Shown here: one piece after another, positions 1-64,000 of the stretch
Numbering within the stretch: position 1 is the stretch's first letter
Layout of the letters: every line of letters starts with the position of its first letter
Virus record (IMG/VR): IMGVR_UViG_3300037493_006316
Span: 22,224 to 86,223 of that record
DNA: 64,000 nt
Direction: 5' to 3' (one strand)
DNA from: a virus
Notes under the pieces: generated by a model
Databases searched by the model: none
Told to the model about the DNA's origin: nothing
Seen by the model: only the letters and a program-made list of their open reading frames with translations
Program-made: the position numbers and the translations under genes

Positions 1-9
1 GGGCGCGCC

Positions 10-753
10 GTGAACCTGCCCTGGCCGACGCTCGCTGAGGAGTCGCGGACCGCCCTGCGCCTGATCTCCACGCAGCTCAGTGGGCGCGAGGTGGCCGCCC
101 TCGACTGGCTCCTGGCCGAGACGGTCGGCAAGGGCGTGTGGTGGGTGAGCTTCCGGCCGCGCGACCTCGCCGAGGTCGTCGGCATGTCCGAGCGGCGCGC
201 GTCGGACATGCTGCAGCGCTTCATCGGCGAACGCTACCTCGAGCTGCCGTCCATCGAGCGCACCACGCAGGACCCGTGGACGGTGCGCCCGGCGCTCTAC
301 GAGGACTGGCCCTGGCCAGCCGAGCTCAAGGCCAAGCTGCCGATCCGCATCCATGCCGTGCTGTGCGGCCCTTGGTGCAGCGGCGCGGTCATCGCGGCCG
401 CGAACGACCTGTGGGACCTGGCCCGGGACACCGGCGCCGAGCGTGACCAGCCCAGCACGGACCTGCCCGAGCGCACGCCCTACGACGAGACCTGGCGGCG
501 GTGGTGCGCCACGCTGTGCGACCTCATCGACCGCCCGCCGAAAATGGGCGGCACGCTGCCGACCTTCCGGCGCGTGTTGGCCTTCCTGCGCACCGACCCG
601 CGTGAGCGCCAGCGCGTGCACGGGCCCTACGCTGACCGTCTGCTCGCCGTCCGCTACGAGCAGCTCTACCGCACGACGCGCATGCAGCACGTCGTCGCCA
701 CCACCCGCTACCGGGACCATGAGCGTGGCCGGTACTCCAAGGAGCCCACGTGA
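10..753 (+). CDS. winged-HTH DNA-binding protein
   Basis: FRPRDLAEVVGMSERRASDMLQRFIGERYL resembles a wHTH; stop overlaps the next start (GTGA). Confidence 0.5.
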   Translation: MNLPWPTLAEESRTALRLISTQLSGREVAALDWLLAETVGKGVWWVSFRPRDLAEVVGMSERRASDMLQRFIGERYLELPSIERTTQDPWTVRPALYEDWPWPAELKAKLPIRIHAVLCGPWCSGAVIAAANDLWDLARDTGAERDQPSTDLPERTPYDETWRRWCATLCDLIDRPPKMGGTLPTFRRVLAFLRTDPRERQRVHGPYADRLLAVRYEQLYRTTRMQHVVATTRYRDHERGRYSKEPT

Positions 754-2198
754 GCACGATCCCCATGGTCGCCGTCATTCTTCGCACCGTCGACGGCAAA
801 CCCCAACGCGAGCGGATGCCGAGCAAGCGGCGGATCGCCCAGGCGATGGCCACGATGAGCGGCCATCCGGTGTTTCCGGCGCACTACCCGTTGCGCGACG
901 CCACCGAAGATGACGGCCCCTTCGCCATCCTCGGCAAGGTCTACGACCTGCACATTCCCGTGCGCAAGGTCGGAGACAAGGAGGTGCGCGCCATCGCAGG
1001 CTGGCACATGCCGGGCCTCGACGGCCCCGGACACCCGCTGGGCCCGCCGGCCGAATGGCCGCTCGACGCGCAGTTCTTGGAGCCCCTGGAGCACGCGATC
1101 AGCTTCGACCGCGTCGTCTTCACCGCGAGCGCGCCCACCGTCGCAGTTCAGGCGTGGCAGTGGTTGGGCCGGCGCACCGTCGAAGCCCAGCGCGAGGCTG
1201 GCGTGCACGCCGACGTTGCGGTCGCAGCTGTGGATGAGGCCGTCGCGGCCATCGTCGCAGCCATGAACCGCTACAACCCCTCGATCAAGCGCATCGCCCA
1301 GCCGGTCTACATGGACCTGAAGCGCGGCCTGATCACCGTCGACACCAGCGGCGCCGCGCGCGACGCAGCCCTGTCGGCCATGCGCTCGCTGTTGAGCACG
1401 GCATCCCTGCCCGAGGACTGCACCGAAGACGTGGCCACCAAGCTCAGCCCCGACGTGCTCCTGCGACCACTCGACATCGTGACGTGGGTCATCGCCACGC
1501 ACCCCGATGACCGGACGCTGACGGCGTCCGAGTGGCGCGACCGCTTCGGCCGGTGGCTGCTCGACACCATGCGCGGCGGGCCGCTGTACGTGTCCCTGCG
1601 CGACCCGGACTGCGTGTACCGCGTGAGCTTCGGCAACCGCATGAAGCTCACCGCCGGCGAGGGTGCGTTCAAGCAGAAGGTCCAGGCCGAGCTGTCCGAC
1701 TCGCGGCGCGAGCGGCTCGCCGAAGTGGTCGACCTGGCCCGCGAGGTGGGGATGCAGGAGGCCACCATCGGCGCGACCTTCGACCTCGAGATCGCCACGC
1801 CTGACGACACCGAGCCCGTCTACCTGACCCTGTCCGGCGGCGCCGTGATCGACGTGGACGTGCGCATCAAGCCGCTCGACATGAAGTACGACGCGCCCGA
1901 GCCGGGCACGATGGAGGCGAGCACGCAGGCCCCCGAGCGCCTGTCGGTCGCCGCCGACCGTGGCCTGCGCTTCGGCGCGGTCTTCGACGCGTTCTGCGTC
2001 ATGGAGGCGCTGTGGACCGCGTGCTTCGGCGCGCTGCGAGACACGCGGCAGGCCACGATTCCGGCGGTGCCTGACCCCACCTACACCTGGCCGTTGCCCG
2101 CGCGCGGGGCGATCCTCTACACCGAGGCGGACCTCGACGCCTCGCAGTCCAGCGACAAGCGCGCCGCGGAGGTGCGCCGGGCCTGGGGCGTCTTGTAG
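750..2198 (+). CDS. hypothetical protein, possibly RdgC-like recombination-associated protein
   Basis: 482 aa, high-GC3 codons; VYMDLKRGLITVDTSGAARDAALSAMRSLL recalls the RdgC 'D...g.l.vDaaS...ae.ll..Lr..L' segment. Confidence 0.35.
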   Translation: MSTIPMVAVILRTVDGKPQRERMPSKRRIAQAMATMSGHPVFPAHYPLRDATEDDGPFAILGKVYDLHIPVRKVGDKEVRAIAGWHMPGLDGPGHPLGPPAEWPLDAQFLEPLEHAISFDRVVFTASAPTVAVQAWQWLGRRTVEAQREAGVHADVAVAAVDEAVAAIVAAMNRYNPSIKRIAQPVYMDLKRGLITVDTSGAARDAALSAMRSLLSTASLPEDCTEDVATKLSPDVLLRPLDIVTWVIATHPDDRTLTASEWRDRFGRWLLDTMRGGPLYVSLRDPDCVYRVSFGNRMKLTAGEGAFKQKVQAELSDSRRERLAEVVDLAREVGMQEATIGATFDLEIATPDDTEPVYLTLSGGAVIDVDVRIKPLDMKYDAPEPGTMEASTQAPERLSVAADRGLRFGAVFDAFCVMEALWTACFGALRDTRQATIPAVPDPTYTWPLPARGAILYTEADLDASQSSDKRAAEVRRAWGVL

Positions 2199-2209
2199 CG
2201 GTTTCGCGC

Positions 2210-2238
2210 TTGCATCCCCGCCGGCCCCGTGGTAGCCT
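2210..2238 (+). promoter_or_regulatory. sigma70-type promoter
   Basis: TTGCAT-N17-TAGCCT with TG extended -10; near-identical architecture at 60885-60913 (-). Confidence 0.65.
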
Positions 2239-2291
2239 CTGCAGGCGCACGGGGCTTTCGCCTTGAGCGCCACCACCCTGAACGGAGGCGC

Positions 2292-2513
2292 ATGGTCCAA
2301 GAGCAGCTCTTCGCTGACGTCGAGGTTGACGTGCGGGTGGTGTGGGTGTCGCTCATCGACCGCATGGCGCGGTTGGCGGTGGGCGGCGCCTACTACGAGG
2401 TGCACGAGGGGCAGGCGGCTCCGGCGCGTGGGCGGTTGGGCCGCGCGTTGGAGGCGGCGCTGCGGCGTGCCTTGCGTGAGGCTGCGGCCTCGGGGGTGTG
2501 TTTTGGGCAATGA
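2292..2513 (+). CDS. small hypothetical protein
   Basis: GGAGG RBS before ATG 2292, downstream of the promoter. Confidence 0.55.
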   Translation: MVQEQLFADVEVDVRVVWVSLIDRMARLAVGGAYYEVHEGQAAPARGRLGRALEAALRRALREAAASGVCFGQ

Positions 2514-3213
2514 ACGGACGACTGGCGCTAGCCTGAGCCCCGAAGACCTCGCCGCGATCAGCGCGGCCTTAAGGATGGACGTGGTTCCGGTGAGGAGGGC
2601 GCCCGACCCCAGCGACCGGACCACCACAATGGGGTTTGACCCCGTGTCGGGGTCGGCGGAGCAGTTGCCGCCCGTTTTGGACGAGGGCCTCGCCGAGCTT
2701 ATGGAAGAGCCTGACGCGGACGAAACCAAGCCGCTCCCGAGCGAGGGGGCCGACGATTGGGTCGCCGTCCTGACGGAGCGCCTCCGCGACTGTCCAGGGG
2801 TCTTTCTCGTTGCTCCCGACACCACGCGGCAACAGGTTGAGTCTAAATGGACCGATGCCGTGTTTTTGGTGGAGCGCGCTGAGGGCGGGTTTCGCTGGTT
2901 TCAACGGGGCGCCAGCGGTCTTGGCTGGGTTGCTGCCGGCAGGGTGGTTGCGACCTATAACGAGCTGCTCTCGAAACTGCGGTTTGCCAACGATCTGGCG
3001 GCCGAGGTGGCGAAATCGACGCCACCAGCCAAGAAGGCCGTTTCCTTCTGGCAGCATCGCGCTGAGCGACTCAACGACCACCTGGTCCTGCTTATGCAGC
3101 GCTCGACCCAGCGGCTTCATGATGACCTCTGCGCCGAAGAGTTTGACCTTGATGGGGTCGCAGTCCGAGCCGCCGACATCGCCGAGACCCTCCGCGTCCT
3201 GGCGGAGGCCTGA
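2503..3213 (+). CDS. hypothetical protein (start uncertain)
   Basis: Open frame ending in TGATG overlap with thyX; visibly more A/T-ending codons than neighbours. Confidence 0.55.
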   Translation: MGNERTTGASLSPEDLAAISAALRMDVVPVRRAPDPSDRTTTMGFDPVSGSAEQLPPVLDEGLAELMEEPDADETKPLPSEGADDWVAVLTERLRDCPGVFLVAPDTTRQQVESKWTDAVFLVERAEGGFRWFQRGASGLGWVAAGRVVATYNELLSKLRFANDLAAEVAKSTPPAKKAVSFWQHRAERLNDHLVLLMQRSTQRLHDDLCAEEFDLDGVAVRAADIAETLRVLAEA

Positions 3214-4064
3214 TGCGCCCGCACTCTCCCGCCCTTGACGCGATCCTGGGCCAGCGCTTCGACGTCCTCGATCACGGCTTCGTCCGCGTGATCGACTACA
3301 TGGGGGACGACGCTGCGGTGGTCCAAGCCGCGCGGGTGTCCTACGGCGAGGGCACTCGGGCCGTGCGCGAAGACCGCGGGCTCATCCGCTACTTGATGCG
3401 GCACCGCCACACGACGCCCTTCGAGATGTGCGAGCTGAAGCTCCACGTCAAGCTGCCGGTCTTCGTGGCCCGCCAGTGGATCCGCCACCGGATGGCGAAC
3501 GTCAACGAGGCCAGCGCCCGCTACAGCGTGATGGATCGGGAGTTCTACCTCCCGGCGCCCGAGGCTGTGGCGCTCCAGTCCGCCGACAACAAGCAGGGCC
3601 GGGGGGAGGCGGTCGACCCGCACACCGCGGCGTCGTTCATTGAGGTCCTGACCAAGGTCTCGGCCCAGGCCCGCGAGGACTATGACGGCGCGCTCGAAGC
3701 CGGCATCGCCCGGGAGCTGGCCCGGATCGGCTTGACCTTGAACACCTACACCGAGTGGTACTGGAAGATCGACCTGCACAACCTGCTGCACTTCCTCGCG
3801 CTGCGCATGGACGCGCACGCGCAGATGGAGATCCGCGTCTACGCCGACATCATCGCCGGCATCGTGGCGCAGTGGGTGCCGCTGAGCTGGGAGGCCTTCG
3901 AGGACTACCGGCTGCACGCGGTGACCTTCAGCCGGGGGCAGCTCTCCGCCCTGCGGGTCGCCCTCAAGGGCCAGCCGGTGTCGCTCGCCGAGCACGGCAT
4001 CACCGCCCGCGAGCTGCGGGACCTTGTCGAGGCCACGGGCCTCGAAGACGTGGAGGTCCGATGA
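3213..4064 (+). CDS. thyX: FAD-dependent thymidylate synthase
   Basis: VLDHGFVRVIDYMG, AARVSY, HTTPFE, ARQWIRHR...NEASARY ThyX motif, DLHNLLHFLALR..HAQMEIR. Confidence 0.97.
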   Translation: MRPHSPALDAILGQRFDVLDHGFVRVIDYMGDDAAVVQAARVSYGEGTRAVREDRGLIRYLMRHRHTTPFEMCELKLHVKLPVFVARQWIRHRMANVNEASARYSVMDREFYLPAPEAVALQSADNKQGRGEAVDPHTAASFIEVLTKVSAQAREDYDGALEAGIARELARIGLTLNTYTEWYWKIDLHNLLHFLALRMDAHAQMEIRVYADIIAGIVAQWVPLSWEAFEDYRLHAVTFSRGQLSALRVALKGQPVSLAEHGITARELRDLVEATGLEDVEVR

Positions 4065-4660
4065 GCCTGATCATCAGCAACCGCGACGCCCTCGTTGCGC
4101 ACGCCGCGGGCTGTTTGGCCGCCCGCCAGGCACAAGCCCCGGCGCCGCGCCTGCGCCTGGGCAACATCAGCGGCCTCGACTTCTCGGGGCTCAACCTCGA
4201 AGGGTTGACGCTGTTGGCGCCCTTTCTCGCCGGCGGGTACAACATCTCTCGCTGCAAGTTCCGCGGCAGCAACCTGCGGGGCGCGCGGCTGACGTTCCAC
4301 GACCTGACGGGCGTGGACTTCACCGAGGCGGACCTGACCGGCGCGACGCTCTTCGGCGCCGACCTGCGCCGCGCGACGATGGCGGGCGCCAAGGTCGCCG
4401 AGGGCGTGGTGCACGCGACCGCGCCGCTTCTCGCCAGTTTTGAGACCCGCGAGAACGACGAGATGTGGCACGCCTACGCGCTCACCGACGGGCGCGTCAT
4501 CCTGACCCTCGGCAACGAGCGCCAGCCGCTGGAATGGTGGCTGGCGAACGTCAAGGCTTGGGCCAAGGCCCGCGCCTATGCGGACTGGCAGTTCCGGCAG
4601 AAGGTGGAGCCTGCCATCCGCAAGGCCCAGGAGCTGGCGGCAGAGGTGGCTCGTGGGTGA
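4061..4660 (+). CDS. pentapeptide repeat protein
   Basis: SNLRG ARLTF HDLTG VDFTE ADLTG ATLFG ADLRR; ATGA coupling to thyX. Confidence 0.85.
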   Translation: MSLIISNRDALVAHAAGCLAARQAQAPAPRLRLGNISGLDFSGLNLEGLTLLAPFLAGGYNISRCKFRGSNLRGARLTFHDLTGVDFTEADLTGATLFGADLRRATMAGAKVAEGVVHATAPLLASFETRENDEMWHAYALTDGRVILTLGNERQPLEWWLANVKAWAKARAYADWQFRQKVEPAIRKAQELAAEVARG

Positions 4661-4811
4661 GCTCGCGGATGACGAGCGGGGCCTGTTGTGGGCCCTGCGG
4701 TGGACGCTGTTGGCCCTGGTGGTTGTGTGGGTGACTGCCGGGGGTCTGTTTGCGGTGAATCAGGAGAGCCGCGCGGTGGCGCGGTGGGAGGTGAGCGATG
4801 GGAGCCAATGA
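4653..4811 (+). CDS. small membrane protein
   Basis: Hydrophobic LLWALRWTLLALVVVWVTAGGLFAV; overlaps both neighbours. Confidence 0.45.
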   Translation: MGELADDERGLLWALRWTLLALVVVWVTAGGLFAVNQESRAVARWEVSDGSQ

Positions 4812-5316
4812 CACGATCGTGAGGCCCGCGTACGAGATGAATCTGTGCTCCGGGCTGGTTGAGGCAGCGAACATGCTGGCCGCCGAGGCTGCAGCAGAAA
4901 GGCGGGTCATCGAGCGCCCATTCAACGGGCTGGCCATGAAGGCGTGGCCCGGCATCACTGGCGCGCAGGTCGTGGTCGACTGGCAGTACGGCCTTGGCTG
5001 CCGTCGTGAGACGAAGCAGCGCGCCGAGCGCGACGCCCTCCGCACCCGCGCCGAGGCCGCCGAGCAGCGCGCCGAGGCCGCCGAGGCCGCGCTGGCACAG
5101 GCCCGCGCCGACCGCGCGCTCATGACCGGCCTGTGGCTCGCCACGGTGCCGCCGGACGTGCTGCCTACGCTGCTCCCGGCAGACCCGGGCGACCGAGACC
5201 GGCTGGTCGCCGCGCTCGACGCGGTGGACCTGCAGTCGGGCACCGCGTCGCACACGGCGGCGGCGCGCGCGGTCATCGCGCGCATCGTGGCGGAGACGGC
5301 TGGGGGTGCGCGGTGA
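4798..5316 (+). CDS. coiled-coil hypothetical protein
   Basis: GGAGGT RBS; RAEAAEQRAEAAEAALA heptads. Confidence 0.6.
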   Translation: MGANDTIVRPAYEMNLCSGLVEAANMLAAEAAAERRVIERPFNGLAMKAWPGITGAQVVVDWQYGLGCRRETKQRAERDALRTRAEAAEQRAEAAEAALAQARADRALMTGLWLATVPPDVLPTLLPADPGDRDRLVAALDAVDLQSGTASHTAAARAVIARIVAETAGGAR

Positions 5317-5531
5317 CCCTCCGCCACCTCCTCCGCCGACCCCGCACCACCGCCGAGCGCCGCGCTGCCTGCGCTGCCGCGGCCGACGTGCGGAGCGGCG
5401 AGGACGTGGTGCCGGTGCGGGCCTGGTGGCGGCCGACGGCGTGGGATGACCGCCCGGTCAGCGCGCGCGGCGACAGGTCGCGGCGGTGGCCGGGGTGGTG
5501 GCCCTGTCCGCGTGGTGCGGGTGGGGCGTGA
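5313..5531 (+). CDS. small Arg-rich phage protein
   Basis: GTGA overlap; RRPRTTAERR...PTAWDD pattern. Confidence 0.45.
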   Translation: MTLRHLLRRPRTTAERRAACAAAADVRSGEDVVPVRAWWRPTAWDDRPVSARGDRSRRWPGWWPCPRGAGGA

Positions 5532-5567
5532 GGGTAGAGGCGCCGATGGGGCGCGATGGAGGTGAGC

Positions 5568-5912
5568 ATGGGCGATATCAGCATCAGCGACCTGCTGCGG
5601 TGCATTCCGAGCACGCGCGCGCAGATCGCCTACACCGGCGACCCGCTGGTGTACCTGCAGGCCGCGTTCGAGGCGGTGGCGCGGGAGGCTGCCGAGGACG
5701 CGCTGAAGGTCCCGCCGGGGGCGAGACGGCAATTGTTCATCCAGCCGCAGGCCGGCGGCGGGTGGTTCCACCTCGGGCCCGCCGACCGGGTGCGGACTGG
5801 CGATCTGCGGGACTCGTTGGTTGATTTCGAGGCTGAGGAGGGCGTTGAGTTCGACGTGCGCCCGATGACCCAAGCAGCCGTTGACGCTCTGCCCGAGTTT
5901 GACGGCTGGTAG
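5568..5912 (+). CDS. hypothetical protein
   Basis: GGAGGTG RBS before ATG; ends VDALPEFDGW. Confidence 0.65.
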   Translation: MGDISISDLLRCIPSTRAQIAYTGDPLVYLQAAFEAVAREAAEDALKVPPGARRQLFIQPQAGGGWFHLGPADRVRTGDLRDSLVDFEAEEGVEFDVRPMTQAAVDALPEFDGW

Positions 5913-6009
5913 TTGTCACCCGCTGAAATCCGCCGGCGCCCTCCGGGTGCTACGCTCCGCCCAGGCCCGAGCCCCCACCACACCCGGGGGACGTGCGCCC
6001 GGGGGGAGC

Positions 6010-6258
6010 GTGGCACCGCACCGCACACGGCAGGCCCTGCTCCTCACCCTCCGCGACGCCGCGCGCCTGCTCCGGGCGCCGGTCGCGGGGCCGGACGGGC
6101 CGCTGGCCGACCGGGCGGCGGTGGCGCAGCATGAGGCCGTGGGCCTGCTGCTGACGGTGGGTGGGCTGCGGGGTGGCTGGACATGGTGGGCCGCGGTCCG
6201 GGTGGTCTGGGCCGCGGGGAGACTGTACGAGAGGGCGCGAGGGGCGCCGAAGGGGTGA
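6010..6258 (+). CDS. small hypothetical protein
   Basis: GGGGAG just before GTG; hydrophobic/Trp-rich C-terminal half. Confidence 0.4.
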   Translation: MAPHRTRQALLLTLRDAARLLRAPVAGPDGPLADRAAVAQHEAVGLLLTVGGLRGGWTWWAAVRVVWAAGRLYERARGAPKG

Positions 6259-6261
6259 GGG
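6233..6261 (+). repeat. 29-bp leader repeat, copy 1
   Basis: gggcgcgaggggcgccgaaggggtgaggg; 28/29 identical to 6682-6710; each copy sits just before a start codon. Confidence 0.85.
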
Positions 6262-6262
6262 C

Positions 6263-6637
6263 GTGTCTGAACTTGAACAAGCTATCGCGAACATCAAGGC
6301 GCACGTTGATGTCGACGACTACGAGGGTCGCTGCGGTCTTGCGCTAGCTCTGTCACTTCTGGAGGCCATGCAGGCTGCGGACCATGCATCTATGGTCGGG
6401 CAGATGCTGGGCTACCGATGGGCGGTCAGCCCTGCCGTCGGGCACCCAGCCGGGTGCGGGCTGTTCCTGAGCTACCAGCGCGGAGCGTTCGACATGCTCG
6501 CCGCTCGGGACACCGACACCGACCCGTGGGACCTGCTGACGAGCGACAGCACGCGGGCCGGTCTGACGACTGCGCAGATGGTCGCCGAGGCGCGCGCAGC
6601 CGCCGCCCGGTTCGAGCGGGAGTCCACTGAGGACTGA
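6263..6637 (+). CDS. hypothetical protein (cassette-like gene 1)
   Basis: GTG start 2 nt after the leader repeat; stop lies inside the 3' repeat. Confidence 0.6.
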   Translation: MSELEQAIANIKAHVDVDDYEGRCGLALALSLLEAMQAADHASMVGQMLGYRWAVSPAVGHPAGCGLFLSYQRGAFDMLAARDTDTDPWDLLTSDSTRAGLTTAQMVAEARAAAARFERESTED

Positions 6638-6673
6638 CAGCACCAAGCCCCGGCCTGCCGATGCGGGCCGGGC
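6634..6673 (+). repeat. 3' repeat plus GC hairpin, copy 1
   Basis: ctgacagcaccaagccccggcctgc, 24/25 identical to 7256-7280; stem cccggcctgc-cgat-gcgggccggg. Confidence 0.8.
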
Positions 6674-6681
6674 AACACGAC

Positions 6682-6710
6682 GGGCGCGAGGGGCGCCGAG
6701 GGGGTGAGGG
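6682..6710 (+). repeat. 29-bp leader repeat, copy 2
   Basis: gggcgcgaggggcgccgagggggtgaggg directly before ATG 6711. Confidence 0.85.
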
Positions 6711-7259
6711 ATGGGCGACATAGAGAAGCTTGAGGCGAGGCTTGATGCGGCCCTGGTGAGAGTCAAGGCGGCGCGAGCCGATGGTCAGCGCGCCGAGAAT
6801 GAGGCGCTTGACCTGATGATTCAGATCGGCACCCATTCGGCGCGCAAAGCCGAGGTCGAGCGAGACGCCGCCGTGGCCCGCGCCGAGGCTGCAGAGGCCC
6901 GCGCGACGCTCGCCGAGGCGGACCTCGACGCGCTCGCCCGCACCGTCGGAGCCGCCATCGTGGCGGGCTCGCTCGCCTCGGGCGAGTCGCTGACCAGCCC
7001 ACCACAGCACGCCATCGTCTCAACGGTGAACCGGCTGCGCGCCCGCGCTGAGGCTGCGGAGGCAGCGCTGGCCGCCGCCAATGCGCGCGCCGACCATGCC
7101 GTACACCGCGCGGCCAAGGCTGAGGTCGACGTGGATGAGGCTGACGTGCGCTGCGACGGTTTCGAACGCCTGCTTAGCGAGGGGCTGGAGATCGTCGAGA
7201 GCCTGAGCGCCGGGCATGACGTGTGGGCGGCGCAGGTGCGCCGCGCTCTGGGTGTCTGA
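6711..7259 (+). CDS. coiled-coil hypothetical protein (cassette-like gene 2)
   Basis: RAEAAEA heptads shared with 4798-5316; flanked by both repeats. Confidence 0.65.
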   Translation: MGDIEKLEARLDAALVRVKAARADGQRAENEALDLMIQIGTHSARKAEVERDAAVARAEAAEARATLAEADLDALARTVGAAIVAGSLASGESLTSPPQHAIVSTVNRLRARAEAAEAALAAANARADHAVHRAAKAEVDVDEADVRCDGFERLLSEGLEIVESLSAGHDVWAAQVRRALGV

Positions 7260-7297
7260 CAGCACAAAGCCCCGGCCTGCTGGTAGCAGACCGGGGC
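7256..7297 (+). repeat. 3' repeat plus GC hairpin, copy 2
   Basis: ctgacagcacaaagccccggcctgc; stem gccccggcctgct-ggt-agcagaccggggc. Confidence 0.8.
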
Positions 7298-7368
7298 CAG
7301 AACGCCCGTGCGCCGGGATGCCGCAGCCCATCACACCGTCACCCACAACCAACCCAAACGGAGCCTCA

Positions 7369-7854
7369 ATGCTAACCACGGCTTTCGCCCTGGCCTCCTA
7401 CATACACGCGGGCCAACGCTACGGCAACCGTCCGTTCATCAGCCACGTCATCGACGTGCACGAAGTCATCGCCGCGCTCTACCCCGACGACGTCGAGCTT
7501 CAGGCCGCCGCCTACCTCCACGACGCCATCGAAGACGCCCCTGAAGGCATGGACGCGCGGCAGATGATCGCCGTGCGCTGCGGCGCCGGTGTGCTCGCCT
7601 TGGTCGAGGCCGTCACCGACGAGCCCGGCGAGACCCGCGCCGAGCGCAAGGTCAAGACCCTGCCGAAGACCGCCGCGGCCGGCTGGCGCGCGGTGGCCCT
7701 GAAGCTGGCTGACCGCAGCTGCAACATGCGCGGCCAGGCCCACGCCGCCATGTACCGGGCCGAGCTGCCCGCCTTCCGCGCCGCGCTCTTTCCGGTCACC
7801 GCTGAGCGCCCCGAGTTGGCGCCGCTGTGGGCCGGGCTGGGGGTGGTGTCGTGA
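7369..7854 (+). CDS. RelA/SpoT-type HD hydrolase (Mesh1/small alarmone hydrolase-like)
   Basis: HAGQRYGNRPFISHV, AAYLHDAIED, LVEAVTD, LKLADRSCNMR; GGAG RBS. Confidence 0.85.
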   Translation: MLTTAFALASYIHAGQRYGNRPFISHVIDVHEVIAALYPDDVELQAAAYLHDAIEDAPEGMDARQMIAVRCGAGVLALVEAVTDEPGETRAERKVKTLPKTAAAGWRAVALKLADRSCNMRGQAHAAMYRAELPAFRAALFPVTAERPELAPLWAGLGVVS

Positions 7855-8609
7855 TCGCCTGGATTGCCACCGACAACTCGGATGGCGGCCCGCTCGCCTT
7901 CGACCATGACTTTGTGGCCATCGCCGAGGGCTACGAGCGCCTCGGCTACGAGGTCAAGGCCCTGCGGACCACGATCAACCCGCACCAGACCCGCCCGGTG
8001 GACATGGGCGGGGTGACGGCCGAGACGCCCGTGGTCGGCGACCTGCGGCTGCTGCCGCGGCTGGTGACCGCCCTTGGCGGTCGGTGGGAGCCGATGCCGT
8101 CGTGGCCGGAGCAGCTCCGGTACTACATGCGCCGCGACCTGTCCGAGATCCGCGCCGAGGATGCCATCGACCGCATCCTCAACGGCGAGCGCCTGTTCCT
8201 GAAGCTCGATCACAAGTGGCTGCCGGGCGCGATCTACGACCTGGGCAACGTCGAGGCGCTGATGAACATCCACGAGGGTACGTTGCTCATGCGGTCGGAG
8301 ATCGTTGACTTTGCGGCTGAGTGGCGCATCTTCTACGATGAGCACGGCGAGGTGGAGCACATGGCGCAGTATCGCGGTGAGGCCCATCCCATCGGTGACG
8401 CGCACTTCGAGCACGTCCGGTCGGCCGGCAAAGCCTTCGGCCGCGCTCCGGCCGGGCTCAGCATTGACTTCGGCGTCACGCGCGGCTGGCACCTGCGCGT
8501 CGTCGAGGCGCACGCCGGGCCCGCCCTGGGGCTCTACGGCCTGCCCCCGCTTCTGGCTGCCCAACGGCACCTCCGCGCATGGCGCGCGTGCTTCGAGGTG
8601 GCGCCATGA
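7851..8609 (+). CDS. ATP-grasp protein (R2K/DUF4343-like)
   Basis: LFLK, SEIVDFAAEWRIF, IDFGVT, VVEAHAGPALGLYG; GTGA coupling. Confidence 0.7.
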   Translation: MIAWIATDNSDGGPLAFDHDFVAIAEGYERLGYEVKALRTTINPHQTRPVDMGGVTAETPVVGDLRLLPRLVTALGGRWEPMPSWPEQLRYYMRRDLSEIRAEDAIDRILNGERLFLKLDHKWLPGAIYDLGNVEALMNIHEGTLLMRSEIVDFAAEWRIFYDEHGEVEHMAQYRGEAHPIGDAHFEHVRSAGKAFGRAPAGLSIDFGVTRGWHLRVVEAHAGPALGLYGLPPLLAAQRHLRAWRACFEVAP

Positions 8610-9022
8610 CGCCCTGGGTCGCCCTCCTGGCCATCGACGACGACCGCGACCGCTACGCAGAGCTGGCCCGCCGGCTGGCGCCGCACCGCGTGGCGGTGCT
8701 GGTCATGCACGAGGTCACCCGCGTCGAGCGGCGCCTGTCGACCGCGTCGACCGCGCTGCCCCTGGTCGGGATCTTCCTCGACCGAGACATGCCGGAGCGC
8801 GTGGGCGAGGACTGGGTGGCGCACCTGCCCGTCGATCTGCCGGTGTGCGTGTCGAGCGCCAACCGGGCCATGGCTCGGGTCGTCGCGGCGCGCCTGCGCG
8901 GCCGGGGCATCCACCACGTCGTGATGAGCGCGCTGGACGCCTCGCCCGAGTGGCCGTGGATGGGGTGGGCGCTCGACGTGGTCGGTCGACATCGGCTTGC
9001 GGCCGCCCAGGCCCCGCGGTAG
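8606..9022 (+). CDS. cyclic-phosphate-processing receiver-like domain protein
   Basis: LLAIDDDRDR...IFLDRDM...GEDWV...VSSANR matches the LDD.R / LDHDLG / G.D / HSAN pattern; ATGA coupling. Confidence 0.6.
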   Translation: MTPWVALLAIDDDRDRYAELARRLAPHRVAVLVMHEVTRVERRLSTASTALPLVGIFLDRDMPERVGEDWVAHLPVDLPVCVSSANRAMARVVAARLRGRGIHHVVMSALDASPEWPWMGWALDVVGRHRLAAAQAPR

Positions 9023-9060
9023 GCTGGCGACGTTCTTCGCCGTCGCGCTTTCGGCGCTTG

Positions 9061-9098
9061 AGGCCCGCTGGGATGTCCCCGGCGGGCCTTTCGCTGTT
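9061..9098 (+). terminator. intrinsic terminator of the + strand operon
   Basis: 12-bp stem aggcccgctggg-atgtc-cccggcgggcct followed by ttcgctgtt. Confidence 0.6.
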
Positions 9099-9233
9099 GG
9101 CCTTGTTGCTGTTCCAGGGCCCTGGCTGCAACAAGGCGCGCCGAACCGTCCCCATGTTGCAGCCCGTTGCCATCGCAGCCGCTGCCGCGGCGCGCTACCT
9201 TCTCGCTCGGCTCGAACGGACGGAAGGTGCCCC

Positions 9234-9494
9234 ATGGCGCCACGGAGGGACGTGCACCGCGCAGACCCACCGCCCGCCGACGACCCGCGCCACCGGCTCT
9301 CGCTTTGGCTCCTGTCGCAGTTGACCCGGCCGAAGATCGGCGAACCGATGCTGATGCACCTGATGGTCGGGATTCTGCTGCTGCTCATGATGCAAGGAGG
9401 CCCCCGGTTGGGGAGCCTCCTCAGGTTGGCCTTCGCGGCCGGCCGGCTCTACGGACAGACCGCAGAGCGGCTTAGAGCGGCTCGGGGTAGGTGA
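9234..9494 (+). CDS. small membrane protein
   Basis: GGAAGG before ATG; hydrophobic MLMHLMVGILLLLMM. Confidence 0.4.
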   Translation: MAPRRDVHRADPPPADDPRHRLSLWLLSQLTRPKIGEPMLMHLMVGILLLLMMQGGPRLGSLLRLAFAAGRLYGQTAERLRAARGR

Positions 9495-9825
9495 AGCCGT
9501 TGTAGCGCTTCGCGTGGTTGCGCAGGGCCTGCCGCGCGGCCGTCGCGGTGATGCCCCGCGCGCCCGCCCCGCTGATGACCCGGGCGTACCAGGCCGGGCT
9601 CTTGTCTTCGAGGTCCTCGGCCCAGTCGAGCGTGGTGACCTGGTCGTTGGCCGCGCTCGACCGCAGGGTGTTCCACTGCGCCATGGACAGGAACTCGTCT
9701 GGACTCATCGCGACGTGCAGCATGGCACCCTGGGACGGACTCTCAATGCCGAACGACAGCTCGATCATGACCGTGCCGTTCTTCTTGACCTTGTCGCTGC
9801 CGCAGTTGGTGATGTCGTGGCCCAT
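9472..9825 (-). CDS. hypothetical protein
   Basis: 117 aa, high GC3, GGAGG RBS, TGATG coupling. Confidence 0.65.
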   Translation of the reverse strand: MGHDITNCGSDKVKKNGTVMIELSFGIESPSQGAMLHVAMSPDEFLSMAQWNTLRSSAANDQVTTLDWAEDLEDKSPAWYARVISGAGARGITATAARQALRNHAKRYNGFTYPEPL

Positions 9826-10043
9826 CAGGCCTCCATGGGTTCGGGTTGGTGGTTGACGGTCGGGGTGGGCTCGGGGTCGAGGTCCAGCGGCTCCTCCGCG
9901 GTCTCTGCGGCCCGCAGGAGCAGCAGCAGCAGTGCGCGCTGGGGGGACATGCGGTTGGGTCCAGGCGGCGCGCCCGGGGCGACAGCGACGCGGCGCATCG
10001 CGCTCGACGTCCCCACCGACCGGGCCTCCATCGGTTGGCTCAT
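9825..10043 (-). CDS. small hypothetical protein
   Basis: AAGGAG RBS; QPMEA / EPMEA at both ends. Confidence 0.45.
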   Translation of the reverse strand: MSQPMEARSVGTSSAMRRVAVAPGAPPGPNRMSPQRALLLLLLRAAETAEEPLDLDPEPTPTVNHQPEPMEA

Positions 10044-10122
10044 GAGGTCTCCTTGGGGGCCCAGCGCCCCCGACGCGCCGCCGCCCGGGAGAGCGCCCCG
10101 CGCGCCATCCGGGCCGCGCGGC

Positions 10123-10416
10123 TCACTTCGTGTCCTCGACGATGTCGTGGATGTTGCGGATCTCCTTGCCCAGGCCGCCGATCCGACCGGCGAGCTTCTG
10201 GTCAGCGAGGCGCCGCTCGGCCTCCTCGCCCTTCAGCGCCAGCGCCTGGGCGTCGACCTTGTCCTCGACGGCCTTCATCCGGGCGTCGAGCTTCTGGTCA
10301 ACGCCCGCGGTGACGTGCTTGACCATCCAGCCCAGCAGGCCCAACAGGCCGGCTACCAGCATGCCCAGAATGCCGACCGTGGTGGCCGGCACCTCCATCG
10401 GCATGCCCTCAGGCAT
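10123..10416 (-). CDS. membrane protein with coiled coil (lysis cassette, holin/spanin-like)
   Basis: TM segment VGILGMLVAGLLGLLGWMV followed by heptads; downstream of the putative endolysin. Confidence 0.55.
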   Translation of the reverse strand: MPEGMPMEVPATTVGILGMLVAGLLGLLGWMVKHVTAGVDQKLDARMKAVEDKVDAQALALKGEEAERRLADQKLAGRIGGLGKEIRNIHDIVEDTK

Positions 10417-10774
10417 CGGGCCCGCCCTTGCGGCCGGCGGCGACCCGCTGGGCCAGGCGCCCGAGCGCAGTGTCGTCGTCGTCGGCCGCCCGGTTGGCGA
10501 GCAGGGCGAGCTCGAGCAGGCCGCGAACGATGGTGTCGCGGCGCGCCTCGCTCAGCTCGGCCCAGCCGGCCGGCATGCTGTCGACGTCGTCCACGGCCCT
10601 GGCGACCCGCTGCAGCACCAGCGCGCGCCGCTCGGCGCCCGACAGGTCCTCGCGGCCCTCAAGCTCGCGCACGAGGTCGAAGACCAGCATCAGCAGGGTG
10701 GCCAGGAGCGGGGCGATCCAGCGCGCGTGCGAGGGCAGGAGCGCGTTGAGCAGGGTCTTGACGATGAGGGTCAA
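10409..10774 (-). CDS. putative holin-like protein
   Basis: Hydrophobic WIAPLLATLLMLVF; coupled to the endolysin stop. Confidence 0.45.
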   Translation of the reverse strand: MTLIVKTLLNALLPSHARWIAPLLATLLMLVFDLVRELEGREDLSGAERRALVLQRVARAVDDVDSMPAGWAELSEARRDTIVRGLLELALLANRAADDDDTALGRLAQRVAAGRKGGPDA

Positions 10775-11391
10775 AGGTCACTCTCCTCGATGAGGGTGTA
10801 GGTGAAGCGCTTGCCGCGGCCAGCCATGACCTGCAGGTCCGCCAGCCGCATCAGCTCGTCAAAGTCGCGCTTGTGGCGGAAGACCTGGCACCCAGCCGAG
10901 GCCGATCCCACCCAGTCGTCAGACGCGCCCGAGCCCTGGTGGTGGACGTTGGTCTTGATGTTGCCCTCGAACACCGGCCCGCCGATGTCGAGCACGCCGT
11001 CGCCGTTGTTGTCCCGGGCGTAGCGGGCAGGCACCCGCTGCTCAAGCGCGCGGTGGCCGCCGCCGGGCTTGGAGCGACCGTGGATGCCGATCTCGTAGAG
11101 CCCGCGGTACTGGCCCGGCAGCAGGATGGCTGTGCCCTGGCTGTGTCGCGCGCCCGTCAGACTGGTGAGGCCCGGGTCGGTCGTGATCGGGAACGCTTTG
11201 GCCACCGGAGCGCCGGACGTGTCGCGGTAGGCGATGACGAACGCGTCGTCGAAGCTGCGCGGCTCGCGGCTGCGGCCGCGGATGCCGATCAGGTTGAGGT
11301 TGTAGGTGCCGACGTCGAAGAAGACGTAGCCCTTGCGCTCCAGCACGAGCTTCATCCGCTGGTAGAGGGGTGTGGCGCCTTCGAGCTGCAT
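10771..11391 (-). CDS. putative endolysin, YkuD/L,D-transpeptidase-like cysteine family
   Basis: LNLIGIRG, FDD, TTDPG, PGQY, RDNNGDG, NVH...SAGCQVF, FTYTLIEE; lies between tail and membrane genes. Confidence 0.6.
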   Translation of the reverse strand: MQLEGATPLYQRMKLVLERKGYVFFDVGTYNLNLIGIRGRSREPRSFDDAFVIAYRDTSGAPVAKAFPITTDPGLTSLTGARHSQGTAILLPGQYRGLYEIGIHGRSKPGGGHRALEQRVPARYARDNNGDGVLDIGGPVFEGNIKTNVHHQGSGASDDWVGSASAGCQVFRHKRDFDELMRLADLQVMAGRGKRFTYTLIEESDL

Positions 11392-11427
11392 GGGGCCTCC
11401 GGGTTAGCGTCGGGCCTGGGGGCCGAC

Positions 11428-12204
11428 ATGGTGATCGCGTGCGACCTGGACAACCAGCACTCCGGCCTCGCCCTTCTCGCTGGCGAGCCCGGCCGTGAAC
11501 AGGTGCTCGACGTGCGGCGCGTGGTCATGGGCCCCGACCCCTTCGAGGCCATCATGTGCCGAGTCGCGCCCGTCGTCATCGGCTGGCTTGAAGAGCAGCC
11601 CACCGCGCGGCTGCTCATCGAGCGGCCGCCCGGCAAGGTCAGCGCGAGCCTGCAGCACGGCCCTCAAGCGGTCATCGGGGAGGCGCAAGGGTGGGTCGCC
11701 GGCGTCCTGGCGGGCGCTGTGGCCTCCAGGCTGGTCGCTCCGCCCGTCCGCGTGCCCAACGGGGCCTGGCACGACACGCTGGCCCTGGTGGCCGCCAGGC
11801 GGGGCGTCAGCCTGCCCACGGCCCACCGCAAGGGCGCGGGCCCGCCACCCGACCTGGTGCGGGTCGGCGGCGCCCTGCGCCTGCACTGGGCCTGCGGTCA
11901 CGAGCTGCCCTTCAACCCGGCCGAGGCCGCCCGGGCGCCGCAGGCCTGCCCCACCTGCGCCAAGGCCCCAGCCGACGCGCGGCGCGACCTGCGCAAGCAG
12001 CGGGCGTGGGCGCTGGCCCAGGCGCTGGCCCCCGAGCTCATGGCTGGTGTCGTGGCCGAGGCCACCGCCAAAGCCCGCAGTGAGCGCGAGCCGTGGCGCC
12101 TCGCCGGCGTGGATGATGTCGCCGACGCTGTGGGCGTCGGCCTTCACGGCTTGAACACGAAGCTCGACACGAGCCCGAGCGGGACCGGCGTGGCCTGCGC
12201 GTAG
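11428..12204 (+). CDS. RuvC-like Holliday junction resolvase with inserted Zn-ribbon
   Basis: MVIACDLD..HSGLALL, LLIERP, VPNGAW, DDVADAVGVG; insert WACGH...CPTC. Confidence 0.7.
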   Translation: MVIACDLDNQHSGLALLAGEPGREQVLDVRRVVMGPDPFEAIMCRVAPVVIGWLEEQPTARLLIERPPGKVSASLQHGPQAVIGEAQGWVAGVLAGAVASRLVAPPVRVPNGAWHDTLALVAARRGVSLPTAHRKGAGPPPDLVRVGGALRLHWACGHELPFNPAEAARAPQACPTCAKAPADARRDLRKQRAWALAQALAPELMAGVVAEATAKARSEREPWRLAGVDDVADAVGVGLHGLNTKLDTSPSGTGVACA

Positions 12205-14090
12205 TGCACGTTGATGTGGCGGCTGGTGGTCGTGTAGAAGTCCTGATCCAGCGCGAAAATCAGCGCCCCCTCGGGGGTGAACTGTGCGTGGCCAGTCCGG
12301 GGCATGGTCGTGTAGCCGCAGCCGAACACACCGACCTTGCGCAAAATGCGCCGCTCGCGCTGGTAGGTGTAGGTCAGCGCGAGCAGAACGTACTCCTCAG
12401 GGACGACGACAGCCCTGCTCTCCACCGCTCCGGTGATGACGAGCTGCTCGCCGATGAAGTGCGGCTCCACGAGCACCACGTCGTCGCCAATGGCCTGCAT
12501 TTGCGCCGGCGAGCTCCACGTCGAGGGGTTGTCGCTGGTGAACCGGTAGACGCGCCACTCGCTGTCCGTCGTGCTGTAGATCGTGAAAATCGGCAGCTGG
12601 TCAAGCGGGTCGAACGTCATGCGGAAGTCGCGATCCGCCCCCGTCGTGAGCACGTTGAACCCGTTGTTGCTGTTCGTGCTCCAGGTCTCGCAGTAGTCGT
12701 CGCTGTAGATGACCCGGGAGCGCGTCGTGGTCGCGCTGTTGTCCACGTAGGTGGCCGAGAGGTAGACGCGCCCGTTCAGAGACTGCGTGATGGCCAGCTT
12801 GCTGATCGTGTCGGCCGCGTCGACCGCCGCCGGGTTCCAGATCGTGCCCAGCACGGTCCAGCTGGCGCCGCCGTCGAGGCTGCGGGCGGCCAGCACGCTG
12901 TTGGTGGACCCGATGTAGAAGGCCATGATCCGACCGTCGGTGTGGCCGGGCTGCAGGCCGACGGGCTCGGTGGCCGCGGTGTTGCTGGTGACCTGCACGT
13001 CGGTGAACGTCGACCCGTCGAAGTCGAGGTACTCAGGCGCCATGGAGCCGACCGAGCCGTCCCGGTAGCGGAACCGGATGCCGCCACCGGTGAGCTTGAA
13101 CAGCACGCCCATCGTGGGCGAGGCCCACGTGTCCAGGTAGCGGAAGAAGACCGGCCAGGGGTTCAGCAGGTCACCGGCCGCGTCGGTCCGCACCCGGGCG
13201 TATCGGCCCTCCACCCCACCCACGGGACCGGTGCCGTCCGGCGGGTTGAGCACGTCGATCATAGGCTGGAAGGTGAAGCTGAACGGCAGCCGCGGCCGGG
13301 CCCAGCTCTGCGCGCGCCGGTCGATGACCTGGATGGTCGAGCTCGCGCCGGTGTCGAGCATGACGTCAGCCAGCACGTAGCTGCCCGAGGCCGGGGTGCG
13401 CGTGCGGGACGCCAGCTCGTAGACCGGGCGCCAGCGCTGGACCGCGTCGGGCGCCGCAGGCGGGGTGACCCCCTCGGGGTAGTAGCCGCCGAGGCGCCAC
13501 TTGCTGGCCGTCTCGCTGAAGCCGGGCGCCGTGGCTACGGTCAGCTCGGTGTCGCTGACGACCGTCAGGACCTCGAACTCGCCCACGTTGGCCGCGTTGA
13601 CCTCGCCGGACACGAGCCGGATCTTCGATGGCAGGGTGTTGCCGGCCGGGTTGCGCGGAGTCAGCATCGTGAACCGCGTGTTGGTGCCGGTGATCGTCGT
13701 GCTGCCCGACGTCAGCACCAGGCTCCCGCGCATGTAGGTCGTCTGCTCGAAGCGCACCGTGAGCGTGCGCCACGTCGCGTCGTCGGTCACGGTCGGCAGG
13801 GTGCGCTGATCGATCTCGACGGTGACCATGCCCTCGGGGGTGTACGCCACCAGCGGGTCCGTCGTGCGGAAGCCCAGGTAGGCGCCCGACCCGCCGACGA
13901 GGCTCTCGACCCGCCACTCGTCGCCGCCCACGCCGTCGGCCTCGGGGGCCACGACCAACCCGTAGGTCCGCAGGGCCGACCGCGCCGCGGCGAGGATCTC
14001 GTCGGACATCATCACGCTGCCCATCGACAGCTCGGCTTGGCCGACCTTGAGGTTCTTCTTCCAGGCGATGCCCTGCCGGTCGATGGTCAT
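12144..14090 (-). CDS. tail fiber / receptor-binding protein with BNR (Asp-box) repeats
   Basis: SLDGGASW and YSDDYCETW Asp-boxes; GSTTITGTNTRF fiber motif; last of the tail genes. Confidence 0.7.
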   Translation of the reverse strand: MTIDRQGIAWKKNLKVGQAELSMGSVMMSDEILAAARSALRTYGLVVAPEADGVGGDEWRVESLVGGSGAYLGFRTTDPLVAYTPEGMVTVEIDQRTLPTVTDDATWRTLTVRFEQTTYMRGSLVLTSGSTTITGTNTRFTMLTPRNPAGNTLPSKIRLVSGEVNAANVGEFEVLTVVSDTELTVATAPGFSETASKWRLGGYYPEGVTPPAAPDAVQRWRPVYELASRTRTPASGSYVLADVMLDTGASSTIQVIDRRAQSWARPRLPFSFTFQPMIDVLNPPDGTGPVGGVEGRYARVRTDAAGDLLNPWPVFFRYLDTWASPTMGVLFKLTGGGIRFRYRDGSVGSMAPEYLDFDGSTFTDVQVTSNTAATEPVGLQPGHTDGRIMAFYIGSTNSVLAARSLDGGASWTVLGTIWNPAAVDAADTISKLAITQSLNGRVYLSATYVDNSATTTRSRVIYSDDYCETWSTNSNNGFNVLTTGADRDFRMTFDPLDQLPIFTIYSTTDSEWRVYRFTSDNPSTWSSPAQMQAIGDDVVLVEPHFIGEQLVITGAVESRAVVVPEEYVLLALTYTYQRERRILRKVGVFGCGYTTMPRTGHAQFTPEGALIFALDQDFYTTTSRHINVHYAQATPVPLGLVSSFVFKP

Positions 14091-16042
14091 GAGGTCCCCA
14101 GGATGATGCGCATGCGGTCGCCAGAGCTCCAGGCCCCAGCGGTGCGCGTGGTGGTGATGGTCAGGCCGGTGATGTTGGTGATCGTCGCCCGCTCATAGCC
14201 CGAGCTGCTCACCAGCTCGACCACGTCGTCGACCGCGAAGCCAAGCGTGCGCGTGACGTCGAAGGAGATGAGCCCCGCGCCGGCAGACGCGCTCGAGGAG
14301 GTCAGCAGCGTGTAGAGCCCGACCCGGTAGGTCAGCTCGGCCGTGCTGATGGGCAGGATGTAGCGCAGGGCCAGCCGCGCGATGTCGCTCGGGGTCAGCA
14401 GCAGCGACTGCGCCGGGAACTCGTAGGTCACCCGGTGCGAGGCGCCCTCGGCGTCGAGGTAGATCGGCGTGACGTCGGGAAAGGACACGTCGAGGTACCA
14501 GCAGGCCGGCGCGCTGTCGTCGGTCTCGAACACGCTGGCGTTGCAGGTCAGGCGCTCCATCTCGACGATGATGCCCCGGCTGGTGCCGCGCATGGACGCG
14601 TTGTCGAGGCGCGACCGCTTCCACGTCTCGAGCTCCCCGTTGCTCTCGCAGCCGCCGCGGAAGACCAGCCGCTCGATGGCTGTCTGGTAGAGCATGGACC
14701 GCTGCTCGCGCGAGAAGACCTCGCGAGTCGCGACCACGGCGCCGAAGTCGGCGACAACATCACGGCAGGTGCCGTCCTGCTGCACCGTCAGGTGCGCCCG
14801 GGCCGACGTCGCGCTCGACGGGAAGTCGGTCAGCGGTGTGCGGTCGACGATCCGTCCGTCGATCACCAGCAGCACGACGCCATCGGCCTCGGCCCGGAGC
14901 TGAACGGTGTGCTCCTGGCCTGCGTTCACCCGCCACTGCCGACCGATGGGCGCCGCGTTGAGCCCATCGGTGAACGCCCAGAAGGCCGCCTCGTTGCGCC
15001 ACGTGCCTGCGTCGGCCGCGTACAGCGCGACGCGCACGGCTCGCCCGCCGGTGAACAGCTCCAGCAGCGGGCCCAGCTCATCGTCGGCGCCCGGGGTGCC
15101 GCTGTGCCAGATGACCGTCGTCTGGATGGTCGACTCGGTCGCGGCTGCGGTGGGCGCCACAGACAGAGCCGGGAAGATGGCCACGGCCCGCTGCAGGTTC
15201 ACTCCGGCCGCAAAGCGCACGCGCTGCCGCACCAACGAGGCCGTGCCGGTGACGGTCCAGGCCGGGGACTCCGCCGTCGGCGCCCGCAGGCCGGTCAGCT
15301 CAAAGCGGCTGACGACCTCCCGGGCCGCCTGCAACTCAAGCCAGGCCTCGCTGAGCGCCGCGTCGACCGTGGAGTAGGCGCCAGCCATGCCGCGCAGCAG
15401 CGCGTCCCCGACGTTGCCCCAGGCCTGCTGCATCCGGGCGGGAATGCGCGCGACGAAGCGGTCAAGCAGGAAGCTCTGCGGCTGGAAGGCGTCGACGGAC
15501 ACCCGGGCCGCGGTGATCCGCAGGTCGGCGCCGGTCGCGCTCGCGTCGATGACGCCGACAGTCGCCGAGCCCCAGGGCAGGGTGCTGGCCGCCGCGCGCT
15601 CGTAGGCGATCCGCATCAGCTCCCGGCCGTCCACCTCGACGATCCACCACGCCGCGGTCCACTTCCGCACGCGCAGGTCGAACGGTCGGGTGCCGAGCGG
15701 ATGGGCCACGTTCGCGACGACGTTGCCCGCAGAGTCGACCGCCTGAACGCTGGTGCCGCCGACAACGACGGCGAGCTCGCGCGTGCCGTCGGTCAGGAAA
15801 ATGCCCACCGGGGGCGCGCCAGAGGCCCAGCCCGCGGCGCTGTACGACGCGAGCTCGACGCGCACCTCGGAGTCAAGGTGCGACGCGCTGGTCACGTTGC
15901 CCAGCGCGCGCGTCATCTTCGCGTCGCCCAGGAACTTCAGCGCGGTCGCGGTGAGCGTGATCGACCCCGTGCCGGCGTCCTCGGTCCAGTCCGTGCCGTC
16001 GGGGCGGACACCCTTGAGGCGGCTCCAGTCGGCGAAGGTCAT
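14087..16042 (-). CDS. baseplate/tail structural protein
   Basis: 651 aa beta-rich protein after baseplate J; RGTSRGI motif typical of wedge (gpI-like) proteins. Confidence 0.6.
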   Translation of the reverse strand: MTFADWSRLKGVRPDGTDWTEDAGTGSITLTATALKFLGDAKMTRALGNVTSASHLDSEVRVELASYSAAGWASGAPPVGIFLTDGTRELAVVVGGTSVQAVDSAGNVVANVAHPLGTRPFDLRVRKWTAAWWIVEVDGRELMRIAYERAAASTLPWGSATVGVIDASATGADLRITAARVSVDAFQPQSFLLDRFVARIPARMQQAWGNVGDALLRGMAGAYSTVDAALSEAWLELQAAREVVSRFELTGLRAPTAESPAWTVTGTASLVRQRVRFAAGVNLQRAVAIFPALSVAPTAAATESTIQTTVIWHSGTPGADDELGPLLELFTGGRAVRVALYAADAGTWRNEAAFWAFTDGLNAAPIGRQWRVNAGQEHTVQLRAEADGVVLLVIDGRIVDRTPLTDFPSSATSARAHLTVQQDGTCRDVVADFGAVVATREVFSREQRSMLYQTAIERLVFRGGCESNGELETWKRSRLDNASMRGTSRGIIVEMERLTCNASVFETDDSAPACWYLDVSFPDVTPIYLDAEGASHRVTYEFPAQSLLLTPSDIARLALRYILPISTAELTYRVGLYTLLTSSSASAGAGLISFDVTRTLGFAVDDVVELVSSSGYERATITNITGLTITTTRTAGAWSSGDRMRIILGTS

Positions 16043-16048
16043 GGGGCC

Positions 16049-17434
16049 TCAGTAGGTCTGCAGGAGAGTGGCGTTGATCTGGTCGCCGCTGGTCGCGTCG
16101 ATCAGCCACAGCCGGGTCAGCACGGGCAGGCTGTCGGCCGCCACGTCGACGTTGGCGGCGGGCTCGAAGGTCGCGGTCTCCAGCGAGCCAACCCCGGGCG
16201 TCTGCCGCACCAGCACAAGCAGATCGGCCTCGTCGACGTCGTCGCCAAACTCGCGCTTGCGGATGTCGAGGAACTCGGCGATGCGGCTGGCCGCCGAGGC
16301 GTAGACCTGCCGCAGCGTGAAGCTCGGCCGCAGGGTGATGGTCGCTTTGACCTCCACCGCCGTCATCGTGGCGTTGATGACGTCGATGCCAAGGTGCGAG
16401 CGCACCCGAGCCGCGATGAAGTCCTCGAGGGCTGCGAGCCGCGCCGCAGACATCGCCCCGCCGCCGCGCCCGACCACTGCGATCTGCATGACGCCCACAG
16501 CGATGGACGTGGTCCGCACGGCGCGCAGGACCTCTTCGTCGCCCACCTGCGCCACCGACTCCACCCAGGCCAGGGTCTCCTGGGCCGCGCCCTGCGTGGT
16601 GTTGGCTGCCCGGCGCTTGGCCGCAAAGTCGCTCTCGGTGTCGGCGCCGCCCGTCGCCGCGTTGGGGTTGTTCACCGCGGTGATGGCCGCCACCGCCGGC
16701 GACAGGGTGGTCAGCGTGCCCGCAGCGACGTTGCCCGCGGCGCCGGCGGTGGTGCACTCAGCCCAAGCCTTGTCCGCAAGGGCCAGCGCGACGCTCTCGC
16801 CGGCGAGCACGGGGTTGGCGTCGCCGACCGACACCGCGTCGAGCAGCTCGAAGGTCTGGTTGCCGCCCGTGACCTGCTGCCCGACGGCAAGCACGCTGCG
16901 CAGGATCACCGCGCAGTCGTCTGTGCTCGGGGTGTAGGTTCCGCTGAGCGTGGCAACCTCGAGCTCATCGCCGCCGGCCGGGCCCGTGCCTGAGGTGACG
17001 GCGATCACCGTCGCGATCTCGGTCTCGGTGCCGTCCGAGTTGCGCACCCGGATCGACGAGCCCACGCTGAAGTTGGCGCCGTCGCCCGCGGCGATCTCAA
17101 GCAGGTCCGTCGCCCCGGACGTGATGTCGATCAGGGGCGTCGTGTAGGGCTGGAAGCAGACGAGCGCCTTGGCGCGCTGGGCGCCGCGCCGGGGCGCCCC
17201 GCTCTCGACAAGCACCTGGTCGAGCTGCTCACCGTCGGCCGCCTGCAGGGTGAAGCGCCGCAGCACACCGGTGTAGAGCTGCCCGGTGTAGCCGCCAAGC
17301 TGCGCCGACACGTCGAGAAGCGACCGCGCGACGCCGCCCTCACCGAACCACGTCAGCAGCGGCGTCGCGGCCACGGTGCGGCGGATGCCCTCCTGGGCGA
17401 GCTCCACCGCGTCAAGCACCCTGGGGAACGCCAT
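16049..17434 (-). CDS. baseplate J-like protein
   Basis: GEGGVARSLL, AECTTAGAAGNVAAGTL, VNNPNAATGGADTESD. Confidence 0.9.
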   Translation of the reverse strand: MAFPRVLDAVELAQEGIRRTVAATPLLTWFGEGGVARSLLDVSAQLGGYTGQLYTGVLRRFTLQAADGEQLDQVLVESGAPRRGAQRAKALVCFQPYTTPLIDITSGATDLLEIAAGDGANFSVGSSIRVRNSDGTETEIATVIAVTSGTGPAGGDELEVATLSGTYTPSTDDCAVILRSVLAVGQQVTGGNQTFELLDAVSVGDANPVLAGESVALALADKAWAECTTAGAAGNVAAGTLTTLSPAVAAITAVNNPNAATGGADTESDFAAKRRAANTTQGAAQETLAWVESVAQVGDEEVLRAVRTTSIAVGVMQIAVVGRGGGAMSAARLAALEDFIAARVRSHLGIDVINATMTAVEVKATITLRPSFTLRQVYASAASRIAEFLDIRKREFGDDVDEADLLVLVRQTPGVGSLETATFEPAANVDVAADSLPVLTRLWLIDATSGDQINATLLQTY

Positions 17435-17435
17435 C

Positions 17436-19142
17436 TCAGACTCCGAACGTCAGGGGGCCAGTCGAGTTGATCGCGCGCGCTTCGATGCTCACCACCAGGT
17501 CGCCGTCGTTGTGGGTGACGGTGGCCACGGCTGACTCTATCCGGCGGTCCGAGCGCACGAGCGCCTCAATGCGCCTGGACAGGTAGACGAGCCGCACAAC
17601 GTCCGGCACCGCCTGCGACGCGGTCAGCAGGGCGTCCGCGTTGTCGGCGAGCAGCATCGCCATGCCCTGCTCGAGCACTGCCGGGCCGCTCAGGACCTCA
17701 AGGTCGCCCGCGCCGGTCACCCGCAGGGCGGCAGACAGGTCGGCGCCCCACGCCGCCTGCCCTCGGTGCGAGCCGAAGGTCGGCAGGCCGTCAATGGGCT
17801 GCGGGCCCAGCGGGCGCGTCACGGGGATGAGCAGCTGCCGGTCCCGCTGCAGAGCCTCGACGGGGGTGAGCCGGTTCAGCGCCAGGATGTCGCCCTCGGC
17901 GGCGCCATAGGTCTCAGCGATGCTGGCCAGCGTGTCGGTGGCGATGACGACGTGCACCGTCGTGCCCGACACCGCGGGGCCCAGGATGCCCGCCCGGGCG
18001 CCGCCGGTCAGGTAGAGCAGGTACTCGTCGCGGCTCATGCCGAAGAGCGCGCCGGCGGCGAGCTGCCACCGGCAGGCCGAGGCCACTTCGCGCAGCTGGT
18101 AGACCTGCTCCACGCGGTCGAGCTCGAGGTTGGTGCCCTCACTTGGCGCGCCTGCGTAGTCCGGGTAGCCGCCGTCGTCGGACGGAGACCGGCCGCCGCG
18201 GCCCAGGTCATCCGCTGCGGCGTCAGCGGCCGCCGCGGCCTCGCCGGCCAGGTCAGGGAAGTCCTGCGTGGGGCGCGAGGCCGCGGTCGTCGCTTGCGCA
18301 CCAGAGCCCGCCGCGGTGCCCGGGCGCGCGGCCGTGCCGTAGGTCGGGGGCCCGGCCATGACCCTGCGGGCAGCCTCGAGCTGCCCCTCGAGCGCGTCGA
18401 GCGTCTCCCCAACCAGCGTCTTGACCGGGCCCGCGAGCGCCTTGAAGCTGTCGAGGATGGTCTCCAGCGTGTAGCTTTCGAGCACGTTGTTGACGTTCTT
18501 CCACAGCGTCAGCGCCGTGAAGAGCACGTCGAGGATCTTGGTGCCCAGCGAACCCTCGACGATGGGCCCGGCCTCGTCGAGCTGCATCCGGTAGAAGACC
18601 GCCCCGGATGCGCCGCCGCGGGCGGCCTGTCGGCCGTCGCTCCACGAGCGCACCACGACCTGAAAGCGCCGCTGGTTCCAGAAGTCCCAGAAGTTGATGT
18701 AGGGCGTGGGGCTCAGCTCGGCCACGTACTGGCGCGCCAGCAGCGACACGAACGGGGTGCCGGTCAGGATGTTGATGCAGTCGTCGAACTCGGCCTGCGT
18801 CAGCGCCTCGCCCATCTTGACGACCTCGTTGACGAAGCGCTGATGGAGCATGTCGCCGTTGCCGATGTAGGGGCCCAGGCCGCGGGGCTCGACGCCGAAG
18901 GTGCCTGCGAGCGAGACCCGCCACGGCGCCCGGCCGCCGCGGGTGCCCGACCAGCCGCCGGCGGTGCGGGTCACCGTCGACATCGAGCCCGTGGCGTAGT
19001 CGATGGACGAGGGGCCCTTCACCAGCGGGTGGATGCCCATCGTCTTCGGGATCTGCGAGCCGGTGACGGGGTCGCGAAGAAGGATGCCCACCTCGAACAT
19101 GAAGATGTTGAGGTTGCCGCCGGTGTTGGCGCCGATGCTCAT
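17436..19142 (-). CDS. LysM-containing baseplate/tube-initiator protein with C-terminal gp25/GpW-like region
   Basis: LysM HVVIATDTLASIAETYG...ILALNRL...QLLIP; GADL...GDLEVLSG...LEQ; SDRRIES. Confidence 0.65.
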   Translation of the reverse strand: MSIGANTGGNLNIFMFEVGILLRDPVTGSQIPKTMGIHPLVKGPSSIDYATGSMSTVTRTAGGWSGTRGGRAPWRVSLAGTFGVEPRGLGPYIGNGDMLHQRFVNEVVKMGEALTQAEFDDCINILTGTPFVSLLARQYVAELSPTPYINFWDFWNQRRFQVVVRSWSDGRQAARGGASGAVFYRMQLDEAGPIVEGSLGTKILDVLFTALTLWKNVNNVLESYTLETILDSFKALAGPVKTLVGETLDALEGQLEAARRVMAGPPTYGTAARPGTAAGSGAQATTAASRPTQDFPDLAGEAAAAADAAADDLGRGGRSPSDDGGYPDYAGAPSEGTNLELDRVEQVYQLREVASACRWQLAAGALFGMSRDEYLLYLTGGARAGILGPAVSGTTVHVVIATDTLASIAETYGAAEGDILALNRLTPVEALQRDRQLLIPVTRPLGPQPIDGLPTFGSHRGQAAWGADLSAALRVTGAGDLEVLSGPAVLEQGMAMLLADNADALLTASQAVPDVVRLVYLSRRIEALVRSDRRIESAVATVTHNDGDLVVSIEARAINSTGPLTFGV

Positions 19143-19801
19143 GTGGCCCTCGTTGCGCGCGTGGAGAGGGTGCCGCCCCCGGCCGCCTGATCGGCCGCGA
19201 GCCGGATCAGTGCAGACGCTGTGTCGGGGGTGAGCGTGCCGGCCGCGAGCCCGATGGCCACGACCTCGGTGAACACGCTGATGAGCAGGTCGAACAGCTC
19301 AGGCGCGAAGGCCAGTCGATGGCCGCCCGGCCCGCCAAGCTCCACACGGGGCGCGTAGGCCTTGATCGCCTTGCTGGCGTCGAGTCGCACTCCGGCGCCC
19401 TGGCCGCCGCCGACCTCGAGGTTGACCGTGCCGGTCGACACGCCAGCGTCGGACTTGAAGTCCAGCGCGAGCTTGAGGTTGTCGCGCGCCGGTGCGTCGC
19501 TGGGCTTCTTGGCCAGGCCCGACTCGTCGGTGGAGGGCCGGATCGACCCGAGCACCACCGGTGAGCGCGCCTTGCCGCGGATGAAGCCGACGACGACCAA
19601 GTCGCCCTCGACGATGAAGGCCGCCCCCGACGTGCCCAACGGCACCCAGATCCGCGGGAACCACTGCGCGCCGGACGGCTGCACGATGGAGTAGGTGTCC
19701 TCATCGAACTGGCCGCCGCTCTCGATGCGCAGCACGCGCCGACCGCCGACCAGCACGATCCGGCCGGTCTCGATGGTCGGAAACGTGCCGCCCTGGCCCA
19801 T
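19139..19801 (-). CDS. baseplate spike / gpV-like protein
   Basis: GDLVVVGFIRGKARSPVVLGSI OB-fold-like motif; follows the hub gene. Confidence 0.6.
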   Translation of the reverse strand: MGQGGTFPTIETGRIVLVGGRRVLRIESGGQFDEDTYSIVQPSGAQWFPRIWVPLGTSGAAFIVEGDLVVVGFIRGKARSPVVLGSIRPSTDESGLAKKPSDAPARDNLKLALDFKSDAGVSTGTVNLEVGGGQGAGVRLDASKAIKAYAPRVELGGPGGHRLAFAPELFDLLISVFTEVVAIGLAAGTLTPDTASALIRLAADQAAGGGTLSTRATRAT

Positions 19802-21360
19802 CAGGTCTCCGCGAAGTGCAGGGGGTTCGTCGGCGGGGCGTCGAGAGTGATCTCGACCTTCAGCGCGTCGATGAGCGGCCCGTTGTAGCCCCGGGTGAGC
19901 CGCAGCGTGCACTCGTAGGGTGAGCCCACCGACCACGACCACGTCACCTGCGTGCAGTAGAAGTGCACGCCCTCGCGCAGGCCGAAGGTCGCCGCCGGCG
20001 GCAGGGGAGGGACCTCCTCAGGCAGGAACACCGGGTCGCCCGGGCGGTAGTTGTCGTTGCCCTCAACGGTGATGGACCCGCTGAGCATGCGCGCCGACGC
20101 CCAGTACCAGTTGAACAGGCGGTTGCGGGCGTTCGTGGCCTCGTTGACCAGCTGGCTGTCGTAGGCGGCCGCGCCCTCGGCGCGCTGTGCCAGGTCGCCA
20201 CCCACAAGGCTCAGGGCGGCGCGGTAGCTGCGCAGGCCGTACCTGCGGGCCGCCCAGGTGTCGACCAGCGGGTAGCTCAGGCCGGCGCCACCAGCGTCGG
20301 AGCCCAACAGGTACTCGCTGGTCACGAGGTAGTGCGAGCACACCGACCGGTCGTCGATCCCCAGCGCTGTGCGCCAGATCTGGTCGTTGGTGAACTCGTG
20401 GTAGGGCTTGGCCTCGATGAGCGTGACGAGGTCCTCGCGCCCCGAGTAGGCGCTGGTGACGCGTGCGCGCTCGAGCTTGGGGTCGTCGAACGGCTTGGGC
20501 CGGATGATGAGCACCGGCTGGCACACCGGATCGAACTTGCCCGGCAGGGTCTCCCGCGGGATGTCGTCGACCCGCAGCTCGAACAGGTCGGCGTCGATCA
20601 ACGTCTGCAGGAAGCCCCACACCGTGCCCGCGTACTGGTTGAGGCTCTGGTTCCACAGCCGCACGTCGGTCGGGGCGATGAACGTCTCGGCGTCAATGAT
20701 CTCGGCCGCGCTCGCTGCCGAGCGGGGCGACGTCGGCGCGCCGAACGCGTTCCGGAGCGCAGGGACCTGCAGCGTCGAGCCGAACCGCAGCGCAAAGAGG
20801 GCCGCCTGCGACACTTCGGCGCCCAGGAAGGTGAAGCCCTCGTCACCCTCTGCGCCCCGGGCGGGCCCGCGCAGGCCGTAGATCATCTGCAGCAGAGGGT
20901 GGTCGCTGCCCAGCGCCGCGGCGATCTTGCGCTCGAAGTCGGCCTGCGTGGGGCCCAGCACCGTGCTCAGCACGATGTGATCGTTCACGAGCAGCTTGCC
21001 CATCGTCCGGCCGCTCAGGGTGACGGCCACCGATGCCGTGCCGCTCCCGTTGCGAATGGCCTGCTGCCGCTGCACCTCGACACGGTCGACGAGGCCCAGC
21101 GTGATGCCGCCGGGGCGGTCGTAGCCGATGCTGACCACGTCGTTGGGCTGCACGGCCCGCAGCCACCAGGACTGGTCACGGGTCTTGCCCGGCAGATCTG
21201 CGGGGCCCGACGTGCGCGGGGCCAAGCGCAGGGTCCAGGTGCCGACGGGGCCGTCCACGTCCTTCTGCACCTGCAGGGCGAGCACCTCGCCGCTGATGTC
21301 GACCTTGCCGACGAACGGGTCGGCGGCGAACAGCCAGACGTGGGGGCGACCGAGGTTCAA
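19801..21360 (-). CDS. baseplate hub / late control D-like protein
   Basis: QKDVDGPVGTWTLRL, LSGRTMGKLL, SGSITVEGN..YRPG; follows tape measure. Confidence 0.7.
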   Translation of the reverse strand: MNLGRPHVWLFAADPFVGKVDISGEVLALQVQKDVDGPVGTWTLRLAPRTSGPADLPGKTRDQSWWLRAVQPNDVVSIGYDRPGGITLGLVDRVEVQRQQAIRNGSGTASVAVTLSGRTMGKLLVNDHIVLSTVLGPTQADFERKIAAALGSDHPLLQMIYGLRGPARGAEGDEGFTFLGAEVSQAALFALRFGSTLQVPALRNAFGAPTSPRSAASAAEIIDAETFIAPTDVRLWNQSLNQYAGTVWGFLQTLIDADLFELRVDDIPRETLPGKFDPVCQPVLIIRPKPFDDPKLERARVTSAYSGREDLVTLIEAKPYHEFTNDQIWRTALGIDDRSVCSHYLVTSEYLLGSDAGGAGLSYPLVDTWAARRYGLRSYRAALSLVGGDLAQRAEGAAAYDSQLVNEATNARNRLFNWYWASARMLSGSITVEGNDNYRPGDPVFLPEEVPPLPPAATFGLREGVHFYCTQVTWSWSVGSPYECTLRLTRGYNGPLIDALKVEITLDAPPTNPLHFAET

Positions 21361-23171
21361 TTGCCGCTCCCGGCCGGGCCAACCCCGGACCCAGGCGTGT
21401 TCATGGCGCGCCCGGCGTTGTCTGGCGACTGGCCGAGAATGCCGATCCGCGTGGCGTATTCGGAGGGCGAGAAGTCACGCACCCAAGCTGCGGTCTCGCC
21501 TGCTTGGTTGACCATCTCGGGCACCCCGCGCTGGACGCCTTGCGCGGCGCCGCGGAAGAACTCTGGCGCGCCCATGTTGCGGCTCGCCCCTTCAATGGCG
21601 CCGGTGAGCTCTTTCAGCGCGCCGACCGCGCCGCTGACCATGCCCGGGATGTCGCTCGCCTTGAAGCCCGTCAGGTTGCCTAGGGTCTTGACGAGGTCCA
21701 TGACCATGTCCCGCAGGCCCATGATGAGCGTCGTGGCCGGCCCACCGATGGCCATCTGGATCGCCTCGGTCTCGACGGCGAACCCTTCACCAGCGCCGAT
21801 GCGCCCGGGGGCCCGGCCAAGGCCCGCGAACCCGCTCTTGCCGTAGGTCGCGCGCTCGCCCTGGTCGAGGCTGCCCATGAACGCGCGCAGAGCCTCGGGG
21901 TCGCCCTCGCCGATGACCCCTTGCAGCTGCGCAAGGCCCTCCGCCGTCCCGAAGCGGTCGACCATGGCCTCGAGCTCGTGCGCCTTGAGCGCGCCGCCCG
22001 TGGCGCTTTTGAGCGCCTGGAAGGTCGCCGTCCGGCCAAGCCCCATGCGCTGGAAGCCGGCGAACATGTCGGCGATGTTGCGCGGGTCGTAGGCGCCGGC
22101 CTCCAGACGCTTCTGGGCCTCGATGTAGCCGGGCCCGCCCTCTTCGCCGTAGCCCATCATCCGCAGCCGGAAGACGTCGGTGGCTGGGTTGCGCATGCCC
22201 TCGGACAGGCGCCCGAGCAGCTCGGCTGCCGAGCGTCCGCGCCCCCGCTCGTCGCCGGGGCCGAACGCCATCCCGGGGATCTGCGTCAGGGCGGCGAGCT
22301 GATCCAGGTCAGCGCGACCGGTCTGCCGGAACATGGCCTCGGCCAACGTCGTCTGCGACTCCAAGAACTCGCCCAGGCGGCCCTGGCCCATGCCCTGCAG
22401 CGAGGCCCGGCCGGCCATGCGGGCCATCTCCGAGCTGGTCAACTGCCCGCCCGACAGGTTGCCGATGCGCCCCAACGTGGCCGCGGCGGTCTGCGGGTCC
22501 AGGCCGCGGTCGCGGGCGAACCCGACGATGCGGTTGTAGTCGCCGCGGGTCACCTGGTCGGTTTGCCGGCCGAGAGCCTCGACGATGGCGGCGTTCTTGC
22601 TGATCGTGTAGCCGTAGCTGTAGCCGAAGGTCGCGACCTCGCTGCCGGTCTCGCGGAACTGGCGCCCCAGCTGCGTGACGGTGCCCGACAGCTCCATGAA
22701 CTTCGAGGCCGCTGACGACAGGATGCCGATCAGGCTGGTGCCCAGGCCGAAGCCTGCGGCGGCCGCGGCGCCCTGCGCCAAGCTCGACGCCGTGTCGCGC
22801 CAGCCCGAGCCCTCTCGCTGCGGCGCCTGGGGCCGCCCCAGGCTGCCACCCTGGCCGCCCTGGGCCGGCGCGGGGCCCGGCGCCGGAGCGCCGCCCTGTG
22901 GGCCGCCAGCGCCGGGAGGCGGGGGGCCAAGGCCGCCACCGGCCGGCGGCGGGGTGCCTGGCGGCGCCGGCGGCGCGGCCGAGGGGGACGGCGGGGCGCC
23001 TGCGTTGGCGCCTCCGCCCACAGCGCCCGCGCCGCCCGGGGCGCCCGCCAGAGAGGCCAGGGCCATGCTCAGCGCGTCGGTGTCCGCCTTGGCGCCGCGC
23101 AGCTCGGCACGGAGCGCCTGCAAGCCCGCCAGCTCGGCCTGTGTGCGGATCTTCAGGGTGGTCTCACCCAT
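21357..23171 (-). CDS. tape measure protein
   Basis: 604 aa Ala/Gly-rich helical protein after tube and chaperones. Confidence 0.75.
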   Translation of the reverse strand: MGETTLKIRTQAELAGLQALRAELRGAKADTDALSMALASLAGAPGGAGAVGGGANAGAPPSPSAAPPAPPGTPPPAGGGLGPPPPGAGGPQGGAPAPGPAPAQGGQGGSLGRPQAPQREGSGWRDTASSLAQGAAAAAGFGLGTSLIGILSSAASKFMELSGTVTQLGRQFRETGSEVATFGYSYGYTISKNAAIVEALGRQTDQVTRGDYNRIVGFARDRGLDPQTAAATLGRIGNLSGGQLTSSEMARMAGRASLQGMGQGRLGEFLESQTTLAEAMFRQTGRADLDQLAALTQIPGMAFGPGDERGRGRSAAELLGRLSEGMRNPATDVFRLRMMGYGEEGGPGYIEAQKRLEAGAYDPRNIADMFAGFQRMGLGRTATFQALKSATGGALKAHELEAMVDRFGTAEGLAQLQGVIGEGDPEALRAFMGSLDQGERATYGKSGFAGLGRAPGRIGAGEGFAVETEAIQMAIGGPATTLIMGLRDMVMDLVKTLGNLTGFKASDIPGMVSGAVGALKELTGAIEGASRNMGAPEFFRGAAQGVQRGVPEMVNQAGETAAWVRDFSPSEYATRIGILGQSPDNAGRAMNTPGSGVGPAGSGN

Positions 23172-23550
23172 GCGCCCTCCCGAGGCTCAGCCGCGGCGCC
23201 TTGGGCGGCGCAGGCTCTGCTGGGGCAGCACCTATCGCGCGCAGGCGCGCCAAGGTCGCCGGGTCGCTGAGCCAGGCCTGCGCGTTCGACGTCATCTCCG
23301 CCTGCGCCTGCTTGTTGGTGGCGATCTTCCACACGTCCGAGAGGCCCGGGTTGCGCCGGAGCATCTCCCGCTCGTCAGCCAAGCGGTCGGCGTAAAGGTC
23401 CACCAGCATGTCGGTCTCGGTGAGATCCAACAGCGCAGGGTCGGCCGCAGAGAGGTTCCACCGCCGCCTGTAGGCGAAGCGCAGCGAGCTCGCCCGCTCG
23501 CGCGCCTGCTCGATCAGCCAAGCGTCCTTGCCGCCCTCCAGGTCCGGCAA
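23164..23550 (-). CDS. tail assembly chaperone GT-like C-terminal part, reached by -1 frameshift
   Basis: Frame is open from the slippery site at 23592 through this ORF; YRRRWNLSAADPALLDLT. Confidence 0.75.
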   Translation of the reverse strand: MPDLEGGKDAWLIEQARERASSLRFAYRRRWNLSAADPALLDLTETDMLVDLYADRLADEREMLRRNPGLSDVWKIATNKQAQAEMTSNAQAWLSDPATLARLRAIGAAPAEPAPPKAPRLSLGRAHG

Positions 23551-23564
23551 AGGGCCGGCGACGC

Positions 23565-24101
23565 TCAGCGCCCGGAGGACAGCGCTTTTCCCGCGCGGAA
23601 GTCGACCACAGCCTCGTCGTAGGCGGCCTGCAGGGCGTCAATGGCAGCGTCACCCGCCACCACGCCGTCGAGCTTGCGCCAGGACTCAGGCCCGCGCAGG
23701 AAGCACGCGTTCCAGCGCCCCACCCACTCAGCCCGCTGAACGCTCGCCCGGGCGCGCAGGAACGCGTCCTTGAGCGGGCTGTTCAGTCGGCGGAACACCT
23801 CGTCACGCGCGGCCTCGCGCTCGTCGTCGGGGATGCCGGGGCCGGCCTCCTCGTCGCACTCCTGCGCCACCGCGGAGTACAGGTCGCGCACAGCCGCAGC
23901 CAGCTCGGCCTGCTCACGGAAGCCGCCGAGGAAGGCGGTCATCGCGCGCTCGGCCGCGGCCTGCTGCCGCACGGTGGGGTCGCCCTCGAGCACAACCTCG
24001 AGGGCCTCGGCCGGGTCGGTCGACCACCCACCGCCTGCGGTGACGAAGTGCGCCACGCCGTCGACGATGCGCGTGCCGCGCACCTTGACCGGGAAGCTCA
24101 C
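23565..24101 (-). CDS. tail assembly chaperone (G-like)
   Basis: Between tube and tape measure; GTGA overlap with tube stop; slippery heptamer near 3' end. Confidence 0.7.
   Translation of the reverse strand: MSFPVKVRGTRIVDGVAHFVTAGGGWSTDPAEALEVVLEGDPTVRQQAAAERAMTAFLGGFREQAELAAAVRDLYSAVAQECDEEAGPGIPDDEREAARDEVFRRLNSPLKDAFLRARASVQRAEWVGRWNACFLRGPESWRKLDGVVAGDAAIDALQAAYDEAVVDFRAGKALSSGR
23586..23592 (-). other. programmed -1 ribosomal frameshift site G GGA AAA
   Basis: GCG GGA AAA in chaperone frame; -1 frame reads GKSAVLRALSVAGPLPDLEGGK with no stop into 23164-23550. Confidence 0.85.
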
Positions 24102-24577
24102 GAGCCCGCCAGGGCGGCCCACTCGGCGCCGTTGTAGGCGCGCGAGAAGACCATGCTGAGGTTCGTGGTCATCGCGCCGCGGGCCCCGTGGCTGTCGCTG
24201 ACGCCGGTGATCCGCGCCTTGGTGAGCACCCGCAGGGGGGTGCCCGCGCCGGCGCGCCCGGGGGCGATGCGCTCGATCACGGTGTAGCTCTTGCCGATGA
24301 AGCTCTGGCGGGTCGGGATCGACTCCGCCCAGGCGGGGGTGAAGAAGGCCGAGATGTCGGCCCGGCCGGTGTGCCGGTCCTGCACGAACTCGTCAACACC
24401 GTCGTTGCCGGCCTCTTCGACGGGGGTGACGGCGAACTCTTGGGTGAGGTTCATCGAGCTCGCGGCGCCGATGATGGGCGCGCCCGGGTCCGCTGCGTCG
24501 AAGATGAGGATCTCGACGCCGGCGCCGGACTGCTTCTCGCGGAACTCCGGCAGGGCCTGGAAGTCGCTGTAGGACAT
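24098..24577 (-). CDS. tail tube protein
   Basis: 159 aa directly after sheath; IIGAASSMNLTQEFAVTPVEEAG. Confidence 0.75.
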   Translation of the reverse strand: MSYSDFQALPEFREKQSGAGVEILIFDAADPGAPIIGAASSMNLTQEFAVTPVEEAGNDGVDEFVQDRHTGRADISAFFTPAWAESIPTRQSFIGKSYTVIERIAPGRAGAGTPLRVLTKARITGVSDSHGARGAMTTNLSMVFSRAYNGAEWAALAGS

Positions 24578-24578
24578 G

Positions 24579-26339
24579 TCACACCAGCAGGTTGAGGGTG
24601 GAGCCGATGAAGTCGACGGTCTTCGGCGGCGAGCCGGTCCAGGTCACGTTGTAGCCGGCGCCCGAGGCGTCCTCGGTCACCGTCAGCACCCGGCCGGTGC
24701 CGGCCCGCAGCCAGCCGCGGTCGGCGATCTGGCCGAGCTTGGCCACCATCACCGACCGGATGCTGTCCGGGTCCACGCCGTCGGCGCCCTGCTGCGCACC
24801 CAGCGCATCGAGCATGGCCGCGTCGACCGCGTCGGCGAGGTCCCGCTGCATCACGAGGCAGCTCGCGTTGGCCGCGGTGTCCCAGGCCTGCAGGTTGGTC
24901 TGGTAGGTGCTCAGGCCCTGCTGGATGACGTAGCGCTTCTCCCGGTCGTACCGCAGGCGGTTGGTGACCACGCCCGCGCGGGTGAGCGACGTCAGCTCAC
25001 CGAGCCCGTCCTCATTCCAGGTGACCTCGCTCGGCTCGATGGGGTAGGCGTCGCCGGTCAGGTTGTGGGCGACACCGCCCGCGCACCGCGCGCCCCAGAC
25101 GAAGGCGGCCCGGGTCAGGTGCGCGCCCAGGTAGCCCATGCCGTTGGCCACCAGACAGAAGTCCTGGCTGTTGAGCGCCCGCGCCCGGAAGACCGGGGAC
25201 GTGGAGTCGCTGGCCGAGACCACGACGTCGCCCCAGCCGCAGCCCGCGGTGACGTTGACCGGCCGGCGCCGGCTGCGCATGGAGCGGGCCCAGGTCGCGA
25301 ACGACGCGTGCGCCGTCGTCGAGCTCGTGGCGATGAAGAACGCCCGCATGAGGCGGCCCTCGGCGAGGGCAAAGTCGTCGTACATGCCCGCGTCGAGCAG
25401 GCTGATCAGGTCGGCGTAGTCGGTGGCGGTCGCGGCCGGGCTCTCGCCCGGGGTGACGGTACCCCACGTGCTGATCTGCTTGAGCGGGGTCGCGCTCGAC
25501 AGGTAGGCCACCGGCGCGGCGCCCGTGTAGGTGCCGGTCTTGGTGCAGTCGATCAGCCTGGACGTGTAGCGCGCCCAGGTGAAGAACTGCGCCGTGGTCG
25601 TGATGCCGGTCGCGGTCTCGCTGGCGGTCGTGTCGTACACCACCGCGTAGGGGAAGTCGGCCAGGGTCAGCGTCACGGTCACGCTCGACGCGAGGTCGAT
25701 CCAGTACCGCTTCTGCCCGTTGGCCAGCGTCTCCTCGCCGGAGCCCGACACGACGGCGGCCACGTTGTTCGTGTCGTTGTCGCCGAGCTCCATCGCGAGG
25801 CCGGGCACGGCCCAGCTGTTGTCGGCCACGTAGATCCGCGTGCCGGAGCTGAACGCCTCGGTCACCGCGGTGAAGCGCTTCAGCGGAATGACCTCAACCG
25901 CCCCGCCCGACGTCCACTTCAGCTTCATGAACGTCGGGGGCGCCCCGAACAGGCGCGGAAACACGTTCAGCTCGGCGACCGGGCCCGTGCTCGGGCACAC
26001 CACGTTGCCGCGCACCAGCGCCGAGGCGTTGATGAAGAACGACCCCTCATGTCCAGCCCGCGCGGCCCACTCGGCGGCCTGGACGGCCTCAGCGTCCCGC
26101 GCCTGGCCCATCACCGACGCGGCCGTGGTGTTGGTGCCGAAGAAGGTCCAGGGCGCAAAGCTCTCGTGAGCCTCCCGCTCGGCCTTGGCCGTGTACGGGA
26201 TGCCCTGGGGCGCGCTGCCGACCAGGATCGGCGTGTGGAACTCGGGCAGCGGGGTCGGGGTCCCGCTCACCGCTCGCACCAGGCTGTAGACGCCCGGAAC
26301 GTAGACCTCAGCGCCATCCGGGGTAGTGAACAAGGGCAT
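24579..26339 (-). CDS. tail sheath protein
   Basis: YVPGVYS N-terminus, ARALNS, IQQGLSTY, C-terminal PKTVDFI; 586 aa. Confidence 0.85.
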   Translation of the reverse strand: MPLFTTPDGAEVYVPGVYSLVRAVSGTPTPLPEFHTPILVGSAPQGIPYTAKAEREAHESFAPWTFFGTNTTAASVMGQARDAEAVQAAEWAARAGHEGSFFINASALVRGNVVCPSTGPVAELNVFPRLFGAPPTFMKLKWTSGGAVEVIPLKRFTAVTEAFSSGTRIYVADNSWAVPGLAMELGDNDTNNVAAVVSGSGEETLANGQKRYWIDLASSVTVTLTLADFPYAVVYDTTASETATGITTTAQFFTWARYTSRLIDCTKTGTYTGAAPVAYLSSATPLKQISTWGTVTPGESPAATATDYADLISLLDAGMYDDFALAEGRLMRAFFIATSSTTAHASFATWARSMRSRRRPVNVTAGCGWGDVVVSASDSTSPVFRARALNSQDFCLVANGMGYLGAHLTRAAFVWGARCAGGVAHNLTGDAYPIEPSEVTWNEDGLGELTSLTRAGVVTNRLRYDREKRYVIQQGLSTYQTNLQAWDTAANASCLVMQRDLADAVDAAMLDALGAQQGADGVDPDSIRSVMVAKLGQIADRGWLRAGTGRVLTVTEDASGAGYNVTWTGSPPKTVDFIGSTLNLLV

Positions 26340-26348
26340 GGGGGCCTC

Positions 26349-27107
26349 TCAGTAGAAGGTGCCAGGGAGGACTTGGAACCCGCCGGGCTTCGGGCCGATG
26401 CGGTCGGTGTAGGTCACAGCATAGCGCGCCGAGACCTTGAGCACCGGCACCGACGCTATTGCCGGCTGCATCTGCGGGGATGGGGCGATGCCGCCATGGG
26501 ACATGTCGAGCGCCAGCAGGCCGAGCGTGTCGATCAGCCAGCCCTTGCGCTCAAACAGCACCCGGTGCGCCGCGGCGTGGAGCGCCTCGGCGAGCTCACC
26601 GCTCAGCGACCACACGGCGATCTCGACGCTTTCGGCGATGATGCCGGCCCGCACGCGGTGCTCGATCACCGGGGCCAGCCGCACGGACTCGTAGCCGTCC
26701 GGCGCGGGCCCGATGAACTCCTGCTCGGTGCCGTCGGGCATGACCGCCACCGCCGGCCGGAGCTGCTGCGTGCTCGAGTACAGGTGGTCGGCCGCGGTGG
26801 CCTCGTCGGGCTGCTCGCCGCCGGTCATGACGTTGATCGACAGCGCGGGCATCTGCGCGTCGCCAGCCGGGTAGGCCGACACGATGCGCAGGCGCTGGTC
26901 GGTGCTGAGCACGCACGCCTTCAGCTTGGTGCGCAGCTCGGCCGCACGCTCTGCGTAGTCCGGGGTGCGCAGGCGGGTCTGCTCGGTCAGCAGCTCGATC
27001 AGCGCGGCGTCGTCGTTCACCAGCTCGACAAGGCCGCGCCAGAGCACATCGCGGAGCGCGCGAGACAGGGTCCCGAGCGAGCGGGCGCCGTTGGGTCGAA
27101 CGGTCAT
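26349..27107 (-). CDS. tail completion/terminator-like protein
   Basis: Precedes sheath; AYPAGDAQMPALSI; ATGA coupling. Confidence 0.55.
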   Translation of the reverse strand: MTVRPNGARSLGTLSRALRDVLWRGLVELVNDDAALIELLTEQTRLRTPDYAERAAELRTKLKACVLSTDQRLRIVSAYPAGDAQMPALSINVMTGGEQPDEATAADHLYSSTQQLRPAVAVMPDGTEQEFIGPAPDGYESVRLAPVIEHRVRAGIIAESVEIAVWSLSGELAEALHAAAHRVLFERKGWLIDTLGLLALDMSHGGIAPSPQMQPAIASVPVLKVSARYAVTYTDRIGPKPGGFQVLPGTFY

Positions 27108-28087
27108 CGCGAGCCCCCAGGGGCGGCCGAGGGGTCGATCACGGACATAACGGCCTGCGAGAACAGCTCGCCCAGCTCGGGTCCGCTGTCGATGGCGGCC
27201 GCCGTGCGCGCCGCGACGTAGTAGCCGGTCATCGCGGGGATGTTCCACCCGTCGCTGTCGGGCGTGAGGGTGCGGATCGTCAGGTAGCGCGTGTGGCCCG
27301 GGCCGCCGGTCTTGATCATCCCCTCGAAGCGGCTGGTCTTCCACTCGGGGTTGACGAGGTCCTTGCCGCGGCGGCCGGCGGCGACCACGCGGGCGCCCCG
27401 GCGCTCTTGCACCAGCTGCCCGGTGTGCGGGTCCGGCGCGAATGACGTCGAGGTCTGGCCCCGCCGCATGCGCGTCTCGGTGCCGCCCTTGCCGAGGTCC
27501 TCGGTCCGGTAGGTGTCCCGCTGCAGGAATCGGCCCTGGCCGCCGCCGGCCGGCGCCGGCGCGCGCACGGGGCCGCGGTTGTTGGCCACCCGCCAGACCT
27601 GCCGCTTGGCCTGCTCGTACACCGCCTGCGGCATCTGCGCCTTGGAGGCAGACTTGGTCATGCCGCCACCGGGCTGACCTGGCACGGTGTGGCGGAAGGG
27701 GATGTGCAGGTAGGGCCGGCCCGACTCGCCGATCTTGATGCTGCCCCCGGTGTTACCCCAGTCGATCTTGTCGGCCAGCCGGAACGCGCCGTGGCCCTCT
27801 TCGACGATGGAGGCATGGGGTGCGGTGTTGGTGACCATCAGCTCCACACCCACGCCCACGCCGCCGTCGGGCATGCGGGTGACCTCGACGCGGCCCTCGT
27901 CGGTGATGCCGTTGCGGTACTCGCCGGTGTCGAACGCGCCGAGCTCGATGGCAGCCAGGCCCCACACCTGCTTGACGTACTCGCCCGCCAACAGCGCGCC
28001 CCGCTCGAGCGCGGCCGAGAGCCGGCCAGCGTCGAGGTCCATGTCCAGGGGCGCGCCCTCGATCCGCACGTCGCTCAGCAGAGGCAT
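27104..28087 (-). CDS. neck / tail completion protein
   Basis: TGEYRNGI, NTAPHASIVEEG, PYLHIPFRH, YLTIRTLTPDSDGWNIP. Confidence 0.65.
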   Translation of the reverse strand: MPLLSDVRIEGAPLDMDLDAGRLSAALERGALLAGEYVKQVWGLAAIELGAFDTGEYRNGITDEGRVEVTRMPDGGVGVGVELMVTNTAPHASIVEEGHGAFRLADKIDWGNTGGSIKIGESGRPYLHIPFRHTVPGQPGGGMTKSASKAQMPQAVYEQAKRQVWRVANNRGPVRAPAPAGGGQGRFLQRDTYRTEDLGKGGTETRMRRGQTSTSFAPDPHTGQLVQERRGARVVAAGRRGKDLVNPEWKTSRFEGMIKTGGPGHTRYLTIRTLTPDSDGWNIPAMTGYYVAARTAAAIDSGPELGELFSQAVMSVIDPSAAPGGSR

Positions 28088-28896
28088 CAGCGCAGACCCT
28101 CCTCGCCCCAGCGGTCCAGGCGGTGTAGTTGCGCGTGGTAGGGCATCGACGCTCCGGCCTCCATCCGCGCCCGGGGCGCGCTCTCGGCGACCATGTAGAC
28201 CGCCTGCGCGCGGTAGCGCAGGGACACGGCGCGGCCACGCTCGGGGCCCTGGCCCGGCCTCCAGACGATGTAGGTCTGGCGGTCGACCCGCTCAAGCGTG
28301 AAGTGCACGCCCTGCCGCAGCTCAATGGCGCCGGTCGGCCCGCGCACCGCGCAAAACTCGACCGCCAGGACGTTCGGGTAGAGCAGGCGGTCGCGCTCGG
28401 GCTCAACCGCCCGCGGGGGCGGCTCGGGGCCCCAGTCCATCTCGGACCGGTCAGCGAGATCGGGCATGCCGCCGCGGTAGAGCAACTGCGCGACCACGTG
28501 CTCCTCACCCTCTGGCCAGAGCTGATCGCCGCGCCCAGGGATGAGCGGCACGTCCTCGCTGATGGACGACTGGAAGGTGGCCGACAGGTGGCCCGTGGTC
28601 ATCTGCCCAACCGACAGAGCGCGCGTGCTGGCGTCCCGGGACGTCAGCAGCACGGTCGTGTGCACGTCGAGGCTCGACGGGTACAGCAGGCCCGTGCCGA
28701 AGCAGTCGGGGCAGTCGACGGCGGCCTGCTCGCTCGCCGCGCGGCGGCAGGGGCAGACCATCGCCCGACGCAGGCGCCCGCAGGTGCCGTGCTGGGCGAT
28801 GAAGCTGTCGAACTCTTCTGGATCGAAGTGCACCGGCGTGAAGCTGGTCGCCTTCGCGAACAGCTCGTCAACGCTCGGCAGCCCGCGCTGGCTCAT
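28087..28896 (-). CDS. head-tail joining (neck) protein with Zn-finger
   Basis: FDPEEFDSFI..HG, CPC...CPDCFGTG, as in SPO1/Twort-type neck proteins. Confidence 0.65.
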   Translation of the reverse strand: MSQRGLPSVDELFAKATSFTPVHFDPEEFDSFIAQHGTCGRLRRAMVCPCRRAASEQAAVDCPDCFGTGLLYPSSLDVHTTVLLTSRDASTRALSVGQMTTGHLSATFQSSISEDVPLIPGRGDQLWPEGEEHVVAQLLYRGGMPDLADRSEMDWGPEPPPRAVEPERDRLLYPNVLAVEFCAVRGPTGAIELRQGVHFTLERVDRQTYIVWRPGQGPERGRAVSLRYRAQAVYMVAESAPRARMEAGASMPYHAQLHRLDRWGEEGLR

Positions 28897-29852
28897 CGCA
28901 GGCTCCGCGTGCTCATCGCGATCACGCGCATGGGGTTCTTGTAGGCCCGCAGCGCCTTCCAGTCGATAGAGTCGGCGGCCTCTTTGTAGACGGCCTCCAG
29001 CGCGCTGTTGAGGCCGTACATGGCGCTTGCGGTGGTCGAGAACGACTTGCTCAGCCCGTCCACCGACAGCGAGGCTGACGCGATGCCGCCACCCGACGCC
29101 GTGCCGGCAAGGCTCAGCAGGCGCACGCCGGCCGTGAGCCCGATCCAGTCGGCGATGGCGAGCTCAATGCGCCCGGGCATGTCCTTGCCGTCGTACTTGG
29201 CCCAGGGCCCGCAGGTGAAGTCGCAGCGCCAGAACCCCGGGATGGGTCGGTTCTGCGCCAGAACGGCCGGGCCGACGGCGCCGAACGCCACCGACAGGCT
29301 GCGCAGCTCGGTCGGTGTGACCGACACCTCGCCGCGCTGGCCGTCGACGATGTCGATGTGCACCCCGGTCGTCTCGGGGGTCCAGTCGAGCACCACGTTG
29401 CCCCACGCGACCCCGCGGATGCGCTCCACGCTGAGCAGCGAGGGCGGCAGGTCCAGGCGGATGAAGTCGCGGGACGTCGCGGGGTTGAAGGCGATGGGCT
29501 CGCTGCGCAGGTCATAGTCCCGCTGCAGGACGAAGCCGTCCTCGGTCGGCATGCCCTTGTAGCGGCGGATGGCCATGCTGATGCCGAGCTTGATCTCGGC
29601 GTCGGACAGCGCCGACCGCAGGTGCCACGCGATCACGTCGAGGGGGATGCCCTCGACGAGTCGCTTGAGGTCCTCGAGGTCGCGCTCGGTGCCGCCGCAC
29701 CGGCGGATGGCCGCTTTGAGGTCCACGGAGCCGCCGAGAGCGACGCCCCACGCGTACCGCTTTCGCCAGAGGGCCGGATCGATGGCCTCGGCGACCGAGC
29801 AGGTGGTGCCCAGGCAGCGATAGGACGGGGGGTCGTCGGTCCCGATGGTCAC
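28893..29852 (-). CDS. head completion / connector protein
   Basis: GIASASLSVDGLSKSFSTTASAMYG, as in SPO1/Twort-type connectors. Confidence 0.7.
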   Translation of the reverse strand: MTIGTDDPPSYRCLGTTCSVAEAIDPALWRKRYAWGVALGGSVDLKAAIRRCGGTERDLEDLKRLVEGIPLDVIAWHLRSALSDAEIKLGISMAIRRYKGMPTEDGFVLQRDYDLRSEPIAFNPATSRDFIRLDLPPSLLSVERIRGVAWGNVVLDWTPETTGVHIDIVDGQRGEVSVTPTELRSLSVAFGAVGPAVLAQNRPIPGFWRCDFTCGPWAKYDGKDMPGRIELAIADWIGLTAGVRLLSLAGTASGGGIASASLSVDGLSKSFSTTASAMYGLNSALEAVYKEAADSIDWKALRAYKNPMRVIAMSTRSLR

Positions 29853-29859
29853 AGTGTCC

Positions 29860-30351
29860 TCAGAGCCGGCGGAGGTAGACGGTGGTCCGCTGCGTGTTCA
29901 GCGCGCCGCCGCTGCCGCTGGTGCCGCTGATGCGCAGGCGGTCGCCGGCGGCCAGCGTGTGCTTGGTGTCGTCGATGGCCGCGTCGACCTCGGTGCCGAC
30001 CGCGGTCTTCACGTCGGTCGCCGCCGTCTGGATGGTAGCGAAGGTGGTCGGGGTGGCCAGCGCGGCCTTGTGCAGCGCCATGGTGCCGGTGGCGCCGGCA
30101 GCGGTCATTGCAGAGTGGTGGACCTTCACCACCTCACAGGCGAACGGCACCAGGTACGAGGGCCCGGTGGTCGTGGTGCCAGCCGAGGCGTCGGCGCCGT
30201 GCAGCTCGAGCGGGATGATGCCGGCCTGCTCGTCGAACCGGTTCAGGTCGATGCCGATGGTGTTGAGCGCGGCGCGCGCCAGGGCGGCCATCGCCGAGGT
30301 GAAGCGGAGGGTGACGTTGCTGAAGAAGACCGGGGGCACAACGGCGGCCAT
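29860..30351 (-). CDS. probable capsid decoration / virion protein
   Basis: Small beta-rich protein (LAAGDRLRI) downstream of capsid. Confidence 0.5.
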   Translation of the reverse strand: MAAVVPPVFFSNVTLRFTSAMAALARAALNTIGIDLNRFDEQAGIIPLELHGADASAGTTTTGPSYLVPFACEVVKVHHSAMTAAGATGTMALHKAALATPTTFATIQTAATDVKTAVGTEVDAAIDDTKHTLAAGDRLRISGTSGSGGALNTQRTTVYLRRL

Positions 30352-30359
30352 GATGGACC

Positions 30360-31184
30360 TCAGGGGTATAGGTTGTCGAACAGGGACTTCAGCTGCAGCT
30401 TGGCGGTCTCGTCATCGTCCGACAGCGGCGGCAGCTTGTTGCGCTGCAGGGCGGCCTGCACCTTCGCCAGCGACGGGCGGGGGCCTCGGCCGCTCCACAG
30501 GTTCTTGAGGGTGTTGACGGCCTCCTCAGTGGCCTCGTAGCGCATGGCCTCAGGCAGGGTGATGGCCCCGCGCTTGACCGGCGCCGGCGCGGCCTCCTCG
30601 GCGGCCGCCACGATGGCAGCGACCTCCTCGATCACCACGACCGGGTCGGCCGCGGCGGCGGGCTGCACCTTCGGCTGCACGGCGGGCTGCTTGAAGTTGG
30701 GCGGGGGCGCCCAACCCGGCACCTGCCAGGGCCACAGGGTGGCGACCACACCGCCCCAGCCCTCGGGCGCCGGGGCCATGACCATCTGGCCAAGGTTCAG
30801 GCCCGTGGTCGCGCTCACCCCGCCTGCGGGCCCGGGATCGCCGTGGGCGCCCGTGCCGACAAGGTCCTCGGCGAACCAGCCGTTGGCCAGCGCGAGGTCT
30901 GCAGGCGTGGTCGACACGACAGGCCGGGCCGCGGCCGGGCGCGACACCGGGGCATCGACGGCCAGCGGCTTGCGGTCGAACATCTTGTCGTCGACGAGGC
31001 GGTACGACGGATGCCCGGCCGCGCGCTGCTTGACCTCGGCCTCGGCGCCGGCCGGGACCTCCGCGACGAGGCGAGCCATGCCGCGGCGGTCCAGGAGGAG
31101 GGCGAACTCGAGCGCAACCGAGCCCAGCGACGTGCGAAACTCGGTGGACCGGACGCCCGGGGGTTGGATGCGCTCGACGAACAT
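30360..31184 (-). CDS. hypothetical protein
   Basis: TGATG coupling to capsid stop; Pro/Ala linker. Confidence 0.6.
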   Translation of the reverse strand: MFVERIQPPGVRSTEFRTSLGSVALEFALLLDRRGMARLVAEVPAGAEAEVKQRAAGHPSYRLVDDKMFDRKPLAVDAPVSRPAAARPVVSTTPADLALANGWFAEDLVGTGAHGDPGPAGGVSATTGLNLGQMVMAPAPEGWGGVVATLWPWQVPGWAPPPNFKQPAVQPKVQPAAAADPVVVIEEVAAIVAAAEEAAPAPVKRGAITLPEAMRYEATEEAVNTLKNLWSGRGPRPSLAKVQAALQRNKLPPLSDDDETAKLQLKSLFDNLYP

Positions 31185-32716
31185 CAGTAGCTCCGACGGC
31201 CAACGTTGGTGAACACGTAGTTCTTGCGCGGGTCGCGCACCTCGACGCCGTAGACCGACGCGAGGAGCTGCCGGCTGACCACGAAGCCGAGCTTGGCCAG
31301 GTCCATGGTCATGAGCTGCGGGCCCAGGTGGGCCAGCGCGACCGTGTTCATGGGGGCGTCAGCCATCTGCGCGAAGGCGGCGCGGCGCTGCCAGGCGGCG
31401 TCGTAGGCCTCGGCCGAGGGGTTGGCCAGGGCGTTGACGGCCGGGCTGACGATCCGCAGGGCGAACGCGGTGGACAGGCCGGGGCGCACGTAGTTGAGGT
31501 CGTCGAAGGTCACCGACGCGGCGCTCGGCACGCGGACCTCGCCGATCAGCTGCGCGGCGGTCGTGGCGCCATCGCCGCTCGCCGGGGCGCTGCCGCGGTA
31601 GATGCGGAAGCTCTCCACGTTGGAAGCGCCGGGGGTGATGGTCAGGCGCGCGCGCTCGCCCACCGCCACGGCCTGGTGACCCGACGAGGGCACGCGGACG
31701 CCGGCGCCCTCGCGCTCGCCGACGACGGGGGTGACGACCCAGTAGAAGTCGCCGGCGCCGCCCGGGTTGCTGTCGAAGCGCGAGTTCGAGTCGCTCGAGG
31801 CAGCCACGCTCGCGATGGGGACGGTGATGGGCGCGCCGTCCTCGAGCTCGTCGGTGTAGAAGGGCTGCGCGAACGACGGGTCCAGGGTGTTGTCGGTGAG
31901 GAACGCCACCCGGTTGCCGTTGGTCTGGACGCCCGCGACCATCTGGCCCATGAACATGGGCGACAGGCCGGCGGGGATCTCGAGGCGGGCCGCGCCGTCC
32001 AGCGAGCTCTCGAAGTCCGCGCGGGTGAGCGCGTCCATGAAGATGCTGTTGATGCTGCCGAACGCGCGGATACCGCCCGCGACGACGTTGCGGATGTTGA
32101 TCAGCGACAGGGGCAGGCCCCGCATGTCGATGATGTGCGACTGGCCGTCGACACCGGTGCCGGAGGTGCCGTCGGTGCCCTCGCGGATCTGCTGCTGCAG
32201 GCCAGCCACGCGCAAGCCCGCGGTCAGGCTGCGGGTCTTGCTGTCGTCGCTGAAGTAGATGTTGCGGGCCTTCTTCCGCAGCATCAGGTTGAGGGTCGCC
32301 GCCAGTTGGAAGGCCGCCGGGGAGCCGCTCCCCATGACGCTGACCATCTTCTGCAGCTCGGCGAGCTGCGTGGTGCTGCTCTCCTCGCCCTGCAGCTTGA
32401 GGTTCACCGTCTTCTTGTCGGTCGACGGGGTGTTGCGGTTGGCCGACCCGGTCTCGCTGAAGAAGCCGTTGCCCTTGGCGTTGCCGTAGCTGAGCACCCG
32501 CGCGTACTCGTGGACGACCTTGGTCGCCTGGACGCTCGGGATGCACTTCAGCAGGGTGAGCTCGTTGGGGCTGTTCTGGTCCCACTGGGTGTTGAACGCG
32601 ACCTCCTCAAGGCTCTGGGGGACGACGCTGCTGATGCCGTCCGACGTGGTGGCCTTGGCGAGGGCGGTCCAGTCCTGGGTCTCGAGCTGGGCGAGGATCT
32701 GTGCGGCGGTGATCAT
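31184..32716 (-). CDS. major capsid protein (SPO1/Twort-like HK97 fold)
   Basis: QSLE...LLKCIPSVQATKVVHEY...YG...GFFSETG; GLQQQI; HIIDMRGLPLS; GAGGAGG RBS. Confidence 0.85.
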   Translation of the reverse strand: MITAAQILAQLETQDWTALAKATTSDGISSVVPQSLEEVAFNTQWDQNSPNELTLLKCIPSVQATKVVHEYARVLSYGNAKGNGFFSETGSANRNTPSTDKKTVNLKLQGEESSTTQLAELQKMVSVMGSGSPAAFQLAATLNLMLRKKARNIYFSDDSKTRSLTAGLRVAGLQQQIREGTDGTSGTGVDGQSHIIDMRGLPLSLINIRNVVAGGIRAFGSINSIFMDALTRADFESSLDGAARLEIPAGLSPMFMGQMVAGVQTNGNRVAFLTDNTLDPSFAQPFYTDELEDGAPITVPIASVAASSDSNSRFDSNPGGAGDFYWVVTPVVGEREGAGVRVPSSGHQAVAVGERARLTITPGASNVESFRIYRGSAPASGDGATTAAQLIGEVRVPSAASVTFDDLNYVRPGLSTAFALRIVSPAVNALANPSAEAYDAAWQRRAAFAQMADAPMNTVALAHLGPQLMTMDLAKLGFVVSRQLLASVYGVEVRDPRKNYVFTNVGRRSY

Positions 32717-32727
32717 GATGGGCCTCC

Positions 32728-33534
32728 TCAGGCCTTGAGGGACTTGTTGAGGGCCTCGCGGATCGCCGCGTCCGTCGCGGCGTCAGCGGAGAAGACCCCG
32801 TTGAACTTGAACTTGACGGCTGCGTCGGGCGACAACACGCCCTGCTCGACACCCTTGCGCAGGTCTTCGTCGCTGAAGGCAGCGGGCGCAGACTTGCCCT
32901 CGGTGCCCATGCGGGCCGCGGCCGCCGCGGGGGACGACTGCAGCGAGGTGCCGGCCGGGACGCCGGCGGGGCGCGTGGTCATCGACTTGACCAGCGGATC
33001 GACGATGCTCTCGCCGAGCTTGGCCAGCGCGAGGTGGCCCGCGCCGACCAGGGTCTGCAGCGCTGCGTTCTCGGCGCGCACAACCTGAAGCTCGGCACGA
33101 ATGACGGCGATGTCGGCCGCGTTGGTGGCAGAGGCGTCGGTGACGCTCTTGGCGAGAGCTTGCAGGCTGGCCGTGAGGTTGGCCACAAGCTCGGTGGCGT
33201 CGACATAGGCCTGGCCGTCGGCGCCCTTCTCGAGGTCATCGTAGCCGGCCTCGCTGCCGGGTTTCTCCATGTCCTCGTCGGACTTGGCGTCGCCCTCCTC
33301 CTTCTCGACGTCAGGCATCTCCTTGCCCTCGTCGCCCTTGTCGTCGGACTTGGCCTTGTCGTCGGCGTCGTCGCTGTCCTTGTTCTTGGCCATGTCCTCG
33401 GTCTTGTCCTCGGCCTTGCCGAGTTTCAGCAGGCCGAGCATGTCGCCCAGGCCCTGCTTGAGGCCGGCGCCAAGCTCGCGGCCGATGAGGGCGAGGCCGG
33501 AGCGCTCAAGCTCCGTGGGGGTGATGTCAGGCAT
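32728..33534 (-). CDS. capsid scaffolding protein
   Basis: Acidic/Lys low-complexity region plus coiled coil, between protease and capsid; many LxK[AGS] motifs. Confidence 0.65.
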   Translation of the reverse strand: MPDITPTELERSGLALIGRELGAGLKQGLGDMLGLLKLGKAEDKTEDMAKNKDSDDADDKAKSDDKGDEGKEMPDVEKEEGDAKSDEDMEKPGSEAGYDDLEKGADGQAYVDATELVANLTASLQALAKSVTDASATNAADIAVIRAELQVVRAENAALQTLVGAGHLALAKLGESIVDPLVKSMTTRPAGVPAGTSLQSSPAAAAARMGTEGKSAPAAFSDEDLRKGVEQGVLSPDAAVKFKFNGVFSADAATDAAIREALNKSLKA

Positions 33535-34276
33535 GGACGGCTCCGGCCGCGACGATGGCCGCGGCAATCTCAGGGGTGTAGCCCCGCGTTTCAGCCAACA
33601 GCCGGGCCACCTCGGCTCGGCGAAGAGGATCGGCCAGCTCGGCCCGACTCAGCGGCGTGTCAAGCGTCAGCCGGCGAGACAGCGCGAGCGGCTGGGCGGT
33701 CGCCTGGGGGTTCATCGGGATGGAGCACACCGCGGCCTGCGTGATCCGCGCACCGACGATGGTGTTGTTCCGCACCTTCGACTGGCCGTGCGCCGAGAAG
33801 CCGATGCCGCGACCCAGGGCCTCAATGGACTTGGCGAGGCCCCAGTACATGGACGCGCGGCCGAGCTCAGCCTCGGTGGGTCGCAGCGGCGCCGAGGGCT
33901 GCGGGATGGCGCCCCAGATGTCCGCCGGACGCCCCTTGGCGAACTGCTCCCAGGACGCCGGGTCGTCGCCGTCGAAGAGGTGACCCTCGGTCCACAGGCC
34001 GACCTTGCCGTGCTCCCGGGCGAGCGGATGGTCGGGCCCGCAGAACTCCAAGAAGGTCGGCACGCCCACGAACGTAGGCCGGTGCTCGTCGTTCCAGAGG
34101 CCCCAGCCGATGTAGGGCGCGAGGTCGACGGCGTCGACGCTGCCGCTGGCGAGGAAGACCTGCCCCTCGCGGTCGGACACCGGCCGCAGGCTGCCGTCGG
34201 CCATGATCTCGTGCGAGGTCGCCAGCCAACCGCCAAGGGGCCGCGTGGGGGTCCACGAGGCCTTGCGCAGGTCCAT
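33527..34276 (-). CDS. prohead protease (start uncertain)
   Basis: WNDEH, GLWTEGHLF, YWGLAKSI..LGRGIGFSAHG, AAVCSIPMNPQAT parallel the SPO1/Twort protease motifs (NYEH, LGFSIEG, PANP). Confidence 0.8.
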   Translation of the reverse strand: MDLRKASWTPTRPLGGWLATSHEIMADGSLRPVSDREGQVFLASGSVDAVDLAPYIGWGLWNDEHRPTFVGVPTFLEFCGPDHPLAREHGKVGLWTEGHLFDGDDPASWEQFAKGRPADIWGAIPQPSAPLRPTEAELGRASMYWGLAKSIEALGRGIGFSAHGQSKVRNNTIVGARITQAAVCSIPMNPQATAQPLALSRRLTLDTPLSRAELADPLRRAEVARLLAETRGYTPEIAAAIVAAGAVHA

Positions 34277-34305
34277 GAGGGCGGCGGACTTCAAGCGTGG
34301 ACCCC

Positions 34306-34349
34306 AAAACGACGAAGGCCCACCGGCCGCCCGTAGGCGGTCGTGGGCC
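34306..34349 (-). terminator. hairpin with cUACGg tetraloop and U-rich tail
   Basis: ggcccac-ga-ccgcc-tacg-ggcgg-ccg-gtgggcc then ttcgtcgtttt on - strand. Confidence 0.5.
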
Positions 34350-34382
34350 GTTGCTCTCGGTGGAGCGGCTGCTGCTGCCAGA

Positions 34383-34646
34383 CTACGGCGTGCCCGTCGG
34401 CCTGTCAACCCCAACGCGCACCACAAGGCGCCTGCGGGGCGTAGGCGCGGCCGGCGCCGGCGGCATAGTCAGGGCCAGGAAGGGCAGCGGAACGACCTCA
34501 GAGCACCTGTCGCCGGGGCACCGCAGGCTCATGGAGCCGTCGGCCTCCACGCGCAGCATGGCGCCCGCGAAGGTGAGCTGACCCGACCGCACGGCCGAGA
34601 TGGGCGTGCTGCAGCGGGGGCAGCGTAGGCGGAAGGGGTCGTCCAC
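34383..34646 (-). CDS. small zinc-ribbon protein (Com-like)
   Basis: LRCPRCS...LRCPGDRC; GAGG before GTG 34646. Confidence 0.6.
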   Translation of the reverse strand: MDDPFRLRCPRCSTPISAVRSGQLTFAGAMLRVEADGSMSLRCPGDRCSEVVPLPFLALTMPPAPAAPTPRRRLVVRVGVDRPTGTP

Positions 34647-34678
34647 GTGGCCTCGCGGGCGCAGGCTATCGCGAGACG

Positions 34679-35482
34679 TCAGCCGATGTGGCGGATGTCG
34701 GGCCAGATCAGCGCCGCCCGGCGGTAGGTCGCCGGCCACCAGCGTTGCAGCCACTGGAAGTGCAACTCGGCCATGTAGGTGTCGAGCCCGACGACGAACC
34801 ACGAGTGCCGCATGGCCAACGCGTCGGCGCCGATGTCGATGCAGCCGTAGACCGGGTGCAGCGGCACCTTGTTGGCCCACAACATTGCGTGCACGTCCAG
34901 CGCGGTCCACGCCCGCAGAGGCGCGGCGCGCCAGGTGCCGTCGGCGATCTGGTAGAACGCGCCGCGCGACCACAGCAGCATGCGGCGGCGCTTGTTCTCC
35001 TCGGCGCGCAGGCCCCAGAACATCGAACGCCCCGCGCGTGTGCGGTTGGCGGCATCGAACCAGGGCCCGGACAGCGCGCCGCGGCGCTGGTCATCGGTGG
35101 AGCCGTCGAGCGGCCGCGAGGTGTCGATCTGCACCCACGGCAGCTCCAGCGAGCATTCGACCTCGAGCGCAACACGCTGCAGGTAGGTCTCCTCTCCCTC
35201 CCAGCACAGATCGTCGCGCAGCGACAGCAGCGGCACCCGAACGCCGGCCTCTCGCAGGATCAGCGCCAGCGCCGTCGAGTCCTTGCCGCCGGACACGCTG
35301 GCCTGCCAGGCGTCTGCTCGGGTCATGGCTGAGCGGACCACGTCAACGGCCTCGGCGCGGCGCCGGGCGAACTCGCGGCTGTTCGCGTGAAGCATCACCT
35401 GCCGCGCCGGGTAGCGAACGCCCCAGTCGTCGCGGTCGGGCATCGGGCCGTCCCACCAGCCCTCAAGCGCCTCACGCCGCAT
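34679..35482 (-). CDS. cysH: CysH-like / PAPS-reductase-family protein (type IV-B associated)
   Basis: PP-loop SVSGGKDS, WGLRAEENKRR, PLRAWTALDV...VPLHPVY; no C-terminal ECG motif of true sulfate-assimilation CysH. Confidence 0.85.
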   Translation of the reverse strand: MRREALEGWWDGPMPDRDDWGVRYPARQVMLHANSREFARRRAEAVDVVRSAMTRADAWQASVSGGKDSTALALILREAGVRVPLLSLRDDLCWEGEETYLQRVALEVECSLELPWVQIDTSRPLDGSTDDQRRGALSGPWFDAANRTRAGRSMFWGLRAEENKRRRMLLWSRGAFYQIADGTWRAAPLRAWTALDVHAMLWANKVPLHPVYGCIDIGADALAMRHSWFVVGLDTYMAELHFQWLQRWWPATYRRAALIWPDIRHIG

Positions 35483-36218
35483 GCAGCACGCCCCACCCTT
35501 CGCTCCGATGGGCCCCCAGCGCAGTGTGCGGCGGCAGCACGGCGTTGCAGACGAAGTCGCAGACGAAGCCCACGGCGCGCGCGCCTTGGCCGCGGGCTGG
35601 CCGCTCGAAGGACACCGGCACCAGCCGCAGCGTCGACGAGTCGATGACGACGTGGGGCACGATGGACTGCCGCAGCACGCCGAGCTCGCCCAACAGCGTC
35701 ACCACCGCGGCCGACAGGTAGTGCCCAGCCCAGGCCAGCTCGAGCATGTCGTTGCCGCGCGGGCGCCGCTGATCCACGACGCTGCTCGGGAAGATCGGCG
35801 ACCGCAGGCTGTAGCGCCGCCAGGACTTGCCCAGGTACTGCGCGTCGGTCTCGCCGACCTCAAGCTCGCACCCGCGCACCTCGAGGACCTCGCCGGCCGG
35901 CAGGCGCAGAGCGCGCACCCGGCCCAACAGCGCGGCGTTGGTCGCGGCCCGCGGCCCGACGAAGTACAGCTCGGGCACGTCAAACACGCGGTAGTGCACC
36001 TCGGACGGGCGCGCCGACGACTGCGCATCGTCGCCGTGGTTGTGCCACGACACGGACGCGCCGCAGAGGTCCTCGATCTGCTTGACGACCGCGCCGCGCA
36101 GGATGCGCGCCGGTTTGCGCCGCCAGTCGCAGTCGAGCCGCGCCAGCGCCCAAGGGGTGCGGCGCACCCAGGGGTAGCCCTCGACCTCGGCGCCGAGCGG
36201 CGGCAGCTCGGGCGTCAC
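35472..36218 (-). CDS. Cas6-like RAMP protein
   Basis: C-terminal Gly loop LGAHRSEGWG (GxxxxxGxG), YSLRSPI, GFVCDFVCNAVLP; N-terminal ILRGAV, WHNH, VHYR; GTGA coupling to csf3. Confidence 0.65.
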   Translation of the reverse strand: MTPELPPLGAEVEGYPWVRRTPWALARLDCDWRRKPARILRGAVVKQIEDLCGASVSWHNHGDDAQSSARPSEVHYRVFDVPELYFVGPRAATNAALLGRVRALRLPAGEVLEVRGCELEVGETDAQYLGKSWRRYSLRSPIFPSSVVDQRRPRGNDMLELAWAGHYLSAAVVTLLGELGVLRQSIVPHVVIDSSTLRLVPVSFERPARGQGARAVGFVCDFVCNAVLPPHTALGAHRSEGWGVLHAA

Positions 36219-36877
36219 CGCGACACCGTCTGCCAGCACGCCACCGCGCGCCCCACCTGGTGGTAGGGCGGCCGGGTTGGCACGAAGGTTTGCCGCACGC
36301 GCCCACGGGGCAACTCCGCCACCGCGTCGACCGGCAGGTGCCGCAGGCGCACCTCAGCGGCGTAGGCCGCAAGCTCAGGCCCGCCCGGGTCGTCGATGAC
36401 CTCCCAGCGGCGCACCCAGCCCCACCCGTGCGTGCGGCGGGCTCCGATGCCGTCGATGTAGCTGAGCGCCGTCGCAATGGCCTCGGGATCACCGATGCAC
36501 GTCCACGACACCTCGTTCATCTCCACCCGCGAGTAGAGCGGCACCCGGAGGCTCTTGTCCGGGCCGGCGCCGCTGTCGATGTTGCGCACGCCGTCGAGCA
36601 GCTCGGCGATGTGCCCCGCGTGCCGGCGGTGCGCGTAGCTGAGCGCCTCCATGCCGTGGAGCACCGCCTGCGACGCGGCCCACCACCAATCGCCCCCGGC
36701 CTCGACCCGGGCGAGCGGCAGGGGCAGCGCGTCGGCCTCGTCGAGGTCCATGATGCCGCCCGGCAAGTTGTGGCAGGCCACCTGCGCCACGCCGGCGAGA
36801 AGCAGCCCGTCGAGCATCGGCGGCACCTTGAGCAGCGCGGGCTGCGCAAGGTGCGCGGTGACCCTGAGCTTTCTCAC
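36215..36877 (-). CDS. csf3: type IV CRISPR effector Cas5 (Csf3)
   Basis: LRVTAHL, MLDGLL, LPLPLAR, WWWAASQ, GPDKSLRVPL, WTCIGD, IGARRTHGWGWV, PTRPPYH; AAGGAG RBS. Confidence 0.85.
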   Translation of the reverse strand: MRKLRVTAHLAQPALLKVPPMLDGLLLAGVAQVACHNLPGGIMDLDEADALPLPLARVEAGGDWWWAASQAVLHGMEALSYAHRRHAGHIAELLDGVRNIDSGAGPDKSLRVPLYSRVEMNEVSWTCIGDPEAIATALSYIDGIGARRTHGWGWVRRWEVIDDPGGPELAAYAAEVRLRHLPVDAVAELPRGRVRQTFVPTRPPYHQVGRAVACWQTVSR

Positions 36878-37899
36878 AGGTTCAGCTCCTTGCGGATCTG
36901 CTCCGCGTTGGCCCGCACGTGCTCCGCGTAGGCCGTGGCAAAGGCCTCGGCCGACGGGTCGATGCTCTCGGCGTGCTCGAGGGCCTCGGCGGACGCGACC
37001 GTGACCGGCACCGGGCCGCCCACGCCCCGGGTGCGGCTGGCGACGGCGATCCGCACCGCGCACTGACCGTGCCCCTTCGAGGACGCCCCGCCCAGGTGCG
37101 CCCCGCTCGAGATCCAGCGTGTCAGCGCGAGCATCAGGCAGGCGGCTTCGTTGTCGGTGGCGTCGGTGAGCCGGATGGTGCACACCATCGGCGTTCCGGG
37201 CGCGATGGCTTGGAACGCGTGGGGCATGCTCTCGTTGGCCTCGCGGCGCTCATCCTTGCCAGCCGCCTTGCCCTTCCGGGCCGCGGCCGCGTCCTCGATC
37301 TGCCGGAGCTCGGCCGGGGGCAGCAGCGCCGCGGCGTGCGAGGTCTTCAGGTCGTGCCGGTAGTAGGTGATCGGCGTGGGGCTCTCGATCAGGTGGTGCG
37401 GCAGAGGCGGCTGGCCACCGAACAGCAGAGGCTTGAGCCCGGCGGCGCCGACGTCGATCAGGCCGCTGCCCACCGTCAGGTCGGTGTAGGGCATGACCGT
37501 CGAGACCTGCACACGGCCGCGCATGATCATCGCGCCATCCATCGCGCCAAAGACGCTGAGCACGGGCAGCAGGTCGCGCATGCGCCGGGCCTCGTCGAGG
37601 TTGGCCACGCGGTCGCTGCCCTCCATTTTGCCGCCCTTGAACAGCAGGCGCAGGCCGTCGCGGTTGACCTCGGAGATGCCTGCGAGCTGCAAGAACAGCA
37701 GGCCCGCGTGCTCGCGCAGGGTGGCCTTCATCGCGGCGCCGGACACGCAGGCGACGTCCTCCTGGCCCCAGCGGCCGTCGCGACAGACGTTGAGCGTTCG
37801 GCGGTGCAGCTCTTGCTCGTTGCCGTTGTTGCCGGCCCCATGGGTCAGGGCCGTGCGGGGCGTGATCTCGAGCACGAAGGTGTAGCTGTGGCGGGTCAT
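36874..37899 (-). CDS. csf2: type IV CRISPR effector Cas7 (Csf2)
   Basis: TALTHG, VSGAAMKATLR, LLFKGG, LPVLSVFGA, MRGRVQV, YYRHD, MPHAFQAIAPGT, HLGGASSKGHG; AAGGAG RBS, ATGA coupling. Confidence 0.88.
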   Translation of the reverse strand: MTRHSYTFVLEITPRTALTHGAGNNGNEQELHRRTLNVCRDGRWGQEDVACVSGAAMKATLREHAGLLFLQLAGISEVNRDGLRLLFKGGKMEGSDRVANLDEARRMRDLLPVLSVFGAMDGAMIMRGRVQVSTVMPYTDLTVGSGLIDVGAAGLKPLLFGGQPPLPHHLIESPTPITYYRHDLKTSHAAALLPPAELRQIEDAAAARKGKAAGKDERREANESMPHAFQAIAPGTPMVCTIRLTDATDNEAACLMLALTRWISSGAHLGGASSKGHGQCAVRIAVASRTRGVGGPVPVTVASAEALEHAESIDPSAEAFATAYAEHVRANAEQIRKELNL

Positions 37900-38402
37900 T
37901 CGGTCTCCTTGGCGTAGGCGCGGACCTGCCGCAGCCAGTCGATGAGCAAGCCGGTGGCCTGGATGACCTGCTCCATGCCCTCCCGGCTGCGGAGGGTGGT
38001 CCAGGTGTCGAGGCCGAGCTCCTGCCCGGCGCCGGCGGTGCCGCAGGCCCTGCGCCACCACAGAGCGCTCTCTGCGTGCAGCGCGTCGCCGCGGCAGCCC
38101 AGGCCTTGCAGGACGTTCAGGCCCCAGGCCTCGAGGCTGTGCGAGCGCGAGCGCGCGCCGCGCATGCGGGCGCCCAGCCGCTCCTGCGCCTCGAAGCCCT
38201 TGAGGCTCTTGAGGTTGCCGGTCGTGTAGCCGGCCCGCCAGGCGAGCACCCCGAAGTAGGCCGGAGCGATGACCTCAGCCGAAAAGGCTGAGCTGTCGTC
38301 GAGCAGGCCCGTCGGCACGAGGGCGCGCAGCAGGTGCGTCGCTCTCTCGGGCTCGCTCAGGGGCTTGAGGTACTCCAGCGCCGGGGTCGGCAGCTCGATC
38401 AT
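37896..38402 (-). CDS. small alpha-helical subunit, Cas11/Csf4-like by position
   Basis: 168 aa helical protein between csf1 and csf2; AGGAG RBS before ATG 38402. Confidence 0.6.
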   Translation of the reverse strand: MIELPTPALEYLKPLSEPERATHLLRALVPTGLLDDSSAFSAEVIAPAYFGVLAWRAGYTTGNLKSLKGFEAQERLGARMRGARSRSHSLEAWGLNVLQGLGCRGDALHAESALWWRRACGTAGAGQELGLDTWTTLRSREGMEQVIQATGLLIDWLRQVRAYAKETE

Positions 38403-39453
38403 GGATGGGCTCCTGCGGCGCGGGCGCCGCCTTGGGGGTGACGGGCGCCGGGGGCGTGGCCCTGATGGCGTCGGTCGACGGGCGGATGGCCTCGGCCAGC
38501 TCAAGCAGCGCCGAGCCGCGCCAAAGTCGGATGATGGGGTCCCAGGTGCGCGCCGCCAGCACGATCTGCGCGTCACCGCGAGGCCGATAGGCGCCGCTGA
38601 GCACCTCTTCGGGGTGCGCGCCGGCGCGGATCAGCTCTTCCATCGCCCGCAGCACGGCGGCCAGATCGGCAGGCGCGTAGCAGACGAGGCCCGGGCCGTT
38701 GCAGTAGACGCTCTGCACCTCGACGCGCCCGTCGCTGATGGGCGCGAGGTAGGCGCAGTGCTTCTGGCCGTCGCCCATGCTGAGCGACCAGGGCGCCGCC
38801 GGGGGGTTGAGCAGCACGCCGCGGATGACCTCGCGGTCGGCCGGGCGCTGAGCCTTGAGTGCGTGCCAAGCGCCGTCGATGACCAGGTGGTCGTAGTTGC
38901 GGAACTTGCCCACCATGGCCGCGCCGACGTCGGCCTCATCCAGCGTCGCCAGCAGCGGCAGCTCGGGCGGCATCGTCGACAGGTCGCCGCCGGCGGCCGC
39001 TGCTCGAGCCGCAAGCCAGGCCGCCTCAAGCGGCGCGCCGCGCTTGCCCTGTGGCGGCCGCGCGAAGACGTAGACCGTCGAGCCGGGCCCGCGGCAGATG
39101 GATGCCTTCGCGCCGCGGTCGCCGCCGAGGCTCAGCGAGACCTTGCCGTCGCCGTCGAGAGCCGCCTGCAACTGCGGCGCCCAGACCGCGCGCGGCAGGC
39201 TCACCCAGTCGGACAGCGACCACCCGCAGGCGTGGCAGAGGAACGCGCTGTCGAGGATGGCGGGCCCGCGCGGGATTGTCGCGTGGAAGCTGTCTGGCAG
39301 CGTCGAGATCGGCCGGCCGGAGCCGCCCAGGTCAACGCCGCACCACCAACACCCGGCGCCTTGCGGCGCGGGCTCGGCCTGCTCTGCGGTGGGGCGACCG
39401 GCGGCGCGCCACATGAGCGCGACGCCGGTCCTGGGGCTGGTCGAGGGCTTCAT
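38275..39453 (-). CDS. csf1: type IV CRISPR large subunit Cas8-like (Csf1)
   Basis: CWWCG...LCHAC Zn finger, FRNYDHLV..GAWH, LLNPPAAPW, GDGQKH; C-terminal QLSLFG. Confidence 0.8.
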   Translation of the reverse strand: MKPSTSPRTGVALMWRAAGRPTAEQAEPAPQGAGCWWCGVDLGGSGRPISTLPDSFHATIPRGPAILDSAFLCHACGWSLSDWVSLPRAVWAPQLQAALDGDGKVSLSLGGDRGAKASICRGPGSTVYVFARPPQGKRGAPLEAAWLAARAAAAGGDLSTMPPELPLLATLDEADVGAAMVGKFRNYDHLVIDGAWHALKAQRPADREVIRGVLLNPPAAPWSLSMGDGQKHCAYLAPISDGRVEVQSVYCNGPGLVCYAPADLAAVLRAMEELIRAGAHPEEVLSGAYRPRGDAQIVLAARTWDPIIRLWRGSALLELAEAIRPSTDAIRATPPAPVTPKAAPAPQEPIHDRAADPGAGVPQAPERARESDAPAARPRADGPARRQLSLFG

Positions 39454-39468
39454 GCCCTCTGCGTAATC

Positions 39469-40758
39469 TCAGGCCCCGGAGGGTGCAACGAGAGACCAGT
39501 CCGCCGGGCCCGCCTTCGGCCCGGCCTCCCACCGGATCTTGTCCTGCCGGGCCAGCGCCGGATCGCCCACCACGCCCGCGCGGGCGCCGCCCGGGTCGCG
39601 GCCGGGGATCTTCGCGACGGGGCGCAGGCCCTTGTCGGCGAGAGCCTTGTAGGTCGCGCCCTCCTCGCTGCTCAGGCTGTAGGTCACCAGCTTGCTGGGC
39701 ACCGCACGCGCAGCGAGCTGCCAGACGTCGAGCACCCGGGCGACCAGCTTGCTGGCCGCGCCCTTGACCGTGCCGTCGGTCGCCACCCGGGTCAGCTCCA
39801 CGACGCCGTGCGGGTCCGCGTACCGCGCCGTCGGGGCGTTGCAGACCGCAACACCCACAAGCCGAGCGCCACGGGCGACCCCGATGCAGAACAGCAGCCC
39901 GCGCGGGTTCGCCTCGGGCAGTGCGCTATGGTGCCGCTGCACGAAGTCGAAGGCGTCGCGCTTGCTCACCGGAACCAAGCGCAGTTCGGCGTCATCGCTG
40001 AGACTGTCGACCAGCACGGCCAGGGCCGCCCACTCCGGGAGCTCGAAGCCGTCGCCGATGGTCTTGCCGCCGCGGCCCGCGCCACCCACGCGCCACCGCC
40101 AGTCGGGCTCGTGTCGGCCCCAGACGTGAAGCGCCAAGCAGGTGACCAGCACCGCCAGATCAGCTTGCTCAACCGCGCTCAGCTCGCGGCCCGCTGCGTC
40201 CTGACCGGGCACGCCGACCAGCTCGGCCAGGGTCCACGCGTCGGGCTCTTCATAGGGGTCGTCGGGGTCGTCGAGGTCGTCGACCTGCCCCATCTCGCGG
40301 TCCCACGCCCACTTCATCTCGGGCTCGTTCATCATCGCGTGCGCCAGCGACAACATCGCCGAGGCCATGCCGAACGCGCGCACGTCGGCGTCGGGCAGCG
40401 GACGGAACGCCCGCGTCCCGGGCACGGGCTCAGCTACCGCGCCGAAGCGGTCATGCAGCGTGACGGGGGCGGCCTGGAACATCGTGGCCTGGGCGCCGAC
40501 GGCGCCGCGGAAGCGCTCGGCGTCCCCCATGGCCTCGACGTCGGACGCGAACCGCCCCTCGATCACCCCGTCGCGCCGCAGCTCGTAGCGGAGCGCAGCC
40601 TTGACGAGGTCCACATCAAGCCGGTTAGCCACAGCCACCACGAACGACGCGCCGTGGCGCCGGACCGTCCAGGTGCCGTCTTCCTGTCGCCGCCAGGGGT
40701 CGTCGCGCAGGCCGTCGAGCTTGGCCTCGCGGGGCAGGATGTGCAGGCGCATGGTCAC
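39469..40758 (-). CDS. Mom/XF1762-like GNAT DNA-modification protein with unknown N-terminal domain
   Basis: DAFDFVQRHHS, FCIGV, LVGVAVCNAPTAR, VELTRVATDG, AASKL, LVTYSLSSEEGATYKA, KIRWE. Confidence 0.75.
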   Translation of the reverse strand: MTMRLHILPREAKLDGLRDDPWRRQEDGTWTVRRHGASFVVAVANRLDVDLVKAALRYELRRDGVIEGRFASDVEAMGDAERFRGAVGAQATMFQAAPVTLHDRFGAVAEPVPGTRAFRPLPDADVRAFGMASAMLSLAHAMMNEPEMKWAWDREMGQVDDLDDPDDPYEEPDAWTLAELVGVPGQDAAGRELSAVEQADLAVLVTCLALHVWGRHEPDWRWRVGGAGRGGKTIGDGFELPEWAALAVLVDSLSDDAELRLVPVSKRDAFDFVQRHHSALPEANPRGLLFCIGVARGARLVGVAVCNAPTARYADPHGVVELTRVATDGTVKGAASKLVARVLDVWQLAARAVPSKLVTYSLSSEEGATYKALADKGLRPVAKIPGRDPGGARAGVVGDPALARQDKIRWEAGPKAGPADWSLVAPSGA

Positions 40759-41345
40759 CGCCGAGGCCGGGTTGCGCGGAGGGCGCCCTCCATCGCCGCG
40801 GCCTGTTTGAGGACCTCGTCATAGCGCGCTGGGTCGTGCGATACCACGCGCTGCAGCGCGCTCATCGCCTCGTCGTAGGCGCGAAGCATGGCCGCGGGCG
40901 GCATTTCGCCGCGCTCGATCAGCGGCATCATCTCGGCGCGCCGCAGCTCGACGGCGGCCGCCGCCTCGACGTCGTCGCACAGAGCCACCGGCGGCGCGAA
41001 GGCTGCCAGCGAGAGCTGCGCCGACCCGACGCGCACCGGCTCGCAGCCGTCTGGGCGCGGCTCGAGCGCCAGCTGCTCGCCCTTCGGCTCACCCGTGCCG
41101 GCCGGCGGCGCCGGCGGCAGGCGCCGCTCTGTGGGCACCCGGCCGTGCGGCCGCACCGTCACCGCGCCAGCCTCCGTGCGCCGGACGTGACCCCGCACAG
41201 GCACGCCGGGCGCCTTGGGGATGGGCAGCAGCGCCAGCGGGCGCCCAGGGCCCGCCACGCGCACTGCGGCGCCCTCCAGGCCCTGGGGCGTCGCCGGCGC
41301 CGTCGCGGCAGATTCCGCCTTGCGCAGCACGAGGCGGGCCTGCAT
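40755..41345 (-). CDS. probable internal head protein
   Basis: N-terminal LVLRKA; basic VRGHVRRT..G.VTVRPHGR motif; TGATG coupling. Confidence 0.5.
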   Translation of the reverse strand: MQARLVLRKAESAATAPATPQGLEGAAVRVAGPGRPLALLPIPKAPGVPVRGHVRRTEAGAVTVRPHGRVPTERRLPPAPPAGTGEPKGEQLALEPRPDGCEPVRVGSAQLSLAAFAPPVALCDDVEAAAAVELRRAEMMPLIERGEMPPAAMLRAYDEAMSALQRVVSHDPARYDEVLKQAAAMEGALRATRPRR

Positions 41346-43438
41346 CAGTCCTCCACGGTGGCGTAGCCGTAGGCGGCGAACGCGCTCACGCTGCGGTCGG
41401 GAATGGCTTCGACGGCAGCCCACTGCTGCTCGGCGACCTCGACAACGCGAGCGAACTCGGCCTGCGCCGGGGTGTTCTGGTACGTGTCGCCCGTGGCGAG
41501 GATCACCAAGCGGATCTGCTCGCCGCCCACCTCGAGCTTGTCGTTCAGTCCCAGCGAGGCCTTGGTCCCAAACACCTTCCGCGCATGCGCGGTCGGCTCG
41601 TCGGCGCCGAACACCCTGTCGAGCACGTCGCGCGTCGGGCACTCGCCGACCCGCATGGTCAGCGTGCGCGTCGCCGGGCTCCAGTCCATGCCCACGAGGT
41701 GACCCTGCAGGCCCCCGGGCTCGGGCTGCACCCACCCGTCGGACTCGGCCGAGGCCCAGGCGTCGGCAGCAGCCGCCTGCGGGCGGCAGTCCTTGAGCCC
41801 CCGCGCCGCGCCGGCCAGGCGCCGGGCCAGCCGCACGGCCAGGGTCTCACCCTGCTTGCTCGGGCCCAGGAAGCGCAGCCGCGCGATGCAGTCCCGGGCG
41901 GTCTCGGCCGCGGCGAGGTCCTCCATCGCCTTCGTCGCCCACAGGTGCGTGGCGCCCTCCATGCGGAAGGCGGACGCCACAGGGTCGCCGGCCTCGATGT
42001 CGAGCCGGGCGTGGCCCTCGATCCAGGCCGCCGGAACCGACACGGGCTCGTCGCCCAGCAGGGCGCTCACCGCCTCGCGCATGGCCCAGGACGCGGCGCA
42101 CTGCGCGCGCCAGAGGTTCGCGCTGGCCCGGGGGTGCAGGGCATCGTCGAGCGCGCCGGCGCGGGTCGCCGGCAGGGTGTAGGCCATGTCGTGGCTCACC
42201 CAGGCGATGAGCGCCGCGGCGCGCGGGCCGGCGGCGATCTCCATTGCGTCGAGAATGGCCGCAAGGTGCATCATCCCGGCGTGAATGTGCCGCGCACCGC
42301 GGTCGGCCTGCCGCGCGCGCCAGGCTTCGACCTCCTGGTGGAGGATCTTCTGCGCAACGTCGGCGATGATGACCGCCGCAGTGATCGGCGCCACCTGCGC
42401 CATAGCCAGGGCCCGCGCGACCTCGGTCACCGCCTTGGTCGCCCGCCCCGCGTTGGTCTGGTCGATCCAGCCCGCGGTCACCGCCTCTGCGAAGTAGCGG
42501 CCGGCTTGGCTGGCGATGGAGTACCCGGGCTCAATCTCGATGGGGTAGCGGCGCGCCATCTCGGCTTGCACCACGGTCCAGTCGGCCGCGGCGTCCACCC
42601 GCTCGGCCGGGCCCATGGTGGCCCACCCGGGCGGCAGCTTGAACGGGGCATCGGCGAACTCCAACCCGTCGCCCCACGTCGCCGCCGACACCGACTCGGA
42701 CGTGCTCACCGACTCAGAGCTGTCGTCGTCGTCGCCGAGCTCCTCGCCCACCTGCGCCCACTGGTAGGTGCCGTGGGCGGCCTTGACGGACTGGCCGCCG
42801 ACGTCGACCGTCAGGCCCATGCCGCCGACACCGGTGATCGTGCCGGCGCGCTGCTTGCCGTCGACCATGACGAGCACCGTCTCGCCCTGGGCCTTGGCCA
42901 GGCGCTCGGCGATGGCGCTCGGGCGGTCCAGGCGCGGGATCGTGCCCCCGGCGCGCAGCAGGTTGGCCAGCTCTTCGGCCGGCCACGCGGTCAGGCCGTG
43001 GAAGAACCCGCCGGCCGTGTAGGCGCTGCGGTAGAGCGCCTCGGCGTCGGCCGCGCTGGCCACCCCGATCACGACCTTGTCTTCGTCGATGGCCTGCGTT
43101 CCGGGGTGCTTCTGGTGCACCACGAAGGCCATCGGAGCTCCGAGGTCCGGCCCGACGAAGACGTCGACCGGATCGCCGTCGAGCGCGCTAATGGTGCCGG
43201 CCACCTCGCCGTAGTGCGCGGGCATCGTCACCCGCCAGCCGGGGCCGCTGCGGTCCTCGCCCTCGGCCGTCTCGATCAGCAGGGTCAGACCGCGCCAGAG
43301 CAGTGAGCCGACGTAGGGGTGCTCTTCGCGCCCGGGCGTCGGCGCCGGGGGCGGGAGCAGGACCGGGCTCTTGCGTGCGCCGCGGCTGTCGGCGAGCCGC
43401 TGCACCGCGCTTGGATCGAACACGTTGCGGCCCCTCAT
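41345..43438 (-). CDS. polyvalent protein: inorganic-pyrophosphatase-like domain plus HD-like domain
   Basis: HYGEVAGTISALDGDPVDVFVGP...VVHQ...DEDKVVIG; later DRGARHIH, SHDMAY, HPRASA. Confidence 0.7.
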   Translation of the reverse strand: MRGRNVFDPSAVQRLADSRGARKSPVLLPPPAPTPGREEHPYVGSLLWRGLTLLIETAEGEDRSGPGWRVTMPAHYGEVAGTISALDGDPVDVFVGPDLGAPMAFVVHQKHPGTQAIDEDKVVIGVASAADAEALYRSAYTAGGFFHGLTAWPAEELANLLRAGGTIPRLDRPSAIAERLAKAQGETVLVMVDGKQRAGTITGVGGMGLTVDVGGQSVKAAHGTYQWAQVGEELGDDDDSSESVSTSESVSAATWGDGLEFADAPFKLPPGWATMGPAERVDAAADWTVVQAEMARRYPIEIEPGYSIASQAGRYFAEAVTAGWIDQTNAGRATKAVTEVARALAMAQVAPITAAVIIADVAQKILHQEVEAWRARQADRGARHIHAGMMHLAAILDAMEIAAGPRAAALIAWVSHDMAYTLPATRAGALDDALHPRASANLWRAQCAASWAMREAVSALLGDEPVSVPAAWIEGHARLDIEAGDPVASAFRMEGATHLWATKAMEDLAAAETARDCIARLRFLGPSKQGETLAVRLARRLAGAARGLKDCRPQAAAADAWASAESDGWVQPEPGGLQGHLVGMDWSPATRTLTMRVGECPTRDVLDRVFGADEPTAHARKVFGTKASLGLNDKLEVGGEQIRLVILATGDTYQNTPAQAEFARVVEVAEQQWAAVEAIPDRSVSAFAAYGYATVED

Positions 43439-44745
43439 GCGGCCTTCCGTGCGGTCTTGAGTTGACCGACCTTGGCGATCAGCGCGCGGGCCGGAGCGAG
43501 GCCGGACAGCACGCGGGCGAGCTCGTCGGTGCCGTCACGCAAGGCCAGGGCCAAGTCTGCAGCCAGCACCAGCAGCGACTTGCCCGACGCAAGCGGGATC
43601 TGCAGCACACCCAGGCCCGTGCCGTTCTCGCGCCAGTAGGCCAGCGTGTCGCCGACCCGCACCTGTTGGGCGGGGGTGGCCACGGGGGCGAGGGTGGACT
43701 TGGCGAGGCGTTGGGTGATGGGAATGATGAGGCGAGCCTTGAAGAGGGGCGCCTGGGCCCCGGGGGGTGGGCCGCCCTGGCCGCCGCGCTTGGCCGGCTT
43801 GCGCGCCGACAGGTGATCCACCCGCTCTTGAACCGCCTTGGCGTCGTCGGGCGCGGGCGGCTCGTGCTTCAGGTTTTCGCTGTAGGCGTTTTCGATGAAG
43901 CCGCCGATCTTGGCGTGCTCGTGCCGCGGGTACGTGTCGATGACGGCAGACTCAGCTCGCGAGGCAGCCGTTTCAGCCTTGCGGCGCGCGTCCTGCCAGC
44001 GCTTGTGGTTGGCGGGGGTTTGCTCGGCCGCCTCGAACATCTTGTCGACGTGCTTGACGCGCTCCCAAGACTGATGCAGTTGCAGCACGGCGCGCTCTGT
44101 CAGCTCCGGATCAGAGGATCCTGCCGGAATTGCGCGGCCGCGCAGCGGGTAGCCCTTAGTTGGGGTCGGCGACTTTGGGTCGCGCGGCTCGGCGGCCTCC
44201 GCCTTGTGCTCCCGCGTGTTCTTCGCCTCCCCGCCTGCCCCAGGCTTGAGCTTGCCCAACTCCTGCCCGTTGAGCTTGCCACCCGCCCCGCCGATGATCT
44301 TGGCCCCGCCCCCGGCGGTCGACTCGATCAGCAGCGGGATGCCGCGCGAGCCGGGCCCGTTGGGGTGCCCCGTGATCCAGCGGCGGGCCTTTGCGAGGTC
44401 CCCAACGCTGCCCTCCAACGTGCCGCGCCACGTGCGCGCCGAGGCGATGAGCCCGCCGAGGTAGGCCGCGCCGTCGCCGTTGCCGCGCGACAGGACCGCC
44501 GCCACAGCGTCAAGCTCTGACAGCGGCACTTCCTGCGAGCCCACGGCGGACAGCGCGAGCGCGCGCCGCCACGTCGCCAAGTGCGGCCGGGCCTCGGGCG
44601 CGAACGCGGCCTCGGCCTCGGGGTCAGGCTCGGCCAGGGCCTCGACGGACAGCGCCAGCACCTGCGCCTCTTCCTCGCGGAGCGGGCGCACCTCGCCGAA
44701 GCCGTCGTCGATGTGCGGCACGCCGCCGCGGAGGAAGATCAGCAT
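43435..44745 (-). CDS. probable internal head protein
   Basis: DLAKARRWITGHPNG..SRGIPLLI...IIGGAGGKLNG motif known from head-associated phage proteins; several LxK[AS]. Confidence 0.55.
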   Translation of the reverse strand: MLIFLRGGVPHIDDGFGEVRPLREEEAQVLALSVEALAEPDPEAEAAFAPEARPHLATWRRALALSAVGSQEVPLSELDAVAAVLSRGNGDGAAYLGGLIASARTWRGTLEGSVGDLAKARRWITGHPNGPGSRGIPLLIESTAGGGAKIIGGAGGKLNGQELGKLKPGAGGEAKNTREHKAEAAEPRDPKSPTPTKGYPLRGRAIPAGSSDPELTERAVLQLHQSWERVKHVDKMFEAAEQTPANHKRWQDARRKAETAASRAESAVIDTYPRHEHAKIGGFIENAYSENLKHEPPAPDDAKAVQERVDHLSARKPAKRGGQGGPPPGAQAPLFKARLIIPITQRLAKSTLAPVATPAQQVRVGDTLAYWRENGTGLGVLQIPLASGKSLLVLAADLALALRDGTDELARVLSGLAPARALIAKVGQLKTARKAA

Positions 44746-44752
44746 GGGAACC

Positions 44753-45112
44753 TCAGCTCAGGTCAGAGGCGGAGCGGCCGTCAACGAACCAGGCCACCTC
44801 GGCATCGGCGCCGGGGTCGGTGTCGACGGTGATGGTCAGGTTGCCGGAGCCGTCCCACACGGCCCACACGCCGGTCGCGCTGCCGGGGGAGCCGTTGAAC
44901 GACACCAGCGCCGGCTTGGCGTCGTAGGCGGCGCCGACCGCGACGACTTCGGTGGTGGTGCCGTTCGCGATGGTCGCCACGCCGGACTTCAGCTTGCTCA
45001 GCTGGTTGAGGCGGGCGCCGAGCTTGACGAGCTCAGCGCGCAGGCCCATCGGCGAGCCGGGGCCGTGGTCGAGCTCTTGCACAAGCGAGGTGGAAAGGGC
45101 GGTGGTGCTCAT
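44753..45112 (-). CDS. virion structural protein
   Basis: GGAGG RBS; SGVATIANGTTT...LTITVD..PG.DAEVAWFV beta-rich. Confidence 0.6.
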   Translation of the reverse strand: MSTTALSTSLVQELDHGPGSPMGLRAELVKLGARLNQLSKLKSGVATIANGTTTEVVAVGAAYDAKPALVSFNGSPGSATGVWAVWDGSGNLTITVDTDPGADAEVAWFVDGRSASDLS

Positions 45113-45136
45113 GGTGGCCTCCAGGCCAGGGGGTGA

Positions 45137-45517
45137 TCAGGAACCGACGCGGACAGCCCAGATCTCGATCCGCGCCGCGTTGCTGCCGTTGCCAGACATC
45201 AGCACGTTGCCGGACGCCAGTGCGGCGGTGTCGGCATCTTGGCCGGCCAGCGTGAACATGCGCAGGCCAGCCATCGCCGTCTCGCCGGAGCGCAGCTTCA
45301 TGCTGAAGGGGTAGTCCTTGCTGACGATGATCAGCGAGGTGCAGGCGGGCAGGGCGTGGACCTCGTCAGAGGCCGCCGCGCCCAGGGTGAAGGCGTCGAC
45401 CAGCGTGCCGCCGGTGCCGGACAGGATGGCGGTCAGGTCGATCTCGCCCACAGGGTCGGCGCCCGGGGCGTCGCGGCGGTAGGCGATGAGGCGGATCTCG
45501 GCGGTGTCGGTGGACAT
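45137..45517 (-). CDS. virion structural protein (hypothetical)
   Basis: AGGAG RBS; beta-rich; in head region. Confidence 0.55.
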   Translation of the reverse strand: MSTDTAEIRLIAYRRDAPGADPVGEIDLTAILSGTGGTLVDAFTLGAAASDEVHALPACTSLIIVSKDYPFSMKLRSGETAMAGLRMFTLAGQDADTAALASGNVLMSGNGSNAARIEIWAVRVGS

Positions 45518-45527
45518 GCAGGGGCTC

Positions 45528-46751
45528 CTATCGGCGCAGGCGGGCCATCGTGCTCTGCACCGCCGCCGCGATCTCGGGGCGGTAGAGCTGCAGCGGGCCC
45601 TCAGTGCAGTTGGGGTGGGTTGGTCCGATGGTCGGGCCCCACTGTGACCGGGGCTTGCCGAAGTTGCCGCCAGCGAAGGACGCGCCCTCGACGTCGGTCA
45701 GCTTGTAGAGCTTGGGCGCTGTGTGCGGGCCCCAGATGCGCATGCAGTCCGAGCACGCGGTCGGCTGCGTGAGCTTGAACACCTGCTGCTCTTCGGGGGG
45801 CAGCTCGGCCGCCTCCAGGCGCTCACGGAGCGAGGCGTGCGCGCCGTGCGCATGCGCGAAAGACAGCTCAGTGCGCGCAATCCGGTCGACGTCGTTGATC
45901 AGCGTCGGGTTGCCCTCGAGCGCGTCGTGGATCTTGGCGCCCAGCGTGCGCCAGCCCTCGCCCGCGCGGATCTGCGCCTCGACGGCGTCGCGGATCTTCT
46001 TCTCCTCGCTCGGGAACAGGCGCCGCAGGTCACCGCTGGCGTCGACCACTTCGCCCAGCACGGCGCCGGTCGCGGTCGCCACCGGGCGCCGAATGTAGAT
46101 CGCGCCCCGCTGCTGGATGTAGGCCAGCGCGCGCTTGTCGCGGGTCGTCAGCGGGACCTCGACAAGCTCTCGCACCACCCGGGCCAGCTGGGGCTCAGGC
46201 TGGGCCTCATCGCCGGGCAGGGGCGGGGCCACGGGGGCATCAGCGGCCGAGGCGATCTGGTCCCACCGCTTGCCGGCCTTGTAGGCGAGCGTGATGGCCG
46301 ACCGCTCAGCGAGCGCCGCGGGATCGCCGCCGATGGCGCCGCTGGCCTTGGCTGCTTCAAGCTCGGCCGGAGTGGGCAGCACCCCGAACAGCCGCAGGCG
46401 CAAGCTCACCCGGTGCGAGGCGAACAGCCGGTCCAGCTCGGCCAACTCTTCGGCGTGGAAGGGGAACAGCCGCCCGCGGTCCACGAGCTTGCGGACCTCC
46501 TCCACCAAGGCGTCGCCGTACTCCTCCCACGACCGCCGCGCGAGCTTCAGCAAGGCCTTGAGCTCGGGGAAGCGCGGGTCGAAGGGCGCGGGCAGGGCCC
46601 GCACGGCCAGGGCCAGCACAGGCCCGTCGAGCTGCAGCCGGTCGCCCACCGCCTCGAAGACCTCGGGCAGCCCGCACGGGTCCAGGCCGCCGAGCACCTC
46701 GGCGACCTGAGCGGCCAGCGCAGCCGGGTCGTGGTGGGCGTGACAGCTCAA
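45528..46751 (-). CDS. head morphogenesis protein (MuF / SPP1 gp7-like)
   Basis: DRIARTELSFAH..G, ACSDC, GPTHPNC; TTGA overlap with upstream stop. Confidence 0.75.
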   Translation of the reverse strand: MSCHAHHDPAALAAQVAEVLGGLDPCGLPEVFEAVGDRLQLDGPVLALAVRALPAPFDPRFPELKALLKLARRSWEEYGDALVEEVRKLVDRGRLFPFHAEELAELDRLFASHRVSLRLRLFGVLPTPAELEAAKASGAIGGDPAALAERSAITLAYKAGKRWDQIASAADAPVAPPLPGDEAQPEPQLARVVRELVEVPLTTRDKRALAYIQQRGAIYIRRPVATATGAVLGEVVDASGDLRRLFPSEEKKIRDAVEAQIRAGEGWRTLGAKIHDALEGNPTLINDVDRIARTELSFAHAHGAHASLRERLEAAELPPEEQQVFKLTQPTACSDCMRIWGPHTAPKLYKLTDVEGASFAGGNFGKPRSQWGPTIGPTHPNCTEGPLQLYRPEIAAAVQSTMARLRR

Positions 46752-46963
46752 GGGGCGTCCTCGAGCTGCCCGGCGGCGTTGGCGGACGTCAGGACCTCCG
46801 CCATCGCGTCGGCGGCGGCAGCCTTGGCGGCGGCCTGGGCCACAGCGTCGGCGCCACCCAGCACGCGGGCACGCGCCGGGGACATGCGGACGACGACGGA
46901 GACTTGCTCGTCGAGCTTGTTCTTCGGGTCGTTCCACTCGAAGGCGACGTTGTAGTCCGACAT
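46748..46963 (-). CDS. small hypothetical protein
   Basis: TGATG coupling, high GC3. Confidence 0.55.
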   Translation of the reverse strand: MSDYNVAFEWNDPKNKLDEQVSVVVRMSPARARVLGGADAVAQAAAKAAAADAMAEVLTSANAAGQLEDAP

Positions 46964-48975
46964 CAGCGGCTCCCCCGGGGCATGCGGTAAAGCTCCAACC
47001 CGACCAGCTCAATGTAGGAGCCTGTGGTCGCGCTGCCGTCGTGGTAGAGGGTGAACGCCGTGCGGCCGCCGATCGTCGTCGCGAACCACGATGCCGACGT
47101 GGTGATGTCCGCCCCGGGCGCCGTCATCGTCCCCGTCGCGGACTGGCACCGCACACGCTGGCCCGTCTCGGGATCGCGGAAGGACGTGGCGCCGACGTTG
47201 GTGAACACGTCGTGGCGGCGGCTGTCGCAGATGCTGACCTGCAACTCGGCAGCCCAGGTGCGGGTCGAGCCGGCGGTGACCGTCTGGACAAGCTGCTCGG
47301 CGAACGTGGTGACGTAGCAAGCGGCCCGCAGGGCGGTGTTGCTGCCGCTGTTCGTCAGCCGCAGGCCCGTGGTGGGCGTGGTGGGCGCCGCGTTGGCGGT
47401 GGTGATGCCGCAGATGTGCACGAACCCTGCGGTGCCGGAGGGCTCTTCACCGCGCACCAGCGCCTTGATGAGCCACGCATCGCGCCGCGAGCCCCCCAAC
47501 AAGGCCGTCCAGCCGGCGGGCCACACCTGGATGCTCGGGCTCTGGGTGGTGCCGCCGTTGACCAGCCGCAACCCGGTCGCGCCCAGCGTCATCGTCCGGG
47601 TGTCCGACGACCCGTTGCGGACGTAGGCGCGTGTCGTCACGCCGTCCGCGGCTTTCAACTCGGCCAACCAAGCGACGCTCGACACCGTGTCGGCGGTCGA
47701 CGACCCCAGCGTCCAGTTGCCGTCGTTGAACATCAGCCGGTCGACCAACTTGTAGCCGCCCAGTGCGCTCGACGGGCTGACGGACACGGTGACGACGCTG
47801 TAGCCCTTGACCAACGCGGCGTCGGTGATCGTCAACAGGAAAACGTAGGTCTGCCCGTCGACCAGCCCGGCTGCCGTGTACGGCCCGAGGCCCGAGCCGC
47901 TGATGGTGACGCCGGAACCGCTGGACTCGGTGAGTGCGTAGTTGTATGGCGCGGTTCCGCCCGATGCCGCGCCCCACGTCCCGATGGTGACCGTGGTCGT
48001 CCCAGCGGCAAGCGCTTGGCCGGCGGGCGCGGCGCCCGATGTGACGCCGGCCGCGGTGGCCGCCACGGTGACTGCGCCCTGAACCACACGGCTTGTGCCG
48101 TTGGCGTCGGTGACAGTCCGCTGCATCACGACCGTTTGGCCGTTCACCAAGCCGCTGACCGTGGTTGCGCCTGCGCCTGCGCCCGCAGTGCTGAGGCTGG
48201 CGGTGGTGCTCGCGGCCTGCGAGTCGTAGACCACGCCGGGGTCGCTGTACTCGTAGGGCGCCGTCCCCCCGGTCGGCGTCGTCCAGGTCAGCACCGCCGA
48301 CGTGTTGCCGGCCGTGACCGAGGCCGCCGCGGGGGCCGCCCACGACAGCGCCGGCGACTCCGAGACCTCGATCCAGTGCGGATCGGCGGCGGCCTCTTGC
48401 AGGTCCAGCGTGCGCACCGCGGTCAGCACCGCCATGGCGCCCAAGCCGTTGGACACCGGGATGACGTAGGGCCCGAGGCCCGACCCGCTCACCGGGGTGA
48501 TGGAGTCGCCGGTCGCCGTGTCGGTCACCACCAAGACGTAGGTGATGCCGCTGGCGGGCGCGCCAGGGTGCGTCCAGGTCCGCGTGACCGTCGCCGTGCC
48601 CGACGCCTCGGGCGGGCCCTGCGCGGGCGGCGTGGGCGCCGTCAGCGGCGCCATGCGCACCGCCAGAGCGACGGTCACCACGGAGCTGCCGGAGCTTGCG
48701 GCGCCAGTCAGCGTGTAGCCGTAGACCTTGCCGGACTCCAGGCCCGACGCGACGCTCATGCTGTACGGCCCAGCCCCCGAGCCCGAGACGGTGGCCACCG
48801 GGGCGGGCGCGCCGGACTGGTCGACCCCTTCGACGGTGACGGTGACCGACTCGGACCACGACCCGACGACGATGGGGCCCGCGCCCGTCTCGTCCCAGGC
48901 GATGAGCACCGGTTCAGGCGAGTCGGGCGGCGTGGGGCCGCTGGTGTCGCGGCCGTAGAGCGAGCCGTAGAGCAT
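46963..48975 (-). CDS. Ig/FnIII-like repeat virion surface protein (head fiber/decoration)
   Basis: Repeated SGSG(A/L)GPY and GGTAPY.Y, GL..G.TY.F motifs; Ser/Thr/Gly rich. Confidence 0.65.
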   Translation of the reverse strand: MLYGSLYGRDTSGPTPPDSPEPVLIAWDETGAGPIVVGSWSESVTVTVEGVDQSGAPAPVATVSGSGAGPYSMSVASGLESGKVYGYTLTGAASSGSSVVTVALAVRMAPLTAPTPPAQGPPEASGTATVTRTWTHPGAPASGITYVLVVTDTATGDSITPVSGSGLGPYVIPVSNGLGAMAVLTAVRTLDLQEAAADPHWIEVSESPALSWAAPAAASVTAGNTSAVLTWTTPTGGTAPYEYSDPGVVYDSQAASTTASLSTAGAGAGATTVSGLVNGQTVVMQRTVTDANGTSRVVQGAVTVAATAAGVTSGAAPAGQALAAGTTTVTIGTWGAASGGTAPYNYALTESSGSGVTISGSGLGPYTAAGLVDGQTYVFLLTITDAALVKGYSVVTVSVSPSSALGGYKLVDRLMFNDGNWTLGSSTADTVSSVAWLAELKAADGVTTRAYVRNGSSDTRTMTLGATGLRLVNGGTTQSPSIQVWPAGWTALLGGSRRDAWLIKALVRGEEPSGTAGFVHICGITTANAAPTTPTTGLRLTNSGSNTALRAACYVTTFAEQLVQTVTAGSTRTWAAELQVSICDSRRHDVFTNVGATSFRDPETGQRVRCQSATGTMTAPGADITTSASWFATTIGGRTAFTLYHDGSATTGSYIELVGLELYRMPRGSR

Positions 48976-48978
48976 GGG

Positions 48979-49410
48979 TCAGCTCCGCTTGGTCAGGCCG
49001 CGAACCCCGATGAAGCCGTCATCGGTCGGGGTGCCGGCGATGTTTTTGACCGTGCAGGTCAGGCCGATGCCGTTGCCGTACTGCAGGATGAACGTGTCCG
49101 CGGTGATCGCGACCTCGGTCTCCAGCCGCCACGACCCGTCTGGGTAGTCGCGGGGCGTAGTGATCTTGGTGCGGTCCACCACGAACTCCACCCACCGCCA
49201 GAGGCAGAGGTCGGCGCCCGTCGCGCCCGGCGGCAGCAGCACCACCCACTCGACCTCGGTGTTGGTGAAGCCCTCGGGCCGGGCCTGCAGCGAGGTCGTC
49301 GGGTCCGCCATGTTCGCGGAAAACCGCGCCACCGCAGAGAACTTGGCGTCCGGGTTGCCAACGCGCGCGTCCGGCGCCAGTCCGCGGAGGTTCTGGTCGT
49401 GGGTGCTCAA
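48979..49410 (-). CDS. hypothetical virion protein
   Basis: AGGAG RBS; TTGA overlap with portal stop. Confidence 0.55.
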   Translation of the reverse strand: MSTHDQNLRGLAPDARVGNPDAKFSAVARFSANMADPTTSLQARPEGFTNTEVEWVVLLPPGATGADLCLWRWVEFVVDRTKITTPRDYPDGSWRLETEVAITADTFILQYGNGIGLTCTVKNIAGTPTDDGFIGVRGLTKRS

Positions 49411-51206
49411 GTGCGCTCCTGGGGCCAGGCAAAGCGCGAGCGCGCCGCCTTGGCCAGCGGGGTCGGTGTGGGCGCCGGGGGGCGCGGCGAGGGGGCCGGG
49501 GGGCGCGGCGAGGGGGCCGGAGCGGCCGGCGGCGCCTCGGGCGCCGCACCAAAGCCGTCATCGGTGGCAGAGGGCTGCAGCTTCGCGGTCATGGCTGCGG
49601 AGAAGGTCCCGTTCTGGATCCAGTTCCACGGGTTCGCGTCGTAGGCCGCCCGCTCGGCCGGGCTGCACTGGCCCAGCTCGCGCGCGGGCCAGTAGGGAGG
49701 CACCGGGACATCGCCGCGCAGCACGCGGGCCTCGTTGGGCGTGCAGTCGGTCGCGACGCGCATCTGGTAGACCTTGGCGTCCCGCTCGGGGTCCATCTCG
49801 CCGTAGTGCCAGCGCACCACGAGGTCAGGATGGCAGCGGCGCGCCATGGGCGTCAGGATGTGGTCGGTGATGTGCCCGAGCAGCGACTGCAGGCCGTCGG
49901 CGCGAGCCAGCTCGATCTCGGTCGCGCGGTTCGCCTCGTTCATCGACGCGCCCGAGCCGCCGGCCCAGGGCTTGGCGTTGATGCTGCTCGGGTCCTCGCG
50001 GTAGACCGCGCAGGTGAGCGCGACCAGCGCAGAGAGCCACGTCTCGAAGCCCATCTCGTTGTTGCTGCGCTTGAGCTCGATCCGATCCATGCCGCTGTCG
50101 GCGTCCGGCGCCGTCAGCACCAGCGGCTGGTGCGCGCGGTCCACGCCCTGGGCGGCGCTCTGCAGCTGCTGGATGAACCGGCTGGCGGCGTCGGGGTCCT
50201 GGGCGCCCTTGAGCAAGATCGCGAAGTCGGGCTGGAAGCCGTCGCGGAAGAAGTTCGCGTTGTACTGGAAAACTCCCATGAACGCGGCAATCAGCTCGGC
50301 GGCCGTCTCCACGGTCGACGGGTTGTACCCGGCCCACTGGATGTCCGTGCGCGTCTTCGCGTCGCCGACGATCAGCTCGTCGTCCTTGTAGAACCGCTCG
50401 GGGATGCCGTCGCGAATGAGCACCCAGCGCATGGAGTCGACGTGCGCGCCATAGAGGTCCCGCAACAGGGCCTTGCGGCCCTCAGGTGTGACCGGCACTT
50501 GGCGCTCGATCCAGCCCGAGCCGAAGGTGCTCTGGGCGATCCAGTCGGCCAGGGGCAGGATCAGAGCGCCATCGACAGGCTCCCAGCCCACGATCCGCCG
50601 GTCGTCGGCCGCCCAATAGAGCGGCGCCACTACCGGGCGGTTGATCGTGAGGTAGTCCTCGGCGAGCCTGATCATGAAGTCCGACAGGGTGTCCCCCTGC
50701 TTCGGCTCCTCCATGAAGGTCTCAAACTGCCGTATGACCGGCCCGAAGCCGCGCGGCACGCGGCCGTCGGGGCGCAGGGCGTCGCGGTGCGTGATCTCCC
50801 AGCCCACCTCGTGGCGCTGGCCATCCCAGCGGCGGCACACCCGGCGCAGCTTGGCGTGCACCGCGGCGTGCACCACCTGGATGATCGCCACGCCCTCACG
50901 CAGGCGCCGCAGCGCATCGAAGGTCAGCAGGGCCCGGCCGGAGCCTGCGCCGCGCGGCACGGCGCCGCCCATGTCGCGGGCCATCGTCCGGGGCAGCTTC
51001 GGGACCGGGCTCACCGCGCCGGCGCGCTGGGACCGCCGCTGCAGCTCGGCGTAGGCCTCGGGGGTCAGCTGCAGCCCACCGTCCGCCAGCCGGCGCATGC
51101 CTGCGGCGATGATGTCTTCGCCCATCGCCCGCAGCTCGCGCCGCTCGGAGTTGCGCTGCACCTCGGCGCTGATGGTGCCCGGCAGGTCCGTCGGGTCGTA
51201 GGTCAC
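49407..51206 (-). CDS. portal protein (SPO1/Twort-like)
   Basis: EPVDGALI, GYNPSTVE, YNANFFRDG, MGFETWLSALVALTCAVYREDPSSIN, TPNEAR. Confidence 0.85.
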   Translation of the reverse strand: MTYDPTDLPGTISAEVQRNSERRELRAMGEDIIAAGMRRLADGGLQLTPEAYAELQRRSQRAGAVSPVPKLPRTMARDMGGAVPRGAGSGRALLTFDALRRLREGVAIIQVVHAAVHAKLRRVCRRWDGQRHEVGWEITHRDALRPDGRVPRGFGPVIRQFETFMEEPKQGDTLSDFMIRLAEDYLTINRPVVAPLYWAADDRRIVGWEPVDGALILPLADWIAQSTFGSGWIERQVPVTPEGRKALLRDLYGAHVDSMRWVLIRDGIPERFYKDDELIVGDAKTRTDIQWAGYNPSTVETAAELIAAFMGVFQYNANFFRDGFQPDFAILLKGAQDPDAASRFIQQLQSAAQGVDRAHQPLVLTAPDADSGMDRIELKRSNNEMGFETWLSALVALTCAVYREDPSSINAKPWAGGSGASMNEANRATEIELARADGLQSLLGHITDHILTPMARRCHPDLVVRWHYGEMDPERDAKVYQMRVATDCTPNEARVLRGDVPVPPYWPARELGQCSPAERAAYDANPWNWIQNGTFSAAMTAKLQPSATDDGFGAAPEAPPAAPAPSPRPPAPSPRPPAPTPTPLAKAARSRFAWPQERT

Positions 51207-51583
51207 TGGCGCCTCTCGACGGTGGTGCTGATCCGCCACTGCGTCCCGCACACGCAGGCGAAGTCGTAGGGCAGCCGCAGCGTCTCGACCTTGCGCAGCT
51301 CGCTGTCGGCCCGGTCGTAGCAGCACGGCTTGCCGTTCAGCGTGTACTTGCCGTCGATGAAACGCGGCACCTCAGGGTGCAGCAGCGTCGAGGCGTTTGA
51401 CGGCGCTCGGCCGTTGGCGGCTTGGTAGGCAGCCACGCCCAGAGCGGCGATGTCGCGCGTGTCGCGGATCAGCTCGATCTTGTAGTTGAGCTGCATCCGC
51501 TCGGCCTGCGGCGCCTGCACGTGCCGATCCATCGCGCCCGTGCGCATCAAGGCTCGCTGCAGGTTGGAGGTCAGGCCGTGCAC
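51203..51583 (-). CDS. hypothetical protein with Cys pairs
   Basis: PCC...CVCG; between terminase and portal. Confidence 0.55.
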   Translation of the reverse strand: MHGLTSNLQRALMRTGAMDRHVQAPQAERMQLNYKIELIRDTRDIAALGVAAYQAANGRAPSNASTLLHPEVPRFIDGKYTLNGKPCCYDRADSELRKVETLRLPYDFACVCGTQWRISTTVERRQ

Positions 51584-51615
51584 GGCGCCACTGTACCCCC
51601 GGCGCGGCGCCGGGG

Positions 51616-53529
51616 CTACTCAGCGGCGATCTGCGCGGGGTTCTGACCGCTCATCGGGGGCGCCAGCCGCGACAGAGCCACGTCGGCGTAGAGCTCGGCG
51701 TGCGCGAAGTGCGGGTCCAGCCCGATGTGCTCGGCCCGCAGCGTGAAGCGGCCCGTCCGGCCCTCGGGGTCGGTGGCGAGGTTCGACCGCAGGATGGCCA
51801 CGCGCTGCAGGTGAAGCGCGTAGAGGTCCAGTGCCACCCGCACCGGCTGCCAGGCGCCGCCCGAGAGGTTGGCCGCCAGCACGGGCTGGCCCTTCTGCAC
51901 AGGCAGCTTCTGCAGCAGCTCGTCAGGCTTGGGCCAGCACTTCAGGCCCTGTTTCCACATGCCCAACGACCACTGAAAACCCGTTGTCCGCGCGACATTG
52001 ACCACGTAGGGGAACTTGGCCTCGCCCTTCTCTCGCTTCTTCTTCGTCGCGTCGCCCCAGGCGACCATCGACGCGCCCGGGCCACTCTCGACGTAGTTGC
52101 ACAGCCAGACCTTGCCTCGGAACGCCGTCGCGAACTTGCGCGCGTGGTCCCACTCGGGCTGGCTGTCGACCACGCAGTAGCGCACGCGGTAGCGGCCCAT
52201 CATCTCGGCGAGGCGCTCCCACGGGTCTCCGGCGCCCTGGTTGCGGTGCACCACCTCGACGTGCACCGTCGCGTAGTGCCCCGAGGCCGTGCGCTGCTTG
52301 AGCACCGCCACGAGGTAGCCGCGCTGCACGTCCACGCCCATCGCCGTGTAGCCGCCGTTCTCCTCCAGCCACTCGGGCGGCTGCAGGGCGATCCACCGCA
52401 GGCGCGGGTCCACGCTTGCGGCCAGCGCGTCTGCCGAGACCGGAACGCTCTCGGTCGACAGGTAGGGCATGCCCCGCTTGCTGTTGTGGAACTCCTGAAC
52501 GTCGAGCCCAGGCTGGTTGAATGCGTCCCACATCCGCGCGGCCGGCCACATGGGGTTCAAGAACTGCGGCAGCTGGTAGCTGCGCTGGCCGTGGTTCTGC
52601 GCGGCGTGCGGCTCCCACCAGCCAACGCGCGGGTCGGTCAAGATCGTGCCGCACTTCGGGCACCAGTAGACCACGTCGCCCCAGCGGCGCCGCTCGAGCG
52701 GCGTCATGCCGCCAAAGGGGACGCCGGCGTGGGTGAAGGCGTGCTCGGCCTTGGCCCGGAGCTGCGGCGTGGCGGAGCGCAGGTCCAGCACGCACTCGGG
52801 CCAGGACAGCGACAGCACGATGCCGTCGACGCAGCCGCAGTCGCTGTGAAAGAAGCGCTGATCGCCGCGCAGGAAGTACTTGTGGATGTCGCTGTCGGGG
52901 AACATCGCCGTGCTGACGTAGCGGGACAGCGGGTCCTTTTGCGCCGACGTGCGCTCCTCCGCGCGCTGGATGTCGCCCGCGTCCATCCGGCGCACCTCGT
53001 CGAAGAACACGCCCTGCATCGGGGTGCCCTCCGTCGTGCTCTTGCCGGCCACCGACAGGAACATGAACGTCGTGGCGCCGAACGCCTTGATGTGCGCGGT
53101 GTCGACGTCGTCCTTGTCGGCGGTGCCGCGGCCCAGCCACGCGCCGAGCTCGGGCGAGGACCGCACCATCGGCGAAAACCGCGACCGAGAGAAGGTCACC
53201 GGCAGGTGGTTGTCGGGGAAGTAGTACCCGATGTTCGCGCCCCAGCGCACGATGCCGGCCCGCAACAGCTCGGCCATGATCCACACCGACTTGCCCGACT
53301 GTGCGCCGGCCATGACCACGATGTAGGCGGCCGTCGCCTCGTAGAGCTCGCGCAGGTGCGAGAACGTTGCAAGGTCGAAGGGTCGGCCGTCGATGACAAG
53401 GCCGTAGTGCTGCACGAACTGGTGAAGGTTTGCGCGCGGGTCGAACGGGCAGGCCGTCGACCGGAACATCGACAGCACCTGCATCAGCGTCGCGAGCTGC
53501 AGGTCGGCGGCGCCGATCGGCTGCTTCAT
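51616..53529 (-). CDS. terminase large subunit (GpA-like)
   Basis: Walker A AGAQSGKS, Walker B VFFDEV, YVSTA, CPKCG, MGVDVQ, VVDSQP, DPHFAHA. Confidence 0.88.
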   Translation of the reverse strand: MKQPIGAADLQLATLMQVLSMFRSTACPFDPRANLHQFVQHYGLVIDGRPFDLATFSHLRELYEATAAYIVVMAGAQSGKSVWIMAELLRAGIVRWGANIGYYFPDNHLPVTFSRSRFSPMVRSSPELGAWLGRGTADKDDVDTAHIKAFGATTFMFLSVAGKSTTEGTPMQGVFFDEVRRMDAGDIQRAEERTSAQKDPLSRYVSTAMFPDSDIHKYFLRGDQRFFHSDCGCVDGIVLSLSWPECVLDLRSATPQLRAKAEHAFTHAGVPFGGMTPLERRRWGDVVYWCPKCGTILTDPRVGWWEPHAAQNHGQRSYQLPQFLNPMWPAARMWDAFNQPGLDVQEFHNSKRGMPYLSTESVPVSADALAASVDPRLRWIALQPPEWLEENGGYTAMGVDVQRGYLVAVLKQRTASGHYATVHVEVVHRNQGAGDPWERLAEMMGRYRVRYCVVDSQPEWDHARKFATAFRGKVWLCNYVESGPGASMVAWGDATKKKREKGEAKFPYVVNVARTTGFQWSLGMWKQGLKCWPKPDELLQKLPVQKGQPVLAANLSGGAWQPVRVALDLYALHLQRVAILRSNLATDPEGRTGRFTLRAEHIGLDPHFAHAELYADVALSRLAPPMSGQNPAQIAAE

Positions 53530-54203
53530 CGACCGACCTTGTGCGCGGCGTCGACCAGCTCGTGCTTGGCCGACTGCATGCGGCCCACCGCGGCGGCGAC
53601 CGCGGCGGCGACGTCGGCCTCGAACCGGCTGTGCAGCTCGGTCGGGATGTACCGCTTGGCGGCGGCGCCCATCATCTTGGCAAGGTCAAGCATCAGCGGC
53701 AGCATCTCGCCGCGCATGACCTCCTCTGCGTCGAGCGCCTTGCGCGCGAAGCCCACCATCTCGCCGTGGTCGATGGCGGCCCGGCTCGTGAGCTTGTAGG
53801 CCCGCACCCGGGCGTGATGGAAGTCCAGGTCGGTGACCTGCTGCGCCGCGCCCTCGAAGGCGACGCCGAGACGCGAGGCCGCCTCCTCCTGGGCCAGCAT
53901 GGCCAGCATGCGGTCGCTGAGCTCGAAGGGCAGGTCCTGCATCGACAGTGCGTGGAGCGCGACCGGGACCTTGACGTCCAGCAACTGCGGGTCGGCGGTC
54001 ATGCGCTCGACCGTCTCGCGGCCCTTGGCCGACAGGCTCTTGAGGAACCAGGCGGCCCCCTGCGGCCCGCGGTCGCGCTCCGCCTTGTGCCGGAAGCACC
54101 GCCCGGTGTCCGGGTTGGCCTTGGCCTGGCACCGCAGGCCCGAGGCCAGCGCGGCGCCGCACGCGCCGGGCTTGACCTGCATGCTCCCGCGGGGCTTGGC
54201 CAT
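53526..54203 (-). CDS. terminase small subunit (probable)
   Basis: CGA..SGLRCQ...TGRCFRH (HGGxSTG-like Zn motif); ATGA-coupled to the large subunit. Confidence 0.65.
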   Translation of the reverse strand: MAKPRGSMQVKPGACGAALASGLRCQAKANPDTGRCFRHKAERDRGPQGAAWFLKSLSAKGRETVERMTADPQLLDVKVPVALHALSMQDLPFELSDRMLAMLAQEEAASRLGVAFEGAAQQVTDLDFHHARVRAYKLTSRAAIDHGEMVGFARKALDAEEVMRGEMLPLMLDLAKMMGAAAKRYIPTELHSRFEADVAAAVAAAVGRMQSAKHELVDAAHKVGR

Positions 54204-54988
54204 CAGCCCTCCCCGTCGTAGGACTCGCGGTTGCCGTTCAGGCGATCGCGGTGCCGGCCGATGGCCTTCAGCACCGCGGGGGCGTTGAGGAGCACGCTCG
54301 GCGGTGCCGCCATGTCGACGCGCAGCGCGTCGAGTCGCACGGCCAGGTCAGGGGTCAGCTCCCGCGGGTCAATGACAGGCAGCCCGTCGAGGGCCAGCCA
54401 GGACAGGGCCAGGGCGCGGGCGCCATCCTGACCCCCACCGAAGGCGCCCGTCACCCCGTTGAGGGCGCGCACGGTCGGGCGATCGGCGTCGGACAGGTGG
54501 CCCGGCACGATGCGACCGAAGCCCGTCGTATGAGGCGTCGAGCTCACCAGGTGCAGCCCGACGTCGTTGAGCAGCTCGAGCCAGAAAGAACCGACCCAGT
54601 CGGCCAGCTGCTCCACCCACACCTCGCCCGACGCACGCCGCGGCAGCATGGTCGCGAAGTCAATGGCCGCAGCCCAGCCGCCGTGCGCCAGATCGTCGCC
54701 CCAGGCTGGGACGTGGGTCGACGACATCCGCGGCGACCACGCCGTGCTCCGGCCCACCTGCGGGCAGCCCGCGTCGAGCCAGTCAGCGTAGCGGTGGTGC
54801 TCGATCCGCCAGACCTGCTGTGGGATCTGCCCGTGGGCCAGGGTGATCGGCACGCGCAGCCGGTGGTCTGCGGCGCGCGCGACGAGGTCAGCAAGCGCGG
54901 CGGCGAGCGCCGGCGCGACCTTGCAGTCCTTGGCGGCGTGAATGCCGACGGGCGGCGCGACGGTGGCGATGATGGTGGGGCTCGACAT
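54203..54988 (-). CDS. hypothetical protein, possibly degenerate M15-type peptidase
   Basis: ALAAALADLVA...QQ...AHGGWAAAIDF...GLH....TPH loosely follows the M15 H-x6/7-D...H layout. Confidence 0.3.
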   Translation of the reverse strand: MSSPTIIATVAPPVGIHAAKDCKVAPALAAALADLVARAADHRLRVPITLAHGQIPQQVWRIEHHRYADWLDAGCPQVGRSTAWSPRMSSTHVPAWGDDLAHGGWAAAIDFATMLPRRASGEVWVEQLADWVGSFWLELLNDVGLHLVSSTPHTTGFGRIVPGHLSDADRPTVRALNGVTGAFGGGQDGARALALSWLALDGLPVIDPRELTPDLAVRLDALRVDMAAPPSVLLNAPAVLKAIGRHRDRLNGNRESYDGEG

Positions 54989-55006
54989 GCATGCTCCGAG
55001 GGATGG

Positions 55007-55420
55007 TCAGCCGAACAGCCCGCGCTGTGCGGGCGCCAGCGGCGTGGTGGGTGGCTTGCGGGGTGGCGCCGGCGCCGGCCAGGGGGTGGGCTCGAGCTCT
55101 GGCGCCCGGGCGGGCTGCAGCGCCTTGGGCACGGCCACCGGCGGCGAGGCGAAGACGCCCAGGCTCTCCGCCGGCGGCTCGCTGGCTCGGTCGTAGCCGT
55201 CGAGCACCGTCAGCCGCAGGCCGAAGGTGCCGTCGGGCTGCTCGACCATGGCGCCGGGCTCCATTGCCCACACGCGGTCGCCGTCCTCATCGAACGACTC
55301 GCGGAAGACCCGCCAGCCGCGCTCGTTGGCCTCCCACACCGCCGCCCTCAGCGAGGGGGCGCGCAGGAAGCCGCCGCGGGCGCCGGACCGCGGGGCCACG
55401 ATCCACAGGCGCTCGCTCAC
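55007..55420 (-). CDS. hypothetical protein ending in clamp-motif-like QRGLFG
   Basis: GTGA coupling; Pro-rich linker followed by QRGLF. Confidence 0.5.
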   Translation of the reverse strand: MSERLWIVAPRSGARGGFLRAPSLRAAVWEANERGWRVFRESFDEDGDRVWAMEPGAMVEQPDGTFGLRLTVLDGYDRASEPPAESLGVFASPPVAVPKALQPARAPELEPTPWPAPAPPRKPPTTPLAPAQRGLFG

Positions 55421-55959
55421 TCGGCCACCGCGCGCCGGACCTCGGCCGCGAAGACTTGGGCGCGGGCATCTGGCAGGACCCACAGGCCGGGCTGCGCCGG
55501 AAGCTCAACCTCGCCGCCGACGTAGACCGCGCTGTGCACCGGCCACGTCTGCCCGACCGCGACGCCGGTCCACGGCTGCGACCACGTCGAGGGCTGCAGG
55601 TCCTCGACTGGCCCGACGCGCACCAGCCCGACGACCCGGTTGGCCGTCGAGCCCCAAAACAAGGCGCGGTCGCGACGCCCCATTACGACGTACTTCTCGT
55701 CGCCGCGCACGAAGACGTAGCGGTCGAGCAGCGGCGAGCGCGTGCGCGCCACCGCCCAGCCGGCCCGCTCGGCCGCCTGCACAAGCAGCTCGCGGCGCTC
55801 GTCGGTCTGCGCTGCCGTCTCCGCCTCGACGGCCCCGTGGTGGATGGCCACGGGCGACACACCCCGCATCACGGGCAGGGCCGCAGCGACGGTGAAGCGG
55901 TCGGCGCGCAGGAGCATGAGCCCGAAGGCAACCTCGCCGGGAACGGAGACGGCGCGCAT
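55417..55959 (-). CDS. hypothetical protein
   Basis: TGATG coupling with mazG-like gene. Confidence 0.55.
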   Translation of the reverse strand: MRAVSVPGEVAFGLMLLRADRFTVAAALPVMRGVSPVAIHHGAVEAETAAQTDERRELLVQAAERAGWAVARTRSPLLDRYVFVRGDEKYVVMGRRDRALFWGSTANRVVGLVRVGPVEDLQPSTWSQPWTGVAVGQTWPVHSAVYVGGEVELPAQPGLWVLPDARAQVFAAEVRRAVAE

Positions 55960-56324
55960 CAGGCCACCTTCCCGCCGTGGCGGTAGCTGCGGGTCTCGTT
56001 GAACGCCATCTTGGCCCGCACTTCGCGCTCAAGGTCGATGCCCAGGGCGCCCGCGAGGTCCATCACGCGGATGACGATGTCGGCCAACTCGGTGGGGAAG
56101 CCCTCGGGCTTGCCGTCGGACTCCCGGACCACCGTCTGCATCTTGCCAACGCGGTAGTCCTCGAGGGCCTCGCTGGTCTCGCTGTGGATGAGGCACAGCT
56201 TCTCGGGGACGGTCGCGGCCACCGCCTGGCGGTTGAGACCGCCGGGCTCGCACTGCGCGTCCCACCACCCCTTGGAGACGGCGGTGCTGTGGGCGCGGTT
56301 GGCGAGGTCTTGAAGACTGCTCAT
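55959..56324 (-). CDS. MazG-like nucleotide pyrophosphohydrolase
   Basis: KLCLIHSETSEALEDYR, ELADIVIRVMDL, KMAFNETRSYRHGGK; AGGAG RBS. Confidence 0.85.
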   Translation of the reverse strand: MSSLQDLANRAHSTAVSKGWWDAQCEPGGLNRQAVAATVPEKLCLIHSETSEALEDYRVGKMQTVVRESDGKPEGFPTELADIVIRVMDLAGALGIDLEREVRAKMAFNETRSYRHGGKVA

Positions 56325-56935
56325 GCGAATGCTCCTGCGGGCTCGGCCCGCTGCGACAGAGAGGCGGCCCACTGGGGCCATTCAGTGGGGCCGACCACGA
56401 TCCATCGCTCGGTCTCGACGTCCGCGCTCGGCTGGATCGCCGCGGCCCAGCCGCTGGCGTGGTGGACGGTGACGTGCATGTAGCGGGCCGCCGTGACCAG
56501 CTCGACGGTGGCGAGCTCGCCCCGGCCGCGCACGGCCTCCATGGCCGCGGCCATGCTCGGCATCGAGCGCGCCGCCAGCAGGTCCGCATCAGTGAAGACA
56601 GCCAGCGGCCGGTCGCGCCAGATCCGCAGCTCCACCCCGCCGGCCAACAGGTCGCTGCGGTAGGTGAGCCGCTCCGTGCACAGGTGCTGCACCTCGTCGA
56701 GAAGCGCGGCCGCCTCGTCATGCTGGCCGAGGTCCAGCATGCGCCGGATGGTCGCGTCGAGCGAGCCGACGAAGCCGCCGAGCCGCCCGAGCATGCGCAC
56801 CTGCGCCGACATCAGGCACAGCGCGCTCATCGAGCACTGAGCGACCGGCGAGTGACCCAACAGGCGCCGCAGCAGGTTGAGGCTGTCGAGGCCGGCAGGG
56901 TAGTCCGCCGACGGGTTGCCGCGCTCACGAGTCAT
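56321..56935 (-). CDS. hypothetical protein
   Basis: GGAGG RBS before ATG 56935; ATGA coupling downstream. Confidence 0.55.
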   Translation of the reverse strand: MTRERGNPSADYPAGLDSLNLLRRLLGHSPVAQCSMSALCLMSAQVRMLGRLGGFVGSLDATIRRMLDLGQHDEAAALLDEVQHLCTERLTYRSDLLAGGVELRIWRDRPLAVFTDADLLAARSMPSMAAAMEAVRGRGELATVELVTAARYMHVTVHHASGWAAAIQPSADVETERWIVVGPTEWPQWAASLSQRAEPAGAFA

Positions 56936-57518
56936 GCTGGGCCTCCAAAGCGTCGAGCTGGGCCTGAATGTTGAGCACCACGCTCGCAAGCAGCTCGACG
57001 GCCTCGCTGCCGTGAAGCACGGTCTCGGCCTGCTGCTCGGCCGACCACACCAGCACCGTGTCCCGCAAGATGAGCAGCCCGAAGTGCGCCCGCTGCTGCC
57101 AGCCGAGCAGCTGCGGCACGACACCGTGGCCGGTGCGGAACGCCGTCACCGCAGACACCGCGGTGGAGAACACCTGGATGGCGGGGCCGACGTCCGCCTG
57201 AACGACCAGCAGCGGCCGCTGCCAAGGCGGCAGGGGCGGCCGGGCTGGGCCGACGAACGCGACGGGGTCGAAGCTCGCCATGCGCTTGGCGAGCAGGAAG
57301 TGCTGCCCGCTCTCGGTCAGGATGGCGGCCCGCTGCCGCTCCTCGCTGATGATGTCGAGCCGGTGGGCAATGTCAGGCACCCTTCGACCCTCGACGCCGA
57401 GGAAGGCGCGCTCGAGGTCTTCAAGGCGCGAGAGGATCGCCTGCGCCTCTGGCGGCCGCGGAGGCGGCACGCTGGATGGGTCGCGCAAGCGCGCAAGCGC
57501 CGGGGGCAGTTCGAACAT
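56925..57518 (-). CDS. hypothetical protein
   Basis: AGGAG RBS before ATG 57518. Confidence 0.55.
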   Translation of the reverse strand: MFELPPALARLRDPSSVPPPRPPEAQAILSRLEDLERAFLGVEGRRVPDIAHRLDIISEERQRAAILTESGQHFLLAKRMASFDPVAFVGPARPPLPPWQRPLLVVQADVGPAIQVFSTAVSAVTAFRTGHGVVPQLLGWQQRAHFGLLILRDTVLVWSAEQQAETVLHGSEAVELLASVVLNIQAQLDALEAQHDS

Positions 57519-57586
57519 CGGGGCTCCTGTCGGGGGAGGGTGGCCCATGGTGGGCGCAGGGGTGGTCTAACGCAAGCGGTCGGCCG

Positions 57587-59032
57587 CTACCAGCGGTCAC
57601 GGGCGGCGGGCTTGGTCTTCGGGCTCGACTTGGCCGGCGCCTCGCTGTGCGTGTAGTCGATCTCGAGCGCGCGGCCGATGGTCCAGTCGACGGAGAGCTT
57701 CAGTGCCCACCCGGACTCCCCCGAGCGCGCCTTGCGCATGTAGATCCACAGCGGATCCTCTGCGGCATCGTCGTCACGCTGTGAGGGGCGGTCCAAGCAC
57801 ACGACCCAGTCAGCCGCAGCGGCGATCCGGTCGCTGCCCGCAAGGTGATGCAGCTGCGGCGGCCCATCGGCGCCCTGGCGGTTGATCTGCACCAGGCCCA
57901 CCATCGTGCACGTGTGCCGCTTCCCGCGCGCCTTGAGCGCGTCGCTGATCTCGCCGAGCAGCTGGTGCTCGTCGAGGTGACGGTAGGCCGGGCCGCCCTT
58001 GACCAAGCCCAGGTGGTCGATCACGATCAGCTCGGCCGGGTCAAGCGTCTGCCCCACGTCGATGTCGACGATCAGCTCGTCGAACGTCATGCCTGGCTTG
58101 TCGACGATCCGCAGGCGGTTGGTACGCATGGCCTCCAGTGCCGTGTGGAGTTGATCGACGTTCTCGGCGGGTAGCTGCCCGTTGAGGGCCGACGTGTAGG
58201 ACACCTGCGCGTCGTGGCCGGCGATCCGCAACAGCCACTCGAAGTAGGGCACCTCGAGGCTGTAGACCACGACCCGCTTCCCGGCCCGCAAGGCGGCGTG
58301 CACCGCTTGGGCGGCGATCATGGTCTTGCCCACCCCGGTCCGGGCCGCAATGACCCCGAAGTGCGTCGGTCGCCAGGGGTTGCGGCGGCGCCAGGTCAAC
58401 CACGGGACCGGCAGCCCGACCTCGGTGCCGCTGAGTCGGTCGGTGAAAGCCGCCTCAATGAGTCGCCGCGCTTCGTCGATCTGCTCGTCGAGCAGCAGGC
58501 CCTTGGTAGCCGACGACTGCGACAACGCCGCGGTGAAGATCGCCCGAGCGCTCTCGCCATCGCCATCGGCCGCCGCCGCGGCGGCCAGCTTCCCGGCCGC
58601 AGCCATGCGGCGGAACTCGGCAGCCGACTGGATCCGGCGGATGAGGTAGCCCAGCGACTGCATGCTGGGCGCGGCCACGCGGCTCAGCTCGTGGAAGTAG
58701 CCGTGGCCGCCGACCTTCTCGAAGAAGTCCTGACCGCAGCCGAGCGCGATGGCCATCTCGTCGAACGGCTCGCCGCGCATGCGGCGCCGCTCGATCTCGA
58801 CCGCCAGCACCCGGTGGCCGTCGCGGTGCCAGTCGTCGGGGTCGGGCATGCGCGGCAGGCGCGCGCCGTCCGCGGCGTCGAGCATGGGGGCGAGGAACGC
58901 CCCCAGCACGGACCTTTCGGCATCGACGGTGCGGGTGTGCACCGCGGCGTCGGGGTCGACTTGCACCGTGCGGGAGGCTGCGCTGATCAGCTCCCGGGGG
59001 GCCTTGGGTCGGCCCTGTGTGCGCGGGCTCAT
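57587..59032 (-). CDS. dnaB: DnaB-like replicative helicase
   Basis: AERSVLGA, Walker A AARTGVGKT, YSLE, IVIDHLGL, LVQINR, LAGSDRIAAAADWV, RKARSGESG. Confidence 0.9.
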   Translation of the reverse strand: MSPRTQGRPKAPRELISAASRTVQVDPDAAVHTRTVDAERSVLGAFLAPMLDAADGARLPRMPDPDDWHRDGHRVLAVEIERRRMRGEPFDEMAIALGCGQDFFEKVGGHGYFHELSRVAAPSMQSLGYLIRRIQSAAEFRRMAAAGKLAAAAAADGDGESARAIFTAALSQSSATKGLLLDEQIDEARRLIEAAFTDRLSGTEVGLPVPWLTWRRRNPWRPTHFGVIAARTGVGKTMIAAQAVHAALRAGKRVVVYSLEVPYFEWLLRIAGHDAQVSYTSALNGQLPAENVDQLHTALEAMRTNRLRIVDKPGMTFDELIVDIDVGQTLDPAELIVIDHLGLVKGGPAYRHLDEHQLLGEISDALKARGKRHTCTMVGLVQINRQGADGPPQLHHLAGSDRIAAAADWVVCLDRPSQRDDDAAEDPLWIYMRKARSGESGWALKLSVDWTIGRALEIDYTHSEAPAKSSPKTKPAARDRW

Positions 59033-60645
59033 CGGGCCGCCTGTGCCGACTGATCGGCCTCATCGTCGAACCAGGCGGCCACGAAGGCGGCCTCCTGCGC
59101 CGGCGTCGGGGCGAACGGATCGAAGGCCACCCCAGCGGCCTTGGCGAAGACCTGGGCCACTCGCAGGCGCTGAGCGGTGCCATCGGGCGTGGCCGCCGCT
59201 TGGGCCCACTCCGACCGCGCCTGCCTGCGGACCTCCAGGCCGGCGCTGGCCGGCACCCGCCGGCGGGCGGACAGGTACGAGGTCCACGCCTCGAGGCTCG
59301 CGCTGTCGTGGCCCAGGGGCCGACCGCCGGTGTCCCAGGCCTGTGCGGCCTCGAGGTTGCGGTCGACCTCGCGGAGGATCACCACGAAGTCGGGCGCTTG
59401 GCCGATGGGCTGCGGGTACTGAGGCGAGGTCGCCATCCATCGCCGGTTGCTCGGCGAACGCAGCATGAACGCGTGGACGAGGTCAATCTCGTGCCCCCGC
59501 GCCACAAGCTCCTGGGCCAGATCGGCCCGGGCGGCGAGGGCCTCGGCGGCGGTGACCGCTGCCGACAGGCCCGACTGCCGGGAGTCCAGGCGCAGCAGCG
59601 CCTTGGCCATGGCCGCCACGCTGGCCTGCGCGAACGACTCGCGCGGGGTGCCGCCCATGCCGAACACTGCGCGCCGGCGGCTGTCCAGGCGGGCCAGCAC
59701 TGTCTCGGCGCAGGCCACCACCGCGGCCTCCACCTCGGCCCGCGGCGCCCGCACAGCGCGACTGCGCGCTGGCAGGGTCTGCCCCCCTGCCACCAGCGTG
59801 AGCACCGGCCGGCAGGGGGCCTCGACGACCTCAAGCGCCTCTGGCGCTGGCGCGGCCGCCACGGGCTCTGCGGGCTCCTCCAGGCGCGCCTGGGCCTCGT
59901 GTGGGGCCTCCGGCTGGGCCTGCGCCATCGGCTGTGCCGTCAGGGCCGCCAAGGCAGCCTGCAGGCTGCCCAGCTGGGCCTCCAGGCGCCTGCGGGCCTC
60001 GCGCTCCGCTTCAAGCTCTGCCCTCAAGCTCTCGACGATGTCCATCAGCCCTCCGGCCGCGTCAGCGGCGGGGGTGGCGCCGACAGGCGCAGGGGGCGTA
60101 GCCCCCTTTGGGCCCCGGCCCCGAGCTCTATGTGTGAGGGGTTCTTGGAGCGGGTTGTATGGAGCGGGTTCGGTGCCACCGTGTGGCATACCCCCCTGCC
60201 ACCGCGTGGCAGCCCCCCTGCCATCCTGTGGCATACCCCCTGCCACGGGGCCGGGCTCCTCTGCCACCGCGCGGCAGGGGTCAGCGACCGTGGCAGGGGT
60301 GCCACGGCGTGGCAGGGTCAGGCGCTCGGCGCGCAGCTGGGCCACGCACTGCAGGCGGTCGGCGTCGAGATCGACCGTGCACCGCAGCGGCTCCCCGCGA
60401 CGCTGCGGCCGCTTGAGGAGCACGCCAGCCTCGAAGAGCAGGCGGCGCTCGGCCTGCACCTTGCCGCGGCTGGCCCGCGCGGCCTCGCACAGGTGCTTCA
60501 GGCCGGGCCAGGACTCACCCTGCTCTACTGGCAGGGTCGACGACTGGCAGGCGATGTACGCCCGCATGATCGCCACCTGAACCAAGCTCAGCGGGGCCCT
60601 GTCGAGCAGGTCGTAGGCCTGCAGCCGGGTCAGGGGCGCGCTCAA
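59029..60645 (-). CDS. replication initiator (lambda O-like, N-terminal wHTH); start uncertain, 60645 or 60756
   Basis: SWPGLKHLCEAARASRGKVQ...LFEAGVL HTH; internal iterons; ATGA-coupled to dnaB. Confidence 0.7.
   Translation of the reverse strand: MSAPLTRLQAYDLLDRAPLSLVQVAIMRAYIACQSSTLPVEQGESWPGLKHLCEAARASRGKVQAERRLLFEAGVLLKRPQRRGEPLRCTVDLDADRLQCVAQLRAERLTLPRRGTPATVADPCRAVAEEPGPVAGGMPQDGRGAATRWQGGMPHGGTEPAPYNPLQEPLTHRARGRGPKGATPPAPVGATPAADAAGGLMDIVESLRAELEAEREARRRLEAQLGSLQAALAALTAQPMAQAQPEAPHEAQARLEEPAEPVAAAPAPEALEVVEAPCRPVLTLVAGGQTLPARSRAVRAPRAEVEAAVVACAETVLARLDSRRRAVFGMGGTPRESFAQASVAAMAKALLRLDSRQSGLSAAVTAAEALAARADLAQELVARGHEIDLVHAFMLRSPSNRRWMATSPQYPQPIGQAPDFVVILREVDRNLEAAQAWDTGGRPLGHDSASLEAWTSYLSARRRVPASAGLEVRRQARSEWAQAAATPDGTAQRLRVAQVFAKAAGVAFDPFAPTPAQEAAFVAAWFDDEADQSAQAAR
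60174..60314. repeat. iteron array / probable replication origin
   Basis: Palindromic TGCCAC-N3-GTGGCA units at 60174, 60197, 60219, 60241 (half), 60262, 60281 (half), 60300; 19-23 bp spacing. Confidence 0.8.
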
Positions 60646-60734
60646 AGCGCACCACCCGCGCTGGGCGCAAAAAAACCGGGCACAGCCCGGTTGCGTGCAA
60701 AACTCTGGGGCGTCTGCCCCGTCTGTGATGGCAT
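60642..60734 (-). CDS. putative 30-aa leader peptide
   Basis: AAGGA RBS, ATG 60734, MPSQTGQTPQSFARNRAVPGFFAPSAGGAL; TGA overlaps the initiator TTG. Confidence 0.45.
   Translation of the reverse strand: MPSQTGQTPQSFARNRAVPGFFAPSAGGAL
60669..60692 (-). terminator. intrinsic terminator / attenuator upstream of initiator
   Basis: AACCGGGC-TGT-GCCCGG-TTTTTTT, perfect stem plus 7 U. Confidence 0.8.
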
Positions 60735-60878
60735 TGACTTTCCTTGGTGAAGTCACTCGGAAAGTGCGAGGGCACCGCGGTTTCGTCTGGCCGGACTACA
60801 CCGCGGTTGCCGCTTCTGCGGCCGCCCTCGACACCCACCAAGGACACAATGGACACCGCCAACCTCATGCCGGTCGGC
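60669..60878 (-). ncRNA. candidate ~210-nt structured leader RNA / ncRNA
   Basis: Bounded by promoter and terminator; nested complementary blocks (see findings). Confidence 0.5.
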
Positions 60879-60884
60879 ACGACA

Positions 60885-60913
60885 AGGCTACCACCAGCGC
60901 CCCCGCGGCGCAA
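60885..60913 (-). promoter_or_regulatory. sigma70-type promoter
   Basis: TTGCGC-N17-TAGCCT with TG extended -10; shares CGCTTGC...GTGGTAGCCT with the 2210 promoter. Confidence 0.7.
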
Positions 60914-60921
60914 GCGGCCGG

Positions 60922-61917
60922 TCAGAACTCTTCGTCGAAGTCGACCTCGCCGGTGAGGCCGATCTGGTAGGCGCTCACCCGGCGCTCGAAGAAGTTGGCC
61001 AGCTCTTGGGTGCCGAGCATGACCATGAAGTCGAAGGGGTTGCGGCTGCCGTAGAGCGGCGCGTAGCCGAGGCGGGCCAGCCGCTGGTCAGCGACGTGCT
61101 GCAAGTACTCGCGCATCAGGGCCGGCGTCATGCCTGGCAGGCCGCCGCTCAGCACGTCGGCGGCGAAGGCGGCCTCGGCGTCGACCGCCTCGGCGATCAT
61201 CGCCCGAACCTCTGCCTCGAGCTCGGGCGTGAACAGCTCGGGCTCCTCCTGGCGGATCACGTCGACCGCCGCGAAGGCCACCTCCATGTGGCCGCTCTCG
61301 TCGCGGAAAACCCAGTTGGTGCCGACGGCCAGCCCGTCGAGAAGACCCTTGCCGCGCAGGTAGAAGACGTAGGCGAAGGCGCCGAAGAAGAACAGGCCCT
61401 CGACGCACGAGCTGAACGCGATCAGCGTCAGCAGGAAGCTGCGCCGGTCGTCAGGCGTGTTCAGCGCCGGCAGGGTCGCCGAGCGCGCTGTCCAGCGGTC
61501 GCAGAACTGCGCCTTGAGCCGGATGCTCGGGACCGTCTCGACGGCGCGGAACATCTCCTCGCGCTCGGCCGGGTCGGGGATGTAGGTGTCGAGCAGCAGC
61601 AGGTAGAACTGGACGTGAAGCGCCTCCTCAAAGAGCTGGCGCGAGAGGTACATGCGGACCTCCGGCGCGTTGAGGTGGCGGTAGAGCGTGAGCACGAGGT
61701 TGTTGCCCACGATGCTGTCGCCGGTGGCGAAGAAGGCGACCAACCGCTTGATGAGGTGGCGCTCCTCCGGGCTCATGTCGGCCAGGTGGCCGGTGTCGCG
61801 CGAGAAGTCGACCTCGCCCACGGTCCAGGTGTTCTTGATGGCGTCCTGGTAGGCCGAAAAGGCCCACGGGTAGCGCATGGGGCGCAGGGTGAGGCTGAGG
61901 CCAGGGTCAAGCAGCAT
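60922..61917 (-). CDS. nrdB: ribonucleotide reductase class I beta subunit
   Basis: FFATGDSIV (D), EEALHVQFY (ExxH plus radical Tyr), EGLFF, RDESGH, NFFERRVSAYQ; GGAGGAG RBS. Confidence 0.95.
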   Translation of the reverse strand: MLLDPGLSLTLRPMRYPWAFSAYQDAIKNTWTVGEVDFSRDTGHLADMSPEERHLIKRLVAFFATGDSIVGNNLVLTLYRHLNAPEVRMYLSRQLFEEALHVQFYLLLLDTYIPDPAEREEMFRAVETVPSIRLKAQFCDRWTARSATLPALNTPDDRRSFLLTLIAFSSCVEGLFFFGAFAYVFYLRGKGLLDGLAVGTNWVFRDESGHMEVAFAAVDVIRQEEPELFTPELEAEVRAMIAEAVDAEAAFAADVLSGGLPGMTPALMREYLQHVADQRLARLGYAPLYGSRNPFDFMVMLGTQELANFFERRVSAYQIGLTGEVDFDEEF

Positions 61918-61989
61918 GGGGGCTCCTCCGGGCAGCGGGAGCCGCCCATGTAACGGCGGCGCCCTGTGGGGACTTAGGCGGCCGACTGA

Positions 61990-63135
61990 TCAGCGGCGCC
62001 GCCGGCGCCAGACCTCGATGTCGCTCCATCCGGCGCACAGCCGCCCGCTCTCGCCAGCGGGCTCGCGGTCGGTGTGCCGCAGCGCGGGCTCGGCGCAGGC
62101 CTGGTCGAGCAGGCGCAGGCACTCAATCACCAGCCGCATGTCCATGTCATCGTAGGCGACCGCATAGTTAGCGGCGTCGGTGATCTCGATCAGAAAGTCG
62201 TCGCAGGCCCTGCGCAGCTCCGCCGGCGAGGCCTCGCGCTCGTCGAGCAGCGACGCCGTGCGCCCGTAGCGCAGCACCCCGAGCCGCAGCCGGGCCAAGA
62301 CGGCGCCGTTGACGCTGTAGCGCGGCAGGCCGCAGTCGAGCGCGATGCGCAGCAGCGACCGCGGGTGGACGCGGTAGCGCGCCAGGTTTTCGATGCTGGT
62401 CCGCACCCGCGGCCGGTCGTCGAGCTCGAACACCAGCGGGGGCTGGTGGCCAAAGTCCGAGCCGTCGAGCACGTCTTCGTGGACCGCGAGCGCGCGGTCG
62501 CCGACGTAGACGCCGACGTACTCGGTCGCGGGGCCGCCGCCCTCGTCGTGGACCCAGGCGTAGTCGGCGGCGTCAAGCTCAAACACCGGCGCGAAGGCGG
62601 CGTAGTCGCTGACCGGGGATGCGCGCGCCAGGGCCAGGTCGAGCACGTCGATCAGGTCGAGGACCAGGGCGCCGACGCCGGGGCTCACCTGCCACAACCG
62701 CCAGCGCAGGGCGCCGATCAGGGCGTCGGTCAGCTCCTGCACCACCTCCCACTTCGCCGGCCGCCAGCCCACGCGCAGCTCGACGCCGTAGCAGGTCAGC
62801 CCGTGGGCCAGGCGCGCAGCCATGCGCTGGCGCGCGGCCTCGGTGGCGTCCACGGCATCGAGAGCGTCGGCCACGCTGCGCCGGCCCGCGTGGTCGGCGC
62901 AGGGGCCGGCCCAGCGCACGGCCGGGTGCGGGCAGTATGCGTTGTGGCTCGCACGACTCATGCGCTCGAAGGTGAGCGGCCCGCTGCCGGCGTCGTTGTC
63001 CCAGGCCACCAGGCAGCTATCGGCGTCCTCGCCGATGACGGTGCCTTGCATGTGGAGCAGGCGGGCGTCGCGCAGGCGCTGGAACAGGCCCAGGCCACGG
63101 CCCGGGCGGCGGTGCTCGGTCGTCAGCTCGGACAC
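61990..63135 (-). CDS. hypothetical protein; C-terminus possibly MazG/dNTP-diphosphohydrolase-like
   Basis: ARLRLGVLRYG...DDFLIEITDAANYA; GGAG before GTG 63135. Confidence 0.4.
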   Translation of the reverse strand: MSELTTEHRRPGRGLGLFQRLRDARLLHMQGTVIGEDADSCLVAWDNDAGSGPLTFERMSRASHNAYCPHPAVRWAGPCADHAGRRSVADALDAVDATEAARQRMAARLAHGLTCYGVELRVGWRPAKWEVVQELTDALIGALRWRLWQVSPGVGALVLDLIDVLDLALARASPVSDYAAFAPVFELDAADYAWVHDEGGGPATEYVGVYVGDRALAVHEDVLDGSDFGHQPPLVFELDDRPRVRTSIENLARYRVHPRSLLRIALDCGLPRYSVNGAVLARLRLGVLRYGRTASLLDEREASPAELRRACDDFLIEITDAANYAVAYDDMDMRLVIECLRLLDQACAEPALRHTDREPAGESGRLCAGWSDIEVWRRRRR

Positions 63136-63683
63136 AGGATCTCCAGTCGAGCGCGTGCGCTCGCTGCACGGGTGTTGACCTCGCCCTGCAGGCAGCGGAG
63201 CGCCGCCGCAAGCTCGAGGTCGGTCCAGGCCTCGACAGGCCCGGCGGGAAACAGGTCGGCTGCCGCGGGGGCGGCCTCGGGCTCGACGGCGGCCCGCAGG
63301 CTGGCGCTGAGCGGGAGCGCGAGCTGCGTGTCCGGGTCGCGCGCCGCGGCGGGCCCTGGGAGCGTCGGCGGCCGCTCGGGGCGCTCCAGCGTCCAGTCGG
63401 CGGGCGGCAGAGTGACGTCGTCGGTCGCGTTGACCGACCGCGCAACGAAGCGCTGCCAGCCCCAGTAGCCCTCGCCCTCCTTGTAGACGCGAACGACCCA
63501 CCAGCCGTTCACGCGGTCGATCAACGTGTCGCGGGGTTTAGGGCGGGTCGCGCCTTCGGTGAGCTTCAGCGCGGCGATGAGCGCGCGGGTCGCGCCGCGC
63601 GGAGTGCTGCCGGTGGCCTTGCACGCGGCGACCGTGTCGATGCGGCGCCACGCGCCGACGGGAATGAGGTCCAACAGGTGCAT
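63123..63683 (-). CDS. hypothetical protein
   Basis: GGAG RBS; contains QLALPL in a Pro/Ala-rich region. Confidence 0.55.
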   Translation of the reverse strand: MHLLDLIPVGAWRRIDTVAACKATGSTPRGATRALIAALKLTEGATRPKPRDTLIDRVNGWWVVRVYKEGEGYWGWQRFVARSVNATDDVTLPPADWTLERPERPPTLPGPAAARDPDTQLALPLSASLRAAVEPEAAPAAADLFPAGPVEAWTDLELAAALRCLQGEVNTRAASARARLEILCPS

Positions 63684-63704
63684 GCGGTGCTCCAGGCGGG
63701 ATGG

Positions 63705-63995
63705 TCAGAGGGCCAGGAAGAACACCCGGAAGTGCGTGCGGCCCTGGCCGGTGTCGGGCACGATCCGGTGGTCGTCGTAGCGGAAGCCGACCGGCGCGCA
63801 GTCGGCGTCCTGGCTGTCGGGCAGCATCTGGCAGCCCCAGATGGCCACGACGGGGCCCTCGGCCGGCACGCCTTCGAGCGCGCGGTCGGCGCCGAGCACG
63901 TCGACGAAGGTGACGCCGGCCACCGCCGGCGGGCCATCGGGGATGACCAGCACGTCGGGGCCGGTGTCGTCGGGGTTGCCGCACGCGGACAGCAC
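63705..63995 (-). CDS. hypothetical protein, 5' end probably outside the window
   Basis: Open frame to window edge; VLSAC lipobox-like segment. Confidence 0.4.
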   Translation of the reverse strand: MLSACGNPDDTGPDVLVIPDGPPAVAGVTFVDVLGADRALEGVPAEGPVVAIWGCQMLPDSQDADCAPVGFRYDDHRIVPDTGQGRTHFRVFFLAL

Positions 63996-64000
63996 CGCGC

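What the first reader, a model, noticed from the sequence alone, without database searches (positions are those of the whole stretch)
34383..40758. Mom-like GNAT, Csf complex, PAPS-reductase-family enzyme and Zn-ribbon: candidate Cas-scaffolded DNA-modification system
Seen: a Mom/XF1762-like gene ends 15 bp before csf1 on the same strand. The operon closes with a CysH-like protein lacking the ECG redox tail, then a Com-like Zn-ribbon and a hairpin. Known: Mu Mom modifies adenine in DNA and is translationally activated by the Zn-ribbon Com; PAPS-reductase-family PP-loop proteins (DndC, SspD) act in DNA phosphorothioation. Inference: two potential nucleic-acid-modifying enzymes bracket the Csf genes, so the unit may install anti-restriction modifications on progeny DNA. 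The Com resemblance is weak.
Basis: inference. Interest (0 to 1): 0.8.

Follow-up and report, generated by a model that had tools for sequence, protein, structure and literature searches.

The report
Phage type IV-B Cas cassette beside Mom-like gene
A complete 86-kb phage genome carries a known kind of array-less CRISPR-Cas module (type IV-B with its usual CysH-like partner) that appears to have been inserted between a Mom-like DNA-modifying gene and a small zinc-ribbon gene of the phage head operon, so the four parts are neighbours by insertion and not one conserved system.

Summary

The single-system reading is not supported.
- Csf plus CysH is the published hallmark of type IV-B, including the idea that CysH modifies nucleic acid.
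- The Mom-like module lies within 10 kb of Csf genes only in 2 close relatives.
- It is absent from 11 of 11 more distant Csf loci.
- 14 of 14 other Mom-module loci lack Csf genes.

In those 14 loci the Mom module is usually part of giant "polyvalent" proteins beside the portal. These often also hold a pyrophosphatase and a different clade of PAPS-reductase domain.

In three such phages a similar small zinc ribbon directly follows the Mom-bearing gene and precedes the head protease. This suggests the Csf-CysH cassette was inserted between the two.

The window's CysH groups with Csf-linked CysH, not with the polyvalent clade. This scan had already noted the Mom/PAPS/pyrophosphatase polyprotein on other DNA.

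Verdict: a rare Cas6-bearing phage IV-B variant beside an independent Mom-like anti-restriction module.

The parts
41345..43438 (-). 697-aa protein with an N-terminal inorganic-pyrophosphatase (InPase) domain. It is a polyvalent-protein-type head-operon gene and lies outside the Cas cassette.
   Evidence: Pfam PF18823 InPase scores 86.9 bits over aa 44-160. phrog_4660 'minor head protein' hits at E 4e-17 and phrog_10089 'DarB-like' at E 7.5e-12. Segments match giant ORFs of other phages.
40755..41342 (-). Small ORF of unknown function; its start is uncertain. Its stop overlaps the Mom-like gene's start.
   Evidence: Third-position GC supports the frame. Orthologues are present in L001 and L024 at 38-47% identity. 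It has no family hit.
39469..40758 (-). Mom-like / XF1762-family protein of 429 aa. It has a helical N-domain (about aa 100-250) and a C-terminal GNAT domain (about aa 250-429).
   Evidence: NF045478 scores 72.9 bits against a cut-off of 50. phrog_1384 hits at E 4.5e-14. The AlphaFold model has mean pLDDT 69.9. Foldseek gives GNAT matches, with Mu Mom 8bv8_B second at E 2.8e-6. It is the only XF1762 match in the genome.
38275..39453 (-). csf1 (Cas8-like large subunit), 392 aa. It has an N-terminal CxxC...CxxC motif and a Pro-rich linker, and ends in Q-L-S-L-F-G.
   Evidence: The call rests on position plus homologues beside csf2 in L003, L005, L025, L028 and L030. 2 of 10 aligned members hit TIGR03114 cas8u_csf1, best E 3.7e-4. 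The window protein itself has no family hit.
37896..38402 (-). cas11-like small subunit of 168 aa. It overlaps the csf1 end by 128 nt.
   Evidence: It sits between csf1 and csf2, as in type IV-B. Homologues hold the same position in L025-L028 at 24-33% identity. It has no family hit.
36874..37899 (-). csf2 (Cas7), 341 aa.
   Evidence: TIGR03115 hits at E 1.4e-13, below the cut-off. phrog_22746 hits at E 1e-32. The family profile A1 hits the PDB 7jhy type IV-B Csf2 at E 1.8e-25. 3 of 72 homologues are named Csf2 by JGI.
36215..36877 (-). csf3 (Cas5), 220 aa. Its GTG start overlaps the csf2 stop.
   Evidence: TIGR03116 hits at E 3.7e-15, below the cut-off. The start was read from the sequence.
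35472..36239 (-). Cas6b-like endoribonuclease gene of 255 aa. Canonical type IV-B lacks a Cas6.
   Evidence: Pfam Cas6b_C hits at E 5.4e-4 for the window protein. 36 of 38 aligned family members hit it, best E 2e-12. The profile hits the PDB 4z7k Cas6b at E 4.5e-11. The representative library holds 55 cluster representatives at E <= 0.001.
34679..35482 (-). CysH-like PP-loop protein (CasCysH type) of 267 aa.
   Evidence: PF01507 scores 34 bits against a cut-off of 22.5. The S-x-G-K-D-S loop is invariant and none of 7 aligned sequences has an ECG tail. It groups with the Csf-linked clade in the tree, support 94/93. It is the only PAPS_reduct match in the genome.
34383..34646 (-). 87-aa zinc ribbon with a Pro-rich, basic tail. 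It is probably a head-operon gene and not part of the Cas cassette.
   Evidence: Orthologues occur only in L001 and L024 among Csf loci. hhalign against the small zinc ribbons that follow Mom-bearing ORFs in L007, L009 and L010 gives probability 72%, E 3.4e-5 over 47 columns. The control against the Csf1 zinc finger gives E 0.083. There is no Com-family hit at E <= 10.
34306..34349 (-). Hairpin plus T-rich run between the zinc ribbon and the prohead protease gene (ATG at 34276).
   Evidence: Sequence and centroid fold. The outer arms and the T-run are conserved in L001 and L024, with different inner stems. The z-score is -0.52, and the terminator scan did not list it.

Best explanation
The stretch is a mosaic of two units that work independently.

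Unit 1 is ancestral to the late (head) operon of this 86-kb phage. It is a run of split 'polyvalent-protein' modules between the portal and the prohead protease. It holds an InPase-domain protein, a small ORF, the two-domain Mom-like/XF1762 protein and, probably, the small zinc ribbon. By homology to Mu Mom, the Mom-like enzyme most likely acylates or aminoacylates adenines in phage DNA to blunt restriction. This activity is inferred, not shown.

Unit 2 is a type IV-B-like CRISPR-Cas effector cassette: csf1, cas11, csf2, csf3, a Cas6b-like gene and the CysH-like gene. It was inserted between the Mom-like gene and the zinc-ribbon gene in the common ancestor of this phage and two close relatives. 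It is transcribed with the late genes, up to the hairpin.

The Csf proteins presumably form an RNA-loaded Cascade-like complex. The CysH-like PP-loop enzyme is its usual type IV-B accessory, and its chemistry is still unknown. The apparent bracketing of the Cas genes by two modifying enzymes is therefore a result of where the cassette landed.
For: Phage context:
- The genome is one 86,223-bp contig with a 127-bp terminal repeat, classed as 100% complete.
- Terminase, portal, protease and major capsid genes flank the stretch.

Co-occurrence, by profile search of six-frame ORFs in all fetched loci and by tblastn:
- Of 14 non-window Csf2 loci, only L001/L002 (one contig) and L024 hold the Mom module. 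Their Csf2 is 76% identical to the window's.
- L023 (86-87% identical) is a 3.2-kb fragment that does not reach that far.
- 0 of the 11 loci with Csf2 at or below 49% identity hold it. Six of these have 4-8 kb upstream of csf1.
- 0 of 14 distinct Csf-less Mom-module loci hold csf1, csf2, csf3 or Csf-type cysH.

The Mom module in other phages:
- It sits inside ORFs of 996-2205 aa next to the portal.
- Of 5 such ORFs scanned, 4 hold InPase and 3 hold PAPS_reduct.
- Window proteins match successive segments of these giant ORFs.

The CysH-like gene:
- 9 of the 14 Csf loci keep a CysH homologue.
- In the tree, the 8 Csf-linked CysH sequences form one branch (support 94/93), apart from the 8 polyvalent-type domains (81/81) and 2 IbrA-like proteins.

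The zinc ribbon:
- A 73-85-aa zinc ribbon overlaps the stop of the Mom-bearing ORF in L007, L009 (=L034) and L010. A protease homologue follows it in 2 of these 3 loci.
- It aligns with the window's zinc ribbon over both knuckles.

Context of other Csf cassettes: they lie among replication and integration genes, not head genes. L003 has an integrase, L025 a DnaB, and L028 an SF2 helicase and a radical SAM gene.

Literature: type IV-B is csf1-3 plus cas11 plus a cysH-like gene that lacks the catalytic Cys (PMC8175902 section 7, read). Cas6 occurs in 'only 12 instances', and IV-B is sometimes found in prophages (PMC7038947, passages).
Against: - The Mom-csf1 junction is very tight (15 nt) and is kept in the relatives, even though the Mom-like proteins are only 57-59% identical. 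That is also what a functional link would give.
- The sample of Csf loci with long flanks is small, and flanks stop at 10 kb.
- The zinc-ribbon homology rests on thin profiles of 2 and 3 sequences. A profile built from the three look-alikes alone did not find the window's zinc ribbon at E <= 10.
- Half of the Csf-less Mom loci (7 of 14) pair the Mom module with another PAPS-reductase-family domain. A Mom/PP-loop partnership therefore exists in general, and a substitute role for CasCysH in this phage is not excluded.
- No repeats or other scars mark the insertion.
Confidence: 0.72

Rival explanations
1. The Mom-like enzyme, the Csf complex, CysH and the zinc ribbon form one Cas-scaffolded system that installs anti-restriction modifications on progeny DNA.
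For: - The genes form one tightly packed operon closed by a hairpin.
- The order is kept in 2 of 2 relatives with enough sequence.
- Mom-like modules are often fused to PP-loop and pyrophosphatase domains elsewhere, so a GNAT/PP-loop pairing is plausible.
- Csf1 ends in a clamp-binding-like motif in 6 of 10 aligned homologues. That could bring the complex to replicating DNA.
Against: - There is no co-occurrence outside the immediate lineage: 0 of 11 distant Csf loci and 0 of 14 Mom loci.
- The window's CysH belongs to the Csf-linked clade, which exists without any Mom module.
- The zinc ribbon is absent from the other Csf cassettes.
- Mu Mom needs only charged tRNA-Gly and dsDNA in vitro (PMC13219725, abstract and passages).
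Confidence: 0.07
2. The cassette's place in the head operon is adaptive. Csf-CysH is made late and packed into the capsid, or acts at packaging, together with the polyvalent-type cargo. It would then be delivered with the DNA as a counter-defence, for example by sponging or redirecting host guide RNAs.
For: - The cassette lies inside the block of split polyvalent modules, between the portal and the protease.
- Polyvalent proteins are proposed virion cargo (PMC5512222, passages).
- No promoter-like or terminator-like site was listed inside the block.
Against: - Other phage Csf cassettes sit among replication and integration genes, so head linkage is not a family trait.
- A multi-subunit RNP is an unlikely capsid cargo.
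- No packaging signal or protease cut site was examined.
Confidence: 0.1
3. The zinc ribbon is a Com-type translational activator that controls the Mom-like gene or the late operon.
For: - Look-alike zinc ribbons directly follow Mom-bearing ORFs in 3 Csf-less loci.
- A joint profile aligns with Mu Com over both knuckles, with probability 60%, E 8.5e-5 over 35 columns in a single pairwise comparison.
- Mu Com was the best non-member hit of that profile among 8167 six-frame ORFs, at E 0.034.
Against: - There is no Com-family hit in Pfam at E <= 10.
- The window-only profile matches just one knuckle of Com, over 17 columns.
- The gene lies downstream of the Mom-like gene, not upstream and overlapping its start as in Mu.
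- The look-alikes occur only where the protease gene follows, so the link may be to head assembly.
Confidence: 0.1

Closest known systems
Type IV-B CRISPR-Cas with CasCysH (for example Mycobacterium sp. JS623, PDB 7jhy)
   Same: It has the same order, csf1, cas11, csf2, csf3, followed by a cysH-like PP-loop gene without the catalytic Cys. There is no helicase, nuclease or adaptation gene. It is carried by a mobile element. The best PDB sequence match of the Csf2 profile is the IV-B Csf2.
   Different: It has a Cas6b-like gene, which is reported for only 12 IV-B loci (PMC7038947). The proteins are very divergent: the curated Csf2 and Csf3 models match below their cut-offs. It sits in a lytic-type phage late operon. 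Csf1 carries a clamp-binding-like tail.
Atypical type IV-B of Bathyarchaeia 'Fuxivirus' (PMC10848311)
   Same: It is a virus-encoded IV-B with a CysH-like gene. That virus has a two-repeat mini-array. This phage has a candidate two-repeat array elsewhere in its genome.
   Different: That system is from an archaeal virus and its array is beside the cas genes. Here the candidate array lies about 48 kb away and is unproven.
Phage Mu Mom and Com
   Same: The C-terminal domain is a predicted GNAT with Mu Mom among the top fold matches. Residues invariant in the family align with Mom's essential Arg and Ser. A small four-Cys zinc ribbon lies in the same operon.
   Different: The protein has an extra helical N-domain of about 250 aa. 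The Pfam Mom model does not reach threshold. The zinc ribbon lies downstream, 4.8 kb away here and directly after the Mom-bearing gene in relatives. It does not match the Com family.
Phage polyvalent proteins / DarB-type virion cargo (Iyer et al. 2017, PMC5512222)
   Same: InPase and other modules lie next to the portal in the late operon. In relatives the Mom module is one domain of 996-2205-aa multi-enzyme ORFs.
   Different: In this phage the modules are separate genes. Neither 'Mom' nor 'PAPS' occurs in that paper's text (0 occurrences each).

Membership tests
Type IV-B CRISPR-Cas | Type IV Cas7 (csf2) | tested here: met
   TIGR03115 hits at E 1.4e-13, 50.8 bits, below the cut-off of 130. 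The family profile hits the 7jhy Csf2 at E 1.8e-25. JGI names 3 of 72 homologues Csf2.
Type IV-B CRISPR-Cas | Type IV Cas5 (csf3) | tested here: met
   TIGR03116 hits at E 3.7e-15, 56.1 bits, below the cut-off of 140, covering model positions 3-214 of 223.
Type IV-B CRISPR-Cas | csf1 large subunit | tested here: inconclusive
   The window protein has no family hit. 2 of 10 aligned homologues hit TIGR03114, best E 3.7e-4. The CxxC...CxxC motif and the position upstream of cas11 are conserved. There is no PDB sequence match.
Type IV-B CRISPR-Cas | cas11-like small subunit between csf1 and csf2 | tested here: inconclusive
   A 168-aa ORF sits in the right place and has homologues in 4 other Csf loci. 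It has no profile hit.
Type IV-B CRISPR-Cas | Adjacent cysH-like gene with a PP-loop and no catalytic Cys tail | tested here: met
   PF01507 scores 34 bits. The S-x-G-K-D-S loop is invariant and there is no ECG tail in 7 of 7 aligned sequences. It falls in the Csf-linked clade.
Type IV-B CRISPR-Cas | No Cas6 | tested here: not met
   A Cas6b-like gene is present. The literature allows rare exceptions: 12 instances (PMC7038947).
Type IV-B CRISPR-Cas | No CRISPR array | tested here: inconclusive
   Tandem Repeats Finder listed no array-like repeat in the window. Two dissimilar hairpin repeats 72 nt apart lie at genome 8487-8603. Processing was not tested.
Type IV-B CRISPR-Cas | No helicase or nuclease effector in the cassette | tested here: met
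   No DinG, RecD or HD domain was found among the cassette proteins in Pfam or NCBIfam.
Mom / XF1762 family | Match to the curated family model | tested here: met
   NF045478 scores 72.9 bits against a cut-off of 50, and 75.9 bits in the genome search. phrog_1384 hits at E 4.5e-14. The Pfam Mom model PF25680 was not reported for the window protein at E <= 0.1. It scores 24.6 bits, below the cut-off of 27.1, for the L009 homologue.
Mom / XF1762 family | GNAT fold | tested here: met
   The model shows GNAT topology in aa 258-412. 212 PDB matches have E <= 0.001, the listed top ones all GNAT acetyltransferases. RimI is first and Mu Mom 8bv8_B second.
Mom / XF1762 family | Essential Arg and Ser of Mu Mom (R111 and S124 in PMC13219725) | tested here: inconclusive
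   hhalign of A2 against Mu Mom pairs them with R324 and S336, and pairs Mom's His-Tyr with H276-H277. All are invariant or nearly so in A2. The alignment itself is weak, with E 0.021 and probability 2.3%.
Mom / XF1762 family | HTH-like insertion needed for activity | tested here: inconclusive
   Two short helices (aa 391-403) lie between the last strands of the model. No residue-level structural alignment was available.
Mom / XF1762 family | tRNA-dependent modification of adenine in dsDNA | not testable with these tools
   This needs nucleoside LC-MS or SMRT kinetics.
Mu Com | Profile match to the Com zinc-ribbon family | tested here: not met
   Pfam at E <= 10 gave only zf-FPG_IleRS (0.054) and DNA_ligase_ZBD (0.057). 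Pairwise BLASTP to Mu Com matched 14 aa around one knuckle.
Mu Com | Gene directly upstream of, and overlapping, mom | tested here: not met
   In Mu, com at 35768-35956 overlaps the mom start at 35907. Here the zinc ribbon lies 4.8 kb downstream. In L007, L009 and L010 it follows the Mom-bearing ORF.
Phage polyvalent proteins | Several effector domains in one polypeptide encoded among late or packaging genes | tested here: not met
   In the window the modules are separate genes. In relatives they are fused in ORFs of 996-2205 aa. The location next to the portal is met.

The most novel reading that the evidence does not exclude
In this phage lineage the type IV-B cassette may have been recruited into the Mom-type anti-restriction module. 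Csf1's clamp-binding-like tail would hold a Csf complex, loaded by Cas6b with RNA from a mini-array, at replicating phage DNA. The CasCysH PP-loop enzyme would stand in for the PAPS-reductase-type domain that accompanies Mom modules in half of the other phages. DNA hypermodification would then be RNA- or replisome-directed.
Probability: 0.07. Interest if true: 0.85.

Novelty: new variant of a known kind. Interest (0 to 1): 0.4.

Why it matters
The function of type IV-B systems and of their near-invariant CysH partner is a long-standing open question. This complete phage genome carries a rare Cas6-bearing form, expressed with late genes, and it belongs to a family with dozens of metagenomic relatives. 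That makes it a compact candidate for expression and deletion tests.

The finding's headline, a Cas-scaffolded DNA-modification machine, is most likely an accident of insertion. That matters as a caution against reading function from a single neighbourhood.

A separate by-product could guide work on Mom-type DNA hypermodification. Mom-like modules travel with pyrophosphatase and PP-loop domains in giant head-associated proteins, and are often followed by a small zinc ribbon.

Tried and rejected
Searches that found little or nothing:
- blastn of the whole stretch against 50,697 phage records found no match.
- tblastn of Csf2 found only Skermania phage SPI1, at 26.7% identity, and one Frondihabitans plasmid, at 24.1%. 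Canonical plasmid IV-B loci could therefore not be sampled here.
- A genome-contig scan with the Csf2 alignment found no relative. The scan with the Mom alignment found 2 loci.
- No tRNA gene and no array-like tandem repeat were found in the window.
- The Mom alignment had no sequence match in the PDB at E <= 1. Its C-terminal domain alone gave only a chance hit.
- The mini-array spacers have no match in the phage's own genome or in the fetched loci. The array region was not found in the 29.7-kb fragment of the relative.

Ideas considered and dropped:
- I considered that the window's CysH might be a split-off polyvalent PAPS domain. The tree rejects this.
- I considered that the zinc ribbon belongs to the Cas cassette. 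It is absent after cysH in L003, L004, L005, L029 and L032.

Literature searches:
- 'XF1762' gave 0 papers.
- 'Mom-like' with 'phosphoadenosine phosphosulfate reductase' and 'phage' gave 3 papers. I read passages of one of them. Its table lists a Mom-like gene next to a DarB-like gene in a Clostridium prophage and does not mention Cas genes.
I could not see Pinilla-Redondo's list of the 12 IV-B loci with Cas6, or the Mom homologue alignments of PMC13219725.

The neighbourhoods of most of the 72 Csf2 and 52 Mom-like database hits were therefore not seen.

Full report
**What is there.** The window is bases 22224-86223 of a single 86,223-bp contig. It has 72% G+C, and its first 25 bases recur 127 bp from the end. 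The collection classes it as a virus record with direct terminal repeats, 100% complete.

Third-position GC marks one long minus-strand gene chain. PHROG matches place the finding inside the late operon:
- large terminase, 51616-53685
- portal, 49407-51371
- prohead protease, 33527-34276 (weak match, E 2.5e-5)
- major head protein, 31184-32716

Between the portal and the protease the genes are, in order:
- several ORFs without family hits
- a 697-aa protein with an InPase domain (86.9 bits)
- a small ORF
- the Mom-like gene
- csf1, cas11, csf2 and csf3
- a Cas6b-like gene
- the CysH-like gene
- an 87-aa zinc ribbon
- a hairpin with a T-rich run

Junctions are tight or overlapping. The gap between the Mom-like gene and csf1 is 15 nt. 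The overlaps are csf1/cas11 128 nt, cas11/csf2 ATGA, csf2/csf3 GTGA, csf3/cas6 25 nt and cas6/cysH 11 nt. The gap between cysH and the zinc ribbon is 32 nt.

**Identity of the parts.**
[quoted passage not shown] A model built on 21 sequences has mean pLDDT 69.9, and the first 56 residues are below 50. The model shows a helical N-domain and a C-terminal GNAT. In the PDB fold search, RimI and the Mu Mom crystal structure 8bv8 lead a long list of GNATs with near-equal scores. The fold therefore does not by itself single out Mom.
- *Mom catalytic residues.* A weak profile alignment to Mu Mom, taken from record AF083977, pairs Mom's essential Arg and Ser with R324 and S336 of the window protein. 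The paper is PMC13219725 (abstract and passages read); its numbering is 10 higher than the record's. The same alignment pairs Mom's His-Tyr with H276-H277. These positions are invariant or nearly so across the 21-sequence family alignment.
- *Csf2 and Csf3.* Both match the type IV models below their cut-offs. The Csf2 family profile finds the type IV-B Csf2 of PDB 7jhy at E 1.8e-25, well ahead of the type IV-A Csf2 at 3.3e-5.
- *Csf1.* It is identified by position, a conserved double CxxC motif, and weak TIGR03114 hits for 2 of 10 homologues.
- *Cas6-like gene.* It is well supported. 36 of 38 family members match Pfam Cas6b_C, and the profile finds Cas6b 4z7k at E 4.5e-11.
- *CysH-like protein.* It passes PAPS_reduct, keeps the PP-loop, and has no redox tail, as do all 7 aligned Csf-linked homologues.

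**What is already known.** Reviews and surveys state four things (PMC8175902 section 7, read in full; PMC7038947, passages).
- Type IV-B consists of csf1, csf2, csf3 and cas11, with a nearly invariant cysH-like neighbour that lacks the catalytic cysteine and carries a PP-motif.
- It occurs on plasmids and sometimes in prophages.

A virus-borne IV-B with a two-repeat mini-array has also been described (PMC10848311, passages).

**Is the Mom-like gene part of the system?** I collected 14 non-window loci with a Csf2 relative and 14 distinct Csf-less loci with the Mom module. I scored all of them by tblastn and by profiles of six-frame ORFs.
- The Mom module accompanies Csf genes only in L001/L002 (one IMG/VR contig) and L024. 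Their Csf2 is 76% identical to the window's, and they share the whole gene order through to the capsid gene.
- L023 is a 3.2-kb fragment that does not reach the Mom position.
- None of the 11 loci with Csf2 at or below 49% identity has the module. Five of them are short fragments of 5.4 kb or less. Six have 4-8 kb upstream of csf1.
- None of the 14 Mom-module loci has csf1, csf2, csf3 or a Csf-type cysH within 10 kb.
- Rows I treated as duplicates: L002=L001, L008 with L007, L019=L013, L017 with L016, L021=L020, L034=L009.

**Where the Mom module normally lives.** In the other phages, the two-domain module (N-domain plus XF1762 domain) lies inside ORFs of 996-2205 aa next to the portal. I scanned five of these ORFs in Pfam:
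- 4 hold InPase.
- 3 hold PAPS_reduct.
- Individual ORFs also hold RadC, peptidase C39 or a phosphoribosyltransferase domain.

This is the architecture of phage polyvalent proteins (PMC5512222, passages). That paper's text contains neither 'Mom' nor 'PAPS'. The window's 494-aa, 436-aa, 697-aa and Mom-like proteins match successive pieces of such giants. This phage therefore carries the same modules as separate genes. This scan had already noted such a polyprotein on other DNA (e1-6081193). Its length, 1509 residues, equals that of my L013 ORF.

**Two kinds of PAPS-reductase relatives.** A polyvalent-type PAPS domain accompanies the Mom module in 7 of the 14 Csf-less loci. In a maximum-likelihood tree of 18 sequences:
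- the 8 Csf-linked CysH proteins form one branch (support 94/93)
- the 8 polyvalent-type domains form another (81/81)
- 2 IbrA-like proteins form a third (100/99)

The L004 and SPI1 rows sit on long branches. The window's CysH groups with L001 and L024, and then with L003, L005 and L029, all of them Csf-linked. It is also the only PAPS_reduct match in the genome.

A general Mom/PP-loop/pyrophosphatase partnership therefore exists. The enzyme in this window is the Cas-associated kind, which occurs widely without any Mom module.

**The zinc ribbon.**
- Among Csf loci it has orthologues (70-72% identical) only in L001 and L024. Nothing like it follows cysH in L003, L004, L005, L029 or L032.
- It has no Com-family or other significant Pfam match at E <= 10.
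- In L007, L009 (=L034) and L010, a 73-85-aa zinc ribbon overlaps the stop of the Mom-bearing giant ORF by 4-11 nt. A protease homologue follows it in 2 of these 3 loci.
- A profile-profile comparison with the window's zinc ribbon gives probability 72%, E 3.4e-5 over 47 columns that span both knuckles.
- As a control, the same query against the Csf1 zinc finger gives E 0.083 over 13 columns.
- Against this reading, a profile of the three look-alikes alone did not retrieve the window's protein, and all the profiles are thin.
- With Mu Com, the joint profile aligns over 35 columns at E 8.5e-5. The window-only profile matches just one knuckle.

I read this as moderate support for two points. The zinc ribbon is a head-operon gene that normally abuts the Mom-bearing gene. 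And csf1 through cysH were inserted between the two.

**Context of other Csf cassettes.** L003 has an integrase, plus an IbrA-like PAPS_reduct+DUF3440 gene and a weak methylase match between csf3 and cysH. L025 has the same csf1-cas11-csf2-csf3-cas6-cysH set, followed by DnaB. L028 has an SF2 helicase upstream and a radical SAM gene after csf3. The head-operon position is thus peculiar to this lineage.

**Mechanism, with what is shown and what is inferred.**
- Shown: gene content, gene order, family membership, and the distribution across loci.
- Inferred: the Mom-like enzyme modifies phage DNA on its own, by analogy with Mu Mom, which needs only Gly-tRNA and dsDNA (PMC13219725).
- Inferred: the Csf proteins form an RNA-bound complex, as in 7jhy.
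- Inferred: the Cas6b-like protein may supply a guide RNA.
- Unknown: the chemistry of CasCysH. The literature proposes AMPylation-type activity.

**Verdict.** The best reading is a mosaic: a rare Cas6-bearing, phage-borne type IV-B variant, inserted next to an independent Mom-like polyvalent-type module. I put confidence in this at 0.72. The integrated Cas-scaffolded modification system remains possible at about 0.07. Interest is moderate, at 0.4.

Noticed in passing
window 38275-38402 (Csf1 C-terminus): Csf1 ends in R-Q-L-[S/G]-L-F-G after a Pro-rich linker in 6 of 10 aligned homologues, including the distant L030. The other 4 lack it. The motif resembles the bacterial sliding-clamp-binding consensus, which I recall and did not test.
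   Followed up: partly
own genome 8487-8603, minus strand (13.6 kb before the window start; locus L035): Two dissimilar hairpin repeats have 3' ends 72 nt apart. Each is followed by an AT-rich stretch of 34-36 nt. The ends resemble the 8-nt handle left by Cas6b-type processing (recalled). The spacers have no match in the phage's own genome or in the fetched loci.
   Followed up: partly
L006, L007, L013/L019, L014, L015, L018, L020/L021: Giant head-operon ORFs, or adjacent ORFs, combine the Mom/XF1762 module with InPase and a distinct clade of PAPS-reductase domain. Neither 'Mom' nor 'PAPS' occurs in the text of the 2017 polyvalent-protein paper.
   Followed up: partly
L003 12308-15463 and L005 11700-14387: Three conserved genes sit between csf3 and cysH: one with a weak DNA-methylase match, one unknown, and an IbrA-like PAPS_reduct+DUF3440 protein.
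   Followed up: no
L028 7638-9182: In this Csf locus a radical SAM protein follows csf3, and no cysH was found in the 8.5 kb downstream.
   Followed up: no
L032 (Skermania phage SPI1, KR011061, about 33.3-36.2 kb): This isolated actinophage, annotated only with hypothetical proteins in this region, carries distant Csf2, Csf3 and CysH homologues. It could serve as a culturable model.
   Followed up: partly
window 60174-60317: Tandem Repeats Finder lists tandem repeats of about 19-22 nt built on a short palindrome, near the replication genes.
   Followed up: no

Follow-up and report, generated by a model that had tools for sequence, protein, structure and literature searches.

A CRISPR-Cas effector set that lies among the head genes of a tailed phage, with no repeat-spacer array to supply guides, raises the question of what such a set does for its carrier. 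The 64-kb stretch of DNA analysed here (the window, to which positions refer unless given as genome positions) belongs to a complete virus genome of 86,223 bp (DTR; CheckV 100) from freshwater and sediment samples. As the original prediction had it, six co-directional genes with overlapping stop and start codons occupy positions 34679-39453 on the minus strand. Gene starts were picked from a candidate list and agree with those of homologues. Family matches were obtained for five of the six genes, and judged from these sequences the cassette is very probably a subtype IV-B effector set.

The first gene, csf1 (39453-38275, minus strand, 392 aa), is predicted to encode the type IV large subunit (PADLOC Csf1_0_IV, E 3.3e-12) and carries an N-terminal CxxC...CxxC zinc ribbon in which C35, C38, C73 and C76 are invariant (alignment A2). 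The Cas7 backbone gene csf2 (37899-36874, minus strand, 341 aa, ATGA overlap; PADLOC Csf2_0_IV, E 1.1e-40) and the Cas5 gene csf3 (36877-36215, minus strand, 220 aa, GTGA overlap; PADLOC Csf3_0_IV, E 2e-30) also matched NCBIfam cas7_csf2 (E 1.4e-13) and cas5_csf3 (E 3.7e-15), both under the curated cut-offs, such that the Cas7 and Cas5 families are each represented in 36215-37899. When the Csf2 profile (A1) was compared with PDB sequences, the best match was the Csf2 of the IV-B complex 7jhy (E 2.7e-25), followed by the weaker matches IV-C Cas7c (E 1.3e-5) and IV-A Csf2 (E 8.2e-5); by these profile E-values the phage Csf2 lies much nearer to the IV-B branch than to IV-A. Between csf1 and csf2 lies a gene for a small helical protein (38402-37896, minus strand, 168 aa) that overlaps csf1 by 128 nt, is of the right size for cas11, holds the same position in nine related loci, and has 75% identity over all 168 aa to its counterpart in the close relative L004. 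This protein gave no HMM match and no PDB-sequence match, 7JHY Cas11 included, while its ESM features placed it nearest the Cas_Cmr5 (Cas11-family) clusters at 0.91, with 208/256 features shared. Gene position and a single language-model lead make it a candidate Cas11.

The fifth gene (36218-35472, minus strand, 248 aa, GTGA overlap, alternative GTG start at 36239) encodes a Cas6b/Csf5-like protein, as indicated by PADLOC Cas6 (E 8.1e-6), Pfam Cas6b_C (E 5.4e-4, under the gathering score) and a match of profile A3 to the PDB Cas6b 4z7k (E 0.0036). Its ESM features lie at 0.94 to the Cas6b_N+C and Cas6_csf5 clusters. Across nine sequences H59, H61, Y76, K131 and a C-terminal glycine-rich loop, G-x-H-R-x-E-G-x-G, are invariant, and we take the H-x-H of Cas6b to be catalytic. 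The presence of Cas6 departs from a typical, though not strictly defining, trait of IV-B, its lack of Cas6. The last gene (35482-34679, minus strand, 267 aa, 11-nt overlap) encodes a cysH-like PP-loop enzyme with a PAPS_reduct match above the Pfam cut-off (E 3.7e-8) and the SGGKDS that had been noted in it; in an alignment of seven sequences (A5), S-x-G-K-D-S is invariant and no Cys is. A PP-loop and the lack of a catalytic Cys are the traits described for CasCysH in the available text of PMC8175902, and the phage protein has both, the PP-loop being kept with no conserved Cys. The profile matches to Csf1, Csf2, Csf3, Cas6 and PAPS_reduct bear out the proposal that the phage carries an array-less Csf operon of type IV-B-like composition together with a CysH-like partner. 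Downstream, between cysH and the protease gene, a small zinc-ribbon ORF (34383-34646, minus strand, ~87 aa, CPRC...CPGDRC), overlooked by that proposal, has its translation conserved in L004 and L009.

Could the cassette be a decaying CRISPR remnant with no function? The lack of an array, of an adaptation gene (Cas1 search) and of a nuclease gene (DinG-type domain search) would suit this reading, but every reading frame is intact and translationally coupled, catalytic-type motifs are retained, and dN/dS across the cassette falls at 0.17-0.43 (0.31-0.43 against L004, with csf1 at 0.37, and 0.17-0.26 against L008). Among the matches listed, near-identical DNA occurs in 19 runs, which come from 11 studies; 4 of the runs contain half or more of the words sampled. 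In addition, 75 Csf2 relatives were found. Decay is scarcely credible against these observations, and the sequences indicate that the cassette is genuine, intact and under purifying selection.

The absence of an array, cas1 and DinG, claimed at first for 64 kb, holds for the entire 86,223-bp genome, in which we found no repeat-spacer array, no Cas1 and no DinG-type Helicase_C_2 domain, and in which there is likewise no array or interference module elsewhere that would make this an ordinary CRISPR system. TRF on the window also gave no array, no repeat family able to serve Cas6 as a cognate substrate was present in the genome, and PADLOC returned no Cas10 match for the six cassette proteins. 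These results bear on a guide-dependent silencing of competitors in the manner of type IV-A, with crRNAs supplied in trans by arrays of the host or of co-resident elements. Type IV-A (Csf1, Csf2, Csf3 with Cas6/Csf5, CasDinG and an array) has a Cas6-family RNase inside the effector operon, as here, and every part of a Cascade-like complex is present along with Cas6; a mini-array is described on another virus-borne IV-B locus in the available text of PMC10848311. In contrast to IV-A, the phage cassette has Cas11-like and CysH-like genes and lacks DinG or another effector, the complete genome is free of arrays, and none occurred in the fetched flanks of seven related loci (up to 10 kb per side, less at contig ends). 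A "mini-array" proposed elsewhere in the same genome was rejected as largely a twister-sister ribozyme. As a possible Cas6 substrate, only one hairpin followed by ATTGAAAC is left, at genome positions 8521-8528. We consider silencing of this kind improbable.

A second use for a Cas6 with no array of its own would be the hijacking of host crRNA, in which the Cas6 of the phage would cleave pre-crRNA of the host or attach to its repeats and the Csf complex would sequester the crRNAs, disarming type I or type III systems of the host. The retention of an apparently active Cas6, as judged from its invariant H59, H61, Y76 and K131, is consistent with such an anti-CRISPR sponge, as are neighbours that resemble counter-defence cargo, namely a Mom-like protein and an InPase 'polyvalent' protein with DarB-like matches. 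In the available text of PMC7038947 the idea is discussed for IV-B, but the authors themselves call it unlikely given the complexity of the system, and the JS623 complex is described in the accessible part of PMC8175902 as not loading a co-expressed I-E crRNA. The sponge also leaves the CysH-like partner and the clamp motif of Csf1 (below) unexplained, and nine of 13 related loci, several of the nine being short fragments, gave no Cas6 match. It is, on balance, rather unlikely, though less so than silencing.

The genomic position of the cassette had been taken to suggest a role in the head or in packaging. Neighbours named by PHROGs confirm that it is flanked by the portal gene (49407-51326) and the head protease gene (33527-34426), and the cassette adjoins, 15 nt upstream of csf1, a gene for a Mom-like DNA-modification protein (39469-40758, minus strand, 429 aa; phrog_1384, E 4.5e-14, residues 257-372) that had no Pfam match and is syntenic in L004 and L009, close relatives that share this layout. 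The cassette does lie on the minus strand, as was said, but the description of this strand as "late" is not discriminating: in an ORF call by GC3 nearly all genes from ~10.8 kb to 64 kb of the window are on it, among them DnaB-like helicase and RNR genes named by PHROGs. In favor of Csf proteins that become part of the capsid, are ejected from it or serve as a DNA-packaging scaffold are the conservation of the portal-protease position in L004 and L009, the matches of the adjacent InPase protein to 'minor head protein' and DarB-like PHROGs and, weakly, the lack of any promoter- or terminator-like site found on the minus strand from portal to major capsid gene. The head-block position is, however, confined to this close clade. 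In L010 the cassette neighbours a DnaB-like helicase gene, in L013 genes for a ResIII helicase and a radical-SAM enzyme, and in L005 and L007 a second PAPS-reductase/DUF3440 gene, with a DNA-methylase fragment also in L007; since distant relatives have the cassette in modules for replication or modification, with DnaB, helicase, radical-SAM, methylase or PAPS-reductase genes as its neighbours, a packaging role is unsupported. IV-B systems are, moreover, carried mostly by plasmids, which have no capsid (PMC7038947, as far as its available text goes). We regard a head or packaging function as very improbable; the other proposal, non-immune nucleic-acid modification, is plausible.

Comparison with described systems places the cassette among known gene sets with several additions. 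The IV-B locus of the Mycobacterium sp. JS623 megaplasmid (PDB 7JHY) has csf1-cas11-csf2-csf3 and a cysH-like partner, a set that the phage shares with a cas11-like gene in the place of cas11, and in the available text of PMC7937560 it is likewise described without array, adaptation genes, helicase or nuclease. That locus is carried by a plasmid, whereas the present one is carried by a phage, occupies a head-block site beside a Mom-like gene, adds a Cas6b/Csf5-like gene and a zinc-ribbon ORF, and encodes a cas11-like protein with no sequence match to the 7JHY Cas11. Virus-encoded Csf1, Csf2, Csf3 and a CysH-like protein are also described for 'Fuxiviridae', viruses of Bathyarchaeia, in the accessible text of PMC10848311, which presents an archaeal virus that has a mini-array of two repeats and lacks Cas6, as opposed to a tailed phage with Cas6 and no array; the same text mentions that type IV systems had been seen in prophages as well as in several lytic phages. 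A Cas6 seldom accompanies IV-B: the available part of PMC7038947 counts 'only 12 instances', described as exceptions, in which the same gene set is joined by Cas6. Phage-borne IV-B loci and rare Cas6-bearing ones are already published. In the cultured actinophage Skermania phage SPI1 (KR011061.1), orf42-44, annotated as hypothetical, are consecutive genes for Csf2-, Csf3- and CysH-like proteins (tblastn E 3e-17, 3e-8 and 7e-12) with just 26-32% identity to the cassette and no Cas6 match.

The C-terminal end of Csf1 carries a feature that the original prediction passed over. A Pro/Ala/Gly-rich linker (linker and motif, 38278-38457, minus strand) ends in QLSLFG (38278-38295), a motif of the type that binds the beta clamp, for which the consensus in bacteria is QL[S/D]LF. 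The last 128 nt of csf1 are also read, in a different frame, as the start of the cas11-like gene, and over this stretch the tail has an omega of ~1.0 and the cas11-like reading frame one of 0.28. The linker varies (omega ~1) and the motif is retained, with seven of 11 sequences in alignment A2 terminating in QL[SG]LFG. Across 150 representative Csf1 proteins, the strict pattern QL[SDGA]LF occurred within the last 30 aa of 36, compared with none of 75 Csf2 controls, and the looser Q[LMIV]xL[FW] occurred in 49; shuffled Csf1 tails gave a mean of 0.16 motifs and a maximum of 2. Among the 49 the motif stood 0-3 residues from the end in 35 and was followed by G in 28. Even the loose motif is absent from 101 of the 150, and it is missing from the Csf1 of L005, L007, L010 and L013; with some two thirds of Csf1 proteins lacking it, clamp docking cannot be a general requirement of IV-B systems. 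In SPI1, orf40, two places upstream of csf2 at the expected csf1 site, has no csf1 match, no CxxC pairs and no terminal clamp motif, and the JS623 Csf1 stood outside this comparison, no Csf1 chain having been found in the PDB.

Pol II and Pol IV, MutS, Hda and TnsE of Tn7 are clamp clients, from repair pathways and mobile elements, with C-terminal motifs of the QL[S/D]LF type; what the putatively clamp-binding Csf1 described here has in common with them is a short QLxLF peptide that ends a flexible tail. To our knowledge no Cas protein is among these clients, and no published account of a clamp motif on Csf1 was found in the literature searched. The complete phage genome yielded no dnaN, the gene for the sliding clamp, and no match for PolA, PolB or PolIII-alpha. 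From the sequence of the tail we infer clamp binding by Csf1, and we lean somewhat towards the view that the tail does dock to the beta clamp.

The explanation that we favor overall, and hold to be likely, is an intact IV-B cassette with a Cas6b/Csf5-like RNase and a zinc-ribbon protein, which the Csf1 tail may couple to replication; the replication and modification neighbours of the relatives, and the Mom-like neighbour here, are counted in its favor. In the mechanism that we envisage, Csf2 and Cas11 would polymerise on RNA, with Csf3 and Csf1 capping the filament as in the solved IV-B complex and Cas6 supplying or holding an RNA end, and the flexible QLSLFG tail of Csf1 would dock to the beta sliding clamp of the host on DNA that is being replicated. 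This docking would then bring the ribonucleoprotein and CasCysH to replication forks or nascent DNA, sites at which single-stranded DNA is accessible, which could explain how IV-B manages without the helicase of IV-A. Against the scheme, the RNA bound by the published IV-B complex was heterogeneous, according to the available text of PMC7937560, a result that does not predict sequence-guided activity. The end effect would most likely be a replication-coupled nucleic-acid transaction, either modification or marking or counter-defence, and not head assembly; that the output is of the modification type is a tentative proposal. Bolder still, and correspondingly more doubtful, is the generalisation that IV-B Csf complexes are clamp-tethered machines at replication forks, in which the Csf1 tail rides on the host beta clamp, an RNA-loaded filament scans the single-stranded DNA laid bare by replication with no need of a helicase, and CasCysH, joined here by the Mom-like enzyme in a late operon, marks or alters nascent nucleic acid. 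If true, the cassette would be an RNA-scaffolded, replication-coupled system for modification or counter-defence and not an immune system, and the clamp-docking tail would offer a testable clue to the role of IV-B, a CRISPR subtype without an established function.

The virus record, 86,223 bp long with a direct terminal repeat of 127 bp, a CheckV completeness of 100% and a GC content of 72%, includes the window as its bases 22224-86223 and carries six closely packed genes on the minus strand at window positions 34679-39453. With start codons assigned from candidate starts together with the starts of homologues, these are csf1 (39453-38275), a cas11-like gene (38402-37896), csf2 (37899-36874), csf3 (36877-36215), a cas6-like gene (36218-35472) and a cysH-like gene (35482-34679), joined in that order by a 128-nt overlap, ATGA, GTGA, GTGA and an 11-nt overlap. 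Behind the cysH-like gene comes a seventh ORF, encoding a zinc-ribbon protein of ~87 aa (34383-34646, minus strand) that is kept in two relatives. PADLOC profiles matched Csf1 (Csf1_0_IV, E 3.3e-12), Csf2 (Csf2_0_IV, 1.1e-40), Csf3 (Csf3_0_IV, 2e-30) and Cas6 (8.1e-6); the NCBIfam models cas7_csf2 and cas5_csf3 matched as well, each under its curated cut-off, and Pfam placed the last gene above the cut-off for PAPS_reduct and the fifth below that for Cas6b_C. Among solved structures, a profile of 33 Csf2 sequences matched the IV-B Csf complex 7JHY with E 2.7e-25, compared with 1.3e-5 for IV-C and 8.2e-5 for IV-A, and Csf1 had no match in a search of PDB sequences.

The three remaining cassette proteins were characterized by conserved residues and by ESM-feature neighbours. 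No HMM matched the cas11-like protein, and PDB sequences returned chance matches only (E 1.1); all 30 of its 30 ESM-feature neighbours are Cas_Cmr5 clusters (up to 0.91), and a small helical gene fills the cas11 slot at nine related loci. The cas6-like protein retains H59, H61, Y76, K131 and the GxHRxEGxG loop in 9/9 aligned sequences, matches Cas6b 4z7k with E 0.0036 and has Cas6b and Cas6_csf5 clusters as ESM neighbours (0.94). In the CysH-like protein SxGKDS is kept across seven sequences with zero invariant cysteines; a PP-loop kept without an invariant Cys is the pattern of CasCysH, the IV-B CysH-like PP-loop enzyme, in the available text of PMC8175902, and the protein encoded here fits that pattern.

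Neither exact 18-mers nor mismatch-tolerant seeds revealed a repeat-spacer array in the whole genome, TRF found none in the window, and genome-wide searches returned no Cas1 and no DinG-type helicase domain. The locus shows the features that define subtype IV-B, apart from the absence of Cas6 typical of it, to which the accessible portion of PMC7038947 records 12 exceptions. Since these features are present and virus-borne IV-B has already been published (PMC10848311, as far as its available text goes), the cassette alone is unsurprising, a known kind with variation. Judged by its sequence, this phage has no array but keeps a Cas6 that looks active.

A "cryptic mini-array" proposed at genome positions 8430-8670 (coordinates of the whole record) was rejected as an array. 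Two CATTGARAC motifs lie there 72 nt apart, giving 2 matches in 20 kb against a shuffle mean of 0.07, and the window contains none. The first "repeat" proves to be a twister-sister ribozyme of full length, predicted to be self-cleaving (genome 8589-8669, minus strand, 13.6 kb before the window start, in the part of the genome that precedes the window), which scores 54.5 bits against Rfam RF02681 (gathering threshold 34, E 1.3e-11, model positions 1-81 of 81). Its start coincides with the stop codon of a 102-aa gene, and an AAA+ (clamp-loader-like) gene lies downstream of it. The "spacers" have no protospacer in phages or in the phage's own genome and only two plasmid matches, at chance level (E 0.4), while five related records hold no ATTGARAC pair and one of the five a single match. 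Among the 40 rows listed for ~95%-identical contigs (38 more rows exist), at least 21 differences fall at 8031-8404 and at least 17 at 8707-8905, and between 8404 and 8707 there are at least two (8579, 8587) plus a 1-nt deletion (8644), so that the ribozyme intergenic region is more conserved in these rows than the flanking genes. Such low variation is in keeping with a ribozyme or regulatory region under constraint and argues against spacer turnover. Downstream of the ribozyme end by 72 nt lies a further unit (genome 8521-8560, minus strand, likewise before the window) consisting of a 6-bp hairpin, CCCC and then ATTGAAAC (8521-8528), the sole exact copy of ATTGAAAC genome-wide; possible readings are a repeat-like unit standing alone, a regulatory site and chance.

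To place the cassette in its family we scored 8000 candidates, of which at least 75 are Csf2 relatives at E <= 1e-5, and compared 13 loci, twelve metagenomic or viral and one from Skermania phage SPI1. Three loci with Csf2 identities of 76-87% (L004, L008 and L009) share the gene order seen here, and L004 and L009 also have a Mom-like gene upstream and protease, putative scaffold and capsid genes downstream. At 49% identity, L010 retains cas6 and cysH, with a DnaB-like helicase after cysH. L013 has a B12-binding radical-SAM gene (7638-9182) after csf3, a ResIII helicase upstream and no cysH-like match, and L005 (14336-15466) and L007 (13254-14387) insert a second PAPS-reductase/DUF3440 gene between csf3 and cysH, accompanied in L007 by a DNA-methylase fragment. 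Cas6 was matched in 4/13 loci and cysH in 8/13, several loci being short fragments. The position in the head-gene block, from which the original prediction had inferred a non-immune phage function such as genome modification or packaging, is specific to the close clade because the distant relatives have other cassette neighbours; the recurrent theme of those neighbours is replication and nucleic-acid modification. Cassette dN/dS was 0.31-0.43 against L004 and 0.17-0.26 against L008, values to be read in the light of a dS that is compressed at this high GC content, the capsid gene itself reaching 0.78.

At least 19 listed runs from 11 studies contain this sequence or DNA nearly identical to it, and the larger of these runs, one of which may be the source sample, carry the labels freshwater, lake, aquatic and sediment metagenome; none of the 24 runs listed is an RNA run with phage sequence. 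Profile scans with Csf2 and Csf1 found no relatives in cellular genome contigs, tblastn with Csf2 found none in plasmids, the phage database yielded no near-identical DNA, and the sole plasmid match to a distant Csf1 (P0181) was a Gloeobacter plasmid.

Around the cassette, PHROG assignments on the minus strand run from the large terminase (window 51616-53529) and portal (49407-51326) through unknown genes to a 436-aa protein with a short helicase-like N-terminal match (43435-44745), an InPase-domain "polyvalent"-type protein (41345-43438; Pfam InPase E 1.4e-24; PHROG "minor head protein" and DarB-like antirestriction) and, directly upstream of the cassette, a Mom-like protein (39469-40758). 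Beyond the cassette follow the head protease (33527-34426), a putative scaffold protein without family match, named by its position between its neighbours, and the major head protein (31184-32716). The InPase and 436-aa proteins resemble counter-defence proteins of the polyvalent kind that may be ejected. Between the portal and the major head gene the minus strand showed no promoter-like or terminator-like site, which is weak evidence, and Pfam left nine of 10 further neighbour proteins without a match and gave the tenth a weak HTH match. Other genes of the phage code for a DnaB-like helicase, the small subunit of RNR, an AAA+ protein, a thymidylate-synthase homologue (window 3213-4064, plus strand; phrog_85, E 2.5e-58) and also a DNA methyltransferase (genome 10845-12485, minus strand; phrog_116, E 1.3e-99); the last two, together with the Mom-like gene, suggest that the phage invests in DNA modification. 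TerL is <30% identical to terminases of phages from diverse hosts and points to no single host. Several genome proteins of 460-725 aa lack any family match. Tandem TGCCAC-N4-GTGGCA palindromes (window 60174-60317, periods 22 and 19 nt) are found upstream of the region with the DnaB-like helicase, and palindromes of this type with a 54-nt period lie 1.1 kb upstream of csf1 in L010 (4911-5080); iterons or operator sites common to distantly related phages are possible identities for them.

The feature that points to a candidate partner for the cassette is the Csf1 C-terminus, where a Pro/Ala-rich stretch of ~60 residues ends in RRQLSLFG. QL[S/D]LF is the consensus for bacterial proteins that bind the beta sliding clamp. 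The QL[SG]LFG ending is found in 7/11 sequences of our Csf1 alignment after a freely variable linker, and the related locus L014 ends likewise. A Csf1 profile search of 1.84 billion representatives yielded 739 family members at E <= 1e-3, and among the best 150 of these QL[SDGA]LF falls within the last 30 residues in 36 and Q[LMIV]xL[FW] in 49, compared with 0/75 for Csf2 and a mean of 0.16 (maximum 2) for shuffled tails. The motif lies within three residues of the end in 35/49 cases, and G comes next after it in 28/49. The last 128 nt of the tail overlap the cas11 5' end in another frame, and omega in this overlap is 0.28 for the constrained cas11 frame and about 1.0 for the tail frame, the terminal motif excepted. 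We found no published link of Csf1 or type IV-B to the clamp in the literature searched, outside which lie most subscription journals and supplements; the word "clamp" is absent from the available text of PMC7937560 and in that of PMC7038947 appears only as an author name.

No DNA polymerase of family A, B or C was detected in the phage genome itself (86,223 bp), nor was dnaN or a sliding clamp. Its helicases, DnaB-like and two others, are present despite this. With neither enzyme nor clamp supplied by the phage, host clamps would have to load on its DNA. The sequence itself shows the gene set and its integrity, the genes that are absent, the motif statistics and the neighbours. In the working that we propose on this footing, the cassette proteins would build an IV-B RNP like 7JHY, Cas6 would provide or hold an RNA end, and the Csf1 tail would dock on host beta clamps, bringing the RNP and CasCysH to replication forks, at which single-stranded DNA can be reached with no helicase. 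The motif makes the host clamp the predicted target of the tail. Just-in-time treatment of progeny DNA would suit the late, Mom-adjacent position that the cassette has in the close clade, and mom of Mu is a late gene. Two findings count against this reading: two thirds of the representative Csf1 proteins (best 150 of 739) lack the motif, and the published IV-B complex bound heterogeneous RNA, according to the available text of PMC7937560.

The function of type IV-B is still described as unknown in the accessible parts of PMC8175902 and PMC7038947. The value of this locus lies in the family-wide clamp motif, for which no precedent was found in the literature searched, in an array-less Cas6, and in Mom-like and zinc-ribbon partners. 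A clamp peptide, present on roughly one in three of the representative Csf1 proteins (best 150 of 739), makes DnaN a directly testable partner, points to replicating DNA as the site of action and offers a reason why a helicase would be unneeded. The locus offers a compact setting for two questions, the identity of the bound RNA and the presence of DNA modification.

Follow-up and report, generated by a model that had tools for sequence, protein, structure and literature searches.

Of all CRISPR subtypes, type IV-B has the least understood function. In reviews it is described as having neither an array nor a processing enzyme, and the source of its RNA is treated as the key open question (PMC8175902, PMC11656645), and the only solved IV-B complex (JS623) is reported to have been assembled on random RNA (PMC7937560). 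The Csf operon considered here belongs to a complete freshwater phage genome of 86,223 bp, of which a stretch of 64,000 nucleotides, hereafter the window, was analysed; positions are those of the window unless stated otherwise. A preliminary description had pointed out a Cas6-like gene between csf3 and cysH, which raises the question of whether this gene encodes a genuine Cas6 and, if so, on which RNA the protein could act. The locus is a new variant of type IV-B that keeps a Cas6-type gene; its features are collected in Table 1.

Table 1. Features of the Csf locus and of the two hairpin-containing elements discussed in the text.
Feature	Position	Strand	Assignment
XF1762-family / Mom-like gene	39469..40758	minus	NCBIfam XF1762_fam E 2.3e-20, above cut-off; PHROG 'Mom-like DNA modification protein' E 4.5e-14
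csf1 (large subunit of type IV)	38275..39453	minus	PADLOC Csf1_0_IV E 3.3e-12
Small protein in cas11 position, 168 aa	37896..38402	minus	Position and size only
csf2 (Cas7 of type IV)	36874..37899	minus	PADLOC Csf2_0_IV E 1.1e-40, from residue 59 of long ORF
csf3 (Cas5 of type IV)	36215..36877	minus	PADLOC Csf3_0_IV E 2e-30; NCBIfam cas5_csf3 E 3.7e-15, below cut-off
Cas6b-like gene	35472..36239	minus	255 aa from GTG 36239; 248 aa from GTG 36218
cysH-like gene (PAPS-reductase family)	34679..35482	minus	Pfam PAPS_reduct E 3.7e-8, 34 bits, above cut-off; PHROG PAPS reductase E 1e-11
Cys-rich small ORF after cysH, 87 aa, two CxxC-type pairs	34383..34646	minus	Conserved in window, L001, L004 and L007 (alignment)
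Promoter, leader, hairpin and T-run	34302..34408	minus	Sigma-70-like TTGACA, 17 nt, TAGTCT; about 27 conserved nt; GC hairpin 34317-34349
Degenerate two-unit element	genome 8440-8640, outside window	minus	Hairpin units ending in Cas6b-type tag

The Cas6b-like ORF is a real gene, as judged by its GC content at codon positions (0.93 at the third, 0.51 at the second) and by its relatives. It had been described as an ORF of about 248 aa at 35472-36218, and this is correct: the codon at 36218 is GTG, and all of the quoted strings are present (WHNHGDD...VHYRV, YSLRSPI, GFVCDF and ...LPPHTALGAHRSEGWGVLHAA). GTG 36218 forms a GTGA overlap with the csf3 stop (36215-36217), as is also seen elsewhere in the operon (ATGA at 37896-37899 between the cas11-like gene and csf2, and GTGA at 36874-36877 between csf2 and csf3), and the 248-aa model is therefore at least equal to the 255-aa model. 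At the other end, the stop of the Cas6b-like gene is overlapped for 11 nt by the cysH-like gene, which starts at ATG 35482. A reading as a chance ORF or a pseudogene was rejected because of the intact frame, the third-position GC, the conservation and the coupling.

Both neighbours named in the preliminary description were confirmed by profile matches, Csf3 in PADLOC and PAPS reductase in Pfam (Table 1). The csf3 ORF is open back to 37183, but translation probably begins at GTG 36877, which overlaps the stop codon of csf2; the PADLOC and NCBIfam matches of Csf3 both begin at about residue 104 of the long ORF. As a separate observation, Csf3 is mislabelled as Cas6 in the T. nautili plasmid record. 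For its part, csf2 likely starts at ATG 37899, in overlap with the stop codon of the gene for the 168-aa small protein. This protein is 75% identical to the copy in the relative locus L001, has no match in Pfam, NCBIfam, PADLOC or PHROG, and reached a probability of only 2% in hhalign comparisons with 12 Cas11 proteins from canonical IV-B loci, so that a Cas11 identity is unsupported. The XF1762-family / Mom-like gene ends 15 nt ahead of csf1 and occupies the same site in L001 and L004. A 436-aa protein encoded two genes upstream has a 49-residue PHROG 'helicase' match only, with no match in Pfam.

The gene order of the Csf operon recurs in the relative loci L001, L003 and L004. In L005, csf3 and a PAPS-reductase-like gene stand on either side of the family member (47% identity), and the distant member P0043 was called as a Csf3-Cas6-like fusion. 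The Cas6b-like gene is a built-in member of the Csf operon, which consists of csf1, a putative small subunit gene, csf2, csf3, the cas6b-like gene and the cysH-like gene. Generally, the locus agrees with the description of type IV-B: csf1, csf2 and csf3 are present, a cysH-like gene is adjacent, and the locus has no helicase gene, adaptation genes or adjacent array, none of the eight proteins encoded between 33527 and 40758 matching a helicase or Cas1/2 model in Pfam, NCBIfam or PADLOC. The Cas6 that it encodes is the point of difference from the subtype description, and the locus is therefore best called a IV-B variant.

The protein was modelled with AlphaFold (AF2), and the fold assignment, made on a single model of pLDDT 69 and pTM 0.69, is that of Cas6, in agreement with the double-RRM fold that had been proposed as a check. 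The best match in a VIA structure search was Cas6b (4z7k_B; Z 16.4, rmsd 2.5 A, 183 residues aligned), and Foldseek also placed Cas6b at the top (4z7k_A; E 2.2e-11, target-normalised TM 0.78). Places 1-13 of the VIA search, which was representative-wide, are all Cas6 entries. Foldseek returned 39 matches at E<=1e-3, and all but one among those listed are Cas6-family proteins (Cas6, Cas6b, Csf5, Cse3) or effector complexes containing such a protein. Model residues 26-255, predicted to form two tandem ferredoxin/RRM-like domains, align to Cas6b, Csf5, Cas6 and Cse3 chains with Z from 16.4 to 8.2.

At the sequence level, the family profile matched Cas6b in the PDB with E 1.1e-10 over profile positions 110-244. 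Pfam Cas6b_C (E 5.4e-4; 20.6 bits, below the gathering score of 39.4) and the PADLOC Cas6 model (E 8.1e-6) matched residues 217-253 only, NCBIfam gave no match, and no Cas6 model matches the N-terminal half of the protein by sequence. Since the curated Pfam and NCBIfam models were not passed, the homology is based on the match between the family profile and Cas6b and on the fold. Taken together, profile and predicted fold identify the protein as a true member of the Cas6 family, as the preliminary description had proposed from the C-terminal glycine loop; it is apparently closest to the type I-B enzyme Cas6b. The family is absent from the curated models tried (Pfam, NCBIfam, PADLOC, PHROGs), and pipelines relying on these collections would label such loci plain IV-B.

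A word-indexed search found seven relatives with 47-99% identity, and an exhaustive search found 65 cluster representatives at E<=1e-3; about 58 further clusters, at E<=3.1e-17, are counted in the family. Across seven sequences down to 47% identity, 85 columns are invariant. The family is small and so far known from metagenomes only: the 10 members looked up all come from Logan, ENA and JGI metagenomes, and a tblastn search of the protein against plasmid and phage collections gave no match. Nor did any relative turn up in two pattern scans over 185,579 species genomes, a result that depends on short patterns and is weak evidence of absence. Meanwhile, the family profile matches every metagenomic relative tested but none of 13 sampled canonical IV-B loci (12 plasmids and the Skermania phage SPI1) at E<=10. 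Within the loci sampled, the Cas6b-like family thus appears restricted to the present IV-B variant. The earlier statement that canonical IV-B loci lack Cas6 holds for these 13 loci; however, Pinilla-Redondo et al. mention 12 uncharacterised IV-B loci with Cas6 (PMC7038947). Some of the latter may belong to the present family, or may be cases of Csf3 mislabelled as Cas6. Of the two outcomes that the preliminary description had named as refuting, a predicted fold other than RRM/RAMP and a gene commonly carried by IV-B loci, neither was observed.

Our preferred reading, which we hold with roughly even confidence, is that the protein is the Cas6-family subunit of a phage IV-B-like Csf system and likely cuts phage RNA to load a defined guide. 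RNase activity, the identity of the substrate and loading into Csf are inferred. Several motifs are consistent with this reading. The glycine loop LGAHRSEGWG at residues 241-250 follows the Cas6 pattern G-h-G-x5-G-h-G and is covered by the Pfam Cas6b_C and PADLOC Cas6 matches; G242, G248 and G250 are each kept in 43/44 family members. Cas6b has two catalytic histidines, H38 and H40, with HxH spacing, and the phage protein has an HxH motif at WH66-N-H68. The structural alignment begins with model residue 26 at chain residue 1, placing H38/H40 near residues 64-68, and H66/H68 are putative equivalents of the catalytic pair; they are equated by chain position and not by superposed atoms, because the pLDDT of the HxH loop (residues 62-79) is below 50.

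The same residues bear on an alternative in which a Cas6-fold RNA-binding subunit does no cutting, but caps the Csf filament or recruits Csf to a hairpin, for example the promoter-proximal hairpin after cysH and the Cys-rich ORF, with no array involved. HxH occurs in 27/44 family members, and the other 17, with R or K at the second position, would fit a protein that does not cut, as would the solved IV-B complex, reportedly built on non-CRISPR RNA (PMC7937560). However, H66 and H68 are invariant in all seven close relatives, that is, in the clade of the window itself, and Y83 (44/44) and R84 (42/44) are kept family-wide. As for the hairpin, 300 nt downstream of cysH all four aligned phages have a conserved promoter, followed by a 27-nt leader and the hairpin; both promoter hexamers are kept, their spacer varies, and the hairpin interior co-varies. 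On the other hand, the element stands directly ahead of the ATG (34276) of a head-protease gene, with the hairpin and T-run between the promoter and the head genes, a layout that, in our view, resembles the terminator of a late promoter, as in lambda PR'-tR'. Its fold of -38.4 kcal/mol is no better than that of shuffled sequences (z only -1.29), and a Cas6b-type tag is absent. Rfam models gave nothing for 33000-41000 at E<=1, and the 27-nt leader has no targets in the genome beyond those of shuffled controls. We consider the non-cutting alternative unlikely.

The preferred reading calls for a phage-encoded RNA. An array had been reported as not visible, and this is borne out for ordinary arrays, both in the window (TRF) and genome-wide (exact 12-mers at a spacing of 40-110 nt over 86,223 bp); however, a cryptic two-unit candidate lies outside the window, 13.6 kb ahead of its start and about 48 kb from the csf locus. 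The units end in AUUGAGAC and AUUGAAAC, of which one equals the 8-nt tag of Cas6b and the other is one letter off; in two organisms, Cas6b leaves a 5' tag identical to AUUGAAAC (PMC3479195). ATTGA[AG]A[CG] occurs four times in total over both strands of the 86-kb genome, and two of the copies stand 72 nt apart on one strand, each directly after a hairpin. These two copies fall within the 120 nt of lowest GC content in the genome (0.51 versus 0.717). DNA contigs from other lake metagenomes include the region of the element, with an identity of about 95-96% and no change at either tag among the matches listed, although two of these contig sets (X5 and X6) are identical and may be one data set. 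A TTGAAAC at window position 2904 was dropped as a tag, lying inside an apparent lower-GC coding stretch.

The near-identical repeats and unrelated spacers of a CRISPR array are not what the element shows, and it was missed by the exact 12-mer screen. The two 'repeats' agree in the last 9-11 nt only and are about 45% identical over 37 nt, the two 'spacers' have a common layout (CCCA..AGTGCC..AAAAT) and palindromes, as in a duplicated regulatory region, and one of the hairpins is scored as a terminator when read on the plus strand. No spacer target was found in the phage itself or in 50,697 phage records, and 72,556 plasmid records gave nothing beyond one 23-nt match (E 4), which was taken as chance. 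The element was not found in any other operon-carrying phage covered, the only larger relative among them being G001, a 29.7-kb fragment; IMG/VR contains no second exact copy of the last 20 nt of unit 2, and the upstream DNA of L025 and L026, relatives recognised by the neighbouring AAA-ATPase gene, is unrelated to it. Judged from its sequence, the element would be a degenerate mini-array at best, and it is plausibly the best candidate substrate of the Cas6b-like protein.

Cas6 enzymes cleave repeat RNA without a metal ion, 8 nt from its 3' end. Contacts between Cas6 and Csf are largely mediated by RNA. If the preferred reading is correct, the Cas6b-like protein would bind a specific phage-encoded RNA and cut it 8 nt ahead of the end of the repeat-like element. 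The cleavage would leave a crRNA with an AUUGA(A/G)AC 5' tag for Csf3, Cas6 would be retained on the 3' hairpin, and the Csf2 backbone would assemble on a defined guide instead of random RNA. A more elaborate form of this proposal is possible, though we lean against it: this freshwater phage lineage may use IV-B as a fixed-guide device, in which the private Cas6b-like enzyme would cut two hard-wired crRNAs from the degenerate remote mini-array, Csf3 would read AUUGA(A/G)AC, and Csf would deliver the CysH-like enzyme, possibly along with the Mom-like one, to one or two low-GC, conserved nucleic-acid targets within the host or a competing element.

The phage Cas6 might instead act on host pre-crRNA, either by piracy, putting host spacers into the phage Csf, or as counter-defence by mis-processing or sequestering. 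A phage without an ordinary array and a Cas6b-like ancestry, which suits hosts with I-B-type repeats, agree with this; scavenging or sponging of crRNA has been proposed for IV-B in reviews (PMC8175902, PMC7038947), and host crRNAs are described as being bound by Cas6 of transposon-borne systems (PMC11656645). However, IV-B is reported to be negatively correlated with host CRISPR systems (PMC7038947), and in a single experiment IV-B complexes reportedly took up no co-expressed I-E crRNAs (PMC7937560). Moreover, the phage encodes its own element with the right tag, and the closest cultured phages are only 22-31% identical in the capsid protein. Action on host pre-crRNA therefore seems improbable to us. 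Finally, Cas6 is thought to have been lost in IV-B (PMC7937560), so that intermediates are expected, but the idea that this gene is a relic of an ancestral Cas6, now decaying and functionless, is very hard to reconcile with the intact, translationally coupled gene, its third-position GC, its invariant columns and its many further family clusters, and was already disfavoured.

A IV-B variant with its own Cas6 and a candidate tagged RNA makes the question of the guide source testable at the bench, and could help to find the guide RNA of type IV-B. If the fixed-guide reading is true, this would be the first defined IV-B guide RNA, and hence a route to IV-B function.

Among known systems, Cas6b of type I-B (M. 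maripaludis, PDB 4z7k/4z7l) is the best structural match of the phage protein and the only PDB protein significantly matched by the family profile. The two have the glycine loop in common, the HxH that follows helix 1 of the phage protein is a putative counterpart of catalytic H38/H40, and the candidate substrate of the phage ends in the Cas6b tag. In contrast, the phage protein is 12-15% identical to Cas6b, its N-terminal half is unrecognisable by sequence, it is extended by about 25 residues at the N-terminus, the loop that follows HxH is longer, and its gene stands in a type IV operon in a genome without a normal array. Csf5/Cas6 of type IV-A (PDB 6h9h, 6njy, 7xfz, 8rc3) likewise serves a type IV Csf complex as its Cas6 subunit, but its fold match is weaker than that of Cas6b (Z 12.5 for 6h9h, 11.3 for 8rfj, 9.4 for 6njy), and the phage protein matches no PADLOC type IV Cas6 model at E<=0.1. 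In type IV-A, DinG and an adjacent array are present, and cysH and Cas11 are missing, whereas the phage locus has cysH and a protein in the cas11 position but neither DinG nor an adjacent array. With canonical IV-B (Mycobacterium sp. JS623 pMYCSM02, Rhodococcus plasmids and Skermania phage SPI1), the locus shares csf1, csf2, csf3, a gene in the small-subunit position, a PAPS-reductase-family gene, the lack of cas1/2, helicase and adjacent array, and the location on a mobile element. However, csf3 leads directly into cysH in SPI1 and Cellulosimicrobium, the phage Csf2 is too diverged to find any plasmid by tblastn at E<=1e-5, and the putative phage small subunit does not match canonical Cas11. 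The IV-B system of the Bathyarchaeia 'Fuxiviridae' viruses is also described as virus-encoded, with a cysH-like gene next to csf3 and a two-repeat mini-array (PMC10541130). There, the array lies inside the locus and the word Cas6 is absent from the text of the paper, whereas the phage has a Cas6 and a degenerate candidate array about 48 kb off.

The virus record, of which the window makes up bases 22224-86223, is complete (86,223 bp with 127-bp terminal repeats, 71.7% GC, CheckV completeness 100), and its csf genes form a tightly packed minus-strand run within the head-assembly block, flanked upstream by a minor-head-protein-like gene and downstream by protease, scaffold-position and capsid genes. 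The extra gene between csf3 and cysH, noticed in the preliminary description, was confirmed; the ORF is present with every peptide string quoted there. The operon junctions read ATGA, GTGA and GTGA, followed by an 11-nt overlap into cysH, as is typical of genes whose translation is coupled. Since it is the start at 36218 that takes part in this coupling, the 248-aa model is no worse than the 255-aa ORF. The csf genes are bracketed by two possibly nucleic-acid-modifying enzymes, one Mom-like and one CysH-like. The Mom-like gene retains its place before csf1 in two metagenomic relatives (L001 and L004), and in the window and in L001, L004 and L007 the conserved small Cys-rich ORF directly follows cysH.

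Features and compared loci (window positions unless stated otherwise)
Feature	Position	Strand	Remarks
697-aa protein	41345-43438	minus	lies two genes upstream of csf1; N-terminal 'Inorganic Pyrophosphatase' domain (PF18823, E 1.4e-24), plus hits to minor-head and DarB-like PHROGs
XF1762/Mom-like gene (GNAT-fold)	39469-40758	minus	family match; 3' end 15 nt before csf1
csf1	38275-39453	minus	
168-aa ORF in cas11 position	37896-38402	minus	assigned by place
csf2	36874-37899	minus	
csf3	36215-36877	minus	
Cas6-like gene	35472-36218 or 36239	minus	
cysH-like gene	34679-35482	minus	PAPS-reductase family
small Cys-rich ORF, 87 aa	34383-34646	minus	two Cys pairs (zinc-ribbon-like); directly after cysH
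promoter-hairpin unit	34302-34408	minus	sigma-70-like promoter (TTGACA, 17 nt, TAGTCT), 27-nt leader, GC hairpin, T-run
repeated 22-nt stretch	6634-6673 and 7256-7297	plus	one mismatch; each runs into a GC hairpin; copies ~620 nt apart among plus-strand genes
tandem palindromes	60174-60317		TGCCAC..GTGGCA type; period 22 and 19
degenerate two-unit element	genome (G000:C1) 8440-8640 = L009:641-841	minus	flanked by a 127-aa gene and a gene for an AAA-ATPase (Pfam AAA_5, E 4.7e-16)
L001 and L004			72-73% identical; entire block, XF1762-like gene through capsid gene; probably the same phage sampled in two collections
L003			80%; block cas11 to cysH
L007			89% over 19 matched residues; gene end, then cysH, head genes
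L005			47%; csf3, family member, start of a PAPS-reductase-like gene (E 2.8e-4, narrowly missing Pfam's cut-off)
L006, lower-GC phage fragment	L006:230-4390		45%, last 55 residues only; then radical-SAM gene, MmcB-like gene, large terminase; no cysH in that place

Pfam Cas6b_C matched the Cas6-like protein over its last 37 residues only (E 5.4e-4; 20.6 bits, below the cut-off of 39.4), the PADLOC Cas6 match was confined to the last 37 residues as well (E 8.1e-6), and single-sequence searches gave no match in NCBIfam, PHROGs or PDB (phmmer). An AlphaFold2 model was built from seven sequences (pLDDT 69, pTM 0.69). In a Foldseek search against PDB, Cas6b (4z7k) ranked first for this model (E 2.2e-11), and all but one of the entries listed at E≤1e-3 were Cas6, Csf5 or Cse3 chains or Cas6-containing effector complexes. 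When the model was compared, independently of Foldseek, with 48,161 representative chains, ranks 1-13 were Cas6-family entries, with Z 16.4 for Cas6b (rmsd 2.5 Å, 183 residues) and Z 12.5 for Csf5, the type IV-A Cas6; generic RRM folds came lower (Z 6-8). Moreover, a purely sequence-based search of PDB with a profile of 44 family members matched Cas6b (E 1.1e-10; profile 110-244, chain 92-217). Because the fold of the model and the family profile both match Cas6b, the protein is a Cas6 homologue, nearest to the I-B enzyme. A fold other than RRM/RAMP had been named as a refutation of the preliminary description; the predicted fold is that of Cas6 and does not refute it.

The glycine loop (G242, G248 and G250, numbered on the 255-aa model) is retained in 43 of the 44 family members, Y83 in all 44 and R84 in 42. 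The motif W-H66-N-H68 stands after the first helix; since the structural alignment to Cas6b starts with model residue 26 at chain residue 1, Cas6b H38/H40 are placed at about residues 64-68, which is suggestive of an equivalence with H66/H68, in a loop (62-79) modelled with pLDDT below 50. HxH is retained in 27 members, and in the remaining 17 the second position is Arg (15) or Lys (2), usually with another His four residues upstream. Such variation of catalytic residues among Cas6 families is described in the literature.

Seven relatives were found by a word-indexed search of 5.8 billion proteins, and when 1.84 billion cluster representatives were searched exhaustively with a profile, 65 matched at E≤1e-3. 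Besides the window's own cluster, 58 of these representatives lie at E≤3.1e-17; below them come one 74-residue fragment at 7.7e-10 and, from about 1e-6, ordinary Cas6 proteins. Judged by this gap in score, the family is discrete and small. Ten members checked for origin came from metagenome assemblies only; tblastn at E≤1e-3 found no member in 72,556 plasmid or 50,697 phage records, and scans of 185,579 species genomes for short patterns, which are weak evidence, found none. The DNA context was compared at the window and six other places: csf3 lies upstream at all five places with upstream DNA, and a cysH-like gene lies downstream at six of the seven. A distant metagenomic member, P0043 (494 aa), matches Csf3 at residues 1-165 (E 2e-21) and the Cas6-like family at 230-491; this call may be a fusion or a frameshift, and either way the csf3/Cas6-like adjacency extends to a remote lineage.

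The window's Csf2 was too diverged to reach plasmid IV-B loci, but the search did reach Skermania phage SPI1 (KR011061.1), a cultured actinophage. Its orf40-44 (4804-8437), annotated 'hypothetical protein', make up a full canonical set of IV-B genes (csf1, cas11, csf2, csf3 and cysH-like) with no gene between csf3 and cysH. SPI1 Csf2 as query matched 67 plasmids, of which 12 were taken (Rhodococcus, Mycobacterium including JS623, Mycolicibacterium, Gordonia, Frondihabitans, Cellulosimicrobium, Rhodovastum, Thermococcus and Natrinema). The family profile was run at E≤10 against every stop-to-stop frame of at least 60 residues in the metagenomic loci and the 13 canonical loci (12 plasmids and SPI1); it matched the window, L001/L011, L003, L004, L005 and L006, and nothing in any of the 13. 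Commonness of the gene in IV-B loci, the other refutation named beforehand, is thus not borne out in these 13 loci. In the csf3 slot of the T. nautili plasmid (NZ_OX281346.1, 6845-7588), a product annotated 'CRISPR-associated endoribonuclease Cas6' is Csf3 by PADLOC (E 1.7e-50) and scores weakly as Cas6; such mislabelling of Csf3 may account for reports of 'Cas6 in IV-B'. Later reviews repeat, in their accessible text, that IV-B lacks an array and mention no Cas6 there (PMC11656645, PMC12669027), and our literature search for IV-B with Cas6 or cysH found no paper describing the present family. Rare Cas6-bearing IV-B loci are already conceded in the literature.

As the preliminary description had it, no array is visible, and there is no ordinary one anywhere in the 86-kb genome. 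The degenerate two-unit element, outside the window, lies where GC content, taken over 120 nt, reaches its minimum for the genome (0.51 versus 0.717). Its unit ends, c-ATTGAGAC and c-ATTGAAAC, are 72 nt apart; each has a hairpin before it and 34-41 nt of AT-richer sequence after it, and the element finishes with a third hairpin. On both strands of the whole genome together there are only four occurrences of the pattern ATTGA[AG]A[CG]. In M. maripaludis and C. thermocellum, AUUGAAAC is the 8-nt 5' tag of Cas6b-made crRNAs, and the repeats are 37 nt (PMC3479195); with a spacer of 35 nt, a repeat of that length adds up to the observed 72. The presence of two neighbouring tags of this kind in a phage with a Cas6b-like gene is the strongest substrate lead, and we consider it possible, rather than probable, that the element is the substrate of the Cas6-like protein. 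Or else it may be a duplicated regulatory (operator) region, as the common layout and palindromes of its two spacers would suggest. Against a substrate, the two repeats are similar only over the last 9-11 nt, one hairpin scores as a terminator when the opposite strand is read, no target of the spacers was found in this phage or in 50,697 phage and 72,556 plasmid records, and a search that covered a 29.7-kb relative did not find the element in another operon-bearing phage. In other lake metagenomes, contigs contain the element region at ~95-96% identity, and neither tag is changed among the differences listed.

A second local candidate substrate is the promoter-hairpin unit, whose -10 hexamer shares bases with the Cys-rich ORF's stop codon and whose T-run lies just before the protease gene ATG at 34276. 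Its promoter, 27-nt leader and co-varying hairpin are conserved in all four related phages; the hairpin fold is unremarkable (z -1.29), and neither an Rfam match of the unit nor a target of the leader was found. The unit may give a ~70-nt RNA or act as a late-promoter/terminator pair; placed before the head genes, it looks more like such a pair than a Cas6 substrate. Elsewhere in the window, the repeated 22-nt stretches may be terminators or regulatory sites, and the tandem palindromes look like iterons or operators.

The interpretation in the preliminary description is partly supported: by the Cas6 fold and the lack of matches in the canonical loci, the locus is a distinct type IV-B variant carrying a Cas6-like gene, while the function guessed earlier, processing of its own guide RNA or piracy, stands as a proposal from sequence. 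It is not a new kind of system; all its pieces are Cas families, and Cas6-bearing IV-B loci have been conceded. We propose that the Cas6-like protein is the RNA-recognition subunit, and probably also the cleavage subunit, of this Csf system and would fix the guide identity, which is undefined in canonical IV-B. The 8-nt tag would be bound by Csf3 and the guide covered by Csf2 and the small subunit, Cas6 would remain on the 3' hairpin, and the CysH-like enzyme, possibly with the Mom-like one at the operon head, would act at the bound target. A Cas6-bearing variant offers a handle on the RNA of type IV-B and hence on its function. The tag, coat and 3'-hairpin arrangement is established for type I and IV-A complexes, whereas here it is suggested by likeness to class 1 complexes. 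Bathyarchaeia viruses carry a IV-B system with a two-repeat mini-array, in whose description Cas6 is not mentioned (PMC10541130); the system of this phage is likewise virus-borne IV-B, but with a Cas6-like gene.
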